Shown here: positions 1 to 64,000 of the stretch, in pieces
Layout: every line of letters begins with the position of its first letter
Numbering within the stretch: position 1 is the first letter of the stretch
Virus record (IMG/VR): IMGVR_UViG_3300032242_003148
Coordinates: 101,607-165,606 of that record
Source of the DNA: a virus
Length of the DNA: 64,000 nucleotides
Strand: one strand, 5' to 3'
Made by a program: the position numbers and the translations under genes
Notes under the pieces: model-generated
What the model was told of the DNA's origin: nothing
The model's database searches: none
What the model saw: the letters and a program-made list of their open reading frames with translations, nothing else

Positions 1-441
1 TTGCTCAGCAAATCCTACGTTTGTACCCACCACAGTAACAACAATTGGCATCTCTAATATACTAAGTTTCGCCTTTTCGGAATTTCTAGAATCCCCACCT
101 ATCTGCTGATTAAACGTAGGATAATTATATTTAGCCTCGCCTCTGCTAACAAACACTGCAGGTCTTTTTTGTACAACGTCGTCTTTATAGTTATATGCTA
201 GATCCAAAAATACTTCAGACTTTTTAGGGTCTCTATGGTATCTTTGAGAAAATACAAATCCTTGAGCCCTTGGATCGTTGGCAAGCATGTAGTTAGCTGC
301 CATCTCATAACAAATGTTCTGAACTGTCCATGGGGTTAATACCAGGTTCTTACTGCTGGTTTCTTCTGGGGTAGGGGTATCCCTTGTAAACGGCGATACA
401 TAACCAACTAGGGGAGGACATGATAAATCTTCGTTACTCAT
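1..441 (-). CDS. Partial (runs off window) neck/tail-completion-like protein
   Basis: Open frame from ATG 441 to window edge (MSNEDLSCPP...KRPAVFVSRG...), absent from ORF track; follows adaptor/closure genes. Confidence 0.55.
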   Translation of the reverse strand, partial: MSNEDLSCPPLVGYVSPFTRDTPTPEETSSKNLVLTPWTVQNICYEMAANYMLANDPRAQGFVFSQRYHRDPKKSEVFLDLAYNYKDDVVQKRPAVFVSRGEAKYNYPTFNQQIGGDSRNSEKAKLSILEMPIVVTVVGTNVGFAEQ

Positions 442-1243
442 ATAAATCAACAGGCACTTGAATTTGATATATGGTATCAGTGGGCGGGATCAAGCGCAAT
501 GTTACTTTCTGGCTTACTGGAATGCCTGTGCCTGGAAAATAAGTTATACCCTTAGCTAGCACATCATATCTAAATCCATCTATATTCGTGCATATTACAT
601 CTCGTACATCTAATGATGGATAGCCTGGAAATCTTGCTATTGTGTCTGCAGTTTCTTTTACACCTAACCCTTGAGGGTCCATCTGTTTATCAAGCTGTGC
701 AGTATCTATTACATAGCTACATGGCACAGGAGAAAAGTATCCACCCTCTATACCAATACCAAAATCCGCTGTTCTTTCATCAGCGATAGATACCCCTGAT
801 ACAGGGTCTACTGTGGGTGTCGCCACAGCGCCATATGATTTTTTCTTTAATAACCAGGCTTCATGACCTGCGAATCTAGATAATAAAAATTCTTTTCTTA
901 GTATCTCACTAGCCATTGCATATCTGCGTTGCTCTGTGGTGGTATGCCCAAAAATAATAGAGTTAGAATAATATGTCTGTTTGTCTCCTGTGGTTAATAC
1001 AATCCTATAATTATAATTCAAACTCCAAGATTGCTTTTGATTAGAATTATCAATTGCAAAAAAATTATCTCCCACTTCAACCTCGTAGCTTATCTCGCTA
1101 AAGTCAAGAGTCTGACTTACCTGCAGTTTAAAATTATAAGGTAGTGGTGCATTGAAAAATGGATCTAATTCCCACTGAACAAAATGCCCCCTGACAAAAT
1201 CAGGGATCATAAACAGCTTGGAAAATACTTCTGCGACGTACAT
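434..1243 (-). CDS. Putative head-closure/neck protein with N-terminal beta-sandwich
   Basis: 269 aa, beta-rich, YP-x-L-x-x-RD motif; position between adaptor and tail-completion-like genes. Confidence 0.5.
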   Translation of the reverse strand: MYVAEVFSKLFMIPDFVRGHFVQWELDPFFNAPLPYNFKLQVSQTLDFSEISYEVEVGDNFFAIDNSNQKQSWSLNYNYRIVLTTGDKQTYYSNSIIFGHTTTEQRRYAMASEILRKEFLLSRFAGHEAWLLKKKSYGAVATPTVDPVSGVSIADERTADFGIGIEGGYFSPVPCSYVIDTAQLDKQMDPQGLGVKETADTIARFPGYPSLDVRDVICTNIDGFRYDVLAKGITYFPGTGIPVSQKVTLRLIPPTDTIYQIQVPVDLYE

Positions 1244-1244
1244 A

Positions 1245-1466
1245 TTATTTTCTTATTTGCAGCACCATACTCATTATTTCCTTAGCCATCAAACCTACTG
1301 GAGATGTATTATTAGATACCGTTGACGCCCCTATTAATATTTTGTTAACGGGGTTTTTTTTAACTTGAGCGGCCAAGATAGCCCTGGTTAACGGGCCATA
1401 TTTATCTGAGCTTTGCTCTATCGCCGAACCTAACTTATTTAATGAAGCTATAAATTGATTATCCAT
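1245..1466 (-). CDS. Hypothetical protein
   Basis: 73 aa ORF packed 1 nt from both neighbours. Confidence 0.6.
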   Translation of the reverse strand: MDNQFIASLNKLGSAIEQSSDKYGPLTRAILAAQVKKNPVNKILIGASTVSNNTSPVGLMAKEIMSMVLQIRK

Positions 1467-1467
1467 A

Positions 1468-1914
1468 TTAGCCTATATTGCGGAAAAGATATTCGGAGTG
1501 CTTTGTTCCGTAGACCTGTGCAATATTATGGCTAATTCTGATGTTCTTTGCTAATTCTTTAAATTCATTCCAAAGCTCACCTCCGAGTTGGCCAAATATC
1601 TGTGCCTTATCCTTATCATTAATTTGAACACCGTCTGCAGCGTAGCTAAATTGATTACCTGCCTCATTAATAGATGCTGAGCGAAGTAGATAGCCTGCGG
1701 TACCCAACATTAATAGAGCCCTGAATGGAAAATTCTCTATGGTGTAGAACGTACCTATTGGTGGAGGCATTAAATTATAATAGTCCACAGTATTAATCAT
1801 TGCCTGATTAATCATCTCTGGAGTCCAACGAATACCTAAGATGAGCGGGTTTAATTCCGCCCTGTCCATCATGAACAGTCTTATTTCCTCGGGAGTAATA
1901 ATAGAAGTAGCCAT
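1468..1914 (-). CDS. Putative head-tail adaptor
   Basis: 148 aa helical protein (EEIRLFMMD...FSYAADGVQIND) downstream of the capsid gene; synteny. Confidence 0.6.
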   Translation of the reverse strand: MATSIITPEEIRLFMMDRAELNPLILGIRWTPEMINQAMINTVDYYNLMPPPIGTFYTIENFPFRALLMLGTAGYLLRSASINEAGNQFSYAADGVQINDKDKAQIFGQLGGELWNEFKELAKNIRISHNIAQVYGTKHSEYLFRNIG

Positions 1915-1915
1915 A

Positions 1916-2146
1916 TTATTTTATTTTAGGATTCTTTAAATCAGTTAATGGCTTAGGTGCAGCTCCAGATGTTGTGGTATTTCCTCCAGGACTTACCGGA
2001 GAAGAAGAAATAGGCATTCTTTTAAGAGGCTGAGCATTGTGTATCTGGGGAGAAATTAAATTATTCTCAGGTGCGGTCTCTTGTGAGCTTCCTGTAGCCA
2101 ATTCTGCGTGCTTTAAAAAACTATCAAGTACATCTATGGAATTCAT
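1916..2146 (-). CDS. Small low-complexity protein with FLKHA leader
   Basis: 76 aa; own promoter TTCACA-17-TATAAT 6 nt upstream of ATG. Confidence 0.6.
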   Translation of the reverse strand: MNSIDVLDSFLKHAELATGSSQETAPENNLISPQIHNAQPLKRMPISSSPVSPGGNTTTSGAAPKPLTDLKNPKIK

Positions 2147-2152
2147 AATTAC

Positions 2153-2181
2153 ATTATAGCTTTACGCACATTAGTTGTGAA
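2153..2181 (-). promoter_or_regulatory. Sigma70-type promoter, likely leaderless transcript
   Basis: TTCACA(2181-2176)-17 nt-TATAAT(2158-2153), 6 nt before ATG 2146. Confidence 0.6.
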
Positions 2182-2195
2182 TACAAATAACCTAT

Positions 2196-2228
2196 AAAAA
2201 GATTAGGGGGAGCCGAAGCTCCCCCTAA
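2196..2228 (-). terminator. Intrinsic terminator after major capsid gene
   Basis: TTAGGGGGAGC-TTCG-GCTCCCCCTAA followed by TCTTTTT. Confidence 0.9.
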
Positions 2229-2254
2229 GACTTTATTTAACTCTGTAGTTAAGC

Positions 2255-3211
2255 TTACTTGAAGGTAACCTTTACTGCGCCCTTCACGTTACCGATTGCG
2301 AGGGAGATGTTCAGGTACTGGAAGTACTCAAGGAAGTATGCTTCGTTCTTCATGAACACTGTGAGCGGCTGGAGCCTGTAGTACTTACCTAAGAACTCCT
2401 CAGAAGAGAAGAGATAGATAACACCATCAGGAACGAGATCACGCTTGATTGTGTAGATGGGCTTCACACCAAGAAGAGTCTTGGAGGGGAGACCATTAAC
2501 AAACATATCCTGGGCGAGATCACCACCAACTTCCGAGCGACCCATTTTCACGAAGTCGTCAGCAGTTACTGTGTTCATCAGCATAACACCCTTGCTCTCA
2601 CCGCCATCTGGCTGTGAAGGACCAAAGGGAACCTGGAGGCGCTTGATAACCTTGAAGGCTTCTGCAACAGTCTCACGTGTGATACCACCGGAGATGCTAA
2701 CGTTCTGAGGAAGGCTCAGGCCGTTTGCGCTGTTAGCTGTATCGGGTGAACCGATATTGCTGTTAATAGTGTTGATGAAGCTGGTGTCGATCTGAGTAGC
2801 GATGTCCTTGGTGCTGAGTTCGAGCATGATTGCACGAATATCATAGTCATAGGTACGAAGCTTATCGATGTCCTTGTTATACTTAGGTGACACGATGCGG
2901 CTGAAGTACGAAGGATAACGTGTACCCTTGAACTGGAAGGCATCAGGAACAACACCGAGGGGGACTGTCACAGCGGGGGCTGTATCAGGCTCACGGTCGT
3001 TCCACTTAACAAGGAGCTCAGGATCCTGGGCCTTGTCGAGCTCATCATTGCTGAGATCAATAGGGGTGAGGATCTTTTCTGCGAAGCTTTCTTCACGGAG
3101 TTTGTTGCGGGTGAACTGCTGGGCGGAAACAGCTGCCTGCTTCTCTTGTCCAGCCTTTACCATCTCAACGAATGTGTCGTTGAACACTTTTTGGTCGGCG
3201 ATTTTTTCCAT
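2255..3211 (-). CDS. Major capsid protein (HK97-like fold)
   Basis: 318 aa; order protease-scaffold-decoration-capsid-terminator-adaptor; biased codon use typical of a highly expressed gene; C-terminal G-A-V-K-V-T-F. Confidence 0.8.
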   Translation of the reverse strand: MEKIADQKVFNDTFVEMVKAGQEKQAAVSAQQFTRNKLREESFAEKILTPIDLSNDELDKAQDPELLVKWNDREPDTAPAVTVPLGVVPDAFQFKGTRYPSYFSRIVSPKYNKDIDKLRTYDYDIRAIMLELSTKDIATQIDTSFINTINSNIGSPDTANSANGLSLPQNVSISGGITRETVAEAFKVIKRLQVPFGPSQPDGGESKGVMLMNTVTADDFVKMGRSEVGGDLAQDMFVNGLPSKTLLGVKPIYTIKRDLVPDGVIYLFSSEEFLGKYYRLQPLTVFMKNEAYFLEYFQYLNISLAIGNVKGAVKVTFK

Positions 3212-3232
3212 ATTATTATATATCCTTGTTAA

Positions 3233-3721
3233 TTAGGCTGCGAGTAATTTGACACCGAGGAAAGCCTTAACAGCTCCTACAGTTGCACCTGTGCTAGTGT
3301 CAGGAAGGGTACGAATACCTTCAACCGTACCAATTAACTTGGCATTGGTGGATGTTGTGGACAACACACCAGCTGTGGTTGCGTAGAGACGCGTACCGAT
3401 AGGATAGTTTGTTGCATTGACTGCAGAATCTGTTGCGCTGCTGTCTACCTCGAGAACTGTGTCTCCGGAGACCAGATAGATACCAATGGATCCTGTTGCG
3501 ACTGCATCACCGTCACCGAGGCCGGTGGAAGTGCTGTAGGTATTTAATGAAAAGCCAACTAGGTCGTCTGCAGGGGAACCGGAAACACCTAAGGCGGCGG
3601 TACCATCTGTCTTGACGCGGACTACTTGGCCTGCGATTACTGACTGACTAGCGGCGAGCGTGGCAACCTTATCGGCTTGGCCTAAGCTCAGGGCTGGTCC
3701 TTTTTTGAAGTTAATAGCCAT
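3233..3721 (-). CDS. Capsid decoration/cement protein
   Basis: 162 aa from MAINFKKG (ATG 3721); Gly/Ala/Thr-rich beta protein directly upstream of capsid gene. Confidence 0.6.
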   Translation of the reverse strand: MAINFKKGPALSLGQADKVATLAASQSVIAGQVVRVKTDGTAALGVSGSPADDLVGFSLNTYSTSTGLGDGDAVATGSIGIYLVSGDTVLEVDSSATDSAVNATNYPIGTRLYATTAGVLSTTSTNAKLIGTVEGIRTLPDTSTGATVGAVKAFLGVKLLAA

Positions 3722-3830
3722 ATTTTTGTTTTTTGTTTGTTGTTGTTTGATTTTGGTTTTCGCTTCTGCGCCCTCATACCGGTACCGATCAAGGTAACAC
3801 AAGTCGCATTGCCGAAGTTTTGTATATTTA

Positions 3831-3859
3831 ATTATTACAAAATTGTTTTATAGAGTCAA
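3831..3859 (-). promoter_or_regulatory. Sigma70-type promoter for decoration/capsid genes
   Basis: TTGACT-17 nt-AATAAT with upstream TG. Confidence 0.55.
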
Positions 3860-3870
3860 ATAAATAAAAT

Positions 3871-4263
3871 TTATTCGTCTAGAAGATTGTAGTTAGCATC
3901 ATAGCCAAATGCCTTACGCATTACAGGATCTGAGTTATCTCCAGCGGTTTTAACAGAGGCTACTTCGCCAAATGTTGAAACGTCTGAAGCTTCGCAAACC
4001 TTTTGAATGATTGTGGCGAGATACTTATGATCTTCTTTTGCTTTCTTGATGAATCTGCGCTTGTCATATTCATCGTTGATAAAATCGGAGTCATAAAGAG
4101 CGTTAGCAGCTAACTTGAGTGCGTGATTAAATTCTTCGTCGCGCTCTTCGAGTTCTGCGGCTCTTTTTTCATGAACGCTAGAAAGCTCAGCCTTGAGACT
4201 TTGGATCTCTGATTGAGCTTGCTTTACAAACTCCTCAATTTTGCTGAGCATTTCTTTGTCCAT
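3871..4263 (-). CDS. Coiled-coil head assembly protein
   Basis: 130 aa helical; KQA/KRA/KTA sites; between scaffold and capsid genes. Confidence 0.6.
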   Translation of the reverse strand: MDKEMLSKIEEFVKQAQSEIQSLKAELSSVHEKRAAELEERDEEFNHALKLAANALYDSDFINDEYDKRRFIKKAKEDHKYLATIIQKVCEASDVSTFGEVASVKTAGDNSDPVMRKAFGYDANYNLLDE

Positions 4264-4402
4264 TTTCGTTACTGGTTCCCTCTAAGAGGATTAAACTTTC
4301 TATATATTCTAAAACTTTTCTCTTGTCCGCGTCTGTTAGTTGAGTAAGAGCCTTCAGGGATTCTAGTTCTAAAGAGGATTGGACTCCTGTAGAACTATCC
4401 AT
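4235..4402 (-). CDS. Small hypothetical protein (55 aa)
   Basis: MDSSTGVQSSLELESLK...; fills gap in operon; below ORF-track cutoff. Confidence 0.45.
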   Translation of the reverse strand: MDSSTGVQSSLELESLKALTQLTDADKRKVLEYIESLILLEGTSNENGQRNAQQN

Positions 4403-4414
4403 AAAGGCTTTTAA

Positions 4415-5320
4415 TTACTTAGCAGCTTCGGTCTTGAGGCGCTCGAGAACAATGTTAGCTACTGACTCAGCCAGCTTTGTTTGAAACTCAACTGACTCAG
4501 CGGCCTGCTTCTCTTGAGCTTCCTTGCTGAGAACAGACTCAGCAAACTGAGAAAGTTCTGCAACCTTTGCCTTTAGTGCTTCGTTCTCCTGGGCGGCTTC
4601 TTCAAAAGCGGCCTGCTTAACAATCTCCTCGAAATAAGCTGCACCTGCGGCCTCTGCCTGCTTTTCTGTATCTGCAACCTTTTCTGTTTCTAATTCTTGC
4701 GCGGCTTGAGCGATGAGCATGTCAAGATCACGGCGACCAGCTTCCTTCATAAGAGTAGCTTCGTCAGCAACTGTCTCAGACGCAGTCTTTAAAAGGGCTG
4801 CGCAGAATTGGCGACCAAGTTCATAGGAAGCAACCTTGCTGGCGAGTTCAGAAACTTCATCAGAGGCTTTCTTTGCTTCAGCGGCAGGCTCTGCACTATC
4901 TGAGCTAGGCTTTTGATCACCTGTGGTCTGGGGGGTATTCTTATCAGCACCAACTTCGTTCTTGTTAGTGGTCTCGTGTTCATCCTTAACTGACTCAGGC
5001 TTGTCTGTGGCTGGTTCGCCAGTAACTGCGTCTTGAGCGTCAGCATGCTTGCGGATGATGTCTAAAATTTCGTTACCAAGAGTTTCTGCTGTTTTAGCTG
5101 CAGGCTCTGCGGAATCCTTGGAGGGGGCTTGATGATAGCTCTGAGCGAGGTTATCAGCACCAACGTTGTTCTTATTGGTGGTCTCGTGCTCTTCTTTAAC
5201 AGCTTCAGGCTTCTGGGAAGCGGGTTCACCAGTGACTGACTTCTGTGCCTCTTCGGCTTGCTTCTTAACCAGCGAGTGAAGCTGATTTAATACTTCGGCG
5301 TGTTTTGTTAATTTGCCCAT
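4415..5320 (-). CDS. Putative prohead scaffold protein
   Basis: 301 aa acidic/Ala-rich coiled coil, internal ~60-aa duplication, 15 K-x-A sites; lies between protease and capsid genes. Confidence 0.65.
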   Translation of the reverse strand: MGKLTKHAEVLNQLHSLVKKQAEEAQKSVTGEPASQKPEAVKEEHETTNKNNVGADNLAQSYHQAPSKDSAEPAAKTAETLGNEILDIIRKHADAQDAVTGEPATDKPESVKDEHETTNKNEVGADKNTPQTTGDQKPSSDSAEPAAEAKKASDEVSELASKVASYELGRQFCAALLKTASETVADEATLMKEAGRRDLDMLIAQAAQELETEKVADTEKQAEAAGAAYFEEIVKQAAFEEAAQENEALKAKVAELSQFAESVLSKEAQEKQAAESVEFQTKLAESVANIVLERLKTEAAK

Positions 5321-5382
5321 AATGTTATGTTCTCCTATTTTTTTATTTTAGTTTAGTTTTAGTTTTTTGTAAATAGCTAATA

Positions 5383-6351
5383 TTAATCTTTACTTGCTCT
5401 GCCTGCTGCGATTCCTGTTCCACCAACGGCTGCGGCACCTAGACCTAGCGAGATTCCTTTGTGCTTACTAGCGAGTTCTTTTGCATCATCTTTGAACCCC
5501 TTTAGCGCAGTCTTACCTCTGGTGAGTACGTTTGTTACAGCTTCACCTGCAGCATTAGCGAGTCCTGCTTCTTTAACAATAGCAAGAGTCTGAGCATCAG
5601 AGAGACCGTATTCACGTGCGCGCTCTACAATACCTTCGTAGTATGCTGCGGTCTTTTCTTCTTTTTCAGCCTTGGCTTTACAAGCCGCGCAGGTTCCACC
5701 ACAGTCGCAAGCTTTTTCTTCCTTTTCAGCCTTTTTCTCTTCAGCTACGGGAGCCTTGTTCTCACGGATCTTCTTTAAATCGTCAGCATCAATTTTACCA
5801 TTGTGATTAACATCTAACTTTTTCTGTCCACCAATTAATTCACTCTGCTTGAGCTGATTGAATGTTGTGGTAAAAGCTGTGTCATAAAGTTCAACAGCCT
5901 GCTTGAGACCTAAACCACGACCCAGAGCCTGCTCTAAGAATCCCTCAACATAGTTAGCGGATTTAATAAAATTAATTGCGCTCTGTTTGGCTAAAGCGGC
6001 CTCATCAGCTCCTGGCTGAGGGGCTAATTGCTCTGCCACATCAGGGTGCTGTGAAAGCTGCTGCTCAATCCCGGCGGCAACCCCAGGAATCTGCTCAGCT
6101 TCTTCACCATGTTCTGCCCCGCCACCATGACCATGAGTAACTTCAGCAATAAGCTGTTCTAGCTCCTCAGGAGAAAGTTGTGAAAGAAGCTTTTCAATTT
6201 CTTCTTCATGCGGAGTTTCAGAAGCTTCATGTTCAGGTGTGCCCTCTGGGGCTCCACCGCCATGCTGAGGAAGAAGTGCTTCAATTTGCTCTTCGTTCAT
6301 TCCGGCTTCATTCGCGGCTTTGATAAAGCCAGTTAAAAAATGTTTATTCAT
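5383..6351 (-). CDS. Mosaic head/internal protein with EF-hand-like loop and Cys knuckle
   Basis: FLTGFIKAA leader; DVNHNGKIDADD; CDCGGTCAAC; Gly-rich hydrophobic C-terminus. Confidence 0.6.
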   Translation of the reverse strand: MNKHFLTGFIKAANEAGMNEEQIEALLPQHGGGAPEGTPEHEASETPHEEEIEKLLSQLSPEELEQLIAEVTHGHGGGAEHGEEAEQIPGVAAGIEQQLSQHPDVAEQLAPQPGADEAALAKQSAINFIKSANYVEGFLEQALGRGLGLKQAVELYDTAFTTTFNQLKQSELIGGQKKLDVNHNGKIDADDLKKIRENKAPVAEEKKAEKEEKACDCGGTCAACKAKAEKEEKTAAYYEGIVERAREYGLSDAQTLAIVKEAGLANAAGEAVTNVLTRGKTALKGFKDDAKELASKHKGISLGLGAAAVGGTGIAAGRASKD

Positions 6352-6413
6352 ATGTTTTTCTCCAAGGATTGTTTTATATACTAGCTTATATTTATTTATG
6401 TTCCAAGTTTTTT

Positions 6414-7844
6414 TTAACGATTCTGGATCAGAGCGTTTAAAATAGTTTGATCGTCTAATTTACCGCTCTCATCCATATATCTCAGAGCCGCTAATTTATA
6501 GCTCAAATATTGTTGAGCTAATTCATCTGCAGCTGCATCTTTTTCGATCTCTTTCTTGTTAGGGGAAGCTTTTAAATCGCCAGGAATTCTCTTGATGATT
6601 GTAATGCGCATAACCCTACCATGAGCAGGCTGATCAAATAAAGAATGCCCTTCAAACAGACGACTGACAAGTCCTTTTATTTCCTTGGGAATTATTCCTA
6701 AGTCTGAAGGATCAAATTTTTCATTGTTAACAGCTCCCGCCTCTGAGTCTTCGTCCTCTTCCATATGAGAGAATCCAGAAGGTAAACGCTTCTTCATCTT
6801 ATCAATAATCTTTTCATCTTTTAATTTATCTCCGAAAAGATATTTAACAAAGTCTGCTGGAGAAAAAACAATACCATGATCAGCTAGGGCCTTTAATAGC
6901 TTGCTAGGATCTTGTTTGCGGAGCTCATCAATTGTTTCATCTGAAATACCATCAGCATGGTTAATCTTTGATGCTTCATGAGCAACATATTTCTCAGTAG
7001 AATCTTTGGGTCCCTTTGTTGCTATTCCCTCAAGATGCTTCTCCATTTCAGCTAACTTACCAACAAGTGCACGCTTATCGCTCGCCTTTTTAGAAATAAG
7101 AAAGTCGTTAGCCTCTGAAGGAGCTCTAAAGTCAGAATAAATTTGAAGATAGTCTGATGTAAGTTTAGGTGCGTATTCAGAAGCTAACTTAAGAGACATT
7201 CCGATTCTATCAGCAGGACGCCCAACAATAGATAACTCAAACCAATGAGGGTCTACGTTATCCATGCCACACATTTCTCCACGCTTGTTTAATTCACCTA
7301 TCTGGCTAGGAACGTGTTCACAACGTCCACGATCATCTTTGGCTTCGTGTCCGCACCATGTACAAACATCGCTAGCAACCTTTGCGGCCATAGAAACGTT
7401 GATCTGCTTGCCTTCTGCTAACTTTTGAATTTCTTCTGCACACTTATCATTATCTAAACCAACGATAAGCTCTATTCTCTTCATCTCAGGATTGTACGCC
7501 GCGGCTTTGATATTTCCGTACTTAGGATCATGTGGTTTGTTCTTGTGGTGACGGTTTAATGCCCTGCCATCATACTTACCATCTTTACCCTTAGAACCTG
7601 ACTTAACGAATGTCTTATAGTGCTCTAAACATTCAGCTTCTTTAAAAAGATCACCATTGCGGTTCTGGCCAATACCCTCATAAGCGCCAAGAGCAATAAC
7701 ATGCACGTCTGTTTGATTTGCTGTTTTTTCAACACGCAGCTCATCCTGCACAGCGGCTAACTTCTTCAAGTCAGCTGGTTCATTAACTATGTTTACAGGA
7801 GGAACATCGTAGTTCCAATCTGAGGTAGAATTAAATTTAATCAT
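6414..7844 (-). CDS. Prohead maturation protease (HK97/assemblin-like) with Zn-binding insertion
   Basis: NRNGD, RHH, VSM, ELSIVGRPAD motifs; CTWC...CEH insertion; synteny. Confidence 0.75.
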   Translation of the reverse strand: MIKFNSTSDWNYDVPPVNIVNEPADLKKLAAVQDELRVEKTANQTDVHVIALGAYEGIGQNRNGDLFKEAECLEHYKTFVKSGSKGKDGKYDGRALNRHHKNKPHDPKYGNIKAAAYNPEMKRIELIVGLDNDKCAEEIQKLAEGKQINVSMAAKVASDVCTWCGHEAKDDRGRCEHVPSQIGELNKRGEMCGMDNVDPHWFELSIVGRPADRIGMSLKLASEYAPKLTSDYLQIYSDFRAPSEANDFLISKKASDKRALVGKLAEMEKHLEGIATKGPKDSTEKYVAHEASKINHADGISDETIDELRKQDPSKLLKALADHGIVFSPADFVKYLFGDKLKDEKIIDKMKKRLPSGFSHMEEDEDSEAGAVNNEKFDPSDLGIIPKEIKGLVSRLFEGHSLFDQPAHGRVMRITIIKRIPGDLKASPNKKEIEKDAAADELAQQYLSYKLAALRYMDESGKLDDQTILNALIQNR

Positions 7845-9130
7845 TATTTAATGCGGTTAGCTTCTTCGAATTCACCACGAGAACGCAACATATTGCGCTT
7901 CCATTCGTTAATCTGTTCCTTGCCATAAACTTGATTTTGTAGCGCTTTTAACGCGGCATGGAGACCTAATCCTCCGGCAGCAATACCTCCACCAATCACG
8001 CCCGCGGGTCCCAAACGACGAAGCGTTTTACCTGCAGTTGTTCTAGCAAAGCTATTTCTAGCTATATCGTTAGCTAACATACTGCGATCACCGCCAACAG
8101 CGTTCTCAAGAACCTGTTTGATCATTTCGTGGCTCATATTCTCAGGATGCTGCTTACCTATTGTGGCGTTGATCCAATCACGCAATGGCTGGTCTTTATC
8201 CGGCAAGATCTGCCCTAAAATATTATGAAGTTTGGGGTGTTTCTCTAATAAGTCCCCAGTCAATACCTTCTCACGTAATTTTTCACCTAATCCAGCAAAA
8301 ACGGGGGACTTTAAATTTTTACCAGCGTCTCTTAGTCCTTTATGCGCTTCAGCGTATTCACCAAGCGCTAAATGTTCAGGAGTGCTATAGAGGCCATCTA
8401 AATATTGTCTAATTTTGGCAGACCTTAATTTGACCTCTTCTTCTGTTGCGGCTGTAGAATTAAGCAGCGATGCATATTCGTTTAAATACTTGTCTTTATC
8501 CCCTCCCAAAAGACCCATTTGCCTGAGGCGCTTAAGCATAGGAGTTTTTTCTATCTGCTGCTGTGCATCTGTGCGCAATTTAGGGTCTGCAGACTTTAAA
8601 TTTTCAATAATCTTGGCGTGTTCAGACATATCTGGAGTTGCCGACAGGGACCCAAACATGTTCAATACATGAGGATCTGTAACTGGAAGGCGCTTTCCCT
8701 CTTTGCCTACTGGAGCTAATTTTTCAAGCATGCTCTGCGCAGGATCACCTTTTCTGGTGTTGTATGCCGGCATCATCTTTTTGAGATTACCGCCCTGACG
8801 AACTGCGTTTACTAGAGGTACACCAGCAGCAACACCTGCGCCGATTGTTCCTGAATTAGCAAGAATATCTGAGGTTAATGCTTGTACGGGGTGTTTATCA
8901 TAGAAGGTCTCTGCCTTGTTATTCTTAAGTCCTGTTAGATATTCCAGCCCCACGGTACCTTTTCTAAAATCATCCTTAAGCTTATTAAGTCTTTCTTGGT
9001 CGAATTTATTTTTTGCCTCAGGAAGATTATGTAAATCAAGTAGTGGCGCAAGAGCTCTATAAAGCTCAGATTGCGTTCCAGCTTCGGGTGTATCTAATTC
9101 TCTTTGAAATGACGTAAGATCCTCTGGCAT
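7844..9130 (-). CDS. Putative internal virion protein with Gly-rich hydrophobic segments
   Basis: 428 aa; GTIGAGVAAG and GVIGGGIAAGGLG segments. Confidence 0.55.
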   Translation of the reverse strand: MPEDLTSFQRELDTPEAGTQSELYRALAPLLDLHNLPEAKNKFDQERLNKLKDDFRKGTVGLEYLTGLKNNKAETFYDKHPVQALTSDILANSGTIGAGVAAGVPLVNAVRQGGNLKKMMPAYNTRKGDPAQSMLEKLAPVGKEGKRLPVTDPHVLNMFGSLSATPDMSEHAKIIENLKSADPKLRTDAQQQIEKTPMLKRLRQMGLLGGDKDKYLNEYASLLNSTAATEEEVKLRSAKIRQYLDGLYSTPEHLALGEYAEAHKGLRDAGKNLKSPVFAGLGEKLREKVLTGDLLEKHPKLHNILGQILPDKDQPLRDWINATIGKQHPENMSHEMIKQVLENAVGGDRSMLANDIARNSFARTTAGKTLRRLGPAGVIGGGIAAGGLGLHAALKALQNQVYGKEQINEWKRNMLRSRGEFEEANRIK

Positions 9131-9134
9131 AATT

Positions 9135-9695
9135 TTAGCTGTTTAAAAGATATTTATCTGCTTGTAGGGCACTACTAAGTCTCTCCACATTTCTGGGATC
9201 ATTTAATTTTTGAAAGTTGGTTACAGTTTTTTGCTTGGCCTCATAGGCGGGAACTCCTGCAAGCAATCCTCCTCCTATAGCTCCGGCTAAACCTAAGCCT
9301 TTTGGAAGTCTAGAACGAAGGGCATTTAAAATAGCTGATCTACCTGGTCCCTTTAATGCAGAACCTGCTAGATGCCCCGCAGCCCCGCCCACAAAAGCCC
9401 CGCCAACAGCCTTGCCTAACCCAGCGCTAATTCCTTGCTGTTGTGGATTTTCTCCTAAGGTGGAATTGCGGGTGTTTAAAATAGCTTGATTGTACTGTGC
9501 TGATGTTTGTCCTGTTGGGTCGTTGTAGCCCGGAGGAACGCCAGCTTCGCGTAGAGCTATGCGGATTCTAGCGATATCCTCGTCACTTAAATCGTCTGTA
9601 TATGCTTTTTTAATTAGCCCAAGTATCTCGTCTTCTGGTAAGCCTGAAATATTTGCGGCCTTTATAAAGCCAGTCATGAAGTTATTAGTATTCAT
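9135..9695 (-). CDS. Leader-bearing glycine-zipper protein
   Basis: Start MNTNNFMTGFIKAA...LIKKA (ATG 9695); two GxxxG helices. Confidence 0.6.
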   Translation of the reverse strand: MNTNNFMTGFIKAANISGLPEDEILGLIKKAYTDDLSDEDIARIRIALREAGVPPGYNDPTGQTSAQYNQAILNTRNSTLGENPQQQGISAGLGKAVGGAFVGGAAGHLAGSALKGPGRSAILNALRSRLPKGLGLAGAIGGGLLAGVPAYEAKQKTVTNFQKLNDPRNVERLSSALQADKYLLNS

Positions 9696-10101
9696 TATAT
9701 TGTTGTACTTGTTGCTGAGGTTGGGGGTTCTCACCACCGGCTAGTGCTGACCCAGCGGCGCCACCTAATCCAAAGCCTAGTGTTGAGCCTATTGCCTGCC
9801 CTGTTCTCATACCTGTTCCTGGGATGGGGGCTCTAAAAAATTTTAATAACTTAGTAGATAAACCTGCAGGTTCGGGGTGACCAGCTGCAAGAGCTGCGGC
9901 TCTACGAGTCTGTAATGTTTTACCAGCCATACGCAAAAGTGGACCTGTGGCTAATCGACTCAGTAATAAATCGCCACCTAGACCACCAATTATCGGAGCG
10001 AGTAGATTCAACCAGGCAGTTTTATCTAATCCGTGCTCAGCACACTTGTTCATATAGCCGCGAATAAATGCAGCCTTGATCTTAGGGTCTTCTAAGTTCA
10101 T
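9685..10101 (-). CDS. Leader-bearing glycine-zipper protein
   Basis: AFIRGYMNKCAEHGLDKTA leader followed by GxxxG helices. Confidence 0.6.
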   Translation of the reverse strand: MNLEDPKIKAAFIRGYMNKCAEHGLDKTAWLNLLAPIIGGLGGDLLLSRLATGPLLRMAGKTLQTRRAAALAAGHPEPAGLSTKLLKFFRAPIPGTGMRTGQAIGSTLGFGLGGAAGSALAGGENPQPQQQVQQYNEY

Positions 10102-10469
10102 AAGTTAAATAAATATTCCCCAGTAAATGTATCAGCCTGAGCTCTTAACGTACCCAAAGCAGAAGTATAGCTAGCAACAATCGCGTCTTGATATGCTTGA
10201 GCCTTTAACTGAGTATTTACATTAAATGGAGCAGAGTTAGAATCAAAAGTCCGGGTATATGGTAGCTCAGAAACAATTCCAATATATTGAGCAGGAAGAG
10301 TAAATTGATTAGGGGTAGATCCAAAAGTTCCACCGACATTAATAGTAGGTTCACCGAACTTAGAAATAAGTTGGGTATCTGTTTGTGAAATTTTATCTCT
10401 ATCCACGGAGAAGGTCATGCTCCATATATCGTTTTCAATAGACCTTGTGACTTGTAATAATAAGCTCAT
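10098..10469 (-). CDS. Hypothetical structural protein
   Basis: 123 aa, coupled by ATGA overlap. Confidence 0.6.
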   Translation of the reverse strand: MSLLLQVTRSIENDIWSMTFSVDRDKISQTDTQLISKFGEPTINVGGTFGSTPNQFTLPAQYIGIVSELPYTRTFDSNSAPFNVNTQLKAQAYQDAIVASYTSALGTLRAQADTFTGEYLFNL

Positions 10470-10482
10470 TTTAATTTATAAT

Positions 10483-11898
10483 TTAAAACTTTATACCTTC
10501 TAGGTTACCACGTAAATAGCTATCAGACACGATTTTTCTTTTCATCATGTCCATATCTAGTTTGGTGAGTTGATCTGCGTCGTGAGGTGCAATGGCCTGA
10601 GAAGCTACCGCTTGGCGAAGCATAGCACGAAGAACTTCTTTCTCTTTAGATACTTGCGGAGAAAGTCTAAGAATCTGCTCATAAGCTTTTACAACCTTTT
10701 GTGGATTAGCCCTTGAAAGAATAGGATCTGTGAGCATTAACTCTTGAAGGATTAGTTGCCTCTCCATGTTTTCCATGGTCATATTATGGGCATGGCTAGA
10801 TCCTCCTGGCTTTTTGCCTCCTCTGCTGGATAACTCCTCATAGAGTCTATGCTCACCCATAGCCTTGCCGGCACCGACTAAATTAGCTAAAGAAAACAAG
10901 CTAAGTGGACTAGCCTCTTTCTTTAGGGCTGCCTTTTTTTCTATCCTCTCTAAAATAGGATCTCTGCTCTCAGCTGTTTTCGTCGGTTTATTTTTTTTTT
11001 TAGCTACCACAATAGGGGCCTCTTCGGCTTGCTTGGATAGTGTTCCATTACCGGCAACCAGCTTTCCGATTTCAGAATAATACTCTTTTTCAAAAGTATA
11101 GTCAGCTTCGGCAGTTTTTAAGTTACCCTCAGCCTCACCTAATGCTGCTGCGGCTTTCATAAAATCATCATACATACCTAGTTCTGCAACTGGGGAGAAC
11201 ATATTGTATTTGCTGTCGTGCACTCCACGCTCTTCTTCTATACCTGCAGTCTTATAGATTAGGTCTAGATAAGGAACTGACGCTTCGCCATGCTTGCTGA
11301 ACACTTGAGATTCAAACTCCTCAAAAGATGTTCTATATCCTTCGTCACGGCGGAAATGAGCCGCCAGCTTTGAGAACTTTTTATTCAGATCTAACTCTGC
11401 ACCAACCTTTTCTGTTTTGCAGTTATCGAGATTCTGTTCTAAATCTCTTAAAAGCTTTGCGGCCTTGTCGAAAGCGCCTTTCATGGTTAAACCATAAGAA
11501 TCCTCTGTTGCGGTTGCTCCTGTGATTTCGAGATAAGCCTGCTTATATTTAGGGTTATTAAGGGCACGGTTAAAATTAAATACTTCATCATTTGATTCAG
11601 AAGTAGGAAAGTGCTCAGAAATATACTCGCTGGCTGTTTTTTCTGTTTTGTCGAAAATGCTGGAAATTGTTCCAGGGATATCAGCAATCGCAAACCCAGC
11701 AGAACGGTCTGACGCAGTTTTGAAGTGATTATAGTGGAGAGCAACATTCAGGGCCTCGCCAACACGATGGATATAATTAGGATTAAGATCCAGATCAGAG
11801 GCCACTTTCTTAAGGGCATCAGTAGGATTTGTTCCACTGTTAACTTTCTGCACTACCTCGGCTAATGCAATTTTTACGAGAGAATTCGGTTGTTCCAT
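10483..11898 (-). CDS. Helical putative virion protein rich in K-x-A sites
   Basis: 471 aa; KIA, KVA, KTA (several), KQA, KEA. Confidence 0.6.
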   Translation of the reverse strand: MEQPNSLVKIALAEVVQKVNSGTNPTDALKKVASDLDLNPNYIHRVGEALNVALHYNHFKTASDRSAGFAIADIPGTISSIFDKTEKTASEYISEHFPTSESNDEVFNFNRALNNPKYKQAYLEITGATATEDSYGLTMKGAFDKAAKLLRDLEQNLDNCKTEKVGAELDLNKKFSKLAAHFRRDEGYRTSFEEFESQVFSKHGEASVPYLDLIYKTAGIEEERGVHDSKYNMFSPVAELGMYDDFMKAAAALGEAEGNLKTAEADYTFEKEYYSEIGKLVAGNGTLSKQAEEAPIVVAKKKNKPTKTAESRDPILERIEKKAALKKEASPLSLFSLANLVGAGKAMGEHRLYEELSSRGGKKPGGSSHAHNMTMENMERQLILQELMLTDPILSRANPQKVVKAYEQILRLSPQVSKEKEVLRAMLRQAVASQAIAPHDADQLTKLDMDMMKRKIVSDSYLRGNLEGIKF

Positions 11899-11926
11899 AG
11901 CTTTATCCTTAATTTATACCAGGTTT

Positions 11927-13012
11927 TTAAAAAGAGTTCAATTCCGTAATTGATTTATATTCAGGAAGGGAATTTTCTTTTAGTGCGAGCGTTCCTATCA
12001 ATTTTAACGCTTCTTGGTCATCCGAGTCAATAGTTCCTGACTCCTGGCTGTTATCATTCACTATTCTTACAGTGCTGGCGTCAAGATTTCTAACCTTTGC
12101 CCTGTAGTAATTAACCTCTTCTTTCTTGATATAGAAAGAGGCTAAGTTATTAATTACTCCATTAAAATTAATTGCATCTTTCATATCTGTTACAGCAAAA
12201 TTTAGGCTTAGTACGTTCTCTAGCATAGAATCCCCTAGATAATCTTCAACCTTTAATTTTTGTTCTAGGCTCAAGGTATGATAATTAGCGTGGGCCCTTA
12301 AACCTACCTCTCCTAACTCTGAAATTAATTTATAGTATCTCTTGTCTAGGTCAGTAATAATATCATTATCTACTAGTTGAGTCAGGTAGGCAGCTTGTGC
12401 TGTAATATCTTTTGGTACAGCAGAAAAATCAAAAAATAGGTTTCTAATAGCCTCTATCTGCCTAGTATACATTTTAAATCTCTTAGCTATCTCGGCATCA
12501 GTAACTCCTGCAAATATATGATAACCAATGGCTTTAAAGATATGCTCGTGGTCTGTGCTCATCTTAAGACCCACAGCAAACTGGATATACTGGTCATAGT
12601 GCATGTTAGAAACATGGTACAATAATTTCTTTAAAAATGCGTCTGAGATGCCATCCACATGCTTGATATTCCAAACAGGGTTTTTACCATCATAAGACTT
12701 ACAAAAAATCTTTTTATCTCCTGAGATTTTTAGCTTTTTATCAAACAGCTTATAAAACGTTTCCCTGTTTTTCCAGCTCAACCTATCAACTACCTTTTGA
12801 AAGTTATCAGGAAATGAATAATTTGTTTCTGTATTCTCCTTAACCCCTGGATAATTAATATACCTTCTCAACGCACTAGAACCATCCGCAGGTTTACGAC
12901 AACACCAAATAAGATTAGCTTTGGCGGGATTGAGATATATCTGATACCTCCAATTAGGAAAGTTATAAAAAGAGCCTACCCTATTGAGGGGTATTATTGC
13001 CTTACGCTTCAT
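11927..13012 (-). CDS. Hypothetical protein with possible helix-turn-helix
   Basis: 361 aa; GVTDAEIAKRFKMYTRQIEAI segment. Confidence 0.55.
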   Translation of the reverse strand: MKRKAIIPLNRVGSFYNFPNWRYQIYLNPAKANLIWCCRKPADGSSALRRYINYPGVKENTETNYSFPDNFQKVVDRLSWKNRETFYKLFDKKLKISGDKKIFCKSYDGKNPVWNIKHVDGISDAFLKKLLYHVSNMHYDQYIQFAVGLKMSTDHEHIFKAIGYHIFAGVTDAEIAKRFKMYTRQIEAIRNLFFDFSAVPKDITAQAAYLTQLVDNDIITDLDKRYYKLISELGEVGLRAHANYHTLSLEQKLKVEDYLGDSMLENVLSLNFAVTDMKDAINFNGVINNLASFYIKKEEVNYYRAKVRNLDASTVRIVNDNSQESGTIDSDDQEALKLIGTLALKENSLPEYKSITELNSF

Positions 13013-13941
13013 ACATTATCATTATGCTGACTTGTTGCATATCCTGCAAGGCCTCCTAGTCCACCTAAAAGTAAAGCATTTCTACCCATAGACTTTCTTG
13101 CGGCTCTAGCATACCAATCCATTAAATTAATAGGTTTTGGGATTTCTTTAACGGGGTTAAATACCGCCCTTTGTGCGGCTTCGATTGTGGGGGGTATAAA
13201 TGTACCAGCTGCTCCTACACCTGCGCCCACACCTGCACCTACCCCTGTGCTTAACGCTGGGTTATCTTGCTGCTCATATGAGTTTAAAACAGACGCTAAC
13301 TCGCCTCCTGGTAATCCAGAAGCATATGGATGTTCTTGTAAAATTTTAGCTGCGGCCTGAAGATCAGCTTCGCTTGGTTTGGATGTACCTGCGTTTAAAC
13401 CACCTGCGGCGCCTCCCGCTGCCCCTAAAATAGTGGAACCTACTGCACCTTGTGTGGCTCTATTTAAAACAAGGTTTTTAAATTGTCCTGCCCTGTTTAA
13501 CCTACCGGATGGTAATGTTTCTGTTGGAGTTCTTAGTAAGTTTATGCTATTTCGCAGTCCTTTACCTTTACCAAACATAGATAAAATTCCCCCCGCGGCA
13601 AATCCCACAGGAGCAGCAATAGCCCCTAATCTCAATGCATTAGATAATGCCTGATTTTTCATTTCATCTGAAGAACCGGCGGCCCCTCTAGCCTTTTCTA
13701 AAGCTGCTGCAATTTGTGCCCTGCGCTTAGCGGGGTTGTTAGATATAATTGCGCGACTGGTTAATGCCTCTGCTAATGGTCCGCTTAAGGATCTAGCTTC
13801 TCCAGGGATATCTTCAATTGCACCAATTGCAGAATCAGTAACCGGCTTGGTATAGAAGATATTATCCCTGAGAGCCTTCAGGGCTAAATACCTTTTAAGC
13901 AGGCTATCGTCGCCTTGGGACTGATCAGAGTTCGAGGGCAT
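13009..13941 (-). CDS. Glycine-zipper putative internal protein
   Basis: 310 aa with four Gly/Ala-rich hydrophobic segments. Confidence 0.55.
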   Translation of the reverse strand: MPSNSDQSQGDDSLLKRYLALKALRDNIFYTKPVTDSAIGAIEDIPGEARSLSGPLAEALTSRAIISNNPAKRRAQIAAALEKARGAAGSSDEMKNQALSNALRLGAIAAPVGFAAGGILSMFGKGKGLRNSINLLRTPTETLPSGRLNRAGQFKNLVLNRATQGAVGSTILGAAGGAAGGLNAGTSKPSEADLQAAAKILQEHPYASGLPGGELASVLNSYEQQDNPALSTGVGAGVGAGVGAAGTFIPPTIEAAQRAVFNPVKEIPKPINLMDWYARAARKSMGRNALLLGGLGGLAGYATSQHNDNV

Positions 13942-16216
13942 CTTCCTTACCCATGTTAATGGTGAGCTCAGGAGATTTGCGCTTGAGGAAGATAACCAGA
14001 TCGCCGAGATTTTTGAACACGTTGCTAACCAGCTCTACAAGTTCCGGCAGATCGTTTCTTCCATACATCTCCACGAATTTGTCGGTATCCCAGTTAAGAA
14101 GAAATAAGATTCTACCTAAGCGGTCCATACCTTCGATTAGTGATGGTACGTATTCAGTAATCTTATCAGATACTCCAACATACTTGGCTAGGGTTGCCAT
14201 GGTCTGCACGTCGAAAATCTCTTTCTGCCCGCTCTGGGCCATTTGAGTGGCTTGATTTACATACCTAGGATCAATTTCTTTTTTAGATGTGGATGGATCA
14301 ATTCCCTCTACTTCTGGCATAACAGTTAAACCTAATGCTGTTGGATCTCCTGTATAACGAATATCTGCTGGGAGACGGCTCTCTTGACCAACACCCACAT
14401 ATGTAGGCTGCCCTACTTGATTTGTATATGGAGCCTCCTCATAAGGAATAGGATAGTAATCTCCTGTATAGGCGAGCTTTACATGCCCAGAAAGATTCTT
14501 CGCTGGAGTAAGATTATCAATAATTTCGCAAGCTTGTTTGAAATCAAGACCCACCTCTGTGACCATTGCAATCTTGGCCTTCATAGGATTGTCATATTTC
14601 TTTTTAGCTCCTGCGATATCACTGAAGTACTCGCTGCCGTTTGTTCTAACGGTCATTGGGAAAATATTGTTTTTACTCAGGAATGAGTTTAATGCCCATG
14701 AACCGCCTGGGCGATTCTCTAAATATCTTTCATGGGCTGAGGCTTTGTCGGATTGCTCCTTATCCGCTTCACTCTTGACTTTATCTGAGGCATCAAGAGG
14801 AATATATTGATTAGGTACTCCGCAATAACCATGTTCATTAAGAGGGTGAAACTTAACCTCTAAAAGCTTATAGCCTGATGGAACATAGAGTGTATGCCCA
14901 TGATAGTCTAAACTATCTCCAGGCTTCTTAGTCATTACCAGAAGAATTTCTTTAGCTTTTCTAGGGTGGCGATAGTAATTTCCACGAGTGAGATCATGCA
15001 CACTACCTGGACGATCCTTAGGCCCGCGGTTGTGATCCTGATACTCATAGTCGGTTTTAGCTTCTTGATGTAATGAGAAGGGCTCTACGCTGATTCTTCT
15101 GATACCCTGAGCATCCTTGAAATTGGCGTTAATGCGGAAGGGCTGGGTAGCCTTCATATGTTCATTAAGAAGCACATATACAGAAGTATAGCTAGGCTTT
15201 GCTTCTGCGGGATCCACCATCATTTTATGAACTAATGAGTAGTCGTCAACCTTGAGTTGATCTTTTGTATAAACCATCTTGGTATCTACAATATAAGCTG
15301 ATCCTTTATCTTCTGAATCAAGATTAATAACGATTGCGTCATCTGTAGCAAAATCTTGTTGTAGTTGTTTAGGGCGAACCAAGATAAGACCATAATTAAT
15401 TGTTCCTGTGGAGGTAACATAGGGGTAAAACCCAGATTCTGTAGGATTCTGGAACTTTTTAACATAATCCACCACACCAAACTTTGATTTCTTGTCTACT
15501 GGTCTCTTATCAACTACAACAAATCCTTGTGTCATTACATCCTTGCGCTGTTTCTCATCTAGCTTGAGAACTTCAGGCTTTTGGTCCTTCATTACAACTT
15601 TGACATCATTTTCTTTGCGATATGAGTCGCCGTCCTCTGTTTCTACAACAGCCTCGGCCACCTTCTCAATGGAGTAAAAGCGTAGAACAGCCTCACAAAA
15701 CTCAGCGTCCTTCTCTAACAGTTCTGTGAAAGCTTTCTTGGTCTTGTTGTCAGAGTCCTTAACATAATCTATGCAAGATGCAATTGTGTACTTTCCTGTG
15801 CGGGGAGGAATAGTCATCTGACGATAGTCTCCCTGAGTCATGTCCTGTAGAACCTTCTGGCGGGGCTCTTTTGCTACACCACCAAGTGAGGTGGTTTCAT
15901 CTTTAAGGAACATCTCAGCAAAATCCTCATTCAGGGGATAGAACTGCTCGTTATTCTTAGAATATAGGAGATCAAGATTCTTAACTTTACCATCAATAAA
16001 GAAAGCTGGTACATAAAGAATCTGACCAGAGTGAGAACGAAAACCAAAAACACCCAGGGCCTTTGTGTTATCCTCGTTCTTCTTAACAATCTCAAATCCA
16101 ATCAAGAAAGGGAGGAGATTCTTTAAGCTGTCCTGTAATTTATTATATGCTAGCTGGAAAAAGGACTGTTCTAATGAATCGTCGCCTGCCAGCTTTGTTT
16201 TAGAAAAATTTGCCAT
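13925..16216 (-). CDS. Large hypothetical virion-module protein
   Basis: 763 aa clean ORF; TKLAG, EKVAE, VKLAY sites; own TTGCAT-18-TAATAT promoter. Confidence 0.6.
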   Translation of the reverse strand: MANFSKTKLAGDDSLEQSFFQLAYNKLQDSLKNLLPFLIGFEIVKKNEDNTKALGVFGFRSHSGQILYVPAFFIDGKVKNLDLLYSKNNEQFYPLNEDFAEMFLKDETTSLGGVAKEPRQKVLQDMTQGDYRQMTIPPRTGKYTIASCIDYVKDSDNKTKKAFTELLEKDAEFCEAVLRFYSIEKVAEAVVETEDGDSYRKENDVKVVMKDQKPEVLKLDEKQRKDVMTQGFVVVDKRPVDKKSKFGVVDYVKKFQNPTESGFYPYVTSTGTINYGLILVRPKQLQQDFATDDAIVINLDSEDKGSAYIVDTKMVYTKDQLKVDDYSLVHKMMVDPAEAKPSYTSVYVLLNEHMKATQPFRINANFKDAQGIRRISVEPFSLHQEAKTDYEYQDHNRGPKDRPGSVHDLTRGNYYRHPRKAKEILLVMTKKPGDSLDYHGHTLYVPSGYKLLEVKFHPLNEHGYCGVPNQYIPLDASDKVKSEADKEQSDKASAHERYLENRPGGSWALNSFLSKNNIFPMTVRTNGSEYFSDIAGAKKKYDNPMKAKIAMVTEVGLDFKQACEIIDNLTPAKNLSGHVKLAYTGDYYPIPYEEAPYTNQVGQPTYVGVGQESRLPADIRYTGDPTALGLTVMPEVEGIDPSTSKKEIDPRYVNQATQMAQSGQKEIFDVQTMATLAKYVGVSDKITEYVPSLIEGMDRLGRILFLLNWDTDKFVEMYGRNDLPELVELVSNVFKNLGDLVIFLKRKSPELTINMGKEDALEL

Positions 16217-16290
16217 AATTAGAGAGTGCCGGAATTTATAAACAATATTACGTATTTTTTAATGTACATGCAAGCTTCTAAATAGGTCAA

Positions 16291-18153
16291 CTATTCTTTG
16301 AAGTTACTATGCTCACCAAAACCAACGCCGTGAGCAAGCCCGGGAATAGGGCTTGGTCCCCTGATATCAGAAGTAGCGCCAGCGTTAACAGCATTGCTAA
16401 ATCTCTTTGCCAGGTTTGTGCTATACAATACATGCATAAAGTCATCTGCGTGCTCTGGTACGTCTAATAATCTTACCATATGGGGTTCAAAATGTGGAGG
16501 GTCGTCATGCACAACCACAGATTCTATACCATGCTCTGCCAAGTCTTGCATAACTGAAGATGTTACTCTAGTACCTATGGTATAATGTAACTCTGGTTTT
16601 TCCAAATACTTACCATAAGCTAAGTCTGATCTAACTGTTTTGCTACTTGCCCTGGGTACGTAATTTTTCTCTAGAGCTGAGTAAGAAACAATCTGGTCTG
16701 GTAGAAAATCGCCTAGTCCTTCGTTATCTGTTATCTTTACATGATCAATGGCAGATCTAGCAATAAGTTCAAAATTTCTTCTGTTAACCCCTAGGTTACC
16801 CTCATCAAAAGCCCGCTTCATAGCCTGCGCATAATAATTTCGACCCTCTCCAATTCCCTTGTATCTAACAACTTCACTAGGATCAATTAGCCCAGAGCTA
16901 AGCACATCTCCCTGCTCTACTTTATCACCAACCTTAACTTTAGGTTCTTGTCCGACACCTATATAGTATTCTGTATCTCCTATCTTTATAAAATATCCAC
17001 CAGCTGCGGCGTGTTGAACGCTAGACACAACCCCATCTTCTTGAGCTAGTGGTGCTTTGTTTAAAAAAGTTTTTGGGATGTTAGCTAGTTGGTTAATCAT
17101 TTTAAACCCTGACACGCCACCTAGAGAAGTAGCAGCTCCGCCGCCATGACGAAGTTTCATAGCATACTCTGTGAGGGGTTCACTAACTGCTGTACCAGCA
17201 ACCAGTCCAATATAACTATCAGGAGCGGCTAAACCTTTTTCTCTTCTCCCCACACACAGCTGACAAACTGCACCGAAGTGACTATTATTGCTGGCTCTGC
17301 ACGTCATGGGGGAACGGATTAAAATTTTGTTAATATTTTGTTCCTTTAAGTCATTCAACATTTTTGCGGTGATCTCATTATTCCTTTTATACCCGCCAAC
17401 AGGAGCAGCTAGAAAGGCCCCAACAGAATCTTTGTCTGTGGTGGGTACTGTAATCCCATTAGTAGTGCCGCAATCATGTTCTGTGATTTGTAAATTCATC
17501 AAGGCTCTAGAAAACTGTTTGGAAGAATATCCTCCCTGAGCCACACCAACCTTTTTAACAACTTCACCAGAACGAGTACCAAAAGATGTCACAAGATACT
17601 CAGGAAGAGAAAGTCCTTCAGCAAAAGAGCTTTTAACAGGAATATCCATTTTAGGATTTCCTTCTGCATCCACAACAATCCCCTGTGTTGCTATGGTAGA
17701 GCGATATTGTGCTGGTGATCCTCTAGAACCCGCCAAAATAATTTTAGCTAGTGACTTATTATTCTTAAGCCCCTCATCAAGAATGGTCTTGTTGGTCTCC
17801 TCCATCAAGGAGTTATATTTATCAAAAATTCTTTGATTTTTAACGCTTTCAGAATCTTTGGTTTTATGTACTTTCTCCTGAAACTCTTCGAATTTGTCGT
17901 AAAGCTCTTTTGTATTAATAGGAGAAACCAAATCTTTTAATGTAATAGATGTTCCTTGTCTAGTGGCAATCTCAAAACCTAAACGGGTAAGATCAGAGGC
18001 GATCTTGCTATAATTTTCTGGCTCTTGTTCTACTAGCTTACTAAACAGATTATTGATTCCTTTTTTATCAAGAACCTGACCATCTATCATGTGATGTAAG
18101 TGTTTAGGAGTATACTCTTTCAGAAGTATACGTCCTACAGTAGTAACGGACAT
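16291..18153 (-). CDS. rpoC: Phage multisubunit RNA polymerase, beta' C-terminal part
   Basis: GSRGS, bridge helix FAEGLSLPEY...GGY, EHDCGT, RSPMTC, VCQLCVG, trigger loop EPLTEYAMKLRHGGG. Confidence 0.92.
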   Translation of the reverse strand: MSVTTVGRILLKEYTPKHLHHMIDGQVLDKKGINNLFSKLVEQEPENYSKIASDLTRLGFEIATRQGTSITLKDLVSPINTKELYDKFEEFQEKVHKTKDSESVKNQRIFDKYNSLMEETNKTILDEGLKNNKSLAKIILAGSRGSPAQYRSTIATQGIVVDAEGNPKMDIPVKSSFAEGLSLPEYLVTSFGTRSGEVVKKVGVAQGGYSSKQFSRALMNLQITEHDCGTTNGITVPTTDKDSVGAFLAAPVGGYKRNNEITAKMLNDLKEQNINKILIRSPMTCRASNNSHFGAVCQLCVGRREKGLAAPDSYIGLVAGTAVSEPLTEYAMKLRHGGGAATSLGGVSGFKMINQLANIPKTFLNKAPLAQEDGVVSSVQHAAAGGYFIKIGDTEYYIGVGQEPKVKVGDKVEQGDVLSSGLIDPSEVVRYKGIGEGRNYYAQAMKRAFDEGNLGVNRRNFELIARSAIDHVKITDNEGLGDFLPDQIVSYSALEKNYVPRASSKTVRSDLAYGKYLEKPELHYTIGTRVTSSVMQDLAEHGIESVVVHDDPPHFEPHMVRLLDVPEHADDFMHVLYSTNLAKRFSNAVNAGATSDIRGPSPIPGLAHGVGFGEHSNFKE

Positions 18154-18154
18154 A

Positions 18155-18487
18155 TTATTCCCTGCGAGTTAACTTATCCAGAAGATCTTTAACTGGAGAA
18201 GATGCTTTTTTTGTATTTGGATTATCTAATTCATTCAACACATCCAAATCTTTAAATGCACCGGCCATTAAAGATCCCTCTAAATTTTGATGAGCTTTGT
18301 CCTGTTCTGCTGTTTCTAATTTAGAGGCCTCGTCCACAGATTCATCTGGATCATCATTAATCACACCAGCTGTTTGTGCGGCTTGGATATCTGCAAGCTT
18401 TTCACGAATATAACAAACATAGTCATAGTTAGGATCCTGGGGACCAAAACTGTCTAAATAGTTAGCGACTTTTTCTAATGATTCCAT
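18155..18487 (-). CDS. Hypothetical acidic protein
   Basis: Start MESLEKVA (ATG 18487); 110 aa. Confidence 0.55.
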   Translation of the reverse strand: MESLEKVANYLDSFGPQDPNYDYVCYIREKLADIQAAQTAGVINDDPDESVDEASKLETAEQDKAHQNLEGSLMAGAFKDLDVLNELDNPNTKKASSPVKDLLDKLTRRE

Positions 18488-18491
18488 TTTA

Positions 18492-19091
18492 TTATTGCCC
18501 CGGAGCTGCGCCCATAGGGGCAGAATAAATTCCACCCTGCCCCATTGCGCTCTGTTGGGCTTGCTCTTGTTGGGCTTGACTCTGTTCTTGCTCTTGTTGC
18601 TTTTGCAGGGCTTCCATTTTCTTATTGTGGGTATCTGCTAACTGCTTAACCTTTAACAAGCTATGCGTTGCTTTGCCTCCGCTAGAGAGATCTAGGAGTT
18701 CACGAACAGAGAGAGTTACTTTTGTATTATCCAAGCTATTTTCTGCATTAACATTCCCCTCTGCTGGAGCTGGCTGGGCTTGCTGCTGCTCTTGAGCTTG
18801 TGGCTGCTGTGCTCCTGCTTGAGGTGCCGCGCCCCCTTGCTGTCCAACTTGTTGAATTTGCTGCGCCAATTGTTGCATGGCCTGCATCTGTTGGTCTGGT
18901 GGTAGCTGCTGTAGCTGTTGAAGCGCAGGTGCAATTTGTTGCTGGGCATCTTGAGGGAGCTGTTGAATCATTCCCATTAGCTGCTGTTGAGCCTGTTGGA
19001 GCTGCGCCTGTTCTTGCTGGGGCTGAGGATTAGGGATAAAAGCCTGTTTTACAAGGCTATCATATGATTGGATAAGTTCGGCGATATTCAT
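18492..19091 (-). CDS. Glutamine-rich protein with LVKQA leader
   Basis: 199 aa, long poly-Q/QA tracts. Confidence 0.65.
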   Translation of the reverse strand: MNIAELIQSYDSLVKQAFIPNPQPQQEQAQLQQAQQQLMGMIQQLPQDAQQQIAPALQQLQQLPPDQQMQAMQQLAQQIQQVGQQGGAAPQAGAQQPQAQEQQQAQPAPAEGNVNAENSLDNTKVTLSVRELLDLSSGGKATHSLLKVKQLADTHNKKMEALQKQQEQEQSQAQQEQAQQSAMGQGGIYSAPMGAAPGQ

Positions 19092-19288
19092 TTTATGTAC
19101 TCCAGGTCTATTATTTGGTTTATAGTTTTTTTAAGCTCTGTTTTTAAAGTCTTTATTTTGCCCTCTTCATGAGTGCCCCTAAGCTCATGCTCACCAGAGT
19201 CAAGCCTTCTGAACTCGTTTAAATATTTTTCGAGTTCTGCCAGCTTTTCTTCATCGGTTAGCTTGAACCAGATTTCTTCATCTATCAT
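19088..19288 (-). CDS. Small helical hypothetical protein
   Basis: 66 aa between the two largest RNAP genes. Confidence 0.55.
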   Translation of the reverse strand: MIDEEIWFKLTDEEKLAELEKYLNEFRRLDSGEHELRGTHEEGKIKTLKTELKKTINQIIDLEYIK

Positions 19289-19318
19289 TGTATGTGATAC
19301 TTAAAGTTTAATAAAGCT

Positions 19319-22306
19319 TTAAGATATGTCAACATTATCTCCTATGTCCAGCTTTCCTGCCATAAAATCAGCAACTACTTGAGAGTCACTAGAGTAATGT
19401 ATTGGTTTGTTGTGTTTATCCTCATAGCTAGCGGCAAACAATCCTACAGCTGCTTCGTTTGAAGGTGTATAGATAGGGCTGAACGTTCTGTGATAAATAA
19501 GGTTTTTCTCCGGGAATAGCTTTTCTTTGACTTCCTCTTTAGCTGCATCACCGGCAGGTACTTGAACATTGAGCTGGTCTCCGTCGGAGTCTGCACCATA
19601 TCCTTTGAATACCAATGGGTTTAATTTAATAGAGAAGTCTTTGGGGTCAGGATTAGCCCTTAAGTAAAACCCTTGGAAGTTATATTTAGACAACTGGGGA
19701 TCACGAGTAACAATACCAGGACGATCTTTTAGCTCCTCTTGCAGGGCTAATGACGCTAGTGGGTGTTTGCTCTTAACATAGTCTCTGGCTTTGGTGGCGG
19801 GTACCCCTTGTCTCACTAGTCTGCGAATAATAAACGGAGTATAGATATTCCATAGAATAGTCTGAGGAATAGCTGCCTCATTCAACTGCAGATTTCCATC
19901 TGGTACAAGTACACCTCTTCCTACAAGATCAATTGGCTTGTTAACTACTTTGGCCTGGAACATAGAGCTCTTTGCGCTACCCCCTTGTGTGCCTAGCGTT
20001 GTGGCGAGCAGACCTTTGAAATGCTTTTCTTTGCTTCTTGTGCTGATTGGTTCGCCTAACCCATAGATGGCTCTAACTCCCTCGTATAACTTTTTACGAG
20101 CTTCACCTTTTAGCTCTTCAGGAGTGTGTTCGTCTATGCCTTTGAACGACCTGTTCACCAACATGAGATCTTTATATAATTCATTAACATCCGCGCTCAT
20201 GATCTGATTACCCTGTGCGGTAATTGGTCGGTATTGCGCAGGTATAACAGGAACTTTAGATAGCAATAAATCTTTGGGGTGAAGATTCTCCCTCTTTAGC
20301 ATTGTTAGGAAAGCTAATACTTTAACTGCAGAGTCTCTATCTGTTTTTCTGTTAGATTTAATATACCCTTTTAGCTCTGCTATCTTGTCATCTAACTTAA
20401 TACCTTTGAGTGCTTTTTCTAATTCGCCGTTAGATAACATTTCCTCAAACTTAGCTTTTGTTGTGCCTAATAGTTTACGCAACGGCTCTTCACTAATAGG
20501 ATTAGGTACTTTCATTGCTAGCTCTATGTGATTGTAGTTATCTCCGTAAATACCTACATTAACAGGGTCAAAAAGCCCGCTATTCTCTGCAACTAATTCT
20601 CCGTTCTTAAGCTTGTATGTGAGCGGTTCATGAATTTCGCCGTGACTAAGCATCTCTATATCTTTGTCTGTTTGAGGAAGAATATTAAACTTTGTGCCCT
20701 CTTGATTAACATGCACACCAGATCCCTCTAGGTGAGAAATAAACTTATTAAATATAAACGGAACTTTCGGAGGTGGCGGAGTATAACCTAGCTTGATTGC
20801 GTTCCAGAATTCATCGTTCTTTGTGCTTCTAACCACAGCCACATCTTTTAAAACTTCCTTGGCGTCATTAGACAGAGCTACCGTGGTTGCAAGGTTTCCT
20901 AAGCGCTTGCTCTTTTCAACAGTGCCGGCCTTAGAGGGCTGCATGTTAATATCGTATGTAGTACCTGCGGATCTAGATGATATTTTGTCTTCTGCAATGT
21001 GATGTAATCTTGTGTAATATGACGGACCTGTGAAAACTTCTATGTGCTTGCCAGAGATAGGATCATAGAGTTTTTCGGTATCTTTGATCCCGTGTTTTTC
21101 TAATTCTTTGATTGTGTTCTCTACAACACTACCATTTGCAAAAGGAGTAGTTTTAATGTTGTGACCTAACTTCTGAGCAACTTTGCCCATAGCCATTGTG
21201 GTGATAAGTCCAGGAGCAACGCGGCTAGTAACACTCATAGAGTTGAGCAGCACATCAATAGGTTTACCATCTTCTCCTTGAGGCATCTCGCTATTGCTAA
21301 CAATTCTAACCACACCTTTTGCGCCGAAAGGGTTAGAGAGTTTATCTCCCTGGGCCATTGTTCTTCTTGTCTTAATTGTAACAGTAATAAGTTTACTAGT
21401 ATGACTAACATCCACTACTTCACCATCATGCTCGTATTCCCAAGTATGTGTGATATCTGAGTAAGCATTTTTAAGTGCTCTAGAAAGTTTACCCAGTTGA
21501 ATTTCTAATGACTTTAGCGTTTTAGGTTGATACGCAAGAATCAACGGATCTCCATGGCTAACAATGCTGCCTCTTTTAATTGTTCCAGAACTATCTAACT
21601 TACTAAGCTGGTCGTTGAAATATTTGTTTGGGAACAATGAAACATATTTGTCTTTGTCTGTTTCTATTCCTCTAGCAATTTCTAATCTAACAGGCACAAG
21701 TTGCTCTGCTTCTAATTTTTGAGCGGCTGCTTCGCTAATAACAAGAGCATCTTCGAAATTATAAGAGCGATATGGCATCACGGCGGTTTTAAGATTCATA
21801 CCTAGTGCCATATTGCCATGAGCGTCAGAATAATTAGATGTGGCTAATAATCCCTCTTTTTTAACAGTGTCTCCTACTTTAACTGTAGGAATATGATGCA
21901 TATAACTTTCACGTCCCACCAGATAATGTTGATATAGTGGGTGCTCGTGGTCTTTACCAGAACTATCCTTAACCACAATCTTGTCAGGATCTACCTTGGT
22001 TACTTTTCCATCTGAAAAACTGTGAAGGCTAACTAGTTTATGTCCGAACTCCTCTATAAAGCTCTTGTGATCCTGGCTCTCGCTAGACTGAACTAATGGA
22101 GCTTCTCTGTTAACCAGAGTCATAGCCTGAAGTGAGCTCTTATCACCGATTAATACACGGGCACCTGATACACTACTCAGGCTGGGAATAAGATTAGTAA
22201 CAGGGGAGAAGAAATCCGTGGTGCTCGGAATCTTATAATCTACTTTGGTTGACTTAGGGACTTTTTTGAGTTTTCCGTGGTCCAACACGAATTTGTACTC
22301 TTTCAT
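19319..22306 (-). CDS. rpoB/rpoC: Phage RNA polymerase catalytic subunit: beta C-terminal half fused to beta' N-terminal half
   Basis: beta motifs SYNFEDA, GDKLSNPFGAKG, DVLLNSMSVTSRV, LHHIAEDKISSRS followed in frame by beta' motifs GLFDP, HIEL, VPVIPAQYRP, RDPQL, GADSDGDQ. Confidence 0.93.
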   Translation of the reverse strand: MKEYKFVLDHGKLKKVPKSTKVDYKIPSTTDFFSPVTNLIPSLSSVSGARVLIGDKSSLQAMTLVNREAPLVQSSESQDHKSFIEEFGHKLVSLHSFSDGKVTKVDPDKIVVKDSSGKDHEHPLYQHYLVGRESYMHHIPTVKVGDTVKKEGLLATSNYSDAHGNMALGMNLKTAVMPYRSYNFEDALVISEAAAQKLEAEQLVPVRLEIARGIETDKDKYVSLFPNKYFNDQLSKLDSSGTIKRGSIVSHGDPLILAYQPKTLKSLEIQLGKLSRALKNAYSDITHTWEYEHDGEVVDVSHTSKLITVTIKTRRTMAQGDKLSNPFGAKGVVRIVSNSEMPQGEDGKPIDVLLNSMSVTSRVAPGLITTMAMGKVAQKLGHNIKTTPFANGSVVENTIKELEKHGIKDTEKLYDPISGKHIEVFTGPSYYTRLHHIAEDKISSRSAGTTYDINMQPSKAGTVEKSKRLGNLATTVALSNDAKEVLKDVAVVRSTKNDEFWNAIKLGYTPPPPKVPFIFNKFISHLEGSGVHVNQEGTKFNILPQTDKDIEMLSHGEIHEPLTYKLKNGELVAENSGLFDPVNVGIYGDNYNHIELAMKVPNPISEEPLRKLLGTTKAKFEEMLSNGELEKALKGIKLDDKIAELKGYIKSNRKTDRDSAVKVLAFLTMLKRENLHPKDLLLSKVPVIPAQYRPITAQGNQIMSADVNELYKDLMLVNRSFKGIDEHTPEELKGEARKKLYEGVRAIYGLGEPISTRSKEKHFKGLLATTLGTQGGSAKSSMFQAKVVNKPIDLVGRGVLVPDGNLQLNEAAIPQTILWNIYTPFIIRRLVRQGVPATKARDYVKSKHPLASLALQEELKDRPGIVTRDPQLSKYNFQGFYLRANPDPKDFSIKLNPLVFKGYGADSDGDQLNVQVPAGDAAKEEVKEKLFPEKNLIYHRTFSPIYTPSNEAAVGLFAASYEDKHNKPIHYSSDSQVVADFMAGKLDIGDNVDIS

Positions 22307-22359
22307 CCAAACATTCTAGCACAGCCCTATTAAAAGGCTACTGATTTGTTATTACTTGT

Positions 22360-22791
22360 TTAATAGCTTATCTTGCCGCCCTTGAAATTAGGGTCTGGAA
22401 CATAAGTATTATTAAGGTGCTGATTGTTTTGATGTCTGCTTTCAGCCAGGGAAGGACCACTAAAGAGATCAAGGCCTGTATTATGGGCGGCGCTATTTAA
22501 CATACCACCAACGTTAGTCTTAAAGTTTTGAAAACCAGTTCCGATAGCGTTACCAATATTATGTGCTGTGTTACCGAGTGCGTGACCCGCAGCCCCAATA
22601 CCATTACCCACAGATTGCAGGCCTTTAGTTATGGTGTCGTCTTCACCTAAGGGCAAGTGGTTGTACTTGGATGCTGATATTTCTGAATTTAAGGGAATTG
22701 TGGCCTGCTTTAAAATCTCGATAGCTTCATTCTTGCTAACTCCATAGTCAGCTGCTCTTTTTAGGAATCCATTAATAAATGCTTCGTTCAT
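22360..22791 (-). CDS. Leader-cassette paralog 3
   Basis: MNEAFINGFLKRAADYGVSKNEAIEILKQA + cargo. Confidence 0.75.
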   Translation of the reverse strand: MNEAFINGFLKRAADYGVSKNEAIEILKQATIPLNSEISASKYNHLPLGEDDTITKGLQSVGNGIGAAGHALGNTAHNIGNAIGTGFQNFKTNVGGMLNSAAHNTGLDLFSGPSLAESRHQNNQHLNNTYVPDPNFKGGKISY

Positions 22792-23150
22792 AAGTTTTTC
22801 TTTTTTTCTTCTTCTGTTTTTCGTTTCTGCTTTCTTTTTTCTCCAAGGTTTTCTCTAAGCACGTGATCAGCTTTATACTTACGACCAATGTGATAACCGG
22901 TATATCCGGGAATAAGGAGCCCCTTACCAAGTCCATAAGGTGTGCGGTGTACTTCTTCAGCCTCATCTTCATCCATGTCATTATATCTACCAATAAGTGC
23001 ACCTATAGCAGAAGGAACTCCAAGATTACCAATATCATACATAGGTCCAATGATGGCCTGCTTCTCTAAAATCTCGATAGCTTCAGCTTCGCTAACTCCA
23101 TAGTCAGCTGCTCTTTTTACAAATCCATTAATAAATGCTTGTTCGCTCAT
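22788..23150 (-). CDS. Leader-cassette paralog 2
   Basis: MSEQAFINGFVKRAADYGVSEAEAIEILEKQA + unrelated cargo. Confidence 0.75.
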   Translation of the reverse strand: MSEQAFINGFVKRAADYGVSEAEAIEILEKQAIIGPMYDIGNLGVPSAIGALIGRYNDMDEDEAEEVHRTPYGLGKGLLIPGYTGYHIGRKYKADHVLRENLGEKRKQKRKTEEEKKKNL

Positions 23151-23161
23151 ATAGTTATTTG

Positions 23162-23191
23162 TTATTTCTGCTTTAGTACGTCTTCGTTCAT
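23162..23191 (-). pseudogene. Collapsed leader-cassette remnant (MNEDVLKQK*)
   Basis: Same upstream AAATAACTAT as gene at 23150 and same ATGAACGAAG start as genes at 22791 and 23698. Confidence 0.5.
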
Positions 23192-23224
23192 ATAGTTATT
23201 TCTATACCCTGCTCAGTGCTTTAT

Positions 23225-23698
23225 CTAGGGAGTGATATCTGTATTATGGGCGGCACTATTTAAAGCACCGCCGACATTATCGTTACGCTTTTGAAAATAA
23301 TCTCCAACAGTGTTACCAATATTACGTGCTTTGTCAGCAACAAAGTTATTAATTTCACGCCCTACGGCTGGTATGGCGTGTGATGTGCCAGCTAAAGTGG
23401 CGCCTGCGCCCCACAGGGCTGGAATACCGGTGTTGCGGATTGATTGACCGACCGACGGTGGCGTCAATCCGCTAGTTAAAGGGCTAGCAACTCCACGTTC
23501 AGCACCTAGACCAGCACGAAGGCTAGCGCCAAGGCCAGGGAATGCTTTGTTTGCTATGTTACCCACTCTACCTAAACCGCCTAATATAGGACCGATGGGG
23601 GCTGCGGACTTTTCATTCAAAATACTAATTGCTTCATTCTCACTAACTCCATAGTCCGCTGCTCTTTTTAAGAATCCGTTTATAAAGGCTTCGTTCAT
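23225..23698 (-). CDS. Leader-cassette paralog 1
   Basis: MNEAFINGFLKRAADYGVSENEAISILNEKSA + Gly-rich cargo. Confidence 0.75.
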   Translation of the reverse strand: MNEAFINGFLKRAADYGVSENEAISILNEKSAAPIGPILGGLGRVGNIANKAFPGLGASLRAGLGAERGVASPLTSGLTPPSVGQSIRNTGIPALWGAGATLAGTSHAIPAVGREINNFVADKARNIGNTVGDYFQKRNDNVGGALNSAAHNTDITP

Positions 23699-23729
23699 AA
23701 GTTTTAAGTTTTAAGTTTTTCTGATTTTA

Positions 23730-24056
23730 TTAACTTTCCCCCTCTTCGTCAAGATTTTCTGGATTATCAACAAATCTCAAACCACATCTCCAGAGCACAT
23801 GGGCAAGGTCATCGCTAATCTCGTCCACCACATCATTGTCCAACTCCCAAATAGCGCAATGTATTAGTTCATCTAATAGGGTAGCCAACATCTCCTTTGG
23901 TGTTTGGTTAGGGTCAACAACTACACTCTTACCCTTTGTTGCAGGGTTGTCTGTTCTGCCCCTATTCTGAGTTTCAGTTATCAGATTAGGGGTTAATGAA
24001 AATTTATACCTCCTACCTCTCACGGTAATAGAGTGAATGTTCTCTAGCTGCTTCAT
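23730..24056 (-). CDS. Small zincin-like protein with degenerate DELIH motif
   Basis: TLLDELIHCA...DEISD resembles TLLHExxHA phage metallopeptidase-like proteins. Confidence 0.55.
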   Translation of the reverse strand: MKQLENIHSITVRGRRYKFSLTPNLITETQNRGRTDNPATKGKSVVVDPNQTPKEMLATLLDELIHCAIWELDNDVVDEISDDLAHVLWRCGLRFVDNPENLDEEGES

Positions 24057-24167
24057 AATGTATTCTCAGCCTAGAATACTAAAATCAAAGGTGGAAAGGA
24101 AGCGGGATTTGTATGGGGCTGCCTATATCATTAGATATAACGTCATTCATCACCAGATATTACCCCA

Positions 24168-24196
24168 TTGACATACACAAATCCCACAGCTAGATT
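24168..24196 (+). promoter_or_regulatory. Sigma70-type promoter for HUH gene (leaderless)
   Basis: TTGACA-17 nt-TAGATT, 7 nt before in-frame ATG 24204. Confidence 0.7.
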
Positions 24197-24203
24197 CCCA
24201 TTC

Positions 24204-25601
24204 ATGATTCTCTTACCCGAACACCCATTAAGAAGAGCTAACACCCAATACAAGCCTCCTGTTCCATCCATAGAACTAATAGAGCATTGGCTAGAGAACG
24301 AATGGAACCAGATAATGGATAGGCCGGTAGCTAACCGTGTTGTGAGGGACAAACTAGACATAGACATCACAAGCATATGGGATATCAGAGCCCATTGGGG
24401 AGTTCTCACTGCAGAAGAAGCCATTAAGATTACTAGGGTACTAGAGAAAGAAACCTCTGGTGTGGGTGCGTCAGGTAACGAGGGATTCATTTATTATCCA
24501 GGCTGGGGTATGAAGCGTAAACATGAATTCTCTCGATGGTGCTCTATTACTGCACTACTAGGTGAGAATTGGGACTCTCGTGGTTGCCTACTAAACAGCA
24601 TGCTCTCATACACCAAAGGAGTTAGTGGCTTGAACATTAAAAACAGAATTTTAAACCCATATACTACTCGTGTGGAAACTAAAAATTGGTTAACCGCCAG
24701 AGAGAAGAGCATAAACAAGTTATTCAAGAGAGGCCTAGTTGCTCGTACATTTGTTATTCATGAGAATGATTGCTTTGTGCCATCCTTTGGGGAAGATTGG
24801 GTAGACGTTGTGAGGGACGGCTTCAAGCTAACCAGAAAAAGACTAATGGCTCTAAAGAGATCTGGTGTGATAGAGGACTACATGTACAGCCATGAATCTA
24901 GCTGCACCTCTATAGAATCCAGACTTATACATCCACATACCCACGTTATCTTCTGGGCAGGCAAGAACTGGAGTGAGTCTGCTATGAGAATTGCTCTAAA
25001 GCTAAACAAAGAACTCACCATGGGCTATCATGATGACGAGAGGACTCTTATCTCCTGGAGGTCTCAAAGCGAGGACTTTAAGAACTACGTGGGCTATATC
25101 AATGGTGTGTATGACTTCGGAAATAGGCTCTCTAAGGAATGGACAAAAGAGAAGAGTCGTGAGTTGAACATAGCTACTCGTGAGCTGGCTAGTGGTGTGA
25201 ACTACTTATTCTTGAAAATACACAAAACCGGCTGTGGTGGTCTAAAGAAGAATACCGGCTTGCAAAAGAGCAAAGGAGAGTTTAAAATCGATCAAACTAA
25301 ATCTTGCGAAGAAGAAATAATTTATGAACAAACAAGCACTCTCAGAGGGAATAATGTGGGAATTGGGCAGGAACAACATATCCAAGGAAGCCTCTCTAGG
25401 AATACTAGATACACTGATGTCAACGGAGAGCGTGGTTTTATCTCTAGAGAAGAAAGCTCAACTAATACGCAGAGTAGAGGAGGAGAGCCTAGAGTTCAGA
25501 AGGGGACTAAAAGAGGCCATGCTAGAGAGGGGAGTGGACGAGGATGTAGTAGACGGCTTTCTAAAGCAGGGAGAGGTAGAGTTCGAGAACATCATGAATA
25601 G
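24204..25601 (+). CDS. Rolling-circle Rep-like HUH endonuclease
   Basis: RTFVI (motif I-like), SHESS...IHPHTHVIFW (HUH), YVGYI (catalytic Tyr-like); start moved to ATG 24204. Confidence 0.6.
   Translation: MILLPEHPLRRANTQYKPPVPSIELIEHWLENEWNQIMDRPVANRVVRDKLDIDITSIWDIRAHWGVLTAEEAIKITRVLEKETSGVGASGNEGFIYYPGWGMKRKHEFSRWCSITALLGENWDSRGCLLNSMLSYTKGVSGLNIKNRILNPYTTRVETKNWLTAREKSINKLFKRGLVARTFVIHENDCFVPSFGEDWVDVVRDGFKLTRKRLMALKRSGVIEDYMYSHESSCTSIESRLIHPHTHVIFWAGKNWSESAMRIALKLNKELTMGYHDDERTLISWRSQSEDFKNYVGYINGVYDFGNRLSKEWTKEKSRELNIATRELASGVNYLFLKIHKTGCGGLKKNTGLQKSKGEFKIDQTKSCEEEIIYEQTSTLRGNNVGIGQEQHIQGSLSRNTRYTDVNGERGFISREESSTNTQSRGGEPRVQKGTKRGHAREGSGRGCSRRLSKAGRGRVREHHE
25260..25288 (+). promoter_or_regulatory. 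Sigma70-type promoter of the + strand virion operon
   Basis: TTGCAA-17 nt-TAAAAT, 35 nt upstream of ATG 25324. Confidence 0.65.
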
Positions 25602-26358
25602 CCTGCTAGAGAAGAACGCAGGGGGATTTGGCAGCATTCTTGAGGGTGGAGCAAACCTATTCAAAGGGATAAAAAATTTAGGTGGTGAAGTAGGAAATAC
25701 CTGGAGAGAGGCAGGAGATGGTGGCGGAATGTGGCAGGGCATTAAAAATATATTTCATGGTAGAGAGGGCAGTGGACCAGGTTCTTCTGGGGCTAGAATT
25801 ACTCCTGAGCCAGGAGCAGCATCCAGCGTAGCTGGCAGCTCAGCAAAAACTCAAGCAGGGGTTACAAATCCCGGATTTATGGGTCCTGGTTTCTGGGGGC
25901 GTAGGTTCGGTAAAGGGGGTAAAGGAGCTCTCTATGGTGGAGCAATAGGAAGTTTTGTTCCTGGCGTGGGCACAATAGGCGGAGCAGCCCTAGGAGGAGC
26001 AGCGGGATTATTAGGCAGGGCAGGACTAGCAGGTGTAGGAGCAACGACCTTAGGTGGTGGAGCACTATTAGGGCATAGCATGCTTGGTGGGGATAGCGAC
26101 AAATATGGTTTAGAGCCATGGAAGCAAAATAATCTTATTCCCGGAATATCCAATAATATGCTAGGCACAGGGGCTGGAGCAATAGGTGCACTTATGTTGA
26201 GCAAAGAATTAGGTCTACCTCTGGGCAACGCTATACCTCTTCTGCTGGGTGGATATCTTGGGCACAAATATCTTCCAGGTATTATGGGAGGCAACAATCC
26301 ACTTTCCCAGTATGGTTATGGCTGGAGCAGGGATGCAGCGCCTTCTCAACTCCAATAA
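25324..26358 (+). CDS. Glycine-zipper putative internal/membrane-active protein
   Basis: Acidic N-terminus with KEA/KKA/KNA; GALYGGAIGSFVPGVGTIGGAALGGAAG zipper. Confidence 0.65.
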   Translation: MNKQALSEGIMWELGRNNISKEASLGILDTLMSTESVVLSLEKKAQLIRRVEEESLEFRRGLKEAMLERGVDEDVVDGFLKQGEVEFENIMNSLLEKNAGGFGSILEGGANLFKGIKNLGGEVGNTWREAGDGGGMWQGIKNIFHGREGSGPGSSGARITPEPGAASSVAGSSAKTQAGVTNPGFMGPGFWGRRFGKGGKGALYGGAIGSFVPGVGTIGGAALGGAAGLLGRAGLAGVGATTLGGGALLGHSMLGGDSDKYGLEPWKQNNLIPGISNNMLGTGAGAIGALMLSKELGLPLGNAIPLLLGGYLGHKYLPGIMGGNNPLSQYGYGWSRDAAPSQLQ

Positions 26359-26359
26359 A

Positions 26360-27190
26360 ATGAATTTAGACTTGGCTGCTTTTAGCTTAGGGTTCAATGA
26401 CAGGCTTTTGGAGAAATCCGCAAGCTCTTCTAACTTCTTGGATCATGCCGCTAATGAAAACATACTTCCTTCATTCAACAATCAAACTAACTGGAAGTAC
26501 GTTAAGACTCCTGAGGGTATAAGACTTTCAGACGGTAATCATGTGTTTGGATTTGGTTTAAAAGATTTCGGTGGAGAGCAGAGCCGGGTAGAAAAATTAA
26601 ATGACATTTCTATCCTGGATTTTGAAAAGGATAAGTTACATGGAGGAACTGCACAGATTCACAGGAGCAGTCCTCATAGTGTTTATATGACTCTAGCCAC
26701 AGGCAGAGATAATCCTACGTTTGTGTTAGAGCATGATGAGGGTAAGAACTGGAGGTATATTCCTTCTAAGAAAATGATAAAGAGGCTAGAGACTCTGAAG
26801 AATCTAGAGACCCAAACAATACCCTCTATAGACGAAGAGTCATTGATGAAAGGTGCAGAGCATATGCTTAAATCTGCGTTACTTCCAGAAGTATCAAACA
26901 ACTTAGCTCAAGGCAATGGCTTGTTAGGATCTCCTGAATACGGTGCGCATTTATTTAATTCTGGAATTAACACACTAAAGTCAGGACTAGGAGCAATAGG
27001 AGCCCACCCAGTTATGGCTATAGGTGGAACATTACTTGGTGGCATGCTATTAAACCACCTGAGAAAAAAGTATAGCCCAGAGTACAGGCAAGAAATGTTA
27101 TCTCATCCTGGTAAAGAGACAAACAGAAGCATATTACTCCCATTGTTGGCGGGTGGGGCTCTAGTAGGATTAGGAGGACTAGCAAGATGA
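26360..27190 (+). CDS. Leader-bearing virion-module protein
   Basis: Start MNLDLAAFSLGFNDRLLEKSA (ATG 26360); two C-terminal hydrophobic helices. Confidence 0.6.
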   Translation: MNLDLAAFSLGFNDRLLEKSASSSNFLDHAANENILPSFNNQTNWKYVKTPEGIRLSDGNHVFGFGLKDFGGEQSRVEKLNDISILDFEKDKLHGGTAQIHRSSPHSVYMTLATGRDNPTFVLEHDEGKNWRYIPSKKMIKRLETLKNLETQTIPSIDEESLMKGAEHMLKSALLPEVSNNLAQGNGLLGSPEYGAHLFNSGINTLKSGLGAIGAHPVMAIGGTLLGGMLLNHLRKKYSPEYRQEMLSHPGKETNRSILLPLLAGGALVGLGGLAR

Positions 27191-27555
27191 TTCCAGGCTA
27201 CGACCATACAGCAGATTTAGGACCAGACTTCTCTACCTTGGTAGGCCCAGGGGGAACATTACTTCCAGCAGATCTGCAAAAATATATAAATGCTGATCAT
27301 GGGCTGGCTCCTGACCAGAGAGTACATCTATTAAAAATGTTAAACTCCCCGGATATGGCCGGCCATCTTTTCGCAGGAGTAACAGGAGCGGCTATAGCAT
27401 TAGCTGTGGCAAGATGGAAAAAGATGAGCGCGGCAAGTCAGGTTCTTATGAGCTTGGCAGGTTTCGGTTTAGGAAATATAATATTAAACAAGCTAGAAGG
27501 ACACCCTAAGCATACGTCATGGGATCCTGATACAGGAACAGTTACAGTTTTATGA
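27187..27555 (+). CDS. Small two-TM Gly-rich protein
   Basis: 122 aa; ATGA-coupled. Confidence 0.6.
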   Translation: MIPGYDHTADLGPDFSTLVGPGGTLLPADLQKYINADHGLAPDQRVHLLKMLNSPDMAGHLFAGVTGAAIALAVARWKKMSAASQVLMSLAGFGLGNIILNKLEGHPKHTSWDPDTGTVTVL

Positions 27556-27923
27556 AATTAACACCTTACGGAAAAATTATCAAAGCAGCTCTAGCGGCAG
27601 AACTAGAGAAATCAGGTAGCTCTATACTTGAGTTTGAAAAGAATCTTGCAGAGCTGAATACCGCAGAAGGAGCCGTTAAGGTTGCTAGCGATCTTAATAT
27701 GATGCATGAATTTGTTACTCGCCCTATGGCAGGAGTAGCCGGTAGCATTCCTGGGTGGGCATTAAATACTAGTGCCGCGGCAGGTGCTGCTGGTGGAATA
27801 ACATTTGACGAGATGGAGAATAGTGTAGGAGAATTAAACAATGCGCTAGCACGTGAACGTCAAAAAGTTAACATGATACGCAATCTAACCCACAAACTAA
27901 AACAAGAACATGGCCTTAACTAA
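27552..27923 (+). CDS. Hypothetical protein (KVA site, Gly-rich segment, coiled coil)
   Basis: 123 aa; coupled. Confidence 0.6.
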   Translation: MKLTPYGKIIKAALAAELEKSGSSILEFEKNLAELNTAEGAVKVASDLNMMHEFVTRPMAGVAGSIPGWALNTSAAAGAAGGITFDEMENSVGELNNALARERQKVNMIRNLTHKLKQEHGLN

Positions 27924-28278
27924 CACAGAAAAAATGACAGAACATTTTGATTTCGGCAGCACAAGCTCCGATTTCAAGCCAACACCCAAAAGAACAATCC
28001 AAAGAGAGCTGAAAGGAGAAATCCTAGATCAGCAGAGAGAAATAGATGCATTCGAACAAGCCAAAGGCTGGAGCAAAAAGCCCAAGGTGGACATGAGTGT
28101 TTATGAATTTCAAAGCATAGTTCTAGACCCTGAGAAGCAACACGACAATGACATGCTTTCCCAGCTCTTGAACAACGAAAAATATATAATCAGCTACTAC
28201 AAAGATAACTGGACTCCTCAAGGAACATACAGGGCGTTCATTATCTACGGTAAAAAGAAAGAAGAACCTAAACAATGA
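27910..28278 (+). CDS. Hypothetical protein
   Basis: 122 aa; coupled. Confidence 0.6.
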   Translation: MALTNTEKMTEHFDFGSTSSDFKPTPKRTIQRELKGEILDQQREIDAFEQAKGWSKKPKVDMSVYEFQSIVLDPEKQHDNDMLSQLLNNEKYIISYYKDNWTPQGTYRAFIIYGKKKEEPKQ

Positions 28279-29003
28279 CAACCAACGCAAACACCAATAT
28301 CCCACTTTCACCAGAAGAGGCATATCTTGCTTCTAGACTTTTTGGTAAAAGTTTGTTCAGTGCAATCCAACTCTCTAAAGAAATGGAGGAAAGCGATCGC
28401 CGCAAAGAGTTGGGCGGTGGTAATGATGTGCTTAGAATTCCTATTCCTATTAGTAAACTCCAGAAAACCAGTAACGAGAATGAGCCTGCCCCTGGGCTTA
28501 TTGGCAGGGCATTAAGATTTAATAGAAATCCTATTCGCGCCCTGGTAGGTGGAGAAACAGGATTTCATGAAGCTCGCCGTGAATACTTTGATCAGCAGCG
28601 TGCACAAATTCAAAAAGAATTAGAACATGCCCAGAGAGAATATCTAGACACCTTGCAGCAGATCAAACAAGGAGAAGAGAATACTCCTAATGTGGACAGT
28701 TTTTGCAATGGGCTTGCTGCAGAAGCAACCATTCCAGAGTTAATTTCTAAAACTGCAGGTAACACAGCGGAGGATGTAAATATTAGTGATAATACCATAC
28801 GCCGTCTTTTGGGTAATAGCTTAAGTTTTGCCAAGAAACCCGTGGAGCCTCTTATTGATCTTGGAGCTACAGGTATGGCAGGAACTGCTGCAGGCAGCGC
28901 TTATCTCACATATATATTGAAAAAGAAACTTCGTGAAAAGGATCCTAACAGCTACTACCAGTCAGATATTCCTACTCGCGTTGAATTAGAGCCCTACAGA
29001 TAA
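28275..29003 (+). CDS. Hypothetical virion-module protein
   Basis: 242 aa; KTS/KQG/KTA sites; C-terminal Gly-rich helix. Confidence 0.6.
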   Translation: MTTNANTNIPLSPEEAYLASRLFGKSLFSAIQLSKEMEESDRRKELGGGNDVLRIPIPISKLQKTSNENEPAPGLIGRALRFNRNPIRALVGGETGFHEARREYFDQQRAQIQKELEHAQREYLDTLQQIKQGEENTPNVDSFCNGLAAEATIPELISKTAGNTAEDVNISDNTIRRLLGNSLSFAKKPVEPLIDLGATGMAGTAAGSAYLTYILKKKLREKDPNSYYQSDIPTRVELEPYR

Positions 29004-29533
29004 TGAACATAAACTGGAGTGAGTTTGAAAAGGGTTTTAATGAATTAGCTAAAGAGGCTAATTTTGTAGGAGACATCGCAGGAAATATTTTAAAGAACTA
29101 CACAGACAAGGCCCTGGGAGGACTTGCTAATAAATTAGAAGGACTGGGTATTGGTGGAATTCCACAGGGAGGATTTCTTCCGCCCCAAATGCCAAATATC
29201 ACAATAAACATGGCAAAGCCGGGCAACTTACTCGACACCACCACAGGTGTACACAGCATTAACAATCCAGTGATCGGCACAGAAAAACTTGCAGGTGAAA
29301 AAACAGCTGGAATTATTGATCCTAATGTACTGAGAAGTGTGCTCACCGCTAATGCAGTAAAAGGAATAGTTAACACAGTAACAGACCAGCACGGTAACAC
29401 TATCCCAGCAGAAGAACACAAAGATGTTATCCTAGAGTCTAAGTATCCTGAGATGAAAAAACTTCTTGCAGATCCTTCAACCAAAGCATATCTTGAATCC
29501 TTACTCACTGAGGATTCGAACAATGCACGCTAA
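29003..29533 (+). CDS. Leader-bearing hypothetical protein
   Basis: EFEKGFNELAKEA leader; EKLAGEKTAG. Confidence 0.6.
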   Translation: MNINWSEFEKGFNELAKEANFVGDIAGNILKNYTDKALGGLANKLEGLGIGGIPQGGFLPPQMPNITINMAKPGNLLDTTTGVHSINNPVIGTEKLAGEKTAGIIDPNVLRSVLTANAVKGIVNTVTDQHGNTIPAEEHKDVILESKYPEMKKLLADPSTKAYLESLLTEDSNNAR

Positions 29534-29735
29534 ACAAATCTATATCCCGTCTTTAAAAATAAAAGGAACATACCTGGAAGAAATCGGCGGAGGAACTGAC
29601 AAAGTTATGTACCCAGGTAAGACTATAGAGGTTGAGTTAGGCGCAGAAGATTTCTTATCAGAAGAGGACTACCATAGTGCATGGATCCTTATCACAAAGG
29701 CAGTTCAAAAGAAACTAACAGATGGAGCCGCCTAA
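29523..29735 (+). CDS. Small hypothetical protein
   Basis: Start MHAKQIYIP (ATG 29523), 70 aa. Confidence 0.5.
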   Translation: MHAKQIYIPSLKIKGTYLEEIGGGTDKVMYPGKTIEVELGAEDFLSEEDYHSAWILITKAVQKKLTDGAA

Positions 29736-30375
29736 AAACACCAGAGCTTTCTTTGATCCTCACCAGTTAAACAAGCTTATTCAAAAGCATGTACTGGATG
29801 GGTTTAAATCCAAGCTAGGGCTGATAGAGACCAACGACCACAAGCTAGAGGTTGATAACTTAGAGCTGCACCCGAAGAATTTCTCAATAGAAGAGCAGAA
29901 GAGTGCTGTGCTTGAGAAAAGAGATCTTACGTATCCTATAAAAGGAGATATACATCTGGTGGATAAGAAAACCGGAGGTAGGATAGAATCAAAGCATATC
30001 ACTATAGCCAATATTCCTTTTGTAACAGATAGAAACACAGTTATTTACAACGGCAGCGAATACGAACCTATTCATCAGCAGAGATTATTGCCAGGGGTAT
30101 ATTCAAGGATTCGTCAGAGCGGCGAGGCCGAAGCCCATATCAACCCAGCACCTAGAACAGGCATGGGCGGTAGAATATTATTCTTTCCTGACAAACAGTT
30201 ATTTGTGCTTATGATTCAAAACACCCAGATCAAGCTATATGGAGTAATGCATGACTTAGGTATACCTGATAGCCAGATGCAAAATAGCTGGGGAGAAGAA
30301 ATCTACCTGGCAAATAAAAGAATGTATACAGGCGATGAGATAGACAAACTCTACAACAAAATATTTTTAGGATAA
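29722..30375 (+). CDS. rpoB: Phage RNA polymerase, beta N-terminal fragment
   Basis: LTYPIKG...IANIPFVTDRNTVIYNGSEY...QQRLLPGVY matches beta GEIPLMTDNGTFVINGTE...QLHRSPGVF. Confidence 0.85.
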   Translation: MEPPKNTRAFFDPHQLNKLIQKHVLDGFKSKLGLIETNDHKLEVDNLELHPKNFSIEEQKSAVLEKRDLTYPIKGDIHLVDKKTGGRIESKHITIANIPFVTDRNTVIYNGSEYEPIHQQRLLPGVYSRIRQSGEAEAHINPAPRTGMGGRILFFPDKQLFVLMIQNTQIKLYGVMHDLGIPDSQMQNSWGEEIYLANKRMYTGDEIDKLYNKIFLG

Positions 30376-30413
30376 TTTCTTATACACAGACAAGAAAGGT
30401 GGTGAATACACAC

Positions 30414-30635
30414 ATGAACAAAAACGCATACGAAATCAGACTCGACGTTCTTATCGACGCCCACAGGTACTGCAATGATATCTTTCAACACAAGGTATCA
30501 GCACTACTCACTGCAGCTGATAAGCAGGGTAAGTCGGTCTCTCCTGAGGATATAGAAAAGCTATATCCCTCTAAGAAAGAGATCATTAGTACCGCAGAAC
30601 TCTTCTATGAGTTTGTGAGCAACAATCACAAATAA
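30414..30635 (+). CDS. Conserved small phage protein (NAYEIRL type)
   Basis: MNKNAYEIRLDVL...AELFYEFV. Confidence 0.6.
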   Translation: MNKNAYEIRLDVLIDAHRYCNDIFQHKVSALLTAADKQGKSVSPEDIEKLYPSKKEIISTAELFYEFVSNNHK

Positions 30636-30667
30636 ACTTGCAAGAGAACTAAAAAAAAGTAATAATA

Positions 30668-30749
30668 CTATCAGCAATGGAGAAACCTCATGTTTCTCTG
30701 GCCTAGGTAAAACCGAAGCTGTTGCAAGGGCATAATCCATTGTTGATAG
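30668..30749 (+). ncRNA. Candidate structured 5' leader RNA
   Basis: 14-bp closing stem CTATCAGCAATGGA/TCCATTGTTGATAG enclosing GAAAC/GTTTC hairpin; follows TTGCAA-17-AATAAT promoter. Confidence 0.45.
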
Positions 30750-30779
30750 TCTAACAAAACAACAAACAACAATAAAATT

Positions 30780-31268
30780 ATGGCAACATATTCAATTCGT
30801 AAAGTAGCCTCAACAGCAGACGCTACACAAATCGGTGGACTCATCACTTCACGTTATGAGAAAGCCAGCATGGCCTTCGGAACAGTTCCCGCAGGAAGCT
30901 ACAAGTGTGGTGATACACTCAGCTTTGATGACGTGGATGCTCAGTACATTGTAGAAGCCCACATCACAGCCCATACAACAGCAACAGCCGTTGCCGTTCT
31001 TGACGTTGTGCCTGGAACAAACCTCAATACAGGAGCTCTTACATTAGACCTCGGTACAGGGTTTGGTACAGACGGAACTACAGATGGTCCTTTACTCAGC
31101 TATGTAATCTATTACATCCGCGGTAACGGAGCTTTACCGGCAACTCGTCACCTCGGTGGTGATGCAGCGCCCCGTAACTCAGGAGATGGTAATCTTCTCC
31201 AGGTTAAGGTAACCGCCAGCGCAGTTGCCACAACCACGACTTCCACAGAGTCCGGTCCTACAGCCTAA
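30780..31268 (+). CDS. Putative abundant structural (decoration/fibre-like) protein
   Basis: 162 aa Thr/Ala/Gly-rich; own promoter and terminator. Confidence 0.6.
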   Translation: MATYSIRKVASTADATQIGGLITSRYEKASMAFGTVPAGSYKCGDTLSFDDVDAQYIVEAHITAHTTATAVAVLDVVPGTNLNTGALTLDLGTGFGTDGTTDGPLLSYVIYYIRGNGALPATRHLGGDAAPRNSGDGNLLQVKVTASAVATTTTSTESGPTA

Positions 31269-31289
31269 TAACTGCTACAGTTCAAAGAG

Positions 31290-31324
31290 TAAGGGTGTGG
31301 AGAAATCCACGCCCTTATTTTTTG
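31290..31324 (+). terminator. Intrinsic terminator
   Basis: TAAGGGTGTGG-AGAAAT-CCACGCCCTTA then T-run. Confidence 0.85.
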
Positions 31325-31403
31325 TCTAAAAAAGACCTTGCAAGAAAAGAAGAGATCGATATATTAATTTTGACGGTAAACACTAACCCTAAACATAAAC
31401 ACT

Positions 31404-31556
31404 ATGGCACAAGACGACACAAAAGAACAAAAGGTATTCAGACTTGTACAAGACCTCGAGCAGGTAAGGAAAAACAAAAAAGCCGAGATGCAAGCGTACA
31501 ACGAAGAAATCAAAAGAATCAACGGAGAAATCAAAGATCTTTTAAACGAGAAATAA
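31404..31556 (+). CDS. Small coiled-coil protein (50 aa)
   Basis: MAQDDTKEQKVFRLVQDLEQ...; below ORF-track cutoff; preferred over the overlapping 31295 ORF. Confidence 0.55.
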   Translation: MAQDDTKEQKVFRLVQDLEQVRKNKKAEMQAYNEEIKRINGEIKDLLNEK

Positions 31557-31560
31557 ACAT

Positions 31561-31860
31561 ATGACTGAAGAAAACAATACAATCCCAGAAGGCAGAGTAG
31601 AACTGCCCATAGTAGTAGCAGAAGAAACAAACAAGCATGTATCCATACTTCTTGTAGAGGATGGACTTGCACAAGTAGAAGACCAGCTTAAAACTATTGA
31701 TAGCGGGCTGATTGAAGCCAATGAATCAAGCAGGCAATTGAATGAACGTGTGACTATGCTGCAGAGCAGGAAAATAGCAGCCACAGCACAAAAAAACTTG
31801 CTCATAGAGCTTCAAAAAAAGATTGTTGAGTTTGCTGAAGCAAATCAAGTAATCGCCTAA
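31561..31860 (+). CDS. Coiled-coil hypothetical protein
   Basis: 99 aa. Confidence 0.6.
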   Translation: MTEENNTIPEGRVELPIVVAEETNKHVSILLVEDGLAQVEDQLKTIDSGLIEANESSRQLNERVTMLQSRKIAATAQKNLLIELQKKIVEFAEANQVIA

Positions 31861-31866
31861 ATTAAA

Positions 31867-32220
31867 ATGAAAGAAACCCTCAGCAGCCTGTACCCACTGT
31901 TGGGGGTTTCTTTTATGCTGGGTTATGCTCTGCTTGTTTGGTTTAGAACTAATGCCTTTGCAGAGTATGTCACTCTATTTAGATTAACTAGGTTCTTTCA
32001 TGTAGGGGATTATAACGAGGTATCTAAAAATGGCTATCCAGAGGGGTATGTGCATTTTTTAAAAGAATACTATCATGATAATTTTATAGTTCGTCTAGTT
32101 ACCTGCCCTGTATGTTTTGGATTTTGGCTAGGCCTTATTATTTTTTTTGGTTTTCCTGTTAACATACTAGTAGTTCCTCTAGGCTTGTTTTTTTACGGGG
32201 TTTTAAATAAGCTAGTTTGA
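31867..32220 (+). CDS. Membrane protein with CPxC motif (DUF1360-like)
   Basis: LVTCPVCFGFW plus hydrophobic helices. Confidence 0.55.
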   Translation: MKETLSSLYPLLGVSFMLGYALLVWFRTNAFAEYVTLFRLTRFFHVGDYNEVSKNGYPEGYVHFLKEYYHDNFIVRLVTCPVCFGFWLGLIIFFGFPVNILVVPLGLFFYGVLNKLV

Positions 32221-32221
32221 T

Positions 32222-33943
32222 ATGTCAAATCTAAGTATCAATCCCTCCACAGTAGAGCTGGGTCCACAGTATACTGTGCAATATCAGCCTGGATATTATG
32301 CAAGTAGAGATATTGTTGTGCACACCACAGCTATTGGTACAGTTGGTAGTACGTCTCTGATAGTAGATAATGCTTCTAATCTATCTAGAGGAGACCTGGT
32401 AGAGGCTTACGGAATACCAGAACAGACTAATATATCAAATATCTCTGGCACTACAATAACTCTTAGCAGCGCGATAACACAAACAATACCTATAGGCACT
32501 GCGCTATATATAGGGTCAATCTCAAAACCATCAAGCTGCATACTTCCTTCTGCTATATCCCCAAGCCTAGACCTAGGTTCTCCTATAGCTCCTATAGATC
32601 TCAGCTGTCATTATGCTTTTCCGCAAGTATATCTAACTCCCCCCATTTATAATGCTCCACAAACATTTGTGGCTTGTGAAGATTTTACAGCTTCTGTGGA
32701 CATTAGCCTACGAAATGCCATAACAGGGAATATAACGGCCACACCCACAAGTTCTCCACATTGTGGATTAGCCATCACAGGTCTTTTAGACGTAAACACC
32801 TGTGCCAATTTTACAGCCACGTCAAATATAACCTTTTCAGGTGCGGCACAAAACAGCTCATTAAAATTAACTGCAAGAGGACAACCGGATTGTGGTGTAG
32901 ACATTAAAGGTAATATAGATGTGCAAGCCTGCTCGGCATTTACATCTACTGTTAAATTTGATGTACCCGACGCTATGGCCGGCTCGGTTTTTTCTGTAAC
33001 TCCTAAAGGCCCATCTGACTGTGGGTTAGACCTAGACCTAGCCCTAAAATTAAATTTAAATGCGTGTGAAAAAATAACACCTATTATTAATTTTACATTT
33101 CCAGAAGCAATGGCTGGATCTACAGCTGTTTTTACTGCATCTCAAAACCCCCCTGACTGTCCTATTGAACTAGACCTTAACTTGGCACTAAACGCATGTA
33201 CAACATTCACTGCCGGCGGGGGAATAAGTGTTGGTGGTGGTGGCGCTAGCGGGTTTATTGGAGTTAGGGCGAACAAACCGCCAGATTGTGGCGTTTTTCT
33301 TGCTGGAAATATAAATGTACCAGCTGCGTGTACAGGGATTACCGTGGGTGGTAATGTGGGTATATCGGGCGCCGCGCAAGGCAGCATTACGTTAACGCCA
33401 TCTGGAGGCCCACCAGGTTGTGGGGTGCAGCTTGGCGGGAATATACATGTTAACTGCCCAACCGCTAACAGCTCCTTTCGTCCTGCTGGGGCAGCATGTA
33501 CTGGCGCAATCAGACTTGTCAGCACCGGAGGAGGGAACGCATGCGGAATTGACCTACAGGGTGACTTAAAAATACAAGCCTGTACTAAATTTTCAATAGA
33601 TACCAGTGCGTATCAATTTTTACATCTAGCGGCCATACGTAAACCAACATTTGCTATAACACAAATGGGTTCGGCAGATGATAGCGGTCAATGTAATCTG
33701 AAGTTAACAGGAACAATGGATATTCCATGCCCATCAATTCTGCCCTCCGAAATCAACTGGGGCGGGATAGTTAATAGCGCAGCCACAACGTTTAATATAG
33801 TTGTAGACCCCGTGAACTGCAATCAGTTTAAATTAAAAGGAAATGTAGCATTTGATGGGGCATGGACAAACGTAACAATTTGTAACAATGGAGTAACGTC
33901 AACTATGCAAGTTTGGGCCAGGGCCCTATCAACCACAAATTAA
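32222..33943 (+). CDS. Cys-periodic repeat protein, possible fibre/appendage
   Basis: About nine ~43-aa repeats AC..F...PDCG..L.G.I. Confidence 0.65.
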   Translation: MSNLSINPSTVELGPQYTVQYQPGYYASRDIVVHTTAIGTVGSTSLIVDNASNLSRGDLVEAYGIPEQTNISNISGTTITLSSAITQTIPIGTALYIGSISKPSSCILPSAISPSLDLGSPIAPIDLSCHYAFPQVYLTPPIYNAPQTFVACEDFTASVDISLRNAITGNITATPTSSPHCGLAITGLLDVNTCANFTATSNITFSGAAQNSSLKLTARGQPDCGVDIKGNIDVQACSAFTSTVKFDVPDAMAGSVFSVTPKGPSDCGLDLDLALKLNLNACEKITPIINFTFPEAMAGSTAVFTASQNPPDCPIELDLNLALNACTTFTAGGGISVGGGGASGFIGVRANKPPDCGVFLAGNINVPAACTGITVGGNVGISGAAQGSITLTPSGGPPGCGVQLGGNIHVNCPTANSSFRPAGAACTGAIRLVSTGGGNACGIDLQGDLKIQACTKFSIDTSAYQFLHLAAIRKPTFAITQMGSADDSGQCNLKLTGTMDIPCPSILPSEINWGGIVNSAATTFNIVVDPVNCNQFKLKGNVAFDGAWTNVTICNNGVTSTMQVWARALSTTN

Positions 33944-34632
33944 CTCTCAGGAATCTCTACCACAGAATCCAAAAAAGTTTGATGGTCTATCCATATTTTT
34001 TTACCATGACCGTCCTCTACTAAGCGGTATAACTTTCCATCATCACCTTTTCTACAGTTTTTTACAAAGAAGTTTACAACACCTATTGTTTCAGCTTCTA
34101 CAGTTTGTATAGGATCCATTAATCCGAACTGGCTCTCGTTAACACTTCTAGAGCTATCAGGAATACTCTCAGTACTTCCTATACCGCCCTCTCCCATCTT
34201 ACTCACCTTGTGGGCAAGCATATATTGCTCCATAGGGTTAACTCCCTCAATATTTTGACTAAGCGCATTACCAACAAACACGCTTTTGATTTGCGGTGTA
34301 AAGAACCCACTGTGGAGCCAGGATAGATTTCTTTTCTGTCTGAGCTTCATCTTAGCCTTCATTTGAATTTTTCCAGCATCATGTTCAATGTGCTCTTTAA
34401 CATAGTCCTCGGCTCCCAAGAATTTTGAGTACGCCAGGTTATCACGATCATCAGGACTAATCTCACGGCTATGCACCTTGAGTAGTTTTCCAGTGGTTTG
34501 CAATAACACCTGAGGGCTCACGTGATTAACACTCATTCCTAGAGTCTTGCCCATAACACCGATGTCTAATCGAATGTTGCCAAAGTACTCTTTAATCTTC
34601 TGAATTTTTTCTGCTTTAGAGGTGGTATCCAT
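33940..34632 (-). CDS. rpoB: Phage RNA polymerase, beta middle fragment (fork/Rif region)
   Basis: DDRDNL; LSQNIEGVNPMEQ...KVSKMGEGG; SVNESQFGLMDPIQTVEAETIG match beta DDIDHL / [12 protein letters not shown] / CPIETPEGPNIG. Confidence 0.88.
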   Translation of the reverse strand: MDTTSKAEKIQKIKEYFGNIRLDIGVMGKTLGMSVNHVSPQVLLQTTGKLLKVHSREISPDDRDNLAYSKFLGAEDYVKEHIEHDAGKIQMKAKMKLRQKRNLSWLHSGFFTPQIKSVFVGNALSQNIEGVNPMEQYMLAHKVSKMGEGGIGSTESIPDSSRSVNESQFGLMDPIQTVEAETIGVVNFFVKNCRKGDDGKLYRLVEDGHGKKIWIDHQTFLDSVVEIPES

Positions 34633-34755
34633 GTAGCTTATTATAATGGCTAAAATAAAACAAACAATCAGAAATCCTCAACCTAAAAGATAAGCTTTGA
34701 CGATGAACAAATATATATTAATATATTAGTGTTAGTTTAAATAAAAATAATAAAT

Positions 34756-34944
34756 ATGAATTTTGACTTCAACTACGATCCTGAATCGGAAGAGATAGGA
34801 ATTACATTTGATAATTCAATCACACTCAGGGCATATCAGCAAAATGGTAAAATAATTTTTGTTAATTTTGACAGGGTTGACGACGGGGATGTAGAAGATC
34901 TTTTAAAAAACCTTTGCAAAGCCACGTTTGATATGCTTACTTAG
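34756..34944 (+). CDS. Hypothetical protein
   Basis: 62 aa acidic. Confidence 0.55.
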   Translation: MNFDFNYDPESEEIGITFDNSITLRAYQQNGKIIFVNFDRVDDGDVEDLLKNLCKATFDMLT

Positions 34945-34948
34945 TTGA

Positions 34949-35395
34949 ATGGTAAATTCAACATACACACACGAAAGACTTAGTTGGGATCAGTACGGAA
35001 TGCTGCTGGCACACGCGGCAGCCCTAAGGTCAGAAGACCCATATATCCAGGTAGGAGCCGCAGCCCTAAGAAGTGACCATAGCGTTGCAGGCACAGGATA
35101 TAACGGAGTACCTAGCGGAATAAATATTTCCTGGGAAGATAGAGACCAGCGCAGAAAGTATGTTTGTCATGCAGAGATAAACTGTTTGAGATATGCAAAG
35201 CCCTCTGAGGTAGAAACAATCTATACCACGCTATCTCCGTGTGCAGACTGTATTAAAACAATAGGTGCGTTTGGTATAAAACGTGTATTGTTTTCAGAAA
35301 TATACGACAAAGATAATTCTTGTTTTGACATTGGTAAAGTGTTTGGTATATCTATAGAACACTTTCAGTTTAACCCTCAGATACTAATAAAATAA
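34949..35395 (+). CDS. dCMP deaminase
   Basis: RSEDP..QVGA, GYNG, CHAEIN, SPCADC. Confidence 0.9.
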   Translation: MVNSTYTHERLSWDQYGMLLAHAAALRSEDPYIQVGAAALRSDHSVAGTGYNGVPSGINISWEDRDQRRKYVCHAEINCLRYAKPSEVETIYTTLSPCADCIKTIGAFGIKRVLFSEIYDKDNSCFDIGKVFGISIEHFQFNPQILIK

Positions 35396-35542
35396 TCTTT
35401 GACAAAGCTATGGAGGCGGAAGATAGTAAGGATGAGTTTCGTAGCTCTTCTCCTGATAAAGAAGAAGATAAAGGAATAACCCACAAAAAAGAAACCTTGA
35501 AAAAACTACGTAAATATCAAAAATCAATAGAACCTGACGAAT

Positions 35543-35770
35543 ATGACGAATACTACAGATACAACACAAACAGCAGATATTAAACAATGCAGCAACTGCA
35601 GCTACTGGTTCCCTATTGGAGATGATCCAGAGAACCCTGATAATCCACTAAAGTTTGGAAAGTGTAAGAGAAACCCTCCTACCTTTCTTGAAAAAGACGA
35701 CACCACATACACAGGATTCCCTATGATTGTGAATAACGAGTGGTGTGGTGAACACAACCCTAAACAATAA
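35543..35770 (+). CDS. Small Cys-cluster phage protein
   Basis: CSNC...GKCKRNPP...WCGE. Confidence 0.6.
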   Translation: MTNTTDTTQTADIKQCSNCSYWFPIGDDPENPDNPLKFGKCKRNPPTFLEKDDTTYTGFPMIVNNEWCGEHNPKQ

Positions 35771-35779
35771 AATACATAT

Positions 35780-36283
35780 ATGAAGAAAACATCACAAAAA
35801 ACTAGAGTAAAAGCAAAAAATCAACAGCTTGTTTCTCGTGCAGTAAAAGAGGCAGGCTTTAAGAATATCAAAGAAGCCAAGGAAACCCTGGCACAGCAAA
35901 AAGAACAAATCTTTTCAAACGGAGAAATAACTCCTCAGTTCATTATTCCTGAAGGCGAAAACTATAAGTTTATTCATCAGGAAATTTCCAGCCTGCGCCA
36001 AGAAAATGCTCCAGAATCGTATATAGATGAACGAGTTAAATACTTGGTATGGAAAACTAGAAAGGCTGAGATTGAGCAAACCGAAAAGAAATCTACATGT
36101 TCTTGCAAGGGTAACTGTGGAACTAGCGAAACTCCAGCGCAGCTGGAGGTGGCTAATTACAGCTTCCCAGTTAATACAGGATATGTATTTTCTTCAAATA
36201 ACCAACTACAGGAAAGTTTTGCAAAAGAACTTCAAGGGCTATTCGGTCCTGCCTTTAAGGTTATTGGAGTACAACTCAGGTGA
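35780..36283 (+). CDS. Hypothetical protein
   Basis: 167 aa, basic N-terminus. Confidence 0.6.
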   Translation: MKKTSQKTRVKAKNQQLVSRAVKEAGFKNIKEAKETLAQQKEQIFSNGEITPQFIIPEGENYKFIHQEISSLRQENAPESYIDERVKYLVWKTRKAEIEQTEKKSTCSCKGNCGTSETPAQLEVANYSFPVNTGYVFSSNNQLQESFAKELQGLFGPAFKVIGVQLR

Positions 36284-36391
36284 TGTTAAGCATGGCTGAT
36301 TTATTTGCTTCCGCATTAGGAGGCTTTTTGATAGTATCTTGTTTCAGACTCTGGAAAAAATACGATAAGTAAAAAGTTAGGTTGCATGGGT

Positions 36392-36428
36392 AGGGACCGG
36401 TATCTAAATGGTGGGTACCGGTCCCTTT
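36392..36428 (+). terminator. Hairpin/terminator
   Basis: AGGGACCGGTATCT...GGGTACCGGTCCCT followed by T-rich tail. Confidence 0.65.
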
Positions 36429-36484
36429 ACTTTATGGGTTACATAGTGCTAGGCAACAGTCCACAGGAGTAGCTATAATTAACC

Positions 36485-37486
36485 ATGTTTATATTTATAT
36501 TAACGGTATCTGCATTATTTATTGCCGGCTGTGCGGCATTCTTTTCTATCAAAGGAATTACCTTACTATTCGCCGGTAGCGCTATTTCTGTAGCGATTAT
36601 GGCTAGTTCATTAGAGATAGGTAAGCTAGTAGCTGCTAGTTTTTTACACAGAAGCTGGAGCAAGATATCCATAGCTTTAAAAATCTACCTTTGTATAGCT
36701 GTGGGTTCTCTCATGCTCATTACTTCATTAGGTATCTTTGGATTTCTCACCAGAGCTTATGAGGTGCACAGAGGAACAGAGGTTGCATATGATATATCCT
36801 TAAAAGGTTATGATACCCAGACTAATGTTTTAAAAGATGAATTAGCTGCTAACCAGGTACGCATAGATAATCTTAATGCCCTGAGAAAAGATCAAGAAGC
36901 CAGGGTAAACGCTGCAGGTAATTACAAGGCTCCAAGAGAGCAAGCATACAAAGCCATAGAAAGCGCCAACCAAGAAATAACAGGCAAAGAAGCCAGACAG
37001 GTAGAACTACGCAAACAAATAGGAGAACTAGAAATAAAGAAGACCGCCATAAATTCTGAAATAAATACAAAAACAGATGTGGGTACATTTAAGTTTGTGG
37101 CTGCTGCTATGGGTACAGATGTAGATACCGCTGTTAAATGGTTTATTCTTCTATTGGTGTTTGTGTTTGATCCATTGGCTGTGGCATTGATTCTTGCACT
37201 CAACCAGCAGATAGAGGAAAGACAAAAAGTTAAAAAAAATGAAAATGCTTCCGAAAATGTTGCAGAGCGTTTACATAAGAGAAATGTTAATGATAGCCAA
37301 CATGCTCCCGATCATGTTACCGAGCATGTACTTACTAAAGCAGAAGAGCTAAAAAAAAGCATAACGCCGGTTGAGCCTATTGAGTCAAATATGAGCCATT
37401 CACCAGAATTAAAACAAAATACGCGTAAAAATGAAAAAAGGCTTGTTCCTGAGAATAATTCGATTATAACTATTAAATCAAACTAA
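36485..37486 (+). CDS. Multi-pass membrane protein with coiled coil
   Basis: Three N-terminal TMs (LEIGKLVAAS), coiled coil, FVFDPLAVAL TM. Confidence 0.7.
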   Translation: MFIFILTVSALFIAGCAAFFSIKGITLLFAGSAISVAIMASSLEIGKLVAASFLHRSWSKISIALKIYLCIAVGSLMLITSLGIFGFLTRAYEVHRGTEVAYDISLKGYDTQTNVLKDELAANQVRIDNLNALRKDQEARVNAAGNYKAPREQAYKAIESANQEITGKEARQVELRKQIGELEIKKTAINSEINTKTDVGTFKFVAAAMGTDVDTAVKWFILLLVFVFDPLAVALILALNQQIEERQKVKKNENASENVAERLHKRNVNDSQHAPDHVTEHVLTKAEELKKSITPVEPIESNMSHSPELKQNTRKNEKRLVPENNSIITIKSN

Positions 37487-37490
37487 TCAC

Positions 37491-37565
37491 GCCTGTGTAG
37501 CTCAGTGGTAGAGCAATGGTTTTGTAAACCATCGGTCGTCGGTTCAATCCCGACCTCAGGCTCCA
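37491..37565 (+). tRNA. trnT: tRNA-Thr (UGU), CCA encoded
   Basis: Cloverleaf: GCCTGTG/CTCAGGC acceptor, ATGGT-TTTGTAA-ACCAT anticodon arm, GGTTCAATCC T-loop. Confidence 0.95.
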
Positions 37566-37570
37566 CCTCT

Positions 37571-38221
37571 ATGTCACAAAGTCAAAACAAGATTATCAAA
37601 CTGTTATCAGCGGCATTTAAAGGGAAAAAACTTTCTTTTAGTGGATTTAGAAATCTTGTAGAGGGAGCCGTACTCAGGGGTGAAGGTAATATAATAATAC
37701 TTAGTGGTATTCATGGTGATGAGCCGGCAGGTAATATTGCTGCTGAACTATTCAGAGGTACCAAGGGAGTAAAAGTAATTTCAGGAATAAATAGAACAGG
37801 TAAAAGAAGAATAGATGGCAAAGACCCTAACCGCCACTTTGGTACGCCTGATGAGGGAGAACTTCAAGAGAATATATTAAACGCAATATTTGAAGATCAG
37901 CCTAGACTAGTTATTAGCTTGCACGAAGATAATGAGTCCACAGGTATGTATGCATATAGCTCTAAAACAATGGCTCCTGTTATTGCAGAGGTAATAAAAT
38001 CTTTAGACGTTCCTATAATATCAACCATACACGGAGACACAGCAAAAGACGGAGTTATCTCAGGAGGAAAACAACCATTTCGTGGAACTCTAGAAAGAAC
38101 TTTAAGAAGTTATAGTATACCATATTGTACTCTAGAAACACCCACCTGCTGGGATTTAAAAGTACGCTCTACTTGTCTATCCAAGGCTGTATCTGGTATA
38201 ATAGAGCATGTGCGCATGTGA
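37571..38221 (+). CDS. M14-family (AstE/AspA-like) zinc carboxypeptidase/deacylase
   Basis: GIHGDE, DPNRHF, ISLHED, TLETP; true start ATG 37571 after the tRNA. Confidence 0.8.
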   Translation: MSQSQNKIIKLLSAAFKGKKLSFSGFRNLVEGAVLRGEGNIIILSGIHGDEPAGNIAAELFRGTKGVKVISGINRTGKRRIDGKDPNRHFGTPDEGELQENILNAIFEDQPRLVISLHEDNESTGMYAYSSKTMAPVIAEVIKSLDVPIISTIHGDTAKDGVISGGKQPFRGTLERTLRSYSIPYCTLETPTCWDLKVRSTCLSKAVSGIIEHVRM

Positions 38222-38873
38222 TAACTTTACTTGGGACGCCTGGAAATTTTTTTGTGTATCTACCGGAAGAGAGGCTCTTTGGGGTAATAAAGTAGGTAGA
38301 ATGTTAACCAGAAAGGGAATACTCCCTGCTGGGTTATTACTAGATGTTGGTACAGGCACAGGAGAATTCTTGGATTCCCTTAAAAACTACACAGATAAGG
38401 TAGTAGGCATAGATATTCAAGACTATAGAACCTTAAAGACATTTAAGTTTAAAGAGGTGGATGTAGAGAATTACAAGGGCGCCAAGCCAGATATCGTGAT
38501 CTATAAGCAGGTATTTCATCTAGTTGAGAATCCATTCAACATATGTACAAAGTATCCCAATGCTATAATTATATTAATGCAAATGCCCACAGACGACATA
38601 GAGGGAGACTTTTCTGCTATGGAAGATCCCAGCGCTAATAGAGTCAGATTTAACAGGCTTGGGTATACTACAGAAATTCATTCTGTTGTTTTAAAATTTC
38701 AAATACCCCCACAAAGATACGAACAAATGATATTGGGAGGATATACCACAACATTCGCTAAAATGCCTATGTGTGAAAGAAGAGCATATTGGAACAGAAT
38801 CAAAGATACTTATGACTCTGTGTATAGAGATAGATTAGAAATATTAATAGCTACCCCAGCTTCTCACTTATAA
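38208..38873 (+). CDS. Class I SAM-dependent methyltransferase
   Basis: LLDVGTGTG, VVGIDI, QVFHLV. Confidence 0.8.
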   Translation: MCACDNFTWDAWKFFCVSTGREALWGNKVGRMLTRKGILPAGLLLDVGTGTGEFLDSLKNYTDKVVGIDIQDYRTLKTFKFKEVDVENYKGAKPDIVIYKQVFHLVENPFNICTKYPNAIIILMQMPTDDIEGDFSAMEDPSANRVRFNRLGYTTEIHSVVLKFQIPPQRYEQMILGGYTTTFAKMPMCERRAYWNRIKDTYDSVYRDRLEILIATPASHL

Positions 38874-39318
38874 TTTTTTTTAGCTCTGCCATATCCTCTC
38901 TTATATTGGTTAGATGGCTTTTTAGTTCAATGTGATCCTCTTTGAGCTGAGAGTGATTCTTTAGTGTTTGTCTGTCTAATTCTAGATCCTCTTGCACTTC
39001 TGCTAATAGCTGCTTGATATTTAATACTATGGCGTAAGAATCTTCGTCTAGTTTGATATCATGCAGCAGATGTTCTCTATCCTTTTCACTCTGTCTGTTC
39101 GCACTCATTAATATAAGAGGGGTGGCATAAGCAGCCTCAAAAGACAAAAATAAGTTTAATAGAATAAACGGGTATGGGTCAAAGTGGGTTAAACCAAGTA
39201 TATTAATAATTAGCCAAATAGTTAATAGTGAGGACTGAATAACTATAAATTTCCAGCTACCCAAGAAAGCCACAATCTTATCCGCCAGAACAATACTTAG
39301 AGCTTTGATATTTAGCAT
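38851..39318 (-). CDS. DUF1003-family membrane protein
   Basis: GSW.F; FDPYPFILLNLFLS.EAA..TPLILMS.NRQ. Confidence 0.85.
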   Translation of the reverse strand: MLNIKALSIVLADKIVAFLGSWKFIVIQSSLLTIWLIINILGLTHFDPYPFILLNLFLSFEAAYATPLILMSANRQSEKDREHLLHDIKLDEDSYAIVLNIKQLLAEVQEDLELDRQTLKNHSQLKEDHIELKSHLTNIREDMAELKKIISEKLG

Positions 39319-39338
39319 AGTGTAGTATAACTTAAAAT

Positions 39339-39644
39339 ATGGCTTGGCGTAAACCTACAAAGAAAGAAGCAAGGCGTAGAGACCGCCGTAGAAGAGCTAG
39401 AATCAAACTAGGGAGCGTAGGTAATACTCAGGATGATAAAAAGGTGATAGAGGCTATTTATGAAGCCGCTAGGAGGATCTCAAAATGCATTGGTATACAG
39501 TTTCATGTAGACCATATAACGCCATTAGCTAGGGGAGGAAAACACCACCCTTCTAACCTTCAATTATTGCCGGCAAAGATAAATCTCAGAAAGAAAGCCA
39601 GGATACCAAAAGGACTTGCTCGCCGCCGTAGAAATCCACGCTAA
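39339..39644 (+). CDS. HNH endonuclease
   Basis: HVDHITPLARGGKHHPSNLQLL...N. Confidence 0.85.
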   Translation: MAWRKPTKKEARRRDRRRRARIKLGSVGNTQDDKKVIEAIYEAARRISKCIGIQFHVDHITPLARGGKHHPSNLQLLPAKINLRKKARIPKGLARRRRNPR

Positions 39645-39699
39645 CCCTAGGAACTTACCCTAGTAATTTTCGGCCCTCACAGTGGCACGACGAGCAAAA

Positions 39700-39921
39700 T
39701 TAGTCTCCTGCTATTTTATTAAACTCTTTGATATCTCTATCTGCTCTCTGGCGGAGCTCTACTAATTCTTGCCTGTACTTTTCTAGCGTTCTCGACTGCT
39801 TTGGTGTTAAGTTTAGAGGGTCTATACCTTTAAGAAAAGCTTCTACTTTTATCCTGAGCTCTACCATTCTGTTGTGTAACCACTCCAGATTGTCGTTTAT
39901 CAACTCTAGCTCTTCCTCCAT
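39700..39921 (-). CDS. Hypothetical helical protein
   Basis: 73 aa. Confidence 0.6.
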   Translation of the reverse strand: MEEELELINDNLEWLHNRMVELRIKVEAFLKGIDPLNLTPKQSRTLEKYRQELVELRQRADRDIKEFNKIAGD

Positions 39922-39922
39922 A

Positions 39923-40333
39923 TTATTTCCATTTAGCTGGTTCCGCTCCTTCAGGTTGGGGTTCTAGCCTATAGTCTATGAATAACTCCTGGTTTTTGTA
40001 GATAGGAACTTTAGCAACTATTATATGCTTTTCTAGGTCCCAATAGCAATTAGGAAACTTATTATGGTTTATATATGAAAACTTGGAATACTTGTCCGTA
40101 GTCAAGCATCTCTTAGAATCCAGCATAATAAACCAGTTATTATCTTTGTATTCTTCTGATAGTTCTAGGTAGTTTGTCTCTTTCCAGCTCCCAATGTTTT
40201 TACTATAGTCCACTATAATCTCACCTGGCTCAAAATCTCTAACCGCAAATAGTCCTAAGCCATGAGTAATAGATGGACGCACTTGAGTATCTGGTGCGTC
40301 ATCTATATCAACTTTTATTTCCTCTAGGGTCAT
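39923..40333 (-). CDS. SET-domain protein
   Basis: HGLGLFA..D...GE, YINH...PNC, ELFIDY; start ATG 40333. Confidence 0.8.
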   Translation of the reverse strand: MTLEEIKVDIDDAPDTQVRPSITHGLGLFAVRDFEPGEIIVDYSKNIGSWKETNYLELSEEYKDNNWFIMLDSKRCLTTDKYSKFSYINHNKFPNCYWDLEKHIIVAKVPIYKNQELFIDYRLEPQPEGAEPAKWK

Positions 40334-40334
40334 A

Positions 40335-41981
40335 TTATGCTTCGCAGCTCTTGCACTGCATGATTGAGCGAGCCAACTTCTGACTAGGGTTTGAACTGCG
40401 CTGATAGTAGAATGTCTTGATTCCTTGCTCCCAACCAAAGATTAACAACTCATTAACATCTTTAGGTTTTGCATTGAGCGGGATCATAAGATTCAAGCTC
40501 TGGGCTTGGTCAATATACTTTTGCCGGCTAGCCGCTTGAATAACAATCTCACGTTGGCTGATTTCCTCGAATGTCTTGAATACATCTTTCTCATGGTCAC
40601 TCAAGAATTCAAGGCCTTGTACACTGCCACCATCCACAAGAATTTGCTTCCAGGTTTCTTCGTTGTCCTGCCCTTTTTCTTTTAATAGTTTCTTTAAATA
40701 TGGATTCTTGTATGTGAACTTACCTTTCGCTAGATCTTTCACATAGAAGTTACTAACCATAGGCTCTACACTCTGTGAGACCTGCCCAAGAATAAAAGAA
40801 CTAGAGGTGGTGGGGGCGACTGCAAGAGTTGTACTGTTTCTACGATTGTAGCCTTTTAACAGTTCGGGTTCTCCGAAAATCCCTGCCAACTCCTCAGTCG
40901 CTTTATCTGCTTCCCTCCGAATAGTCTGCCAAATTGTGGTATTGATTAGCTTAGCCTCCATACTCTCAAAGCCTACCATTTTGCTCTGAAGATAAGAGTG
41001 CCAACCTAGTACACCAACTCCTAATGCTCGTTGGTTCATTGCGAATTTACGAGGAGCTTCCATAAACTTAACTCCTTCGGTTTTGTTTATGAACTCTGAC
41101 ATCACAGCATCCAAGAACCATACTAATGTTTTTACAGCGTCGGTATCTTTCATTTCATCCCAACGCTCTAAATTAATAGAAGATAGGTTACACACAAAAG
41201 ATTCATCATTCTCGCTAGACAACATTATCTCACTACATAGGTTACTAGCCCATATCTTCTTACCCTTGTCCTTGTATACTTGAGGTGCGTTATTGTTAAC
41301 ATTATCAGAGAACAAAATATATGGATAACCACTCTCAAAACGCTTCTGGATTACTTTGCCCCAGACTTTACGTTTTGACTTATCCCCATCAATCATGCTC
41401 TTCATCCATTCATCACTCACTGTAACACCAAAGCTCATATCCTGAATAGGGTTACCATCTCCCTTGATCTCTAGAAATTCTTCTATATCTCCATGGTCAA
41501 TAGGAAGATAAGCAGCAAAAGATCCACGACGAACATTACCCTGAGAGATAACATTCATGAGCTTGTCAAACATCTCCATAAAGTGTACAGAGCCTGTGGA
41601 TTCACCACCTGAGTTAATCTTTGCTCCTCGTGGACGTATTGCACCAAAGTAAGCACTAGTTCCACCTCCGCCCTTTGTCATAGCTCCTACCTCGGCATGC
41701 TTGTCTAGTATAGCCTCAATACTATCGTCGATGTAGCTACCAAAGCAGCTAATAGGCAATCCCCTCTTACGCCCGAAATTACTCCAGATAGGAGAGCTCA
41801 AGCTATAGAATCCCCTGTGCATATAATTTTCGAACTTAGCAGCAAAGCCAGGTTCTTTTAATAGTGTCTCTGCTTCTATAGAGATATCTTTGATTCTCTG
41901 CTCTGGAGTTTCACCCTCTAATAAGTAACCTCTTTCTAGGAATTTTCTTGAATCTTTGTTCAGCCAATAAATGTCAGTCAT
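40335..41981 (-). CDS. nrdA: Class I ribonucleotide reductase alpha subunit (no ATP cone)
   Basis: PISCF, SNLCSEI, VCNLSS, APTTSSS, TFYYQR, C-terminal CKSCEA. Confidence 0.95.
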   Translation of the reverse strand: MTDIYWLNKDSRKFLERGYLLEGETPEQRIKDISIEAETLLKEPGFAAKFENYMHRGFYSLSSPIWSNFGRKRGLPISCFGSYIDDSIEAILDKHAEVGAMTKGGGGTSAYFGAIRPRGAKINSGGESTGSVHFMEMFDKLMNVISQGNVRRGSFAAYLPIDHGDIEEFLEIKGDGNPIQDMSFGVTVSDEWMKSMIDGDKSKRKVWGKVIQKRFESGYPYILFSDNVNNNAPQVYKDKGKKIWASNLCSEIMLSSENDESFVCNLSSINLERWDEMKDTDAVKTLVWFLDAVMSEFINKTEGVKFMEAPRKFAMNQRALGVGVLGWHSYLQSKMVGFESMEAKLINTTIWQTIRREADKATEELAGIFGEPELLKGYNRRNSTTLAVAPTTSSSFILGQVSQSVEPMVSNFYVKDLAKGKFTYKNPYLKKLLKEKGQDNEETWKQILVDGGSVQGLEFLSDHEKDVFKTFEEISQREIVIQAASRQKYIDQAQSLNLMIPLNAKPKDVNELLIFGWEQGIKTFYYQRSSNPSQKLARSIMQCKSCEA

Positions 41982-41986
41982 GTGTG

Positions 41987-42970
41987 TTAAAATAAGTCGT
42001 CTTCCCCAAAAGACTGGTTCTTTTTAGCATAACCGGTGGGACGGCTATGGAAGAAATCTGTGTGGTTTTCACCCATCAGTTCTTCTTCAAACCATACAGT
42101 ACCAGCTAAGAGTTCCTTGTCAACTTTGAATACTTTCTTGAATCCAATTTGTTTCATGGACTCATTGATTCTATTCTTGATGAACTCTTTTAGAATAGGT
42201 GCAGAGAGTCCCGGCTCCTGAATACCATTGATCATCCAATCAACAATCTTGGCTTCTGCCAGATAAGCTTCTTCTGCCTCACTTCTGATCTTCTCCTCTA
42301 GCTCTTCATCAAACAGCTCAGGGTACTCTTCACGAATAGTGTTTACCAGCTTGATACCTACTAGTGCGTGAATGTTTTCTTCGTTTCTGGTATACTTAAC
42401 CTGTTGGTCTGTGTCTTTGAGAACATTCTTAAAGCGAGCAAACCAATTAATAACGTAGAACTGACTAAACAGCGAAACGTTTTCAACGAACAGAGTAAAT
42501 AATATCAGGGCATAGAGATATTGCTTTTTGCTGTCCTTGTAGAAGCGGTGGGTGTACTTCTTAAGATATTTAACACGACCCTGAATCCACTCTAATTTGA
42601 GATTCTCCTCGAACACATCCTCTAACCCAAGAGCAGTGATTAGACGCTCATAGGCGTTGTTATGAATGACCTCTACATTAGCCATTACATAGCCTAGATC
42701 TGATAGTGAGGGGTGAGGAAGGTTCTCACCTAGCTTTGCCCAAAAAGACTTCACAGCCACCTCTATCTGCCCCACAGCCGAAAGAGTTCTAATAATGATA
42801 TCTCTTTCTTGCTGGGTGAGGTTTACCTTGAACTGCTGGATGTCTGATTTGAAACTGAACTCTTTATCTGTCCAGAACCCTTCGTGCATTACTTTTACAA
42901 AATCCTCTGTCCAGGGGTAACGATTAGGCTTACGGGACACTTGTTCTTCGAATATTTTAATAGTTTTCAT
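41987..42970 (-). CDS. nrdB: Class I ribonucleotide reductase beta subunit
   Basis: EVIHNNAY, VENVSLFSQF, EENIH, DFF...YAK. Confidence 0.95.
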   Translation of the reverse strand: MKTIKIFEEQVSRKPNRYPWTEDFVKVMHEGFWTDKEFSFKSDIQQFKVNLTQQERDIIIRTLSAVGQIEVAVKSFWAKLGENLPHPSLSDLGYVMANVEVIHNNAYERLITALGLEDVFEENLKLEWIQGRVKYLKKYTHRFYKDSKKQYLYALILFTLFVENVSLFSQFYVINWFARFKNVLKDTDQQVKYTRNEENIHALVGIKLVNTIREEYPELFDEELEEKIRSEAEEAYLAEAKIVDWMINGIQEPGLSAPILKEFIKNRINESMKQIGFKKVFKVDKELLAGTVWFEEELMGENHTDFFHSRPTGYAKKNQSFGEDDLF

Positions 42971-43155
42971 ATAGGTGAGGTTGATTACGGTTTTCTAGTA
43001 TCTAACAGAAATACCCTCTCGTCAACTGTCCGAGAGAAGAAATTCAAAACTATATTTCTTGACACTAGTCTCCAAACTTTTCTAGAGGCTATCTCTAGTG
43101 TAAATAGGGCACAAGTTAATTTAGCTACCTTTAATTGGACATCTTGAATAGCTAG

Positions 43156-43232
43156 AACTGGGTCGGTAACTGGGTCCCAACTTAGTCCCAACTTAGTCCC
43201 AACTTAGTGCCAACTTAGTGCCAACTTAGTGC
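43156..43232. repeat. 11-bp tandem repeat (5 copies + 2 degenerate)
   Basis: (C/G)CCAACTTAGT x5 at 43176-43230, preceded by AACTGGGTC x2. Confidence 0.9.
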
Positions 43233-44032
43233 TTTGGATGTACTGGCGGAGGAAGCGTTTGTTTATAATCATCAAAGGTTTCCACAATAAATTTACATAG
43301 CTCAGAGCGCACAATATCATCTTTTGTAAACTTAGCAGAGAAGATTCCCATACCCTGCGCAGCCTCTGTATCAAATATCTTAGCACAAGTGGTAAATCCA
43401 CCCTGTTTGTTGTATGGAAGATCGCTCTGGTCAGGATCAGCACAAATGATAAGCTTACTGAATTTACCTATACGAGTCATAAGTGTTTGAAGCTCGTTCA
43501 ATGTAAGATTTTGGGCTTCATCCACAATAATGCATTTTGCTGTCCAACTTGCTCCACGGCAGAAATTTACAGGTTTGTATATAATCCTGTTTTCTGCTTT
43601 TAGCTTCATTCTGTCTGGAGTGCATAGCATTTCTTCTAACTTGTCTCCAAAAGGAGTCATGTATTCCCCAAGCTTGTCATCCACATCACCAGGAAGCATA
43701 CCAAGCTTTGTATCTCCAGATTCAACAGCAGCTCTAACACATATCAAATCAGATATCTTCTTCTGGTTTAATAGCTCTAATGCTGCTCTTACAGCCACAG
43801 TGCTTTTACTAGAACCTGCCGGCCCTGTGAGGAATATAACCCTGGTGTCCTTGTGGTTTGCTAGTGTTAAAAAAGCCTTTTGTTTTTCTGTCCAAGGAAG
43901 TTCTCTTATATTCAGTGTCCAATCTATTTTTTCTCTTTGATAAACCTTAGGGCTGGTGTCTGGTGTTTGCCCCTTCTGCTCCTTTGCGGCCCCCTTTTCC
44001 TGAGCAGGTTTCTTCCTTTTTGGTTTTTGCAT
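43226..44032 (-). CDS. phoH: PhoH-family ATPase
   Basis: GPAGSSKS, LGMLPGD, RG, IVDEAQN, TRIG, DPDQSD, DIVRS. Confidence 0.92.
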   Translation of the reverse strand: MQKPKRKKPAQEKGAAKEQKGQTPDTSPKVYQREKIDWTLNIRELPWTEKQKAFLTLANHKDTRVIFLTGPAGSSKSTVAVRAALELLNQKKISDLICVRAAVESGDTKLGMLPGDVDDKLGEYMTPFGDKLEEMLCTPDRMKLKAENRIIYKPVNFCRGASWTAKCIIVDEAQNLTLNELQTLMTRIGKFSKLIICADPDQSDLPYNKQGGFTTCAKIFDTEAAQGMGIFSAKFTKDDIVRSELCKFIVETFDDYKQTLPPPVHPKH

Positions 44033-44129
44033 ATTCCATTAGTTCATTGTACAGAGAGCGACGTGCTTCTGGGGTTAATTTTTCGAATTGGCTATAATAC
44101 TGATATAGCATGGTGTCTTTTATATTCAT
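43947..44129 (-). CDS. Small hypothetical protein
   Basis: 60 aa directly behind TGGTATAAT promoter; tail overlaps phoH. Confidence 0.45.
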   Translation of the reverse strand: MNIKDTMLYQYYSQFEKLTPEARRSLYNELMEYAKTKKEETCSGKGGRKGAEGANTRHQP

Positions 44130-44146
44130 ACTATATCTATAGGCAA

Positions 44147-44155
44147 ATTATACCA
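44147..44155 (-). promoter_or_regulatory. GGTATAAT-class promoter
   Basis: TGGTATAAT without a good -35; same motif at 44592-44599, 44888-44896, 51553-51560. Confidence 0.6.
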
Positions 44156-44176
44156 CTAACCAGGTAGGGGAGTCAG

Positions 44177-44212
44177 TAGCTAAAAAAAGAGGGGTTGTTA
44201 GCCCCCCTTTTT
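44177..44212 (-). terminator. Stereotyped terminator (CTAACAA loop, T-run-AGCTA)
   Basis: GGGGGG-CTAACAA-CCCCTC-TTTTTTTAGCTA. Confidence 0.8.
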
Positions 44213-44375
44213 ATTTGCCTCCAACGGCATCCAGAATCATATATTCTCCTATGGTTCCAGAAAGGAAAAGTACCGATGCAAATTTCCAATCCCACCCCTG
44301 CAGGAATATATACTCACCCAATCCGATAACTATTAGCGGCAATACTATGGCTGTGTAAATAATGAATGTTTTCAT
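44211..44375 (-). CDS. Small two-TM protein
   Basis: MKTFIIYTAIVLPL...; ATGA-coupled to upstream ORF. Confidence 0.55.
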   Translation of the reverse strand: MKTFIIYTAIVLPLIVIGLGEYIFLQGWDWKFASVLFLSGTIGEYMILDAVGGK

Positions 44376-44545
44376 CTTATACAAGGAACCATTGTCCACT
44401 TATCGTTAGGGCACTTATACACTCCAGGGATGGTGTACTGCTGAATCAAACCGCACGCCGGACACTTATAGGTGTACAGCTGAACTGCTATGCTTGCGCT
44501 AACAGTAAACAGTAATACACTTAATAATAACATTATATTTTTCAT
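44372..44545 (-). CDS. Small secreted Cys-knuckle peptide (57 aa)
   Basis: MKNIMLLLSVLLFTVSASIA-VQLYTYKCPACG...YKCPNDKW; absent from ORF track. Confidence 0.6.
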   Translation of the reverse strand: MKNIMLLLSVLLFTVSASIAVQLYTYKCPACGLIQQYTIPGVYKCPNDKWTMVPCIR

Positions 44546-44646
44546 ATTCATTTGGTTAAGGGTTATGAAATAGTTGTTACTACTTCAATGGATTATACCC
44601 GTATTAGAGGGTAAACAGGGTAGGGGGACCCCTGGGGGTATATAGA

Positions 44647-44680
44647 TAGCTAAAAAAGAGGAATTGTTGGTTCCTCTTTT
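44647..44680 (-). terminator. Stereotyped terminator (CCAACAA loop, T-run-AGCTA)
   Basis: AAAAGAGGAA-CCAACAA-TTCCTCTTTTTT-AGCTA. Confidence 0.8.
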
Positions 44681-44685
44681 GTGCA

Positions 44686-44850
44686 TTATTTCATCTGGTT
44701 TACAACTCCTGTAAACCATCTGCTACCGATCTTGGCTTTCCAAGTAGTTGCTTTATTAGCATTAGCTTCTTCAGCTTCTCTAATACTTAACTTGGATAGA
44801 TTTTCAAGCCTTCTTTGAGCTTGAATATACCGGCTTTTGTTTGTTTTCAT
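44686..44850 (-). CDS. Small basic protein (54 aa)
   Basis: MKTNKSRYIQAQRRLENL...; sits between a TGGTATAAT promoter and a terminator. Confidence 0.55.
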   Translation of the reverse strand: MKTNKSRYIQAQRRLENLSKLSIREAEEANANKATTWKAKIGSRWFTGVVNQMK

Positions 44851-44930
44851 TGTTTGTGACTAGGGGCATAGCGCCCTTTATCTAATTATTATACCATTTA
44901 AAAGAGCTTTATTGGTAGTGGGGTAAGAGG

Positions 44931-44983
44931 GCTAAAAAAAGGCTATAACCTAATTCTCAATTAAGAGAATTAGACTATAACCT
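44931..44983 (-). terminator. Long-stem terminator
   Basis: AGGTTATAGTCTAATTCTC-TTAATT-GAGAATTAGGTTATAGCCT then T-run-AGC. Confidence 0.75.
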
Positions 44984-45179
44984 AATTTTACTGCTTTCGT
45001 GGATTGCCTAGTATTACAGTAAATTACAACATGACCTCAGAAAATTCGAGGCGGCAAGACTCTCACGACTTATCTTTTACGCGGCAATAACACTAACCGG
45101 TAAATTCTTATTAGTTGTGCATTCAATATTATTATTGAATGCGCATAACTAGTTATTAATTAATATAAGTTTAGAAAAT

Positions 45180-46100
45180 CTAAACCTCACAATTAACTAA
45201 CACAGGATCTATGAGAATGTTTTTTCTAATAGAATAACCTGGGCCACACGCCTGACTTCTCCAATGCCCCCGTCTATAATGCATAACAGGAGAAGAATGT
45301 GTCCCAACACTTTCGCTAACTCGACGGATCTGGTAATTTTTTCCAATCCAAATAGGATTAAAAACATTACGTTTAACCATGGAGGCTTGATGTACGGTTT
45401 TACCTTCGGTAGTATTTTTTTCTACTAACTCAGGTTTAGCCATCATAAACAATATTAAATTAGTTGTAATCCTTAATATGCGTTTTGCAAATATACTATC
45501 TTTTTCTTTTTCTAGCACTCCAGCATTGCCCATATGCTCAGGATTTAAACTAGCCAACCTACTGTTTATGCTATACGTTTGTGTTATATTATTTGTACTA
45601 ACCGCAGAAGATGAGCATATTCCAACCAATTCTTTAGTAACCCCAAACTTATCTTTTGGTTGAAACTTTGCTACTCCTATCCAGTTATAGCTTTCTCTCT
45701 CATGGGAAACCAACAATCCCGCTGGAAGTAAAAATGCCATGGCTGGAAGAGGCCAGTTTAAGTCTCCTAAGGTCATATTTTCCGGAAAGTCAGTTTTATC
45801 TGCCATCTGAAACATAGCCTCAGTTATCCAGTAACAGGGCTGATTATATTTTGTTAATTGAACTCCAATTAACAAACCATTAGCAAGACCCAGTCTATTT
45901 GTATTTTCATCTGCAGATAGCTCGCGTCTTTTATTTAACTCCGAATACTTGTCATGGTCTATACAAGTTTGAGTAAAAAATGCTGCCGCCTCTTTAGGAT
46001 GTCCCCAACCTCCTACCCCATTATACTGTTTAGGATAAAACAATTTAAACTTTTCACGTTCGTTCCTTTCTAACCATTTTATAAACCTACCTTTTGTCAT
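45180..46100 (-). CDS. Phage protein with C-terminal HxRRGHWR motif
   Basis: HSSPVMHYRRGHWR...I.P.LVN. Confidence 0.7.
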   Translation of the reverse strand: MTKGRFIKWLERNEREKFKLFYPKQYNGVGGWGHPKEAAAFFTQTCIDHDKYSELNKRRELSADENTNRLGLANGLLIGVQLTKYNQPCYWITEAMFQMADKTDFPENMTLGDLNWPLPAMAFLLPAGLLVSHERESYNWIGVAKFQPKDKFGVTKELVGICSSSAVSTNNITQTYSINSRLASLNPEHMGNAGVLEKEKDSIFAKRILRITTNLILFMMAKPELVEKNTTEGKTVHQASMVKRNVFNPIWIGKNYQIRRVSESVGTHSSPVMHYRRGHWRSQACGPGYSIRKNILIDPVLVNCEV

Positions 46101-46174
46101 TTTATTTTATTTGTTTATATGGGATTAAAATATGAGGTCTCTCTGGCTCCCAATTAACCAGAGAGACCTTGTTA

Positions 46175-47311
46175 TTAATTAACTACTAATTCTTCACCTT
46201 TGTGGTCTCTAAACTTAATGCAGGTAAGGAACTTTGGAATACCATCAGGAGTTAACCTTTGGTATTTCACCGTTGCCATCATGCCTATCAGTGCAGGGGC
46301 CATATTATACAGCCTACGAGTATATTCAACTGAGCCTTTCACGCTACAGTCAAACTCCTGAGCTCTGTCATTACGGCAGCGAATGATTATACAACCTTGG
46401 CGATTACCTTTACCCTCCCTAAATCCAACAATAGGAAACTCCTCATCAACAAACTCCTTACGCTTTAGTAAATAGTTTGTACGTTTGTGCTGATATGTTG
46501 CGTCTGGATCTCTAACCATTTGACCCTCATATCCATTAGATAGATATATGTCATATAGTTCATCCAGTTGATGCATATCGATAGCCATGAGCGTTTCCAC
46601 CCGCTGAATCCACATGTCCTCTATCTCTAATAGATATTGTAGCAAGTTCCTAGAACGATCCGCGAAAGATATTTGATTCTTATCCACATAGTCGTAGATA
46701 TGATATTCAATCTTATCTTTGGCTCTATCTATATCCTCTCTTGTGGCTTTGGGTTGTTTCACTAAGCTCACAATCTCGTTAAAATCATCTTTGAGGAGAT
46801 GGTTATACACCTCCCCATCAAATGCAATAATGTTTGGATATTTACGGAACAGGGATTCTAGTGACTGCTGAATATGTCCTAGGGTAGCAAATAGTTTCCA
46901 GTTGCGACTATAGGCACCTTCGCGTGTTACAATACATCTCAGACCATCAAACTTAGGTTGGCTGTACACAGGCCAATTTAAGCTATCCTGATAGTCTTTG
47001 AAGTCTTTGGCCAGCGTGGGTTTAACGATGTCTGCTACCACAGAGTCAACTTCATTTTTTGCTTCTGCATAGCCTGATTCACGCTTTTTATCCCATTTGG
47101 CCTTAGCTTCTAATTTACACTGTTCTTCAGGAGAAGATTCATTACTTTTCCCCAAGTTCTTTGCAATGCATTGAACAGGGTCATTAGTAACCATCTTTCC
47201 TCCATCCTTACCGCTCACAGTCCAGTACTTGGAACCATCTATATGTATAGTCCAGCTTTGAACTGCTCCTGTTACTGTGCGTTTGTATAGTGTGGGTAAT
47301 TGTTTGCTCAT
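46175..47311 (-). CDS. lig: ATP-dependent DNA ligase
   Basis: QPKFDGLRC, FDGEVY, YEGQMVR, LLKRK, OB-fold GIPKF. Confidence 0.92.
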   Translation of the reverse strand: MSKQLPTLYKRTVTGAVQSWTIHIDGSKYWTVSGKDGGKMVTNDPVQCIAKNLGKSNESSPEEQCKLEAKAKWDKKRESGYAEAKNEVDSVVADIVKPTLAKDFKDYQDSLNWPVYSQPKFDGLRCIVTREGAYSRNWKLFATLGHIQQSLESLFRKYPNIIAFDGEVYNHLLKDDFNEIVSLVKQPKATREDIDRAKDKIEYHIYDYVDKNQISFADRSRNLLQYLLEIEDMWIQRVETLMAIDMHQLDELYDIYLSNGYEGQMVRDPDATYQHKRTNYLLKRKEFVDEEFPIVGFREGKGNRQGCIIIRCRNDRAQEFDCSVKGSVEYTRRLYNMAPALIGMMATVKYQRLTPDGIPKFLTCIKFRDHKGEELVVN

Positions 47312-47323
47312 TTATTTTTTTAT

Positions 47324-47758
47324 TTATCTGTTATTCACAAATATTCTTTCGAATTTATGTGCCTCAGTATTGTGTGTATGCCGGCCGTCATCTACTAACA
47401 TACAGCTAATGCCAGCAGCTGAAGCCTCCTCAACAACTGATAACAAATCATCAATGTGCAGAGTTGTATCCAGCTCTTTTAGTATGTTTAATTTACTGCC
47501 CCCATCAGAACATCTGATGTGTGTTACAGGGAGCTTATGGTCTTTTATATATTCCTCTACCTGAGGAAAATTCCACAGCTCTCTGGCAGTTACTACACCA
47601 ATATCATATCCCTCTGAATGCTTTTGAAATAGTATGTCGTGGATTTGTTGTATTGGGGCCAGTACATCTGAAGCTGTCCATAGTGATCCTACCTTTTCTT
47701 CGGCTAGTGAAAAAAGGGTATCATCAAAATCAAAAGTTATTATCTCATTCTTCTTCAT
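47324..47758 (-). CDS. HAD-superfamily phosphatase-like protein
   Basis: FDFDDTL, VVTAR, K, HIDD; start ATG 47758. Confidence 0.75.
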   Translation of the reverse strand: MKKNEIITFDFDDTLFSLAEEKVGSLWTASDVLAPIQQIHDILFQKHSEGYDIGVVTARELWNFPQVEEYIKDHKLPVTHIRCSDGGSKLNILKELDTTLHIDDLLSVVEEASAAGISCMLVDDGRHTHNTEAHKFERIFVNNR

Positions 47759-47939
47759 CCGGCACTTCAGTGAAGTCAGCTTCTGTCCATCCAGCATCTC
47801 TAGCACTCTGGATTGCTTCTGCTCTAGGAGATAGTGAATTCCTATCGTAGGTACCCGCTAGATCCTTGTACATTTCTAGCCTGGCAGCTTCTCTGGCTTC
47901 TCTGAGAAACTCCCGGTCTTCTGGGCTTAGGTTACTCAT
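47745..47939 (-). CDS. Hypothetical protein
   Basis: 64 aa, coupled. Confidence 0.55.
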   Translation of the reverse strand: MSNLSPEDREFLREAREAARLEMYKDLAGTYDRNSLSPRAEAIQSARDAGWTEADFTEVPDEEE

Positions 47940-48172
47940 ACAAGTTCAGAATCCTGTAGCCCCACAGCGCAACTCATGGGTACCAAAGCCTCATACGGAG
48001 CCTCTTTGTGCCCTCTGTACTTGTTTGCCTCACGAACTATATCTTTTCCCTCTTCCCAGGAATATAAGCCGGCATTTCTAATGTCCGTTACATACCCCAT
48101 TCTGTTGTCACCCCACCAACCTTGATGTTCATGACTCCAAATATAATAGAATTCGTCTTCTGGATTACTCAT
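47936..48172 (-). CDS. Hypothetical phage protein
   Basis: IWSHEH..WW...GY.....AG.YS. Confidence 0.6.
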   Translation of the reverse strand: MSNPEDEFYYIWSHEHQGWWGDNRMGYVTDIRNAGLYSWEEGKDIVREANKYRGHKEAPYEALVPMSCAVGLQDSELV

Positions 48173-48416
48173 CTGTTTGTGTGTTTATGTGTTTGTGTTT
48201 AAACTCCTCGTACCAACTAGGTACTGTATGATAGGAGGGAAGGTCAGGAATTACTCTATCAAGCATTTCCATAAGTTCTCCCTTTTGCGATCTTTCATCA
48301 CTTAACTCTCTGGCTACTTGAGATAGCAGGGAGTTATTAACTTCTAATGCTTTCCGCAGCTCCTGGATTGTTTGATCCCTGAGCTTCAACATCTCTACTA
48401 ATGTGTTCTCTTCCAT
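48165..48416 (-). CDS. Coiled-coil hypothetical protein
   Basis: 83 aa. Confidence 0.55.
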   Translation of the reverse strand: MEENTLVEMLKLRDQTIQELRKALEVNNSLLSQVARELSDERSQKGELMEMLDRVIPDLPSYHTVPSWYEEFKHKHINTQTDE

Positions 48417-48570
48417 CTTGCTCTTGTTTTATCTTTTGTACGCGTAATGCCGTTTGGCGGACTCTTTCGCGGGTTGTTTTGAATAGCTCTGCAATTTCCT
48501 TTAGAGGTATTCCGGCCACATAGAAAGCGTATATAGAATAATCTCTAGAGGTTATTTTTTTAGCTGTCAT
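48337..48570 (-). CDS. Stand-alone sigma70 region-4-like HTH protein
   Basis: GIPLKEIAELFKTTRERVRQ; start ATG 48570. Confidence 0.65.
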   Translation of the reverse strand: MTAKKITSRDYSIYAFYVAGIPLKEIAELFKTTRERVRQTALRVQKIKQEQDGREHISRDVEAQGSNNPGAAESIRS

Positions 48571-48800
48571 GGGTTTATCTTTTGTATCTTTGCAAAGCCA
48601 CCATACCATTCCTCAGGACTCATACTCATTTGAGTGATGATATCTTCTTTTTCTTTTTTCAGTACTTCTATATAGCTAAGAGCAAAGTTAAGCTCTGTCT
48701 CTAACTGCCTAGAGATCTCCAGGCTTACACCTAGGTGAGTATTTCCTAGGTGATCCTGAATTTCCCATATATTTTTATCACTTCTGGGTGTGCTGGTCAT
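48567..48800 (-). CDS. Hypothetical phage protein
   Basis: MTSTPRSD...SRQLETELN. Confidence 0.55.
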   Translation of the reverse strand: MTSTPRSDKNIWEIQDHLGNTHLGVSLEISRQLETELNFALSYIEVLKKEKEDIITQMSMSPEEWYGGFAKIQKINP

Positions 48801-48810
48801 ATGTTTTTTA

Positions 48811-49668
48811 TTACCAATAGCAGCCATCTTCTAATTTTTTGTAGTTTTTTGGAATTTCATCACCGGATGGTCTTACCCAATAGTCATTATAGAAACGGTT
48901 TATATGAGGTTTTTTATCCCACCTATATCCACGTATTCCAAAGAGTATTTGTAAAGACCCTCCCAAATGTATTCCTATTTTACCTAAGCTTTTACAATGC
49001 ACAGCAAGGGGCAGAGAAGAACCTCCCGTGCCTATTAATGCAACGTCAAAACTAGTAGCGCTTATCATTCGTTTCATATCTTCCAACATTTCAGCCCAGC
49101 TATCATATGGGCTATCCTGAGATATCCCTGCAGATAGTGGATGTTTTATTGTTTTTAGATTGAAGTTAGGAAGCATGTTATAGCCCCTCCATATATTTTC
49201 ACGCTGAGCATACTGTTGTTCTATAGTGTTAATAAAAGGAGAAACTACTAGCACTGTTTTATTTTGCAATCCCATTGTCCAAGGCTCGGCAGTATAGAAA
49301 GGATCCAGCTCTTTAACGGATATTAATCTACACGCCGGTGAATAGCTACGTATGAATGCATGTTCTAAGCTAGGTGTTGGTGACCATACTGGAAGAGCAT
49401 TCATCACTTTTACACTATCAATAAGAGTATGCACAAAGTTTAATCTGGCATTATCATCTTCAGGGAATACTCCACAGTTAGCATATAACTTTTTTTTAGA
49501 CCCTTCTGACCATTGTATATTTTTTAATCCACTATCACCAAAGCAAAACAAGTATTCACGTACTGCTCTGAACTCGGCAATTCCTATTTTACCAGCAGCA
49601 AAAGGTAAATTACCGATTACATTCTGGAACAAATATTGATTAGTACCCTCGGGCTCAATCATTTCCAC
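48811..49668 (-). CDS. Putative glycosyltransferase-associated (GT-D-like) protein
   Basis: FDVALIGTGGSSLPL...IHLGGSLQILFGIRG.RWD, EDGCYW end. Confidence 0.55.
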   Translation of the reverse strand: MEMIEPEGTNQYLFQNVIGNLPFAAGKIGIAEFRAVREYLFCFGDSGLKNIQWSEGSKKKLYANCGVFPEDDNARLNFVHTLIDSVKVMNALPVWSPTPSLEHAFIRSYSPACRLISVKELDPFYTAEPWTMGLQNKTVLVVSPFINTIEQQYAQRENIWRGYNMLPNFNLKTIKHPLSAGISQDSPYDSWAEMLEDMKRMISATSFDVALIGTGGSSLPLAVHCKSLGKIGIHLGGSLQILFGIRGYRWDKKPHINRFYNDYWVRPSGDEIPKNYKKLEDGCYW

Positions 49669-49855
49669 TAGTGGTTACTCTAGGAGTAGTCCAACGAAAC
49701 TCTGGGCCTGAGCCATATTTACCACAAACAAATTTACCAACGCCATGGTCTACTGCCTCATGTTGGATATGTAAAATATAGAATACCCATGCCACTGACA
49801 CCACAGCAGCTCCCATTAGTGCTCCTGCGAATAAAGCTAATATATCATCTCTCAT
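49655..49855 (-). CDS. Small membrane protein
   Basis: N-terminal TM. Confidence 0.55.
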   Translation of the reverse strand: MRDDILALFAGALMGAAVVSVAWVFYILHIQHEAVDHGVGKFVCGKYGSGPEFRWTTPRVTTSGND

Positions 49856-49943
49856 CTTTTTTTTTGTGTGTTAATTGTTAATACCTACCATATGTCCTAT
49901 ACTCGTCTGAGTATATTCCACAACCTAACCCAGCAGTGCCGAG

Positions 49944-50555
49944 CTAGGAATTTTTATATACCTCGTCATAAACATCCAATAGTGGATGCTTAGGATCTAC
50001 ATAGTTAGCTAGCCTTAAAAACTTACCAGGCATAACTCCCCAGATTTCTGCCCGCTTGTATGGGTGTTTATACCAGCGTCTGTTTCGCATGGCAGCACCG
50101 TAAGCAAATAAATAACTATTTGCTCCACGTATATAGCGTTCTTTGTTTATAGGGAGTTTATACTTATTAATTTTTTTGATTGCTCTCTTCTCACAATCAA
50201 GCTCCAGCTCCACCACCTTTTCAAAAGCCTCTGCTTTTTTCCAGATCTTGTAATCTGGGTCTGTTACCCAGCTATCAACCCTAATCAGGTGAGGATCTAT
50301 ATCTCTCCATATCTGGATATTCTGGAGATACTGGTCCATATGACAACTCTCATGAACCAGCACACCAAGCCAGATTTCTAAATCATGATCAGTGGAAACC
50401 TGCAGGCTTTTTTCATCAAACATACCGCTACATTTGATTTTGCCTATGTGTAATTGCTGACTATGCACAAGTTTTAGTGTTATCTTGTTTTCATAGCAAG
50501 CCTCTACCAAGTCACCCAAGAAATTTTTTACATTGTTGGTTACCTTGGTTTGCAT
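49944..50555 (-). CDS. HExxH metallopeptidase-like protein
   Basis: LVHESCHMDQ...ELDCE. Confidence 0.65.
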   Translation of the reverse strand: MQTKVTNNVKNFLGDLVEACYENKITLKLVHSQQLHIGKIKCSGMFDEKSLQVSTDHDLEIWLGVLVHESCHMDQYLQNIQIWRDIDPHLIRVDSWVTDPDYKIWKKAEAFEKVVELELDCEKRAIKKINKYKLPINKERYIRGANSYLFAYGAAMRNRRWYKHPYKRAEIWGVMPGKFLRLANYVDPKHPLLDVYDEVYKNS

Positions 50556-50562
50556 TGTGAAT

Positions 50563-50664
50563 TTAGCGGCTTTTTACAGTTTTTGTAAGAGTAACTGTTT
50601 TTCTGAGTGTTACATTCCCTTTGGTTGCTGTGCGAACTTTACGTATTGATTTGGTCTTTTTCAT
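50563..50664 (-). CDS. Very basic 33-aa peptide
   Basis: MKKTKSIRKVRTATKGNVTLRKTVTLTKTVKSR; behind TTGCAA-17-TATATT promoter. Confidence 0.45.
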   Translation of the reverse strand: MKKTKSIRKVRTATKGNVTLRKTVTLTKTVKSR

Positions 50665-50816
50665 GTGTTTTATTTTGGTTACCAAACTATTTCAATATAG
50701 AGAACCTTTTCCTCTTTTGCAAGTAGTCTGTATTTTTCCTTTACCTCTGAAGGATTCCTGACGACCCACGCCGTCAGGAATTTTCTTCATATGTGTTTCT
50801 ACCATACCACCCATAA

Positions 50817-51137
50817 TTACTCCTCTAGGGCCTCTATTCCCTTTTGAGATAGTTTATAGGCTCTTATGTTAGAAACAAATCCCGACTCTACAGGAATACG
50901 TGGAGTTGCCTCTACCAGCCCTAGCTGTTTAATTGCTTGAGCTACCGGTTCGTTCTCGCTCCACTCTTTCATATAGAACTCACCATCTTGGAGCAAATCG
51001 CTCTGAGGTAAGTTTACTGATAGTGTGGCATATGGCCGGCCCTCGCTAATCAGGCCTACATATGTATTACCATTAGAGTATTTCCCCTGGGTAAGTTAAA
51101 ACTCGCCCTCTTCTCCATATATCTTAGCTTTAAACAT
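50817..51137 (-). pseudogene. DUF4313-like gene interrupted by one in-frame TAA
   Basis: AGGAGG + MFKAKIYGEEGEF*LTQGKYSNG...PYATLSVNLP...KEWSEN...SGFV; TAA at 51096-51098. Confidence 0.65.
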
Positions 51138-51315
51138 CTTCATCCTCCTTGTGTGTTGTGGTATCATTCAACCAGATAATCTCTTCCTCTGGAACGAGTT
51201 GGTTTACTTTTTCTTTTAGCTCTTTGGTGTCTTTTAACACAGACACCAACATCTTTTGGATGTCATCTATTTTTTCAATTTCTGACATCTCAACTACCGT
51301 CTTTTTTGTTTTCAC
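51130..51315 (-). CDS. Hypothetical protein
   Basis: Short ORF; start uncertain. Confidence 0.5.
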   Translation of the reverse strand: MKTKKTVVEMSEIEKIDDIQKMLVSVLKDTKELKEKVNQLVPEEEIIWLNDTTTHKEDEDV

Positions 51316-51490
51316 TTTCTTTTAACAGAGAGCGTATAAGACTTATTTGTCCGTTTGCTCTCTGTAGTTCCTCTTGTAGTTCCAAGATCTTATCTCGGGC
51401 TTCTCTATAACCGTCTATTGCCTGAATATAAAGATCTAATGGAACGGTTGTTGTGTTTTCCTCTACGTTTTCGTATGTTCTGAGGTGCAT
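51290..51490 (-). CDS. Coiled-coil hypothetical protein
   Basis: 66 aa behind GGTATAAT promoter. Confidence 0.55.
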   Translation of the reverse strand: MHLRTYENVEENTTTVPLDLYIQAIDGYREARDKILELQEELQRANGQISLIRSLLKESENKKDGS

Positions 51491-51588
51491 TATTTTTAGT
51501 TCATATATTTAAGTTACAAATTGCAATAGACCACAATGGTTTATTGCAAGGTATTATACCCTAAAAAAAGAAAAAACCCTTCGGGGGG

Positions 51589-52128
51589 TTATATTAGAGA
51601 TTGCCACTTACCTATAGGACAAGAAGATATAGCTAACTTTAATTTTAACCCAGAACATCCACATTTTAGACATCTACCTGCGCCATTAAATGCAGCTTTA
51701 TCAAAAAATTCACATCCTCCACATATAGCCAACCTCTCTTGATACTCTTTGTCAGGGCAGTCTTTGAACCCGCTCTTTGCATATTCTAATGCGGCGGTAG
51801 CAAGGCTCTTTAGCTGTTCACTCACTGGGGGCGGGGATATTTTATTAATTTCCATAGCCGCAATTTCAGCAGCATCAGGCACAGAGATATCTAAATTTAT
51901 TTTACCGTCCTTTAGGCCACCCTCTTTGTGCCTCAGTATATCTAGCAATTCAGATGGTGGATTTTCAGATATATAGGATATTATCTTAACCAGTGCATCC
52001 GCATTAAAAAATTTATTATCTAATTTTGTGATTGTTTCATACTGTGTGATATAGCTCCTTATAAGAGGATATTGTTTAAATACCGCTGAGTTATTTTTAA
52101 ATATATCGTAAAGATCTTTGGTTGTCAT
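51589..52128 (-). CDS. Protein with C-terminal Cys-rich (DUF6171-like) domain
   Basis: ERLAICGGC...RCLKCGC...CPIGKW. Confidence 0.7.
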   Translation of the reverse strand: MTTKDLYDIFKNNSAVFKQYPLIRSYITQYETITKLDNKFFNADALVKIISYISENPPSELLDILRHKEGGLKDGKINLDISVPDAAEIAAMEINKISPPPVSEQLKSLATAALEYAKSGFKDCPDKEYQERLAICGGCEFFDKAAFNGAGRCLKCGCSGLKLKLAISSCPIGKWQSLI

Positions 52129-52871
52129 TTTTTGAACAGTTTATGAAATGGGCATTTAGATGCATTTGATTGTTTAGGAGTATTTAAATTTACTCGCTTT
52201 ATATTGTCAACAAATTCTTCTCCTGTGAATCCACTTATATAAGACTTCAGATGCATTTTGGATCTAAAGTTAAACTTATCAGCAAAAACATATCGCATAG
52301 CTCGTTTAGCAAAAGATTCACTATAACTCATCTCTCTATAGATAGGTTGAAATTCCTCTATATAGTTTTTAGGATATGGAACTATTCTACAGTAGCTTTT
52401 ACCCTTTTCTAGAATAATATCTACATCAGGGGAAGTAATCCTATAATTCATTGTGATATGTGCAGCAAACCAGTCATTCTCTACCAACCCTTCCATTGGA
52501 TATAGGTCTAAAGATAGCGGATTATTTGTGGGTCCTTTAAACCATAAGAAGTTATCTTTTTCTATTTCAAACGTATAGGGTATTCTGATGGTTAGAATAC
52601 CGTAGCCCAAGCTAGACGTTACAAAATCATAATATTCTTTATTATTCGGTTTTAAAATATTTATGCTGCTTTTATTGTTTCCACCATCCCATCTAACCGT
52701 AAAGGTCTCTGGCATTATTAAATCCCAACCCATACTTCCGGCTATTTTGATAGGTAAACATTTTCTATGAGCAGTTTCGCCTGAACCTAAAAAATTAAAA
52801 TCTGCAACTCCAGGATTTATACCTTTTACATGCTCTCTACCGTCATCGTAGTATATATCTAATTTTTTCAT
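52125..52871 (-). CDS. DUF6065-like protein
   Basis: CLP...GWD...WDGG...G.GILT...GP.N...EGLVE.DW...TMN. Confidence 0.7.
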   Translation of the reverse strand: MKKLDIYYDDGREHVKGINPGVADFNFLGSGETAHRKCLPIKIAGSMGWDLIMPETFTVRWDGGNNKSSINILKPNNKEYYDFVTSSLGYGILTIRIPYTFEIEKDNFLWFKGPTNNPLSLDLYPMEGLVENDWFAAHITMNYRITSPDVDIILEKGKSYCRIVPYPKNYIEEFQPIYREMSYSESFAKRAMRYVFADKFNFRSKMHLKSYISGFTGEEFVDNIKRVNLNTPKQSNASKCPFHKLFKK

Positions 52872-53605
52872 TGTTTAACTACTCTATTCTCAGCCTTTAA
52901 AGCTTTTAATAAATCATCTCCTAGTAGATCCGTATAAGTGTAATGATTCTCGAGCTGTTTACTAACTGGAAAATTTAATGTAGACACCATCACACCCATA
53001 GGCATATTTAATATTCCTGCTCCTCTAAAGCCGTCTACAAGATAATTTAAATATGGGTATCTATGCCCTGTTAATATTTTTCCCTGCTCCACCTTTGCTT
53101 TTTGTGCTGGAAATTTAATTTCTAAATCTTTAAATAATTCTTCTAATTTTGGTGATAGCATAAAATCAGTCCATACATTTCCAAATTCAGAAATATCTAA
53201 AGTGTAAAAATTAGGAGATTTATTGAAAAAGTTAGAGACATCATTATAATATTTGGTTATTTTTTTGTTTATGTCTGGGAGCACACCAGATTCAAATGTA
53301 ACACCCCAATGCTTTTGAAAATCTTCTTCTATGGCTTCGCTATATATATTATTAAAATAGCTATACATTAAATGATCTTCTATTGTTGTTGTATTCTCCT
53401 TAAGCAAAATAAAAGTTGCATCAGGATAGAGGGCTAGCAACTCTTTATAAAAAAAAGATACCGTATACCCAGCGCATAGAGGAGCTATTTTTATTAAATC
53501 CATATCATAAGGAGCGTGAGCAGCACACAACCCTTGAGTACCCAGCAGCCTAGCAATATTCAAACTATTAAAACTAAGATAGTTTAATACAAAATATTTT
53601 TTCAT
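52868..53605 (-). CDS. Divergent sulfotransferase-like protein
   Basis: YKELLALYPDATFIL resembles the sulfotransferase yP.AkfIL motif; PAPS-binding loop not clear. Confidence 0.45.
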   Translation of the reverse strand: MKKYFVLNYLSFNSLNIARLLGTQGLCAAHAPYDMDLIKIAPLCAGYTVSFFYKELLALYPDATFILLKENTTTIEDHLMYSYFNNIYSEAIEEDFQKHWGVTFESGVLPDINKKITKYYNDVSNFFNKSPNFYTLDISEFGNVWTDFMLSPKLEELFKDLEIKFPAQKAKVEQGKILTGHRYPYLNYLVDGFRGAGILNMPMGVMVSTLNFPVSKQLENHYTYTDLLGDDLLKALKAENRVVKQ

Positions 53606-53611
53606 AATTTA

Positions 53612-54628
53612 TTATGAGCAGCTATCACATCCAGGGCAGCCACCGCCACTACCTGTTTGAGATCCTAGACTTAGCGTTATAGCTATGCTCCCAGACTGCC
53701 ACAAATCGTGTTCACCGCAGTGTTGATCACAGCACGGACTCGAATCGGGATTATCAGGATTTTTGCAGTTTGTACTGCAATCTGGGCTAGAGTTATCATC
53801 AAGTCCACAATGCTTGATTGGGCGAGCAAATGTACAGTCCCCGCAAGGGTGAGGCTTAAAATTTCTCCAATACCAGGTAGAATTATACTGCCAACTATTA
53901 CCAGAAATATCAAAATACCAAGTTCCTTTACCCGGCACTTGATCCGCTGCACGCTCGGCTATATTGTCACCTCCATTACCAAAACAATCAAATCCTGTAG
54001 TATTACAACCATATTCAGTTCCAGGATAAACTGGAACATCAAAACAAGGTTCACTAATTAATGATGGAGAAGTAACAGAACCCTTGCCTCCCATACATTC
54101 AGAGTCAAACCACACAGAAGGAGTATCCCAATATATTACTGGAGAAATATTTTTGTTTGTTTTATACCCATCATCTATATACCATCTATTCATCTGCACT
54201 TTAAGACCTATTTTATCTTTTGCATTTCTTGCTGTATAAAAACCATTTGGCCCGCCGTTACATTGATCACCAGCAGCACAAGGACTATAATTATAGTTTC
54301 CAGATATAAAACAATTAGCTGCTTGAAACGTCCGGTAACCACCTGCAGAGCCACCCACGACGGAGCATGGGTTACTTGGTGCCGGGGCGGATAGTGATCC
54401 TCCTCCACCCCAAGTAAACTGGTAAACACCTCTTTGCGTTGCGTTATATATGAACATGTCCACTTTTGCTGTTATCGATGTATAAGAACCCATCCAGTTC
54501 GATATATTAGGCCAATATGCTCGTACCTGCCGATATGTACCACAGTCTGACGTGATAGGTGGACCGGATTGCTGATATGGCCCATTAATACTAGTTGGAG
54601 GACTACTCGGTGTGCATAATTTAATCAT
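53612..54628 (-). CDS. Cys/Gly-rich protein, possible appendage or modification substrate
   Basis: Start MIKLCTP (ATG 54628); >20 Cys; ends CPGCDSCS. Confidence 0.6.
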   Translation of the reverse strand: MIKLCTPSSPPTSINGPYQQSGPPITSDCGTYRQVRAYWPNISNWMGSYTSITAKVDMFIYNATQRGVYQFTWGGGGSLSAPAPSNPCSVVGGSAGGYRTFQAANCFISGNYNYSPCAAGDQCNGGPNGFYTARNAKDKIGLKVQMNRWYIDDGYKTNKNISPVIYWDTPSVWFDSECMGGKGSVTSPSLISEPCFDVPVYPGTEYGCNTTGFDCFGNGGDNIAERAADQVPGKGTWYFDISGNSWQYNSTWYWRNFKPHPCGDCTFARPIKHCGLDDNSSPDCSTNCKNPDNPDSSPCCDQHCGEHDLWQSGSIAITLSLGSQTGSGGGCPGCDSCS

Positions 54629-54676
54629 AATTTTTAAAAGCTGATATAAATATATCAACAAGAATAATGTATGCAA

Positions 54677-54847
54677 CTAGTTTTTATGCCATAGCTTTAT
54701 TAGCTGGTCCAATATATCCCCTAAACTAGTATTACCGTAATAGGATGTTTCTGTTAAAAAAGGAACAGATATATCCACACCATAGATATAAATAAACATT
54801 CCCCATGTTAGTAGGAAGATCCAGAAGAGAATTTCCGGAAGTTTCAT
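54677..54847 (-). CDS. Small membrane protein (56 aa), leaderless
   Basis: MKLPEILFWIFLLTWGMF...; TATAAT 6 nt before ATG. Confidence 0.5.
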   Translation of the reverse strand: MKLPEILFWIFLLTWGMFIYIYGVDISVPFLTETSYYGNTSLGDILDQLIKLWHKN

Positions 54848-54880
54848 GATGTTATTATATATTATTTTTAAAAGCTCTAA

Positions 54881-54926
54881 TAGCTAAAAAAAAGAGAGCA
54901 GCTTGTTAGGCCACTCTCTTCTTTTT
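54881..54926 (-). terminator. Stereotyped terminator (CTAACAA loop, T-run-AGCTA)
   Basis: AGAGAGTGGC-CTAACAA-GCTGCTCTCT then T-run-AGCTA. Confidence 0.8.
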
Positions 54927-54931
54927 GTTAA

Positions 54932-56002
54932 CTACGCATTTCCTACTTGGTAGTTTTCTACCATTTCGTCTATTGCGTTGTTGAGTTTTTTACTTTGCTC
55001 TAAAGTGGGTATTTGATCGTTAGAAGAATCTAACTTATCTAATATCATTTCTTTAGCATCTTTGGAATACTCCCCGAAGGTATCATAGTGTTTACTCAAT
55101 GGGTCAAGTCCAAGCATAATCATATCTCTAATGATATGTTCTGGTAAATGCCGCAGCAGCTCTTTAATTTCGGGATTTGTTAACTCCAGTGCGTCTATCA
55201 CTTGATATACATATGGAGCTGGTGGCCAAACTGACTGACATTCAATAGACATCGTCAAATTAGACAACCTAGCTTTATAGCTTTTAACATTTTGCCCATT
55301 AGAGCTGGTGTACTCCTCCCAACCACTAAGACTATCCCATACCTGGCGAGCGGTATAATTCTTAAACCTATTCCTCCACCTCCATAGCAAGATACCGCAT
55401 TTACGTGCAGCCTCTTTGCTGTTAGGCTCTACATCAGTCATTAAATACGGCATTAGAGAAGCACCTTCAACCCCTTTGCGAATATTTAACAAATCTATCT
55501 TTAAGTTTTTAAGATCTTCTGTTATGTGTTCAGGAAGAAGACTTATAAGCTTTTTAACTTCGCTTTTTTTAGCCTCCACGCATTTTAGCATCCCTTCTAA
55601 ATATCTAGCCGGTGGCCATCCAGCGTGTCGGCTAGTTTCTAGTGTACGCGAAAGATTAGTTTTTCTATCAGCTTTGCTGCGCACAACACTAAAACCTTTT
55701 TGCAAGGAAGAAGGGTATTCTTCCCAGCTAGGAATTTTATTCCATAGTTCTAGTTCTGTGAGCCCTGCTCTTTCGCGCCACTTTTTAAGCAGCTTTCCGC
55801 ACTCTAGTCTATTAGCATGACTAATATACATATTACTATAATTTGAAGCGGCCGGCTCTTCAATAACCTCGCTTTTAACATCAGAAATTTGAGATAGAAG
55901 ATTTTCAATCTTATGTCCCTCAATTTCTATGTTGCTCTTATGGCTGGCAAAAATATCCAGCAATTTACTCATTACGTCTAACAGTTTATCTATTGTTTGC
56001 AT
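54932..56002 (-). CDS. Protein with tandem-duplicated XRE/HTH-like domain
   Basis: Two copies of CG.LL..WR...W..EEY.S...R..NL...E...WPPA.Y...LPEHI; start ATG 56002. Confidence 0.65.
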   Translation of the reverse strand: MQTIDKLLDVMSKLLDIFASHKSNIEIEGHKIENLLSQISDVKSEVIEEPAASNYSNMYISHANRLECGKLLKKWRERAGLTELELWNKIPSWEEYPSSLQKGFSVVRSKADRKTNLSRTLETSRHAGWPPARYLEGMLKCVEAKKSEVKKLISLLPEHITEDLKNLKIDLLNIRKGVEGASLMPYLMTDVEPNSKEAARKCGILLWRWRNRFKNYTARQVWDSLSGWEEYTSSNGQNVKSYKARLSNLTMSIECQSVWPPAPYVYQVIDALELTNPEIKELLRHLPEHIIRDMIMLGLDPLSKHYDTFGEYSKDAKEMILDKLDSSNDQIPTLEQSKKLNNAIDEMVENYQVGNA

Positions 56003-56167
56003 TTTAATTTTAGTTTTAGTTAACAAAAAATGAACAGGTCCCAAATTAGGGTTGCTCACATAATACTATACCTTAAAAAAAGAGATTATTTGATGGGGGG
56101 TACCCCGTTGCAAAATTGTAATAAAATAGGACTTGCATACCCAGGATTGTTAATATAACTTTTCGGT

Positions 56168-56419
56168 ATGGAAAAAACTTATAGCTACATTATACAAGTA
56201 TATGAGCCAGAAGACGCAGAATGGATAGACTGTGAAGATGGCAAATTTCCGTACACAGCTAAAACCCAACAAAAGAAAATAGATCTAGCCTATGAGCGGC
56301 TCCAAGATTGGGCCTCTAGCGTTCCTGGAGTAGATATAAGGTTAATATCCAGAGAAGAAGAATTAATATCATCTGTTAGCTCAGATCAGGAAGAAGAAGC
56401 AGATGAATCATCAGAATAA
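56168..56419 (+). CDS. Hypothetical acidic protein
   Basis: 83 aa. Confidence 0.55.
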   Translation: MEKTYSYIIQVYEPEDAEWIDCEDGKFPYTAKTQQKKIDLAYERLQDWASSVPGVDIRLISREEELISSVSSDQEEEADESSE

Positions 56420-56600
56420 CAGTCACGATAACTATGATGATGATGAGATTAGCCCTGAAGAACTCAGAGCTCAGCTAGTTAATTCTCTTGAGTACCTTAT
56501 AGCAGAGGGCCTGGTTGTAGAGGTAGGCGGTAATTATCGGTTAAAGACTAAAAAAGAGATAAGAAAAGAACTTAGGGATATAGAAGATGGAAATTTTTAA
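56403..56600 (+). CDS. Hypothetical protein
   Basis: 65 aa. Confidence 0.55.
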   Translation: MNHQNNSHDNYDDDEISPEELRAQLVNSLEYLIAEGLVVEVGGNYRLKTKKEIRKELRDIEDGNF

Positions 56601-56820
56601 CAAAATACTACTAACACTAAACTTCTTGTGGCTTTTCTTTATTTTTCTAGGAGTATTAGCTGCAAATATAATGTTTAATGGGGATGTTAAACTTTGGATG
56701 GATAGTACAAAAAAAGATAGTGTAGGAGTAATTTACTATAAGTTTATGATATACTTTACTCTGGTGCTTTTCTTTAGCATACTATATTGGCCAATTTATT
56801 TGGTTTGGAGATTTATATGA
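56587..56820 (+). CDS. Small two-TM protein
   Basis: 77 aa hydrophobic. Confidence 0.55.
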   Translation: MEIFNKILLTLNFLWLFFIFLGVLAANIMFNGDVKLWMDSTKKDSVGVIYYKFMIYFTLVLFFSILYWPIYLVWRFI

Positions 56821-57230
56821 GAACAGAACCATATAAATTTAGAGCATGGCACCCACAATGGAGAGAGTATATAGAGCTTTCTAATCTCTCATTGGAATAC
56901 AATGGTAGCTGGCATATATCCTCTGATACTAATGGTAAAGTGCACTACCATTGGTTTAATAAGGTTGATGTAAAAATAGAGGAATACACAGGGTTAAAGG
57001 ACAAAACAGACAAAGAAATATACGAGGGAGACGTAATATTCTGTACAGATAGTTTAGAGAAATATGAAGTTAAATTCCATAAAGGAATGTACTGCATATA
57101 CATGCCAAAATCCGATACATATTCACCGCTACATGAATATACTAGCACTAGCTTGGTAGTTGGCTCTCTAGCGAAGAACCCAGAAATACTAACCACAAAA
57201 ACAGAGGAACCCCAAAATGAGCCTAGATGA
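56817..57230 (+). CDS. YopX-family protein
   Basis: KFRAW, YTGLKDK..KEIYEGD, VVG...NPE. Confidence 0.85.
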   Translation: MRTEPYKFRAWHPQWREYIELSNLSLEYNGSWHISSDTNGKVHYHWFNKVDVKIEEYTGLKDKTDKEIYEGDVIFCTDSLEKYEVKFHKGMYCIYMPKSDTYSPLHEYTSTSLVVGSLAKNPEILTTKTEEPQNEPR

Positions 57231-57471
57231 TTACCTAGAAGATCATATGCTCAAGGCAGATGGTTATGATGATTGTGTATTGGGTATTGCTGAACGTGCC
57301 GGTAAATTACCTGTACTAGCCTATTCCACAGACAAGATAATAGACAAACTAGTACAAGACGACGGTATGACCAGGGACGAAGCAGAAGAGTGGTTTAGCT
57401 ATAATATAGTAGACGCCTGGGTAGGTTCAGGCACACCTATCTTTGTTAGACAGATTCAGTTTGAGGATTAA
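57217..57471 (+). CDS. Conserved phage hypothetical protein
   Basis: ADGYDDC.LG...GMT.DEA.EWF.YNI..AW.G..TP.F. Confidence 0.7.
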   Translation: MSLDDYLEDHMLKADGYDDCVLGIAERAGKLPVLAYSTDKIIDKLVQDDGMTRDEAEEWFSYNIVDAWVGSGTPIFVRQIQFED

Positions 57472-60070
57472 TCAAACTGCTGGGCACTATGTGCTTAGGT
57501 GCGTGTATCTTGAACCCTGACTTGATGTGGGTGATGCCTACATATCCACGATTCAGGTGACTATCTACTTTAAATGCCTTTGGGTTCTTCTCTAGCATTT
57601 TTCTGAGCAACTCGTTCTTATGAACATAGTCTTTCTGGTCACTCATTTTTTTAGCTTTTATCAGCTGTGAGAGCTCTATGGACTTGGCTGTTTTGCTAAG
57701 CTTTTCTTTTTTACTTTTTTCATGAGCCAGCCATGCAGCAATAGAGCTTGCGGTTATTCCCGCCCCAGCTAATGCCCCTAAAGCTCCGCGTATGCGCTGG
57801 CGGCGTATATTCTTTTTAGCTATATCAAATATAGCTTTAGGCATAGCTTTTCTGCCTTTATCAATATCTTTATTAACAATTTTCGCTCTATTAAATGCAT
57901 CTACTTTAGATTTGGCTAATGCTTCCTCGTCTTGTAAAAAATCTATAATTTTATTAGGGTCATCTTCAAGATGCAAACCTCCGGGTATACTTGCGGCAAA
58001 TTCTCTATTTCCTCTGTTCCAGTGATCTGTATTAGGCATTGATGCCTCCCCATTAAGCCATGCTTTCCATCTATCCGCTAAAGAATTTGGTGTGTAATTA
58101 CCATATTCGTATCCCCACACAGCAGGTACAACATTACGTCCTCCGCTCTGTAACATACTTTCTGTGAGTGAGCTTGTTCCTGTGGACCCCATGTGCATAT
58201 CCGCAATTCTCTGTAAACCAACAAAAGTTTTATTATCTAACTTACCATGTATTGGAATAACGTGAGGCACATTTGCTAATGCTGCTCTTAATTCTTTGTT
58301 AGCTCCCGCACTAGCAGTGAGCGCAATTATTTTAACATTTTTTATACCTCTACTCTCTAATTCATTAGAGAGTTCAATTGCCCTCTGACCAACAAAGTCC
58401 CCTCTTCCACTTCCTGATACTGTGATTATTTTTTTCCCTCTCAATTCTTTTATTCTGTCTGCTAGACTAGGTTTAGACTTAGCCAAATCATCAAGAATAA
58501 TATCTTTGGGCGTTAAATCTCTAGCGGTCTCTAATGCTTTGTTTAATATTAGTGGTGTGAATGTTTTATTAGTCCTTATTGCATTAACACCTCTATTTTT
58601 CATTCCTTCAAGCTGTGGACTATTTTGTCCATAGTATAAAATATGATCTCCTTTTCCTAAGCCATTAAATGTGCTACCACTCATAGACTGATCTGCACTA
58701 TGAAATAGGTCTGACATTATACCAACACGACTGTAATAAGGCCTAGCATTGCTATGATTGAAAAATTCATTATGTTGGCGTTTACCTGCATTCATTCCAG
58801 GATCATCAAATGGAGCAAAATGCCCCAAACCAGTATCTGCAATTACATTATAATTAGGCTTCATTTGCCTAGGATCAACTATACCAGATTGATTACGTAT
58901 GATTTTACTTAAATTGAATTTGCGTAGGGACGGGTCTTTTGTTTTTGCTTCTTGAAGTAACTCGAATAGCGCATCTCCCGGGTTACTATGACCACCACCA
59001 ATATCCCAGCTGTTATACTCTGGATTCATTTTACCGTACGTAACAGCTATATTCCTGCTTGGGTTTAGCGCTCTTTGTGTGTTATATCCAGTTATACCTG
59101 CCCCTAGTCCAACGCCAGATGCAACACCCAAGTCAACAGCCAAATCATTATCTTCTCCTGTTTTATTTTTTAATTTATCGTAAGCTTGATAGCCTTTAAT
59201 TGCAGATAATGTTGAACCTGCAGCTAAAAGAGGTAAACGTCCTTTTAAAATTTTTTGAAGTATTGTGGGAACTGTTTGGTGATAAGCTCTTGAAGTACCC
59301 AATACTGTGGCTCTATTATTACCAATCATTCTTAGTACAGTTCCAGCTCCCTCTAACGTTTTAGAGTTACTGAGTATTTCTTTTCTAATTTTTTCTGCCG
59401 CTTGGGGTCCGAACTTACTGCTGTAGAGATTGAGTAAATTTTTTAAAAATCCTTCTGTTTCAGGTAAATTGACATTTTTTAAAAACTCGGCGCTTTCTGG
59501 TCCCGCATTATGAAAAGCCTCTTCTATGTGGTGTTTTCTAAGCTCGTTCAGTGAAATATTAGGATCACTATACATTTTGTAGTGATTAATTGCATGGCTA
59601 TTTAAATTATTTTTAATATCTCCTATAACTTGAGGAATTCCTCTTATAGCCTGAAAGAGAGATTTATTCTTTAAATGATATCCGAGATGATCTTTTATTT
59701 TTCCTAATATTGCACCTTGCTGCAAATTTTTCAAATTAATGCTTCCGGAACGAAGCCCTAATACTTTGCTTTGTGTAATTCCTCTAGCTCCATTGATATA
59801 TGTGTCCATAAACCTTTGCGCCTGATCTGGAGTTAATTTGTTTAAACCCCCAACTAAAAGCTGGTCTATTTCTGTTCTATTTTTACCCAATGCGTCATTC
59901 CATATATCAAATTTTTTACTTATATTTTTTACATCATTAAAAAATTTACCTGCGCCTAGAGTTGCTCCACCAGCAATAATAGGGGTACCCAGAGACAAAT
60001 ACGGATTAGATTTTTCCTGTTCTGTATAAATCTGAGGCGTCTGGGGTAAACTGGCAAGTTCTTCTGGCAT
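57446..60070 (-). CDS. Mosaic protein with central GT-B (GT28/MurG-MGDG-synthase-like) domain
   Basis: GGGH, ITVSGSGRG, ADMHMGSTGTSSLTE; modules flanked by Gly-rich helices and KTG/KTA sites. Confidence 0.6.
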   Translation of the reverse strand: MPEELASLPQTPQIYTEQEKSNPYLSLGTPIIAGGATLGAGKFFNDVKNISKKFDIWNDALGKNRTEIDQLLVGGLNKLTPDQAQRFMDTYINGARGITQSKVLGLRSGSINLKNLQQGAILGKIKDHLGYHLKNKSLFQAIRGIPQVIGDIKNNLNSHAINHYKMYSDPNISLNELRKHHIEEAFHNAGPESAEFLKNVNLPETEGFLKNLLNLYSSKFGPQAAEKIRKEILSNSKTLEGAGTVLRMIGNNRATVLGTSRAYHQTVPTILQKILKGRLPLLAAGSTLSAIKGYQAYDKLKNKTGEDNDLAVDLGVASGVGLGAGITGYNTQRALNPSRNIAVTYGKMNPEYNSWDIGGGHSNPGDALFELLQEAKTKDPSLRKFNLSKIIRNQSGIVDPRQMKPNYNVIADTGLGHFAPFDDPGMNAGKRQHNEFFNHSNARPYYSRVGIMSDLFHSADQSMSGSTFNGLGKGDHILYYGQNSPQLEGMKNRGVNAIRTNKTFTPLILNKALETARDLTPKDIILDDLAKSKPSLADRIKELRGKKIITVSGSGRGDFVGQRAIELSNELESRGIKNVKIIALTASAGANKELRAALANVPHVIPIHGKLDNKTFVGLQRIADMHMGSTGTSSLTESMLQSGGRNVVPAVWGYEYGNYTPNSLADRWKAWLNGEASMPNTDHWNRGNREFAASIPGGLHLEDDPNKIIDFLQDEEALAKSKVDAFNRAKIVNKDIDKGRKAMPKAIFDIAKKNIRRQRIRGALGALAGAGITASSIAAWLAHEKSKKEKLSKTAKSIELSQLIKAKKMSDQKDYVHKNELLRKMLEKNPKAFKVDSHLNRGYVGITHIKSGFKIHAPKHIVPSSLINPQTESV

Positions 60071-60114
60071 TTGTTTATTTTAATAGTCTAGATATTTTGA
60101 GCATGCTGGCAAAC

Positions 60115-61788
60115 TTATATTCCGACAGGAGCTAAATTTTTGGCTCGCTCACCTAAAGTATACTCGCCGTCTTGCTTGTCTTGGGCATCTGCTGTTTTAA
60201 TAGGATCGTCCAAACCAAAAGATAACTGGGGAGGATTTTTCAATTTTTCTAGTCTGCTATCTCTATTTGCTACATGAGCTAGCCTTTCAGCTTCTCTTTT
60301 GGCACGGGCTGCACGAACTAGTCCACCTTTACTAGATGCTGCTCTGTGTAACTCAGGATTTTTATAGCGGAGATTGCGATAGTAACTAGAAGCTAATTTA
60401 GCTCCAGAGTCTTTTAATAACCCACTCATGTCCAGCATTCCTTGCTTTTCTTTTTTACCTTTTTTAGCTTTTCTTTTTTTATTGTAATAAGCATTAATTC
60501 CTCCAATACCTGCACCTACGCCGCCAGTAGCAGTCAAATAAGTTAGAAAAGCCGGCAGCATGCTAGCAATATTTTTAGCTTTTAAGTGTCCCGGAAGAGA
60601 TGAGCGCATTATATTAACAGCACCTCTGCGAGAAGCTTCAAACTCAGGCACTAGTATTCCAGCATTAAGTAGTGAGGCTATACCCAATCCCTTTGCGGCC
60701 CCTGTGGCTACGTTTGTATCGTCTTTTGTGGCGCCATATATACCCAAGCCAGAAACAGTTCCAAGAAGGGGTGAAAATTTATGGGTGAGCGGATATAGGT
60801 GTTTTTGCATACCCCCCACAATTCCCTTGTTTTTTGATATATTTGCATGTCCTAACTCATGAGCGATAATTCCTGGCTTGTACATATTCTCATGAGATAC
60901 ATCTACATTACCTATAATTTTATTCCCTTTATCGTCTATATATGGCTTAACATCTATATAGTGGGCATTGTCTGGCCTGCCACTTCCTTTACCAATACCT
61001 AAAAAATTAATATTTTTACCTACCCCAGAATTGTTCAGCAAGTCTTCAACAACATTAGCTTCGGCCTTGGGTATTCCTTTTAAACCAAGCATCATTGCTT
61101 TACCTGATAGATAATTTGCTCCACCTCCAAGTATTCCTCCTATAAGGGATAGCTCTTCTGCCTTTTGTTTATCTCTAAGAATTTTTGCTACAGGATGATT
61201 ATCTTTTTCCTCCTGAGCGGCTATATATTCCTTTACCTGTTGTCGTTTTTGTTCTGGAGATAGCTTACGATAATTTCTAGTCGATAAACGATTAAGACCA
61301 TAAGCAGCACCGCCTCCGGCTAAAATCCCACCTGCCCCATAACCTAATGGTTTTAGTATTTTCATTAGTTTGGATGCACTAGGTGATGTGGTACCATGTC
61401 CAATCATTCCACCTAGCGCCCCACCAAAAAGTCCTCCAACACCACTAACAACCTTATCACCAAAATCTAATTCTTCATTAGACGGAAGATAATTATTAAC
61501 AATTTTTTCTATTTCAGTGTTACTAAGCCTTGGTGGGTTGTTATGTTTTTCCGGGTCAAAATTTAAAAATCCAGGGTATTTTTTATTCTTTTGTTCTTGA
61601 TGCCGCTGGGCACGCAATAAATCTAAAAGTCCGGTTATAGTGTCATTAACATCAGCTTTTTTAACTTTCTTGGGGAGTTTCTCCCCCCTGCTGGATTCAT
61701 TCCACTCATCCACATCAACACCCTGACGCTCAAGCTCTTTGCGATGGATATTAAAGTATGCAGCTTGGGCTTTGGACTTGTATGGCAT
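60115..61788 (-). CDS. Mosaic protein with membrane zinc-metallopeptidase domain
   Basis: MPYKSKAQ N-terminal module; glycine zippers; AHELGHA...EFEASRRG...AFLTY. Confidence 0.65.
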   Translation of the reverse strand: MPYKSKAQAAYFNIHRKELERQGVDVDEWNESSRGEKLPKKVKKADVNDTITGLLDLLRAQRHQEQKNKKYPGFLNFDPEKHNNPPRLSNTEIEKIVNNYLPSNEELDFGDKVVSGVGGLFGGALGGMIGHGTTSPSASKLMKILKPLGYGAGGILAGGGAAYGLNRLSTRNYRKLSPEQKRQQVKEYIAAQEEKDNHPVAKILRDKQKAEELSLIGGILGGGANYLSGKAMMLGLKGIPKAEANVVEDLLNNSGVGKNINFLGIGKGSGRPDNAHYIDVKPYIDDKGNKIIGNVDVSHENMYKPGIIAHELGHANISKNKGIVGGMQKHLYPLTHKFSPLLGTVSGLGIYGATKDDTNVATGAAKGLGIASLLNAGILVPEFEASRRGAVNIMRSSLPGHLKAKNIASMLPAFLTYLTATGGVGAGIGGINAYYNKKRKAKKGKKEKQGMLDMSGLLKDSGAKLASSYYRNLRYKNPELHRAASSKGGLVRAARAKREAERLAHVANRDSRLEKLKNPPQLSFGLDDPIKTADAQDKQDGEYTLGERAKNLAPVGI

Positions 61789-61839
61789 AATTATTGATTA
61801 TACTTGTTCCCCCTGTGAATTTCTATAAATTTCTATAGA

Positions 61840-63096
61840 TTAGGCTGGAATTTGAACAATTTGATCAGCTATAGGACAACCAAGCCCTGTTGCCAGATCA
61901 TACCCAGTATGTGCAGGTTGGCCATTTGATCCCTCAGTAATATCTCTAAAGTATGTAGAGTAATCGGTTCTAGCTAAGCTATATGCTTTTTCGTTGAACG
62001 GTGTTGTACCTGCATTCCCCAGACTGGCGCGTCTAGCTAGAAGCGCTGACATAATTACAGCGCTCACACTAGTCCCCCCAAATACATACCAACCACCTTG
62101 GCTATCACCTATTGGTGTAAAGTAAACTGAAACACCAGTATATGGGTCAGCAACAAGACTCAAATCAGGAGTACTACGGAATAAACTAGTATTAAAATCT
62201 GCCTGATAATCTGGAGCTGGTATATATTCACTAACACCACCACCGCCCCTATCCCAAGCAGTTTCTGATGTAACTGTATTTGAAGACGAATTATAGATCA
62301 AAGATGTTCCTCCCACAGAGACCACACTTGGGGATACTGAAGGATAACTCACAACACCACCCTTGTCACCCGCTGCAGCAACATAGTTCACTCCACGGTG
62401 CGCAAAGTAGTATTCTAATTTAGCCTGTCCTTGTCTCTCCCTGAATACTGTACTATATGGGTCGTAGTCATAACCAGTATTCTCCCAATCATTTGAACCC
62501 CAGCTCATATTAATCACATCTGCTTTAACAAAAATAGCAGCATATCTCACAGCGTTCAAAAGGGTTTCTTGTTGATCATTGCCAGCCACTACAACCACAA
62601 TTTTTGCTCCTGGGGCCATAGCGTGAGCCCATTGTACGTCAAGAGTAGCTTCTTGCGCCCAATCTAATCCCCATGGTATACCGCCCATGGTTTGCGAAGA
62701 ATATACAATTGGCGATTTTACTGGGTAATGATGGATATGAACTGTTGTGGTGGGAATTCCGTAGGCGGCGCAGAAAGTGTTCAAATCTTTTTGAATATTC
62801 GGATTGTTTACTGCAACTATTATCGCGATAGTCTTTCCACGACCATCTCCTATACTTGATATTTTATCAAATCCGTAGGCTTTTGCAATTTGGCTTGGAC
62901 TATAACCTGACCCCGGTAAAGGTATTGGTAGTGCAGGTACGCTTTGTTGCACTGATGAACCAATGGTATTGTTTAAGTTCCCATCATTATAATTATATTT
63001 CCATTTTAAGTGAGGAATAGCTTTTTTAATCTCACCCAAACCAGTTTTTTTTATATAGTCTAAACGAGACTTTTCATTTATATCAGGAATATCCAT
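61840..63096 (-). CDS. S53 (sedolisin/kumamolisin-like) peptidase
   Basis: EATLDVQ..HAMAPGA, AAGD.G, GGTS, DIT.G.NG, GYD..TGLG.P. Confidence 0.88.
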   Translation of the reverse strand: MDIPDINEKSRLDYIKKTGLGEIKKAIPHLKWKYNYNDGNLNNTIGSSVQQSVPALPIPLPGSGYSPSQIAKAYGFDKISSIGDGRGKTIAIIVAVNNPNIQKDLNTFCAAYGIPTTTVHIHHYPVKSPIVYSSQTMGGIPWGLDWAQEATLDVQWAHAMAPGAKIVVVVAGNDQQETLLNAVRYAAIFVKADVINMSWGSNDWENTGYDYDPYSTVFRERQGQAKLEYYFAHRGVNYVAAAGDKGGVVSYPSVSPSVVSVGGTSLIYNSSSNTVTSETAWDRGGGGVSEYIPAPDYQADFNTSLFRSTPDLSLVADPYTGVSVYFTPIGDSQGGWYVFGGTSVSAVIMSALLARRASLGNAGTTPFNEKAYSLARTDYSTYFRDITEGSNGQPAHTGYDLATGLGCPIADQIVQIPA

Positions 63097-63098
63097 TT

Positions 63099-63578
63099 TT
63101 AGAATTCAGGCTGTGTATTATCCACAGCTCTATCATACTTACCAGCTCTGTAGATTTCCATAGCTTTCTCTAGCGCTTTAGGATTTTTTACTAGTTTTGT
63201 AGGGTCTATAGCCCAGTTACGCAATGCATATGCTCTACGGGGGGTGGGCTTTGTTTGAAAAGCATTGCCGCCATGTCTGCTCTTAAAAGCTTTCCACCTT
63301 TTTATCTGGCGCTCATCATCCTCCATTCTACGCCCCTCGCTATATCTCTTATACCATTGTAGCCAACCATGAGGATCTTCCTTATGGTACCAATGAGCCG
63401 GCCATTCTGGTAGGCTAGCTAATCTAGGCGCAGATTTAGGGCCATACACTTCACTATATGCACCCATCTCTTTTAATTGGGTTGGACTATAGTCAGGCTT
63501 GAACTCCTCATGAAGCCCCGCCAGCTTGTTCAGATAATTCTTAATTACTGAGCTAGGAATATTATACTTCCCACTCAT
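63099..63578 (-). CDS. Conserved hypothetical protein (DP.GW.QWY.RY family)
   Basis: F.P..SP...G...DPHGWLQWYKRYSEGRR.EDDERQIKRW, preceded by LNKLA. Confidence 0.7.
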   Translation of the reverse strand: MSGKYNIPSSVIKNYLNKLAGLHEEFKPDYSPTQLKEMGAYSEVYGPKSAPRLASLPEWPAHWYHKEDPHGWLQWYKRYSEGRRMEDDERQIKRWKAFKSRHGGNAFQTKPTPRRAYALRNWAIDPTKLVKNPKALEKAMEIYRAGKYDRAVDNTQPEF

Positions 63579-63700
63579 ATTAAAAATTACTTAGAGATGT
63601 TCAGATAAGTCAGAGTCATGGCGCCCAATGGGAGAACCATGAAATTAACCAATACTAATACGTCAGTGATATTCATAGTATGATGGGTTAGGGGTTAATA

Positions 63701-63985
63701 TTAACTGCAGTTCCACTTTCTCAGCGCTAAAGCTTTACGTGTAGGTTTTCCATGCTCATCTTTCATAGGCCCCTTTACACCGCCCATACGTGCACAGAAT
63801 GAAGCTTTTCTACCTTTTGCTTCACCCTTAGGATTCTTCTGAGTAACAGGAGCTTTTAGATGGCTGCCTGTCTCACGGTTATATTTATCTCTGCCGTGTT
63901 GAGTTAATCCACCTGATGGATTCTTATCTTCTTTGTGCATAACAACATTAGCCTTTGCTAACTTGTTCAATGCCTCTATATACAT
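63701..63985 (-). CDS. DUF6321-like basic phage protein
   Basis: GGLT..GR..YNRETGS.LKAPV...R.ASFCARM...ALRKWNC, preceded by LNKLA. Confidence 0.75.
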   Translation of the reverse strand: MYIEALNKLAKANVVMHKEDKNPSGGLTQHGRDKYNRETGSHLKAPVTQKNPKGEAKGRKASFCARMGGVKGPMKDEHGKPTRKALALRKWNCS

Positions 63986-64000
63986 AGCTAGCTTGTTTAC

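Follow-up and report, generated by a model that had tools for sequence, protein, structure and literature searches.

The consensus of the T4 protease gp21 is (L/I)-x-E, and herpesvirus assemblin sites read V/L/I-x-A↓S. In P22-type phages, the scaffolding protein bears a C-terminal helix-loop-helix domain that binds the coat and is not cut off. T4 carries a capsid targeting sequence (CTS) on its diverse internal proteins IPI–IPIII, from which it is removed by gp21 (PMC3012670, citing Mullaney and Black 1996). The N-terminal 30 residues of P1 DarB are sufficient for capsid targeting (PMC9024508), and ejection proteins with N-terminal propeptides have been described in SPN3US (gp245; motif A-x-E; PMC10052503). 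The locus compared with these systems here belongs to an uncultured phage, and the window, that is the whole stretch of DNA analysed, is the final 64 kb of its 165.6-kb IMG/VR record, IMGVR_UViG_3300032242_003148. Its closest cultured relative is Salmonella phage Arash, with an RNA polymerase that is 32% identical. The features discussed below are collected in Table 1.

Table 1. Features of the window, in window positions
Feature	Position	Strand	Remarks
Major capsid protein	2255–3211	minus	30% identity to Arash gp226; N-terminal EKIA|D and EKQA|AVS, two conserved K-x-A
Scaffold-like acidic protein	4415–5320	minus	15 K-x-A versus 5.4 expected
Head-module protein, 322 aa	5383–6351	minus	Three leader copies; E 2e-17 overall
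Prohead protease	6414–7844	minus	Residues 15–209 have the T4 gp21/herpesvirus assemblin fold
Leader + glycine-zipper cargo	9135–9695	minus	E 1e-5; orthologous cargo in L014
Diverged leader (AAFIRGYMNKCAEHGLDK...) + Gly-rich cargo	9685–10101	minus	E 1e-4
Head-module protein	10483–11898	minus	16 K-x-A versus 4.7 expected
Fused RNA polymerase beta-C/beta'-N gene	19319–22306	minus	Downstream border of the slot; Pfam Rpb2_6, Rpb1_1/2
p1	22360–22791	minus	143 aa; leader codons 1–30 (~22702–22791), Gly/Asn-rich 113-aa cargo
p2	22788–23150	minus	120 aa; leader codons 1–32 (~23055–23150)
Vestigial leader start AACTATATGAACGAAG	23182–23197	minus	p3–p2 spacer; start context as in p1 and p3
p3	23225–23698	minus	157 aa; leader codons 1–32 (~23603–23698), Gly-rich 125-aa cargo
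Conserved 108-aa gene	23730–24056	minus	Upstream border of the slot; 64–97% identity in six related loci
DUF6321 protein	63701–63985	minus	Short start MYIEALNKLAKA only

A leader module on exchangeable cargoes

The products of p1, p2 and p3 have a common start of 30–32 residues, M(N/S)E(Q)AFINGF(L/V)KRAADYGVS..EAI.IL..K(Q/S)A. As the original prediction had it, the first ~90 nt of these tandem genes are near-identical and the similarity is gone directly past K-x-A; the later reconvergence of p1 and p3 was also found, in a C-terminal block (residues 109–155) that is 53% identical (E 1e-7). The p2 cargo includes a Gly-rich stretch that is hydrophobic and has a basic tail, and the p3 cargo is predicted to be disordered (AF2). 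Orthologues of p1 (P0003–P0005) and p2 (P0006–P0008) are present in relatives. The vestigial leader copy AACTATATGAACGAAG is dead, its frame closing after 9 codons. A promoter and terminator scan of the locus gave counts no higher than the shuffle level, and megablast of the locus returned no match.

To identify leader copies across the genome, an independent HMM was built from leader segments, 100 in all, that came from unrelated proteins of metagenomes, with no sequence of this genome among them, and was run against 2383 six-frame segments covering the whole genome. The leaders of p1, p2 and p3 scored E 1e-15 to 1e-18, and their resemblance is therefore not due to chance. Exactly seven proteins scored, all encoded in the structural gene block, with the seventh lying outside the window, just upstream (genome 97580–97831, E 2e-6). 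Degenerate leaders had been proposed for five further proteins, and three of these, starting at 5383, 9135 and 9685, were recovered by the HMM, whereas those at 26360 and 29003 were not (E > 10) and share only an F..GF-like turn and then K-x-A. The three copies in the 5383–6351 protein lie at residues 1–30, ~133–160 and ~236–263, with K-x-[A/S] ahead of the internal ones, and the real start of the 9135 protein is probably the ATG at 9695. Short leaders had also been proposed at 1916, 18492, 63099 and 63701. All have K-x-A within their first 8–21 residues, which is a weak signal for the first three because 56 of the 199 proteins of the genome have K-x-A within the first ~47 residues; 63701 is the exception, as its DUF6321 cargo carries a full leader in the related L014.

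The leader also proved portable, since relatives carry it on new cargoes in one and the same slot, bordered on one side by the 108-aa gene and on the other by the RNA polymerase gene. Across six related loci this slot holds 1–3 cassettes of at least six cargo types, and its flanking genes are 64–99% identical. In the window it contains p3, p2 and p1, and in L006 a p2-type gene, a new type (P0009) and a p1-type gene. A lone p2-type gene is found in L012 and L013 (polymerase 99% identical). L023 and L024 have one cassette each, different from these and from one another, and L014 has three others, including leader + DUF6321 and an N-terminal extension + leader + 9135-type cargo. Two traits of the T4 type are thus seen here, namely one N-terminal peptide on unrelated cargoes, as with the CTS, and a cargo locus that is hypervariable among close relatives, as with the internal proteins.

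Arrays of four or five consecutive leader genes were found in phage contigs L017, L019, L021 and L022, where HNH genes and DUF3008/DUF5661 modules are interspersed among them and collagen-like tail fibre genes follow immediately downstream. Neither K-x-A enrichment nor a protease was visible in the stretch analysed of three of these (L017, L021 and L022, contigs of 20–35 kb). In the four contigs the leader is freely combined with short modules, namely DUF3008 (SKAQQRLMGMALAAKRGK...), DUF5661, DUF6321 and a loop of EF-hand-like type, often with K-x-A in between, and the HNH endonuclease genes are inserted within the arrays. Planctomycete-type DUF1501 and PSCyt/PSD1 genes share contigs with phage structural genes (L017:194–4526; L022:561–1838 and 3190–3786); their presence could reflect a set of auxiliary genes, the edge of a prophage or a chimeric assembly.

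When 1.84 billion representatives were searched with a profile of 13 leaders, 389 clusters at 50% identity matched it (E ≤ 1e-3). Among 146 retrieved proteins with a domain match, the leader (consensus MNTQQQAYINGFVKRAAEYGLNQNEAIELLKQA) is N-terminal in 125 and internal or C-terminal in 21, and K-x-[A/S] forms the junction in 109 of 124 N-terminal cases. BLAST grouping placed 123 cargoes in 79 unrelated groups. These reach up to 800 aa and are Gly/Ala/Pro-rich; most lack a Pfam domain, a few have DUF6321, MazG, ATP-grasp or EF-hand-like loops, and one combines HExxH and ATP-grasp domains. A nearly invariant K11-x-A13 (K11-R-A13) lies inside the leader itself. In the AF2 model of p3 (overall pLDDT 42), the leader hairpin alone is moderately predicted (pLDDT ~63), with a helix at residues 3–15, a turn and a helix at 20–32. 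The leader is thus probably a folded, conserved two-helix module (helix, G-V/L-S turn, helix), as judged from the model. The short, T4-like peptide that had been envisaged gives way to such a module, sometimes internal or repeated and with its own K11-R-A13.

Pfam and PHROG scans of p1–p3 and their neighbours returned nothing for the leader, and the leader of 123 family members is covered by no Pfam family. A PDB sequence search with the leader found no natural relative, the best match (E 0.03) being to designed helical-hairpin repeat proteins. An ESM Atlas look-up with p1 gave nothing usable, and tblastn of p3 and a consensus-type leader protein (P0034) found no leader in 50,697 cultured-phage records. 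A pattern search for related loci in viral contigs, among which near relatives may be missing, gave 262 pattern matches, of which 0 were confirmed, and a full-text literature search for the leader strings found them in none of the papers covered. Current family databases lack this large and well-defined protein module, and that holds even should the address function discussed below prove wrong.

Over 24 core codons, p1 and p3 differ by 9 synonymous and 2 replacement changes. This excess of synonymous changes means that selection keeps the peptide itself; the leader peptide is under purifying selection. Recent duplication or gene conversion was considered as the sole origin of the shared 90 nt and was rejected for p3 because it differs from p1 and p2 by 9–10 synonymous changes. 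The leader DNA of p1 and p2 is near-identical (1 synonymous and 3 replacement differences), and for this pair a recent copy or gene conversion is plausible.

The head module, its protease and the K-x-A motif

The head block was mapped by comparison with Arash and contains a prohead protease of the gp21 family, which is a further T4-type trait. The 6414–7844 product matches Arash gp222 and PHROG 18299, "head maturation protease" (E 3e-8). In a structure search, its AF2 model (pLDDT 72) aligned with T4 gp21 (5jbl_A) over 140 residues (Z 9.6, rmsd 3.3 Å), followed by the proteases of VZV (Z 6.3) and HCMV (Z 4.4). Foldseek of the same model against the PDB returned nothing at E ≤ 0.001, with gp21 as the top row. 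An alignment of 31 sequences shows no variation at H99, H100 and S151, which are candidates for a catalytic His/Ser pair. At residues ~159–192 the protease has a conserved Cys/His cluster (C161, C164, C175, H177 and C192) that is absent from T4 gp21 and is probably a zinc-binding insert.

The most abundant proteins of Arash virions include both RNA polymerase subunits, with the homologue of the fused polymerase gene (19319–22306) the most abundant of all (PMC10585845), and this phage group therefore packs its polymerase. In the window, at least four genes, located on one strand or the other, share the multisubunit polymerase between them (16291–18153, 19319–22306, 29722–30375 and 33940–34632), one of them the beta-C/beta'-N fusion, and the set is collinear with the single Arash genes gp206 and gp216. 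Between the two large polymerase genes, positions 18492–19091 encode a 199-aa glutamine-rich low-complexity protein starting MNIAELIQSYDSLVKQA. Elsewhere in the window, an S8 subtilase-like gene (61840–63096; Pfam E 3e-11) adjoins a weakly Zn-peptidase-like gene (60115–61788), and the pair sits beside the DUF6321 gene and the 63099 gene. The products of this pair could be alternative processing enzymes.

All 400 X-x-Y patterns were scanned against shuffled proteins in the 21-protein head block and in the other 173 proteins. K-x-A ranked first of 400 in the head block (85 observed versus 45.6 expected, z 6.7) and 193rd of 400 in the other proteins (196 versus 196.5 expected); its usual form is K-x-A-(S/E/A/G). 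In addition to the two enriched proteins listed in Table 1, the prohead protease contains 13 K-x-A (4.7 expected). The enrichment recurs in head-protein orthologues of a 293-kb relative and in two head proteins of Arash, and the L020 orthologue of the scaffold-like protein has 18 K-x-A (5.4 expected). The two N-terminal sites of the capsid protein keep K and A without exception in 120 orthologues, whereas x and the residues on either side are variable, and the Arash capsid protein has VKEA at the position matching the conserved K-x-A. In the protease family, K-x-A is conserved ahead of the catalytic domain, directly past it (SLKLA|S) and farther on. On these sequence patterns, K-x-A behaves like a protease code, and its enrichment could in part reflect the helical repeat composition of scaffold proteins.

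Two proteins encoded outside the window are also rich in the motif. One, of 350 aa (genome 56946–57998; L016:947–1999), has 14 K-x-A versus 2.5 expected (z 8.1); it is encoded far from the head block, has no PHROG match and may be a further protease substrate. The other, of 204 aa (genome 23582–24196), owes its inflated K-x-A count to eight KYREANKEKIAE-like repeats in tandem, and it is unrelated to the head signal.

Possible roles of the leader

Our best reading, to which we give a little less than an even chance, is that the leader serves as an address tag and that the prohead protease cuts it off at K-x-A. The same peptide stands on hundreds of unrelated proteins from further uncultured phages and is therefore probably a removable tag for head-loaded proteins. 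It would be the portable pro-sequence of accessory head or ejection proteins and would hold its cargo in the core of the assembling prohead, with the same module repeated on the head-module protein adjoining the protease. The gp21-fold protease would cut past the Ala of K-x-A at the leader–cargo junction and probably a second time, at K11-x-A13 within the leader. Cargo freed inside the head would then be delivered together with the virion RNA polymerase and the DNA. Conservation of the leader's coding sequence would also permit cargo swaps by recombination, which would explain why the slot changes between near-identical phages. Counting against this reading are the strong conservation across lineages, the 21 of 146 proteins whose leader is internal or C-terminal, the arrays of L017, L021 and L022 beside tail fibre genes, the reported coverage of Arash gp223, the possible contribution of scaffold repeat composition to the K-x-A excess, and the two other peptidase-like genes of the window. 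The modular tag of the original prediction is partly supported, by its portability, by the selection on the leader, by the head-specific K-x-A and by the gp21-fold protease; packaging, cleavage and the address role itself are what we infer from these. A complex predicted between leader residues 1–40 and the capsid protein (alignment A5) scored 0.01 against a mark of 0.32, a result that neither favours nor disfavours binding.

A two-helix hairpin might instead be retained as a docking or oligomerization domain that links a variety of small proteins with one another or with a shared virion component, with K-x-A serving as a helix cap only. Such a domain would suit a leader that is strongly conserved across distant phages, occurs repeated and internally, is modelled as a hairpin by AF2 and finds its best PDB sequence matches in idealized designed helical-hairpin repeats. 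Conservation across lineages far better than that of known targeting peptides could, from the sequences, indicate either a retained domain or a host partner. Arash gp223, which has leader-like repeats, is listed at ~100% coverage in the virion proteome table (PMC10585845), and if reliable this argues against removal of the leader; the table gives coverage only, with no N-termini, and its figures look unreliable, e.g. 100% from 2 peptides. We nonetheless consider a retained domain unlikely, given the placing of K-x-A. Lys stands at −3 upstream of the leader specifically where another module precedes it: 24 of 33 internal copies have K-x-[A/S] no more than nine residues ahead of them, as compared with 14% of random nine-residue windows. 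The motif is also specific to the head block and conserved amid varying residues, and Pro/Gly-rich, linker-like sequence usually comes next past the junction. Another reading is a pro-sequence that has no address role, acting either as a handle that recruits the protease or as a cap that keeps Gly-rich, possibly membrane-active cargoes inert until maturation, with packaging dependent on something else. Two K-x-A per leader (the invariant K11-x-A13 and the junction), Gly/Ala/Pro-rich cargoes predicted to be disordered and conserved K-x-A sites in the protease itself would all accord with this. MazG, ATP-grasp, DUF6321 and EF-hand-like cargoes are, however, too diverse for a single masking role, and the leader is also present on head-module proteins adjoining the scaffold, so that a pro-sequence of this kind also appears unlikely.

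Least of all do we expect the leader to act outside the virion, be it as a leader of RiPP or bacteriocin type that the S8 subtilase or a different peptidase takes off, or as the cytoplasmic N-terminus of small lysis or exclusion membrane proteins. The architecture of a leader with a variable Gly-rich core, the hypervariable slot, the cargo with HExxH and ATP-grasp domains and the S8 subtilase (61840–63096) and Zn-peptidase-like genes in the window would be in keeping with such roles. Every copy nevertheless lies within structural gene blocks, no modification enzymes or exporters were found beside the arrays, and the S8 peptidase gene is 38 kb from the leader cassettes. In place of RiPP-type gene clustering, the neighbours of the leader genes are structural genes, RNA polymerase, HNH and tail fibre genes. 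Cargoes of up to 800 aa, N-termini that by inspection are unlike signal peptides or TM segments, and the same K-x-A on the capsid protein, scaffold and prohead protease further oppose a non-virion role, which we judge very improbable.

The address-tag reading can be extended to a joint proposal, which we regard as tentative and, taken as a whole, rather doubtful: that a folded helix-turn-helix address of ~30 residues, bracketed by K-x-A cuts, is used by many uncultured phages of various types and allows any protein to enter the head once fused to it; that gp21-fold proteases read this grammar with a herpesvirus-like preference for Ala before the cut; and that the slot by the virion RNA polymerase stores injected host-takeover or counter-defence proteins. 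If the address-tag reading is true, the leader HMM and the K-x-A rule would mark the injected-protein repertoire of a large set of uncultured 165–290-kb phages and some smaller ones, flagging hundreds of candidate delivered effectors that today are without annotation. It would also add a new cleavage specificity to the gp21/assemblin protease fold and provide a small, conserved tag with which proteins could be loaded into phage heads, like the laboratory signals from T4 and P1.

Comparison with known systems

The leader is most readily compared with the T4 CTS. Both are N-terminal peptides common to unrelated, fast-evolving accessory proteins and end at a motif over-represented in scaffold or core proteins, and in both cases the head module includes the gene of a gp21-fold protease and the locus is plastic between close relatives. 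Unlike the CTS of ~10 residues, the leader has ~30 residues with a predicted helix-turn-helix, also occurs internally and repeated, and extends over hundreds of clusters and several phage types. Nor does it end in the (L/I)-x-E of T4, as the junction is K-x-[A/S] in 109 of 124 cases, with Ala before the putative cut. From its distribution, we infer that K-x-A may be the consensus of the local protease.

P1 DarB resembles the leader proteins in its N-terminal signal of ~30 residues and in being a head-packed protein that is delivered to the host, but the DarB signal is known from one protein rather than a multi-cargo family and has no known common cut motif, and no sequence similarity to the leader was found. 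SPN3US and phiKZ-like giant phages likewise have a virion RNA polymerase, and many of their head proteins have N-terminal propeptides that end at a three-residue motif of a protease that also cleaves itself. In contrast to the leader, these propeptides form no single conserved portable module, and their cut follows Glu. K-x-A differs from the motifs of T4 and the giant phages in having Ala instead of Glu, and in this it recalls the herpesvirus assemblin sites; to our knowledge, a preference for Ala before the cut is undescribed for phage prohead proteases. The coat-binding domain of the P22 scaffolding protein is, like the hairpin predicted here, small and helical, and it ties its protein to the procapsid interior; in comparison, the leader is also found on the head-module protein encoded between the protease and the scaffold-like gene.
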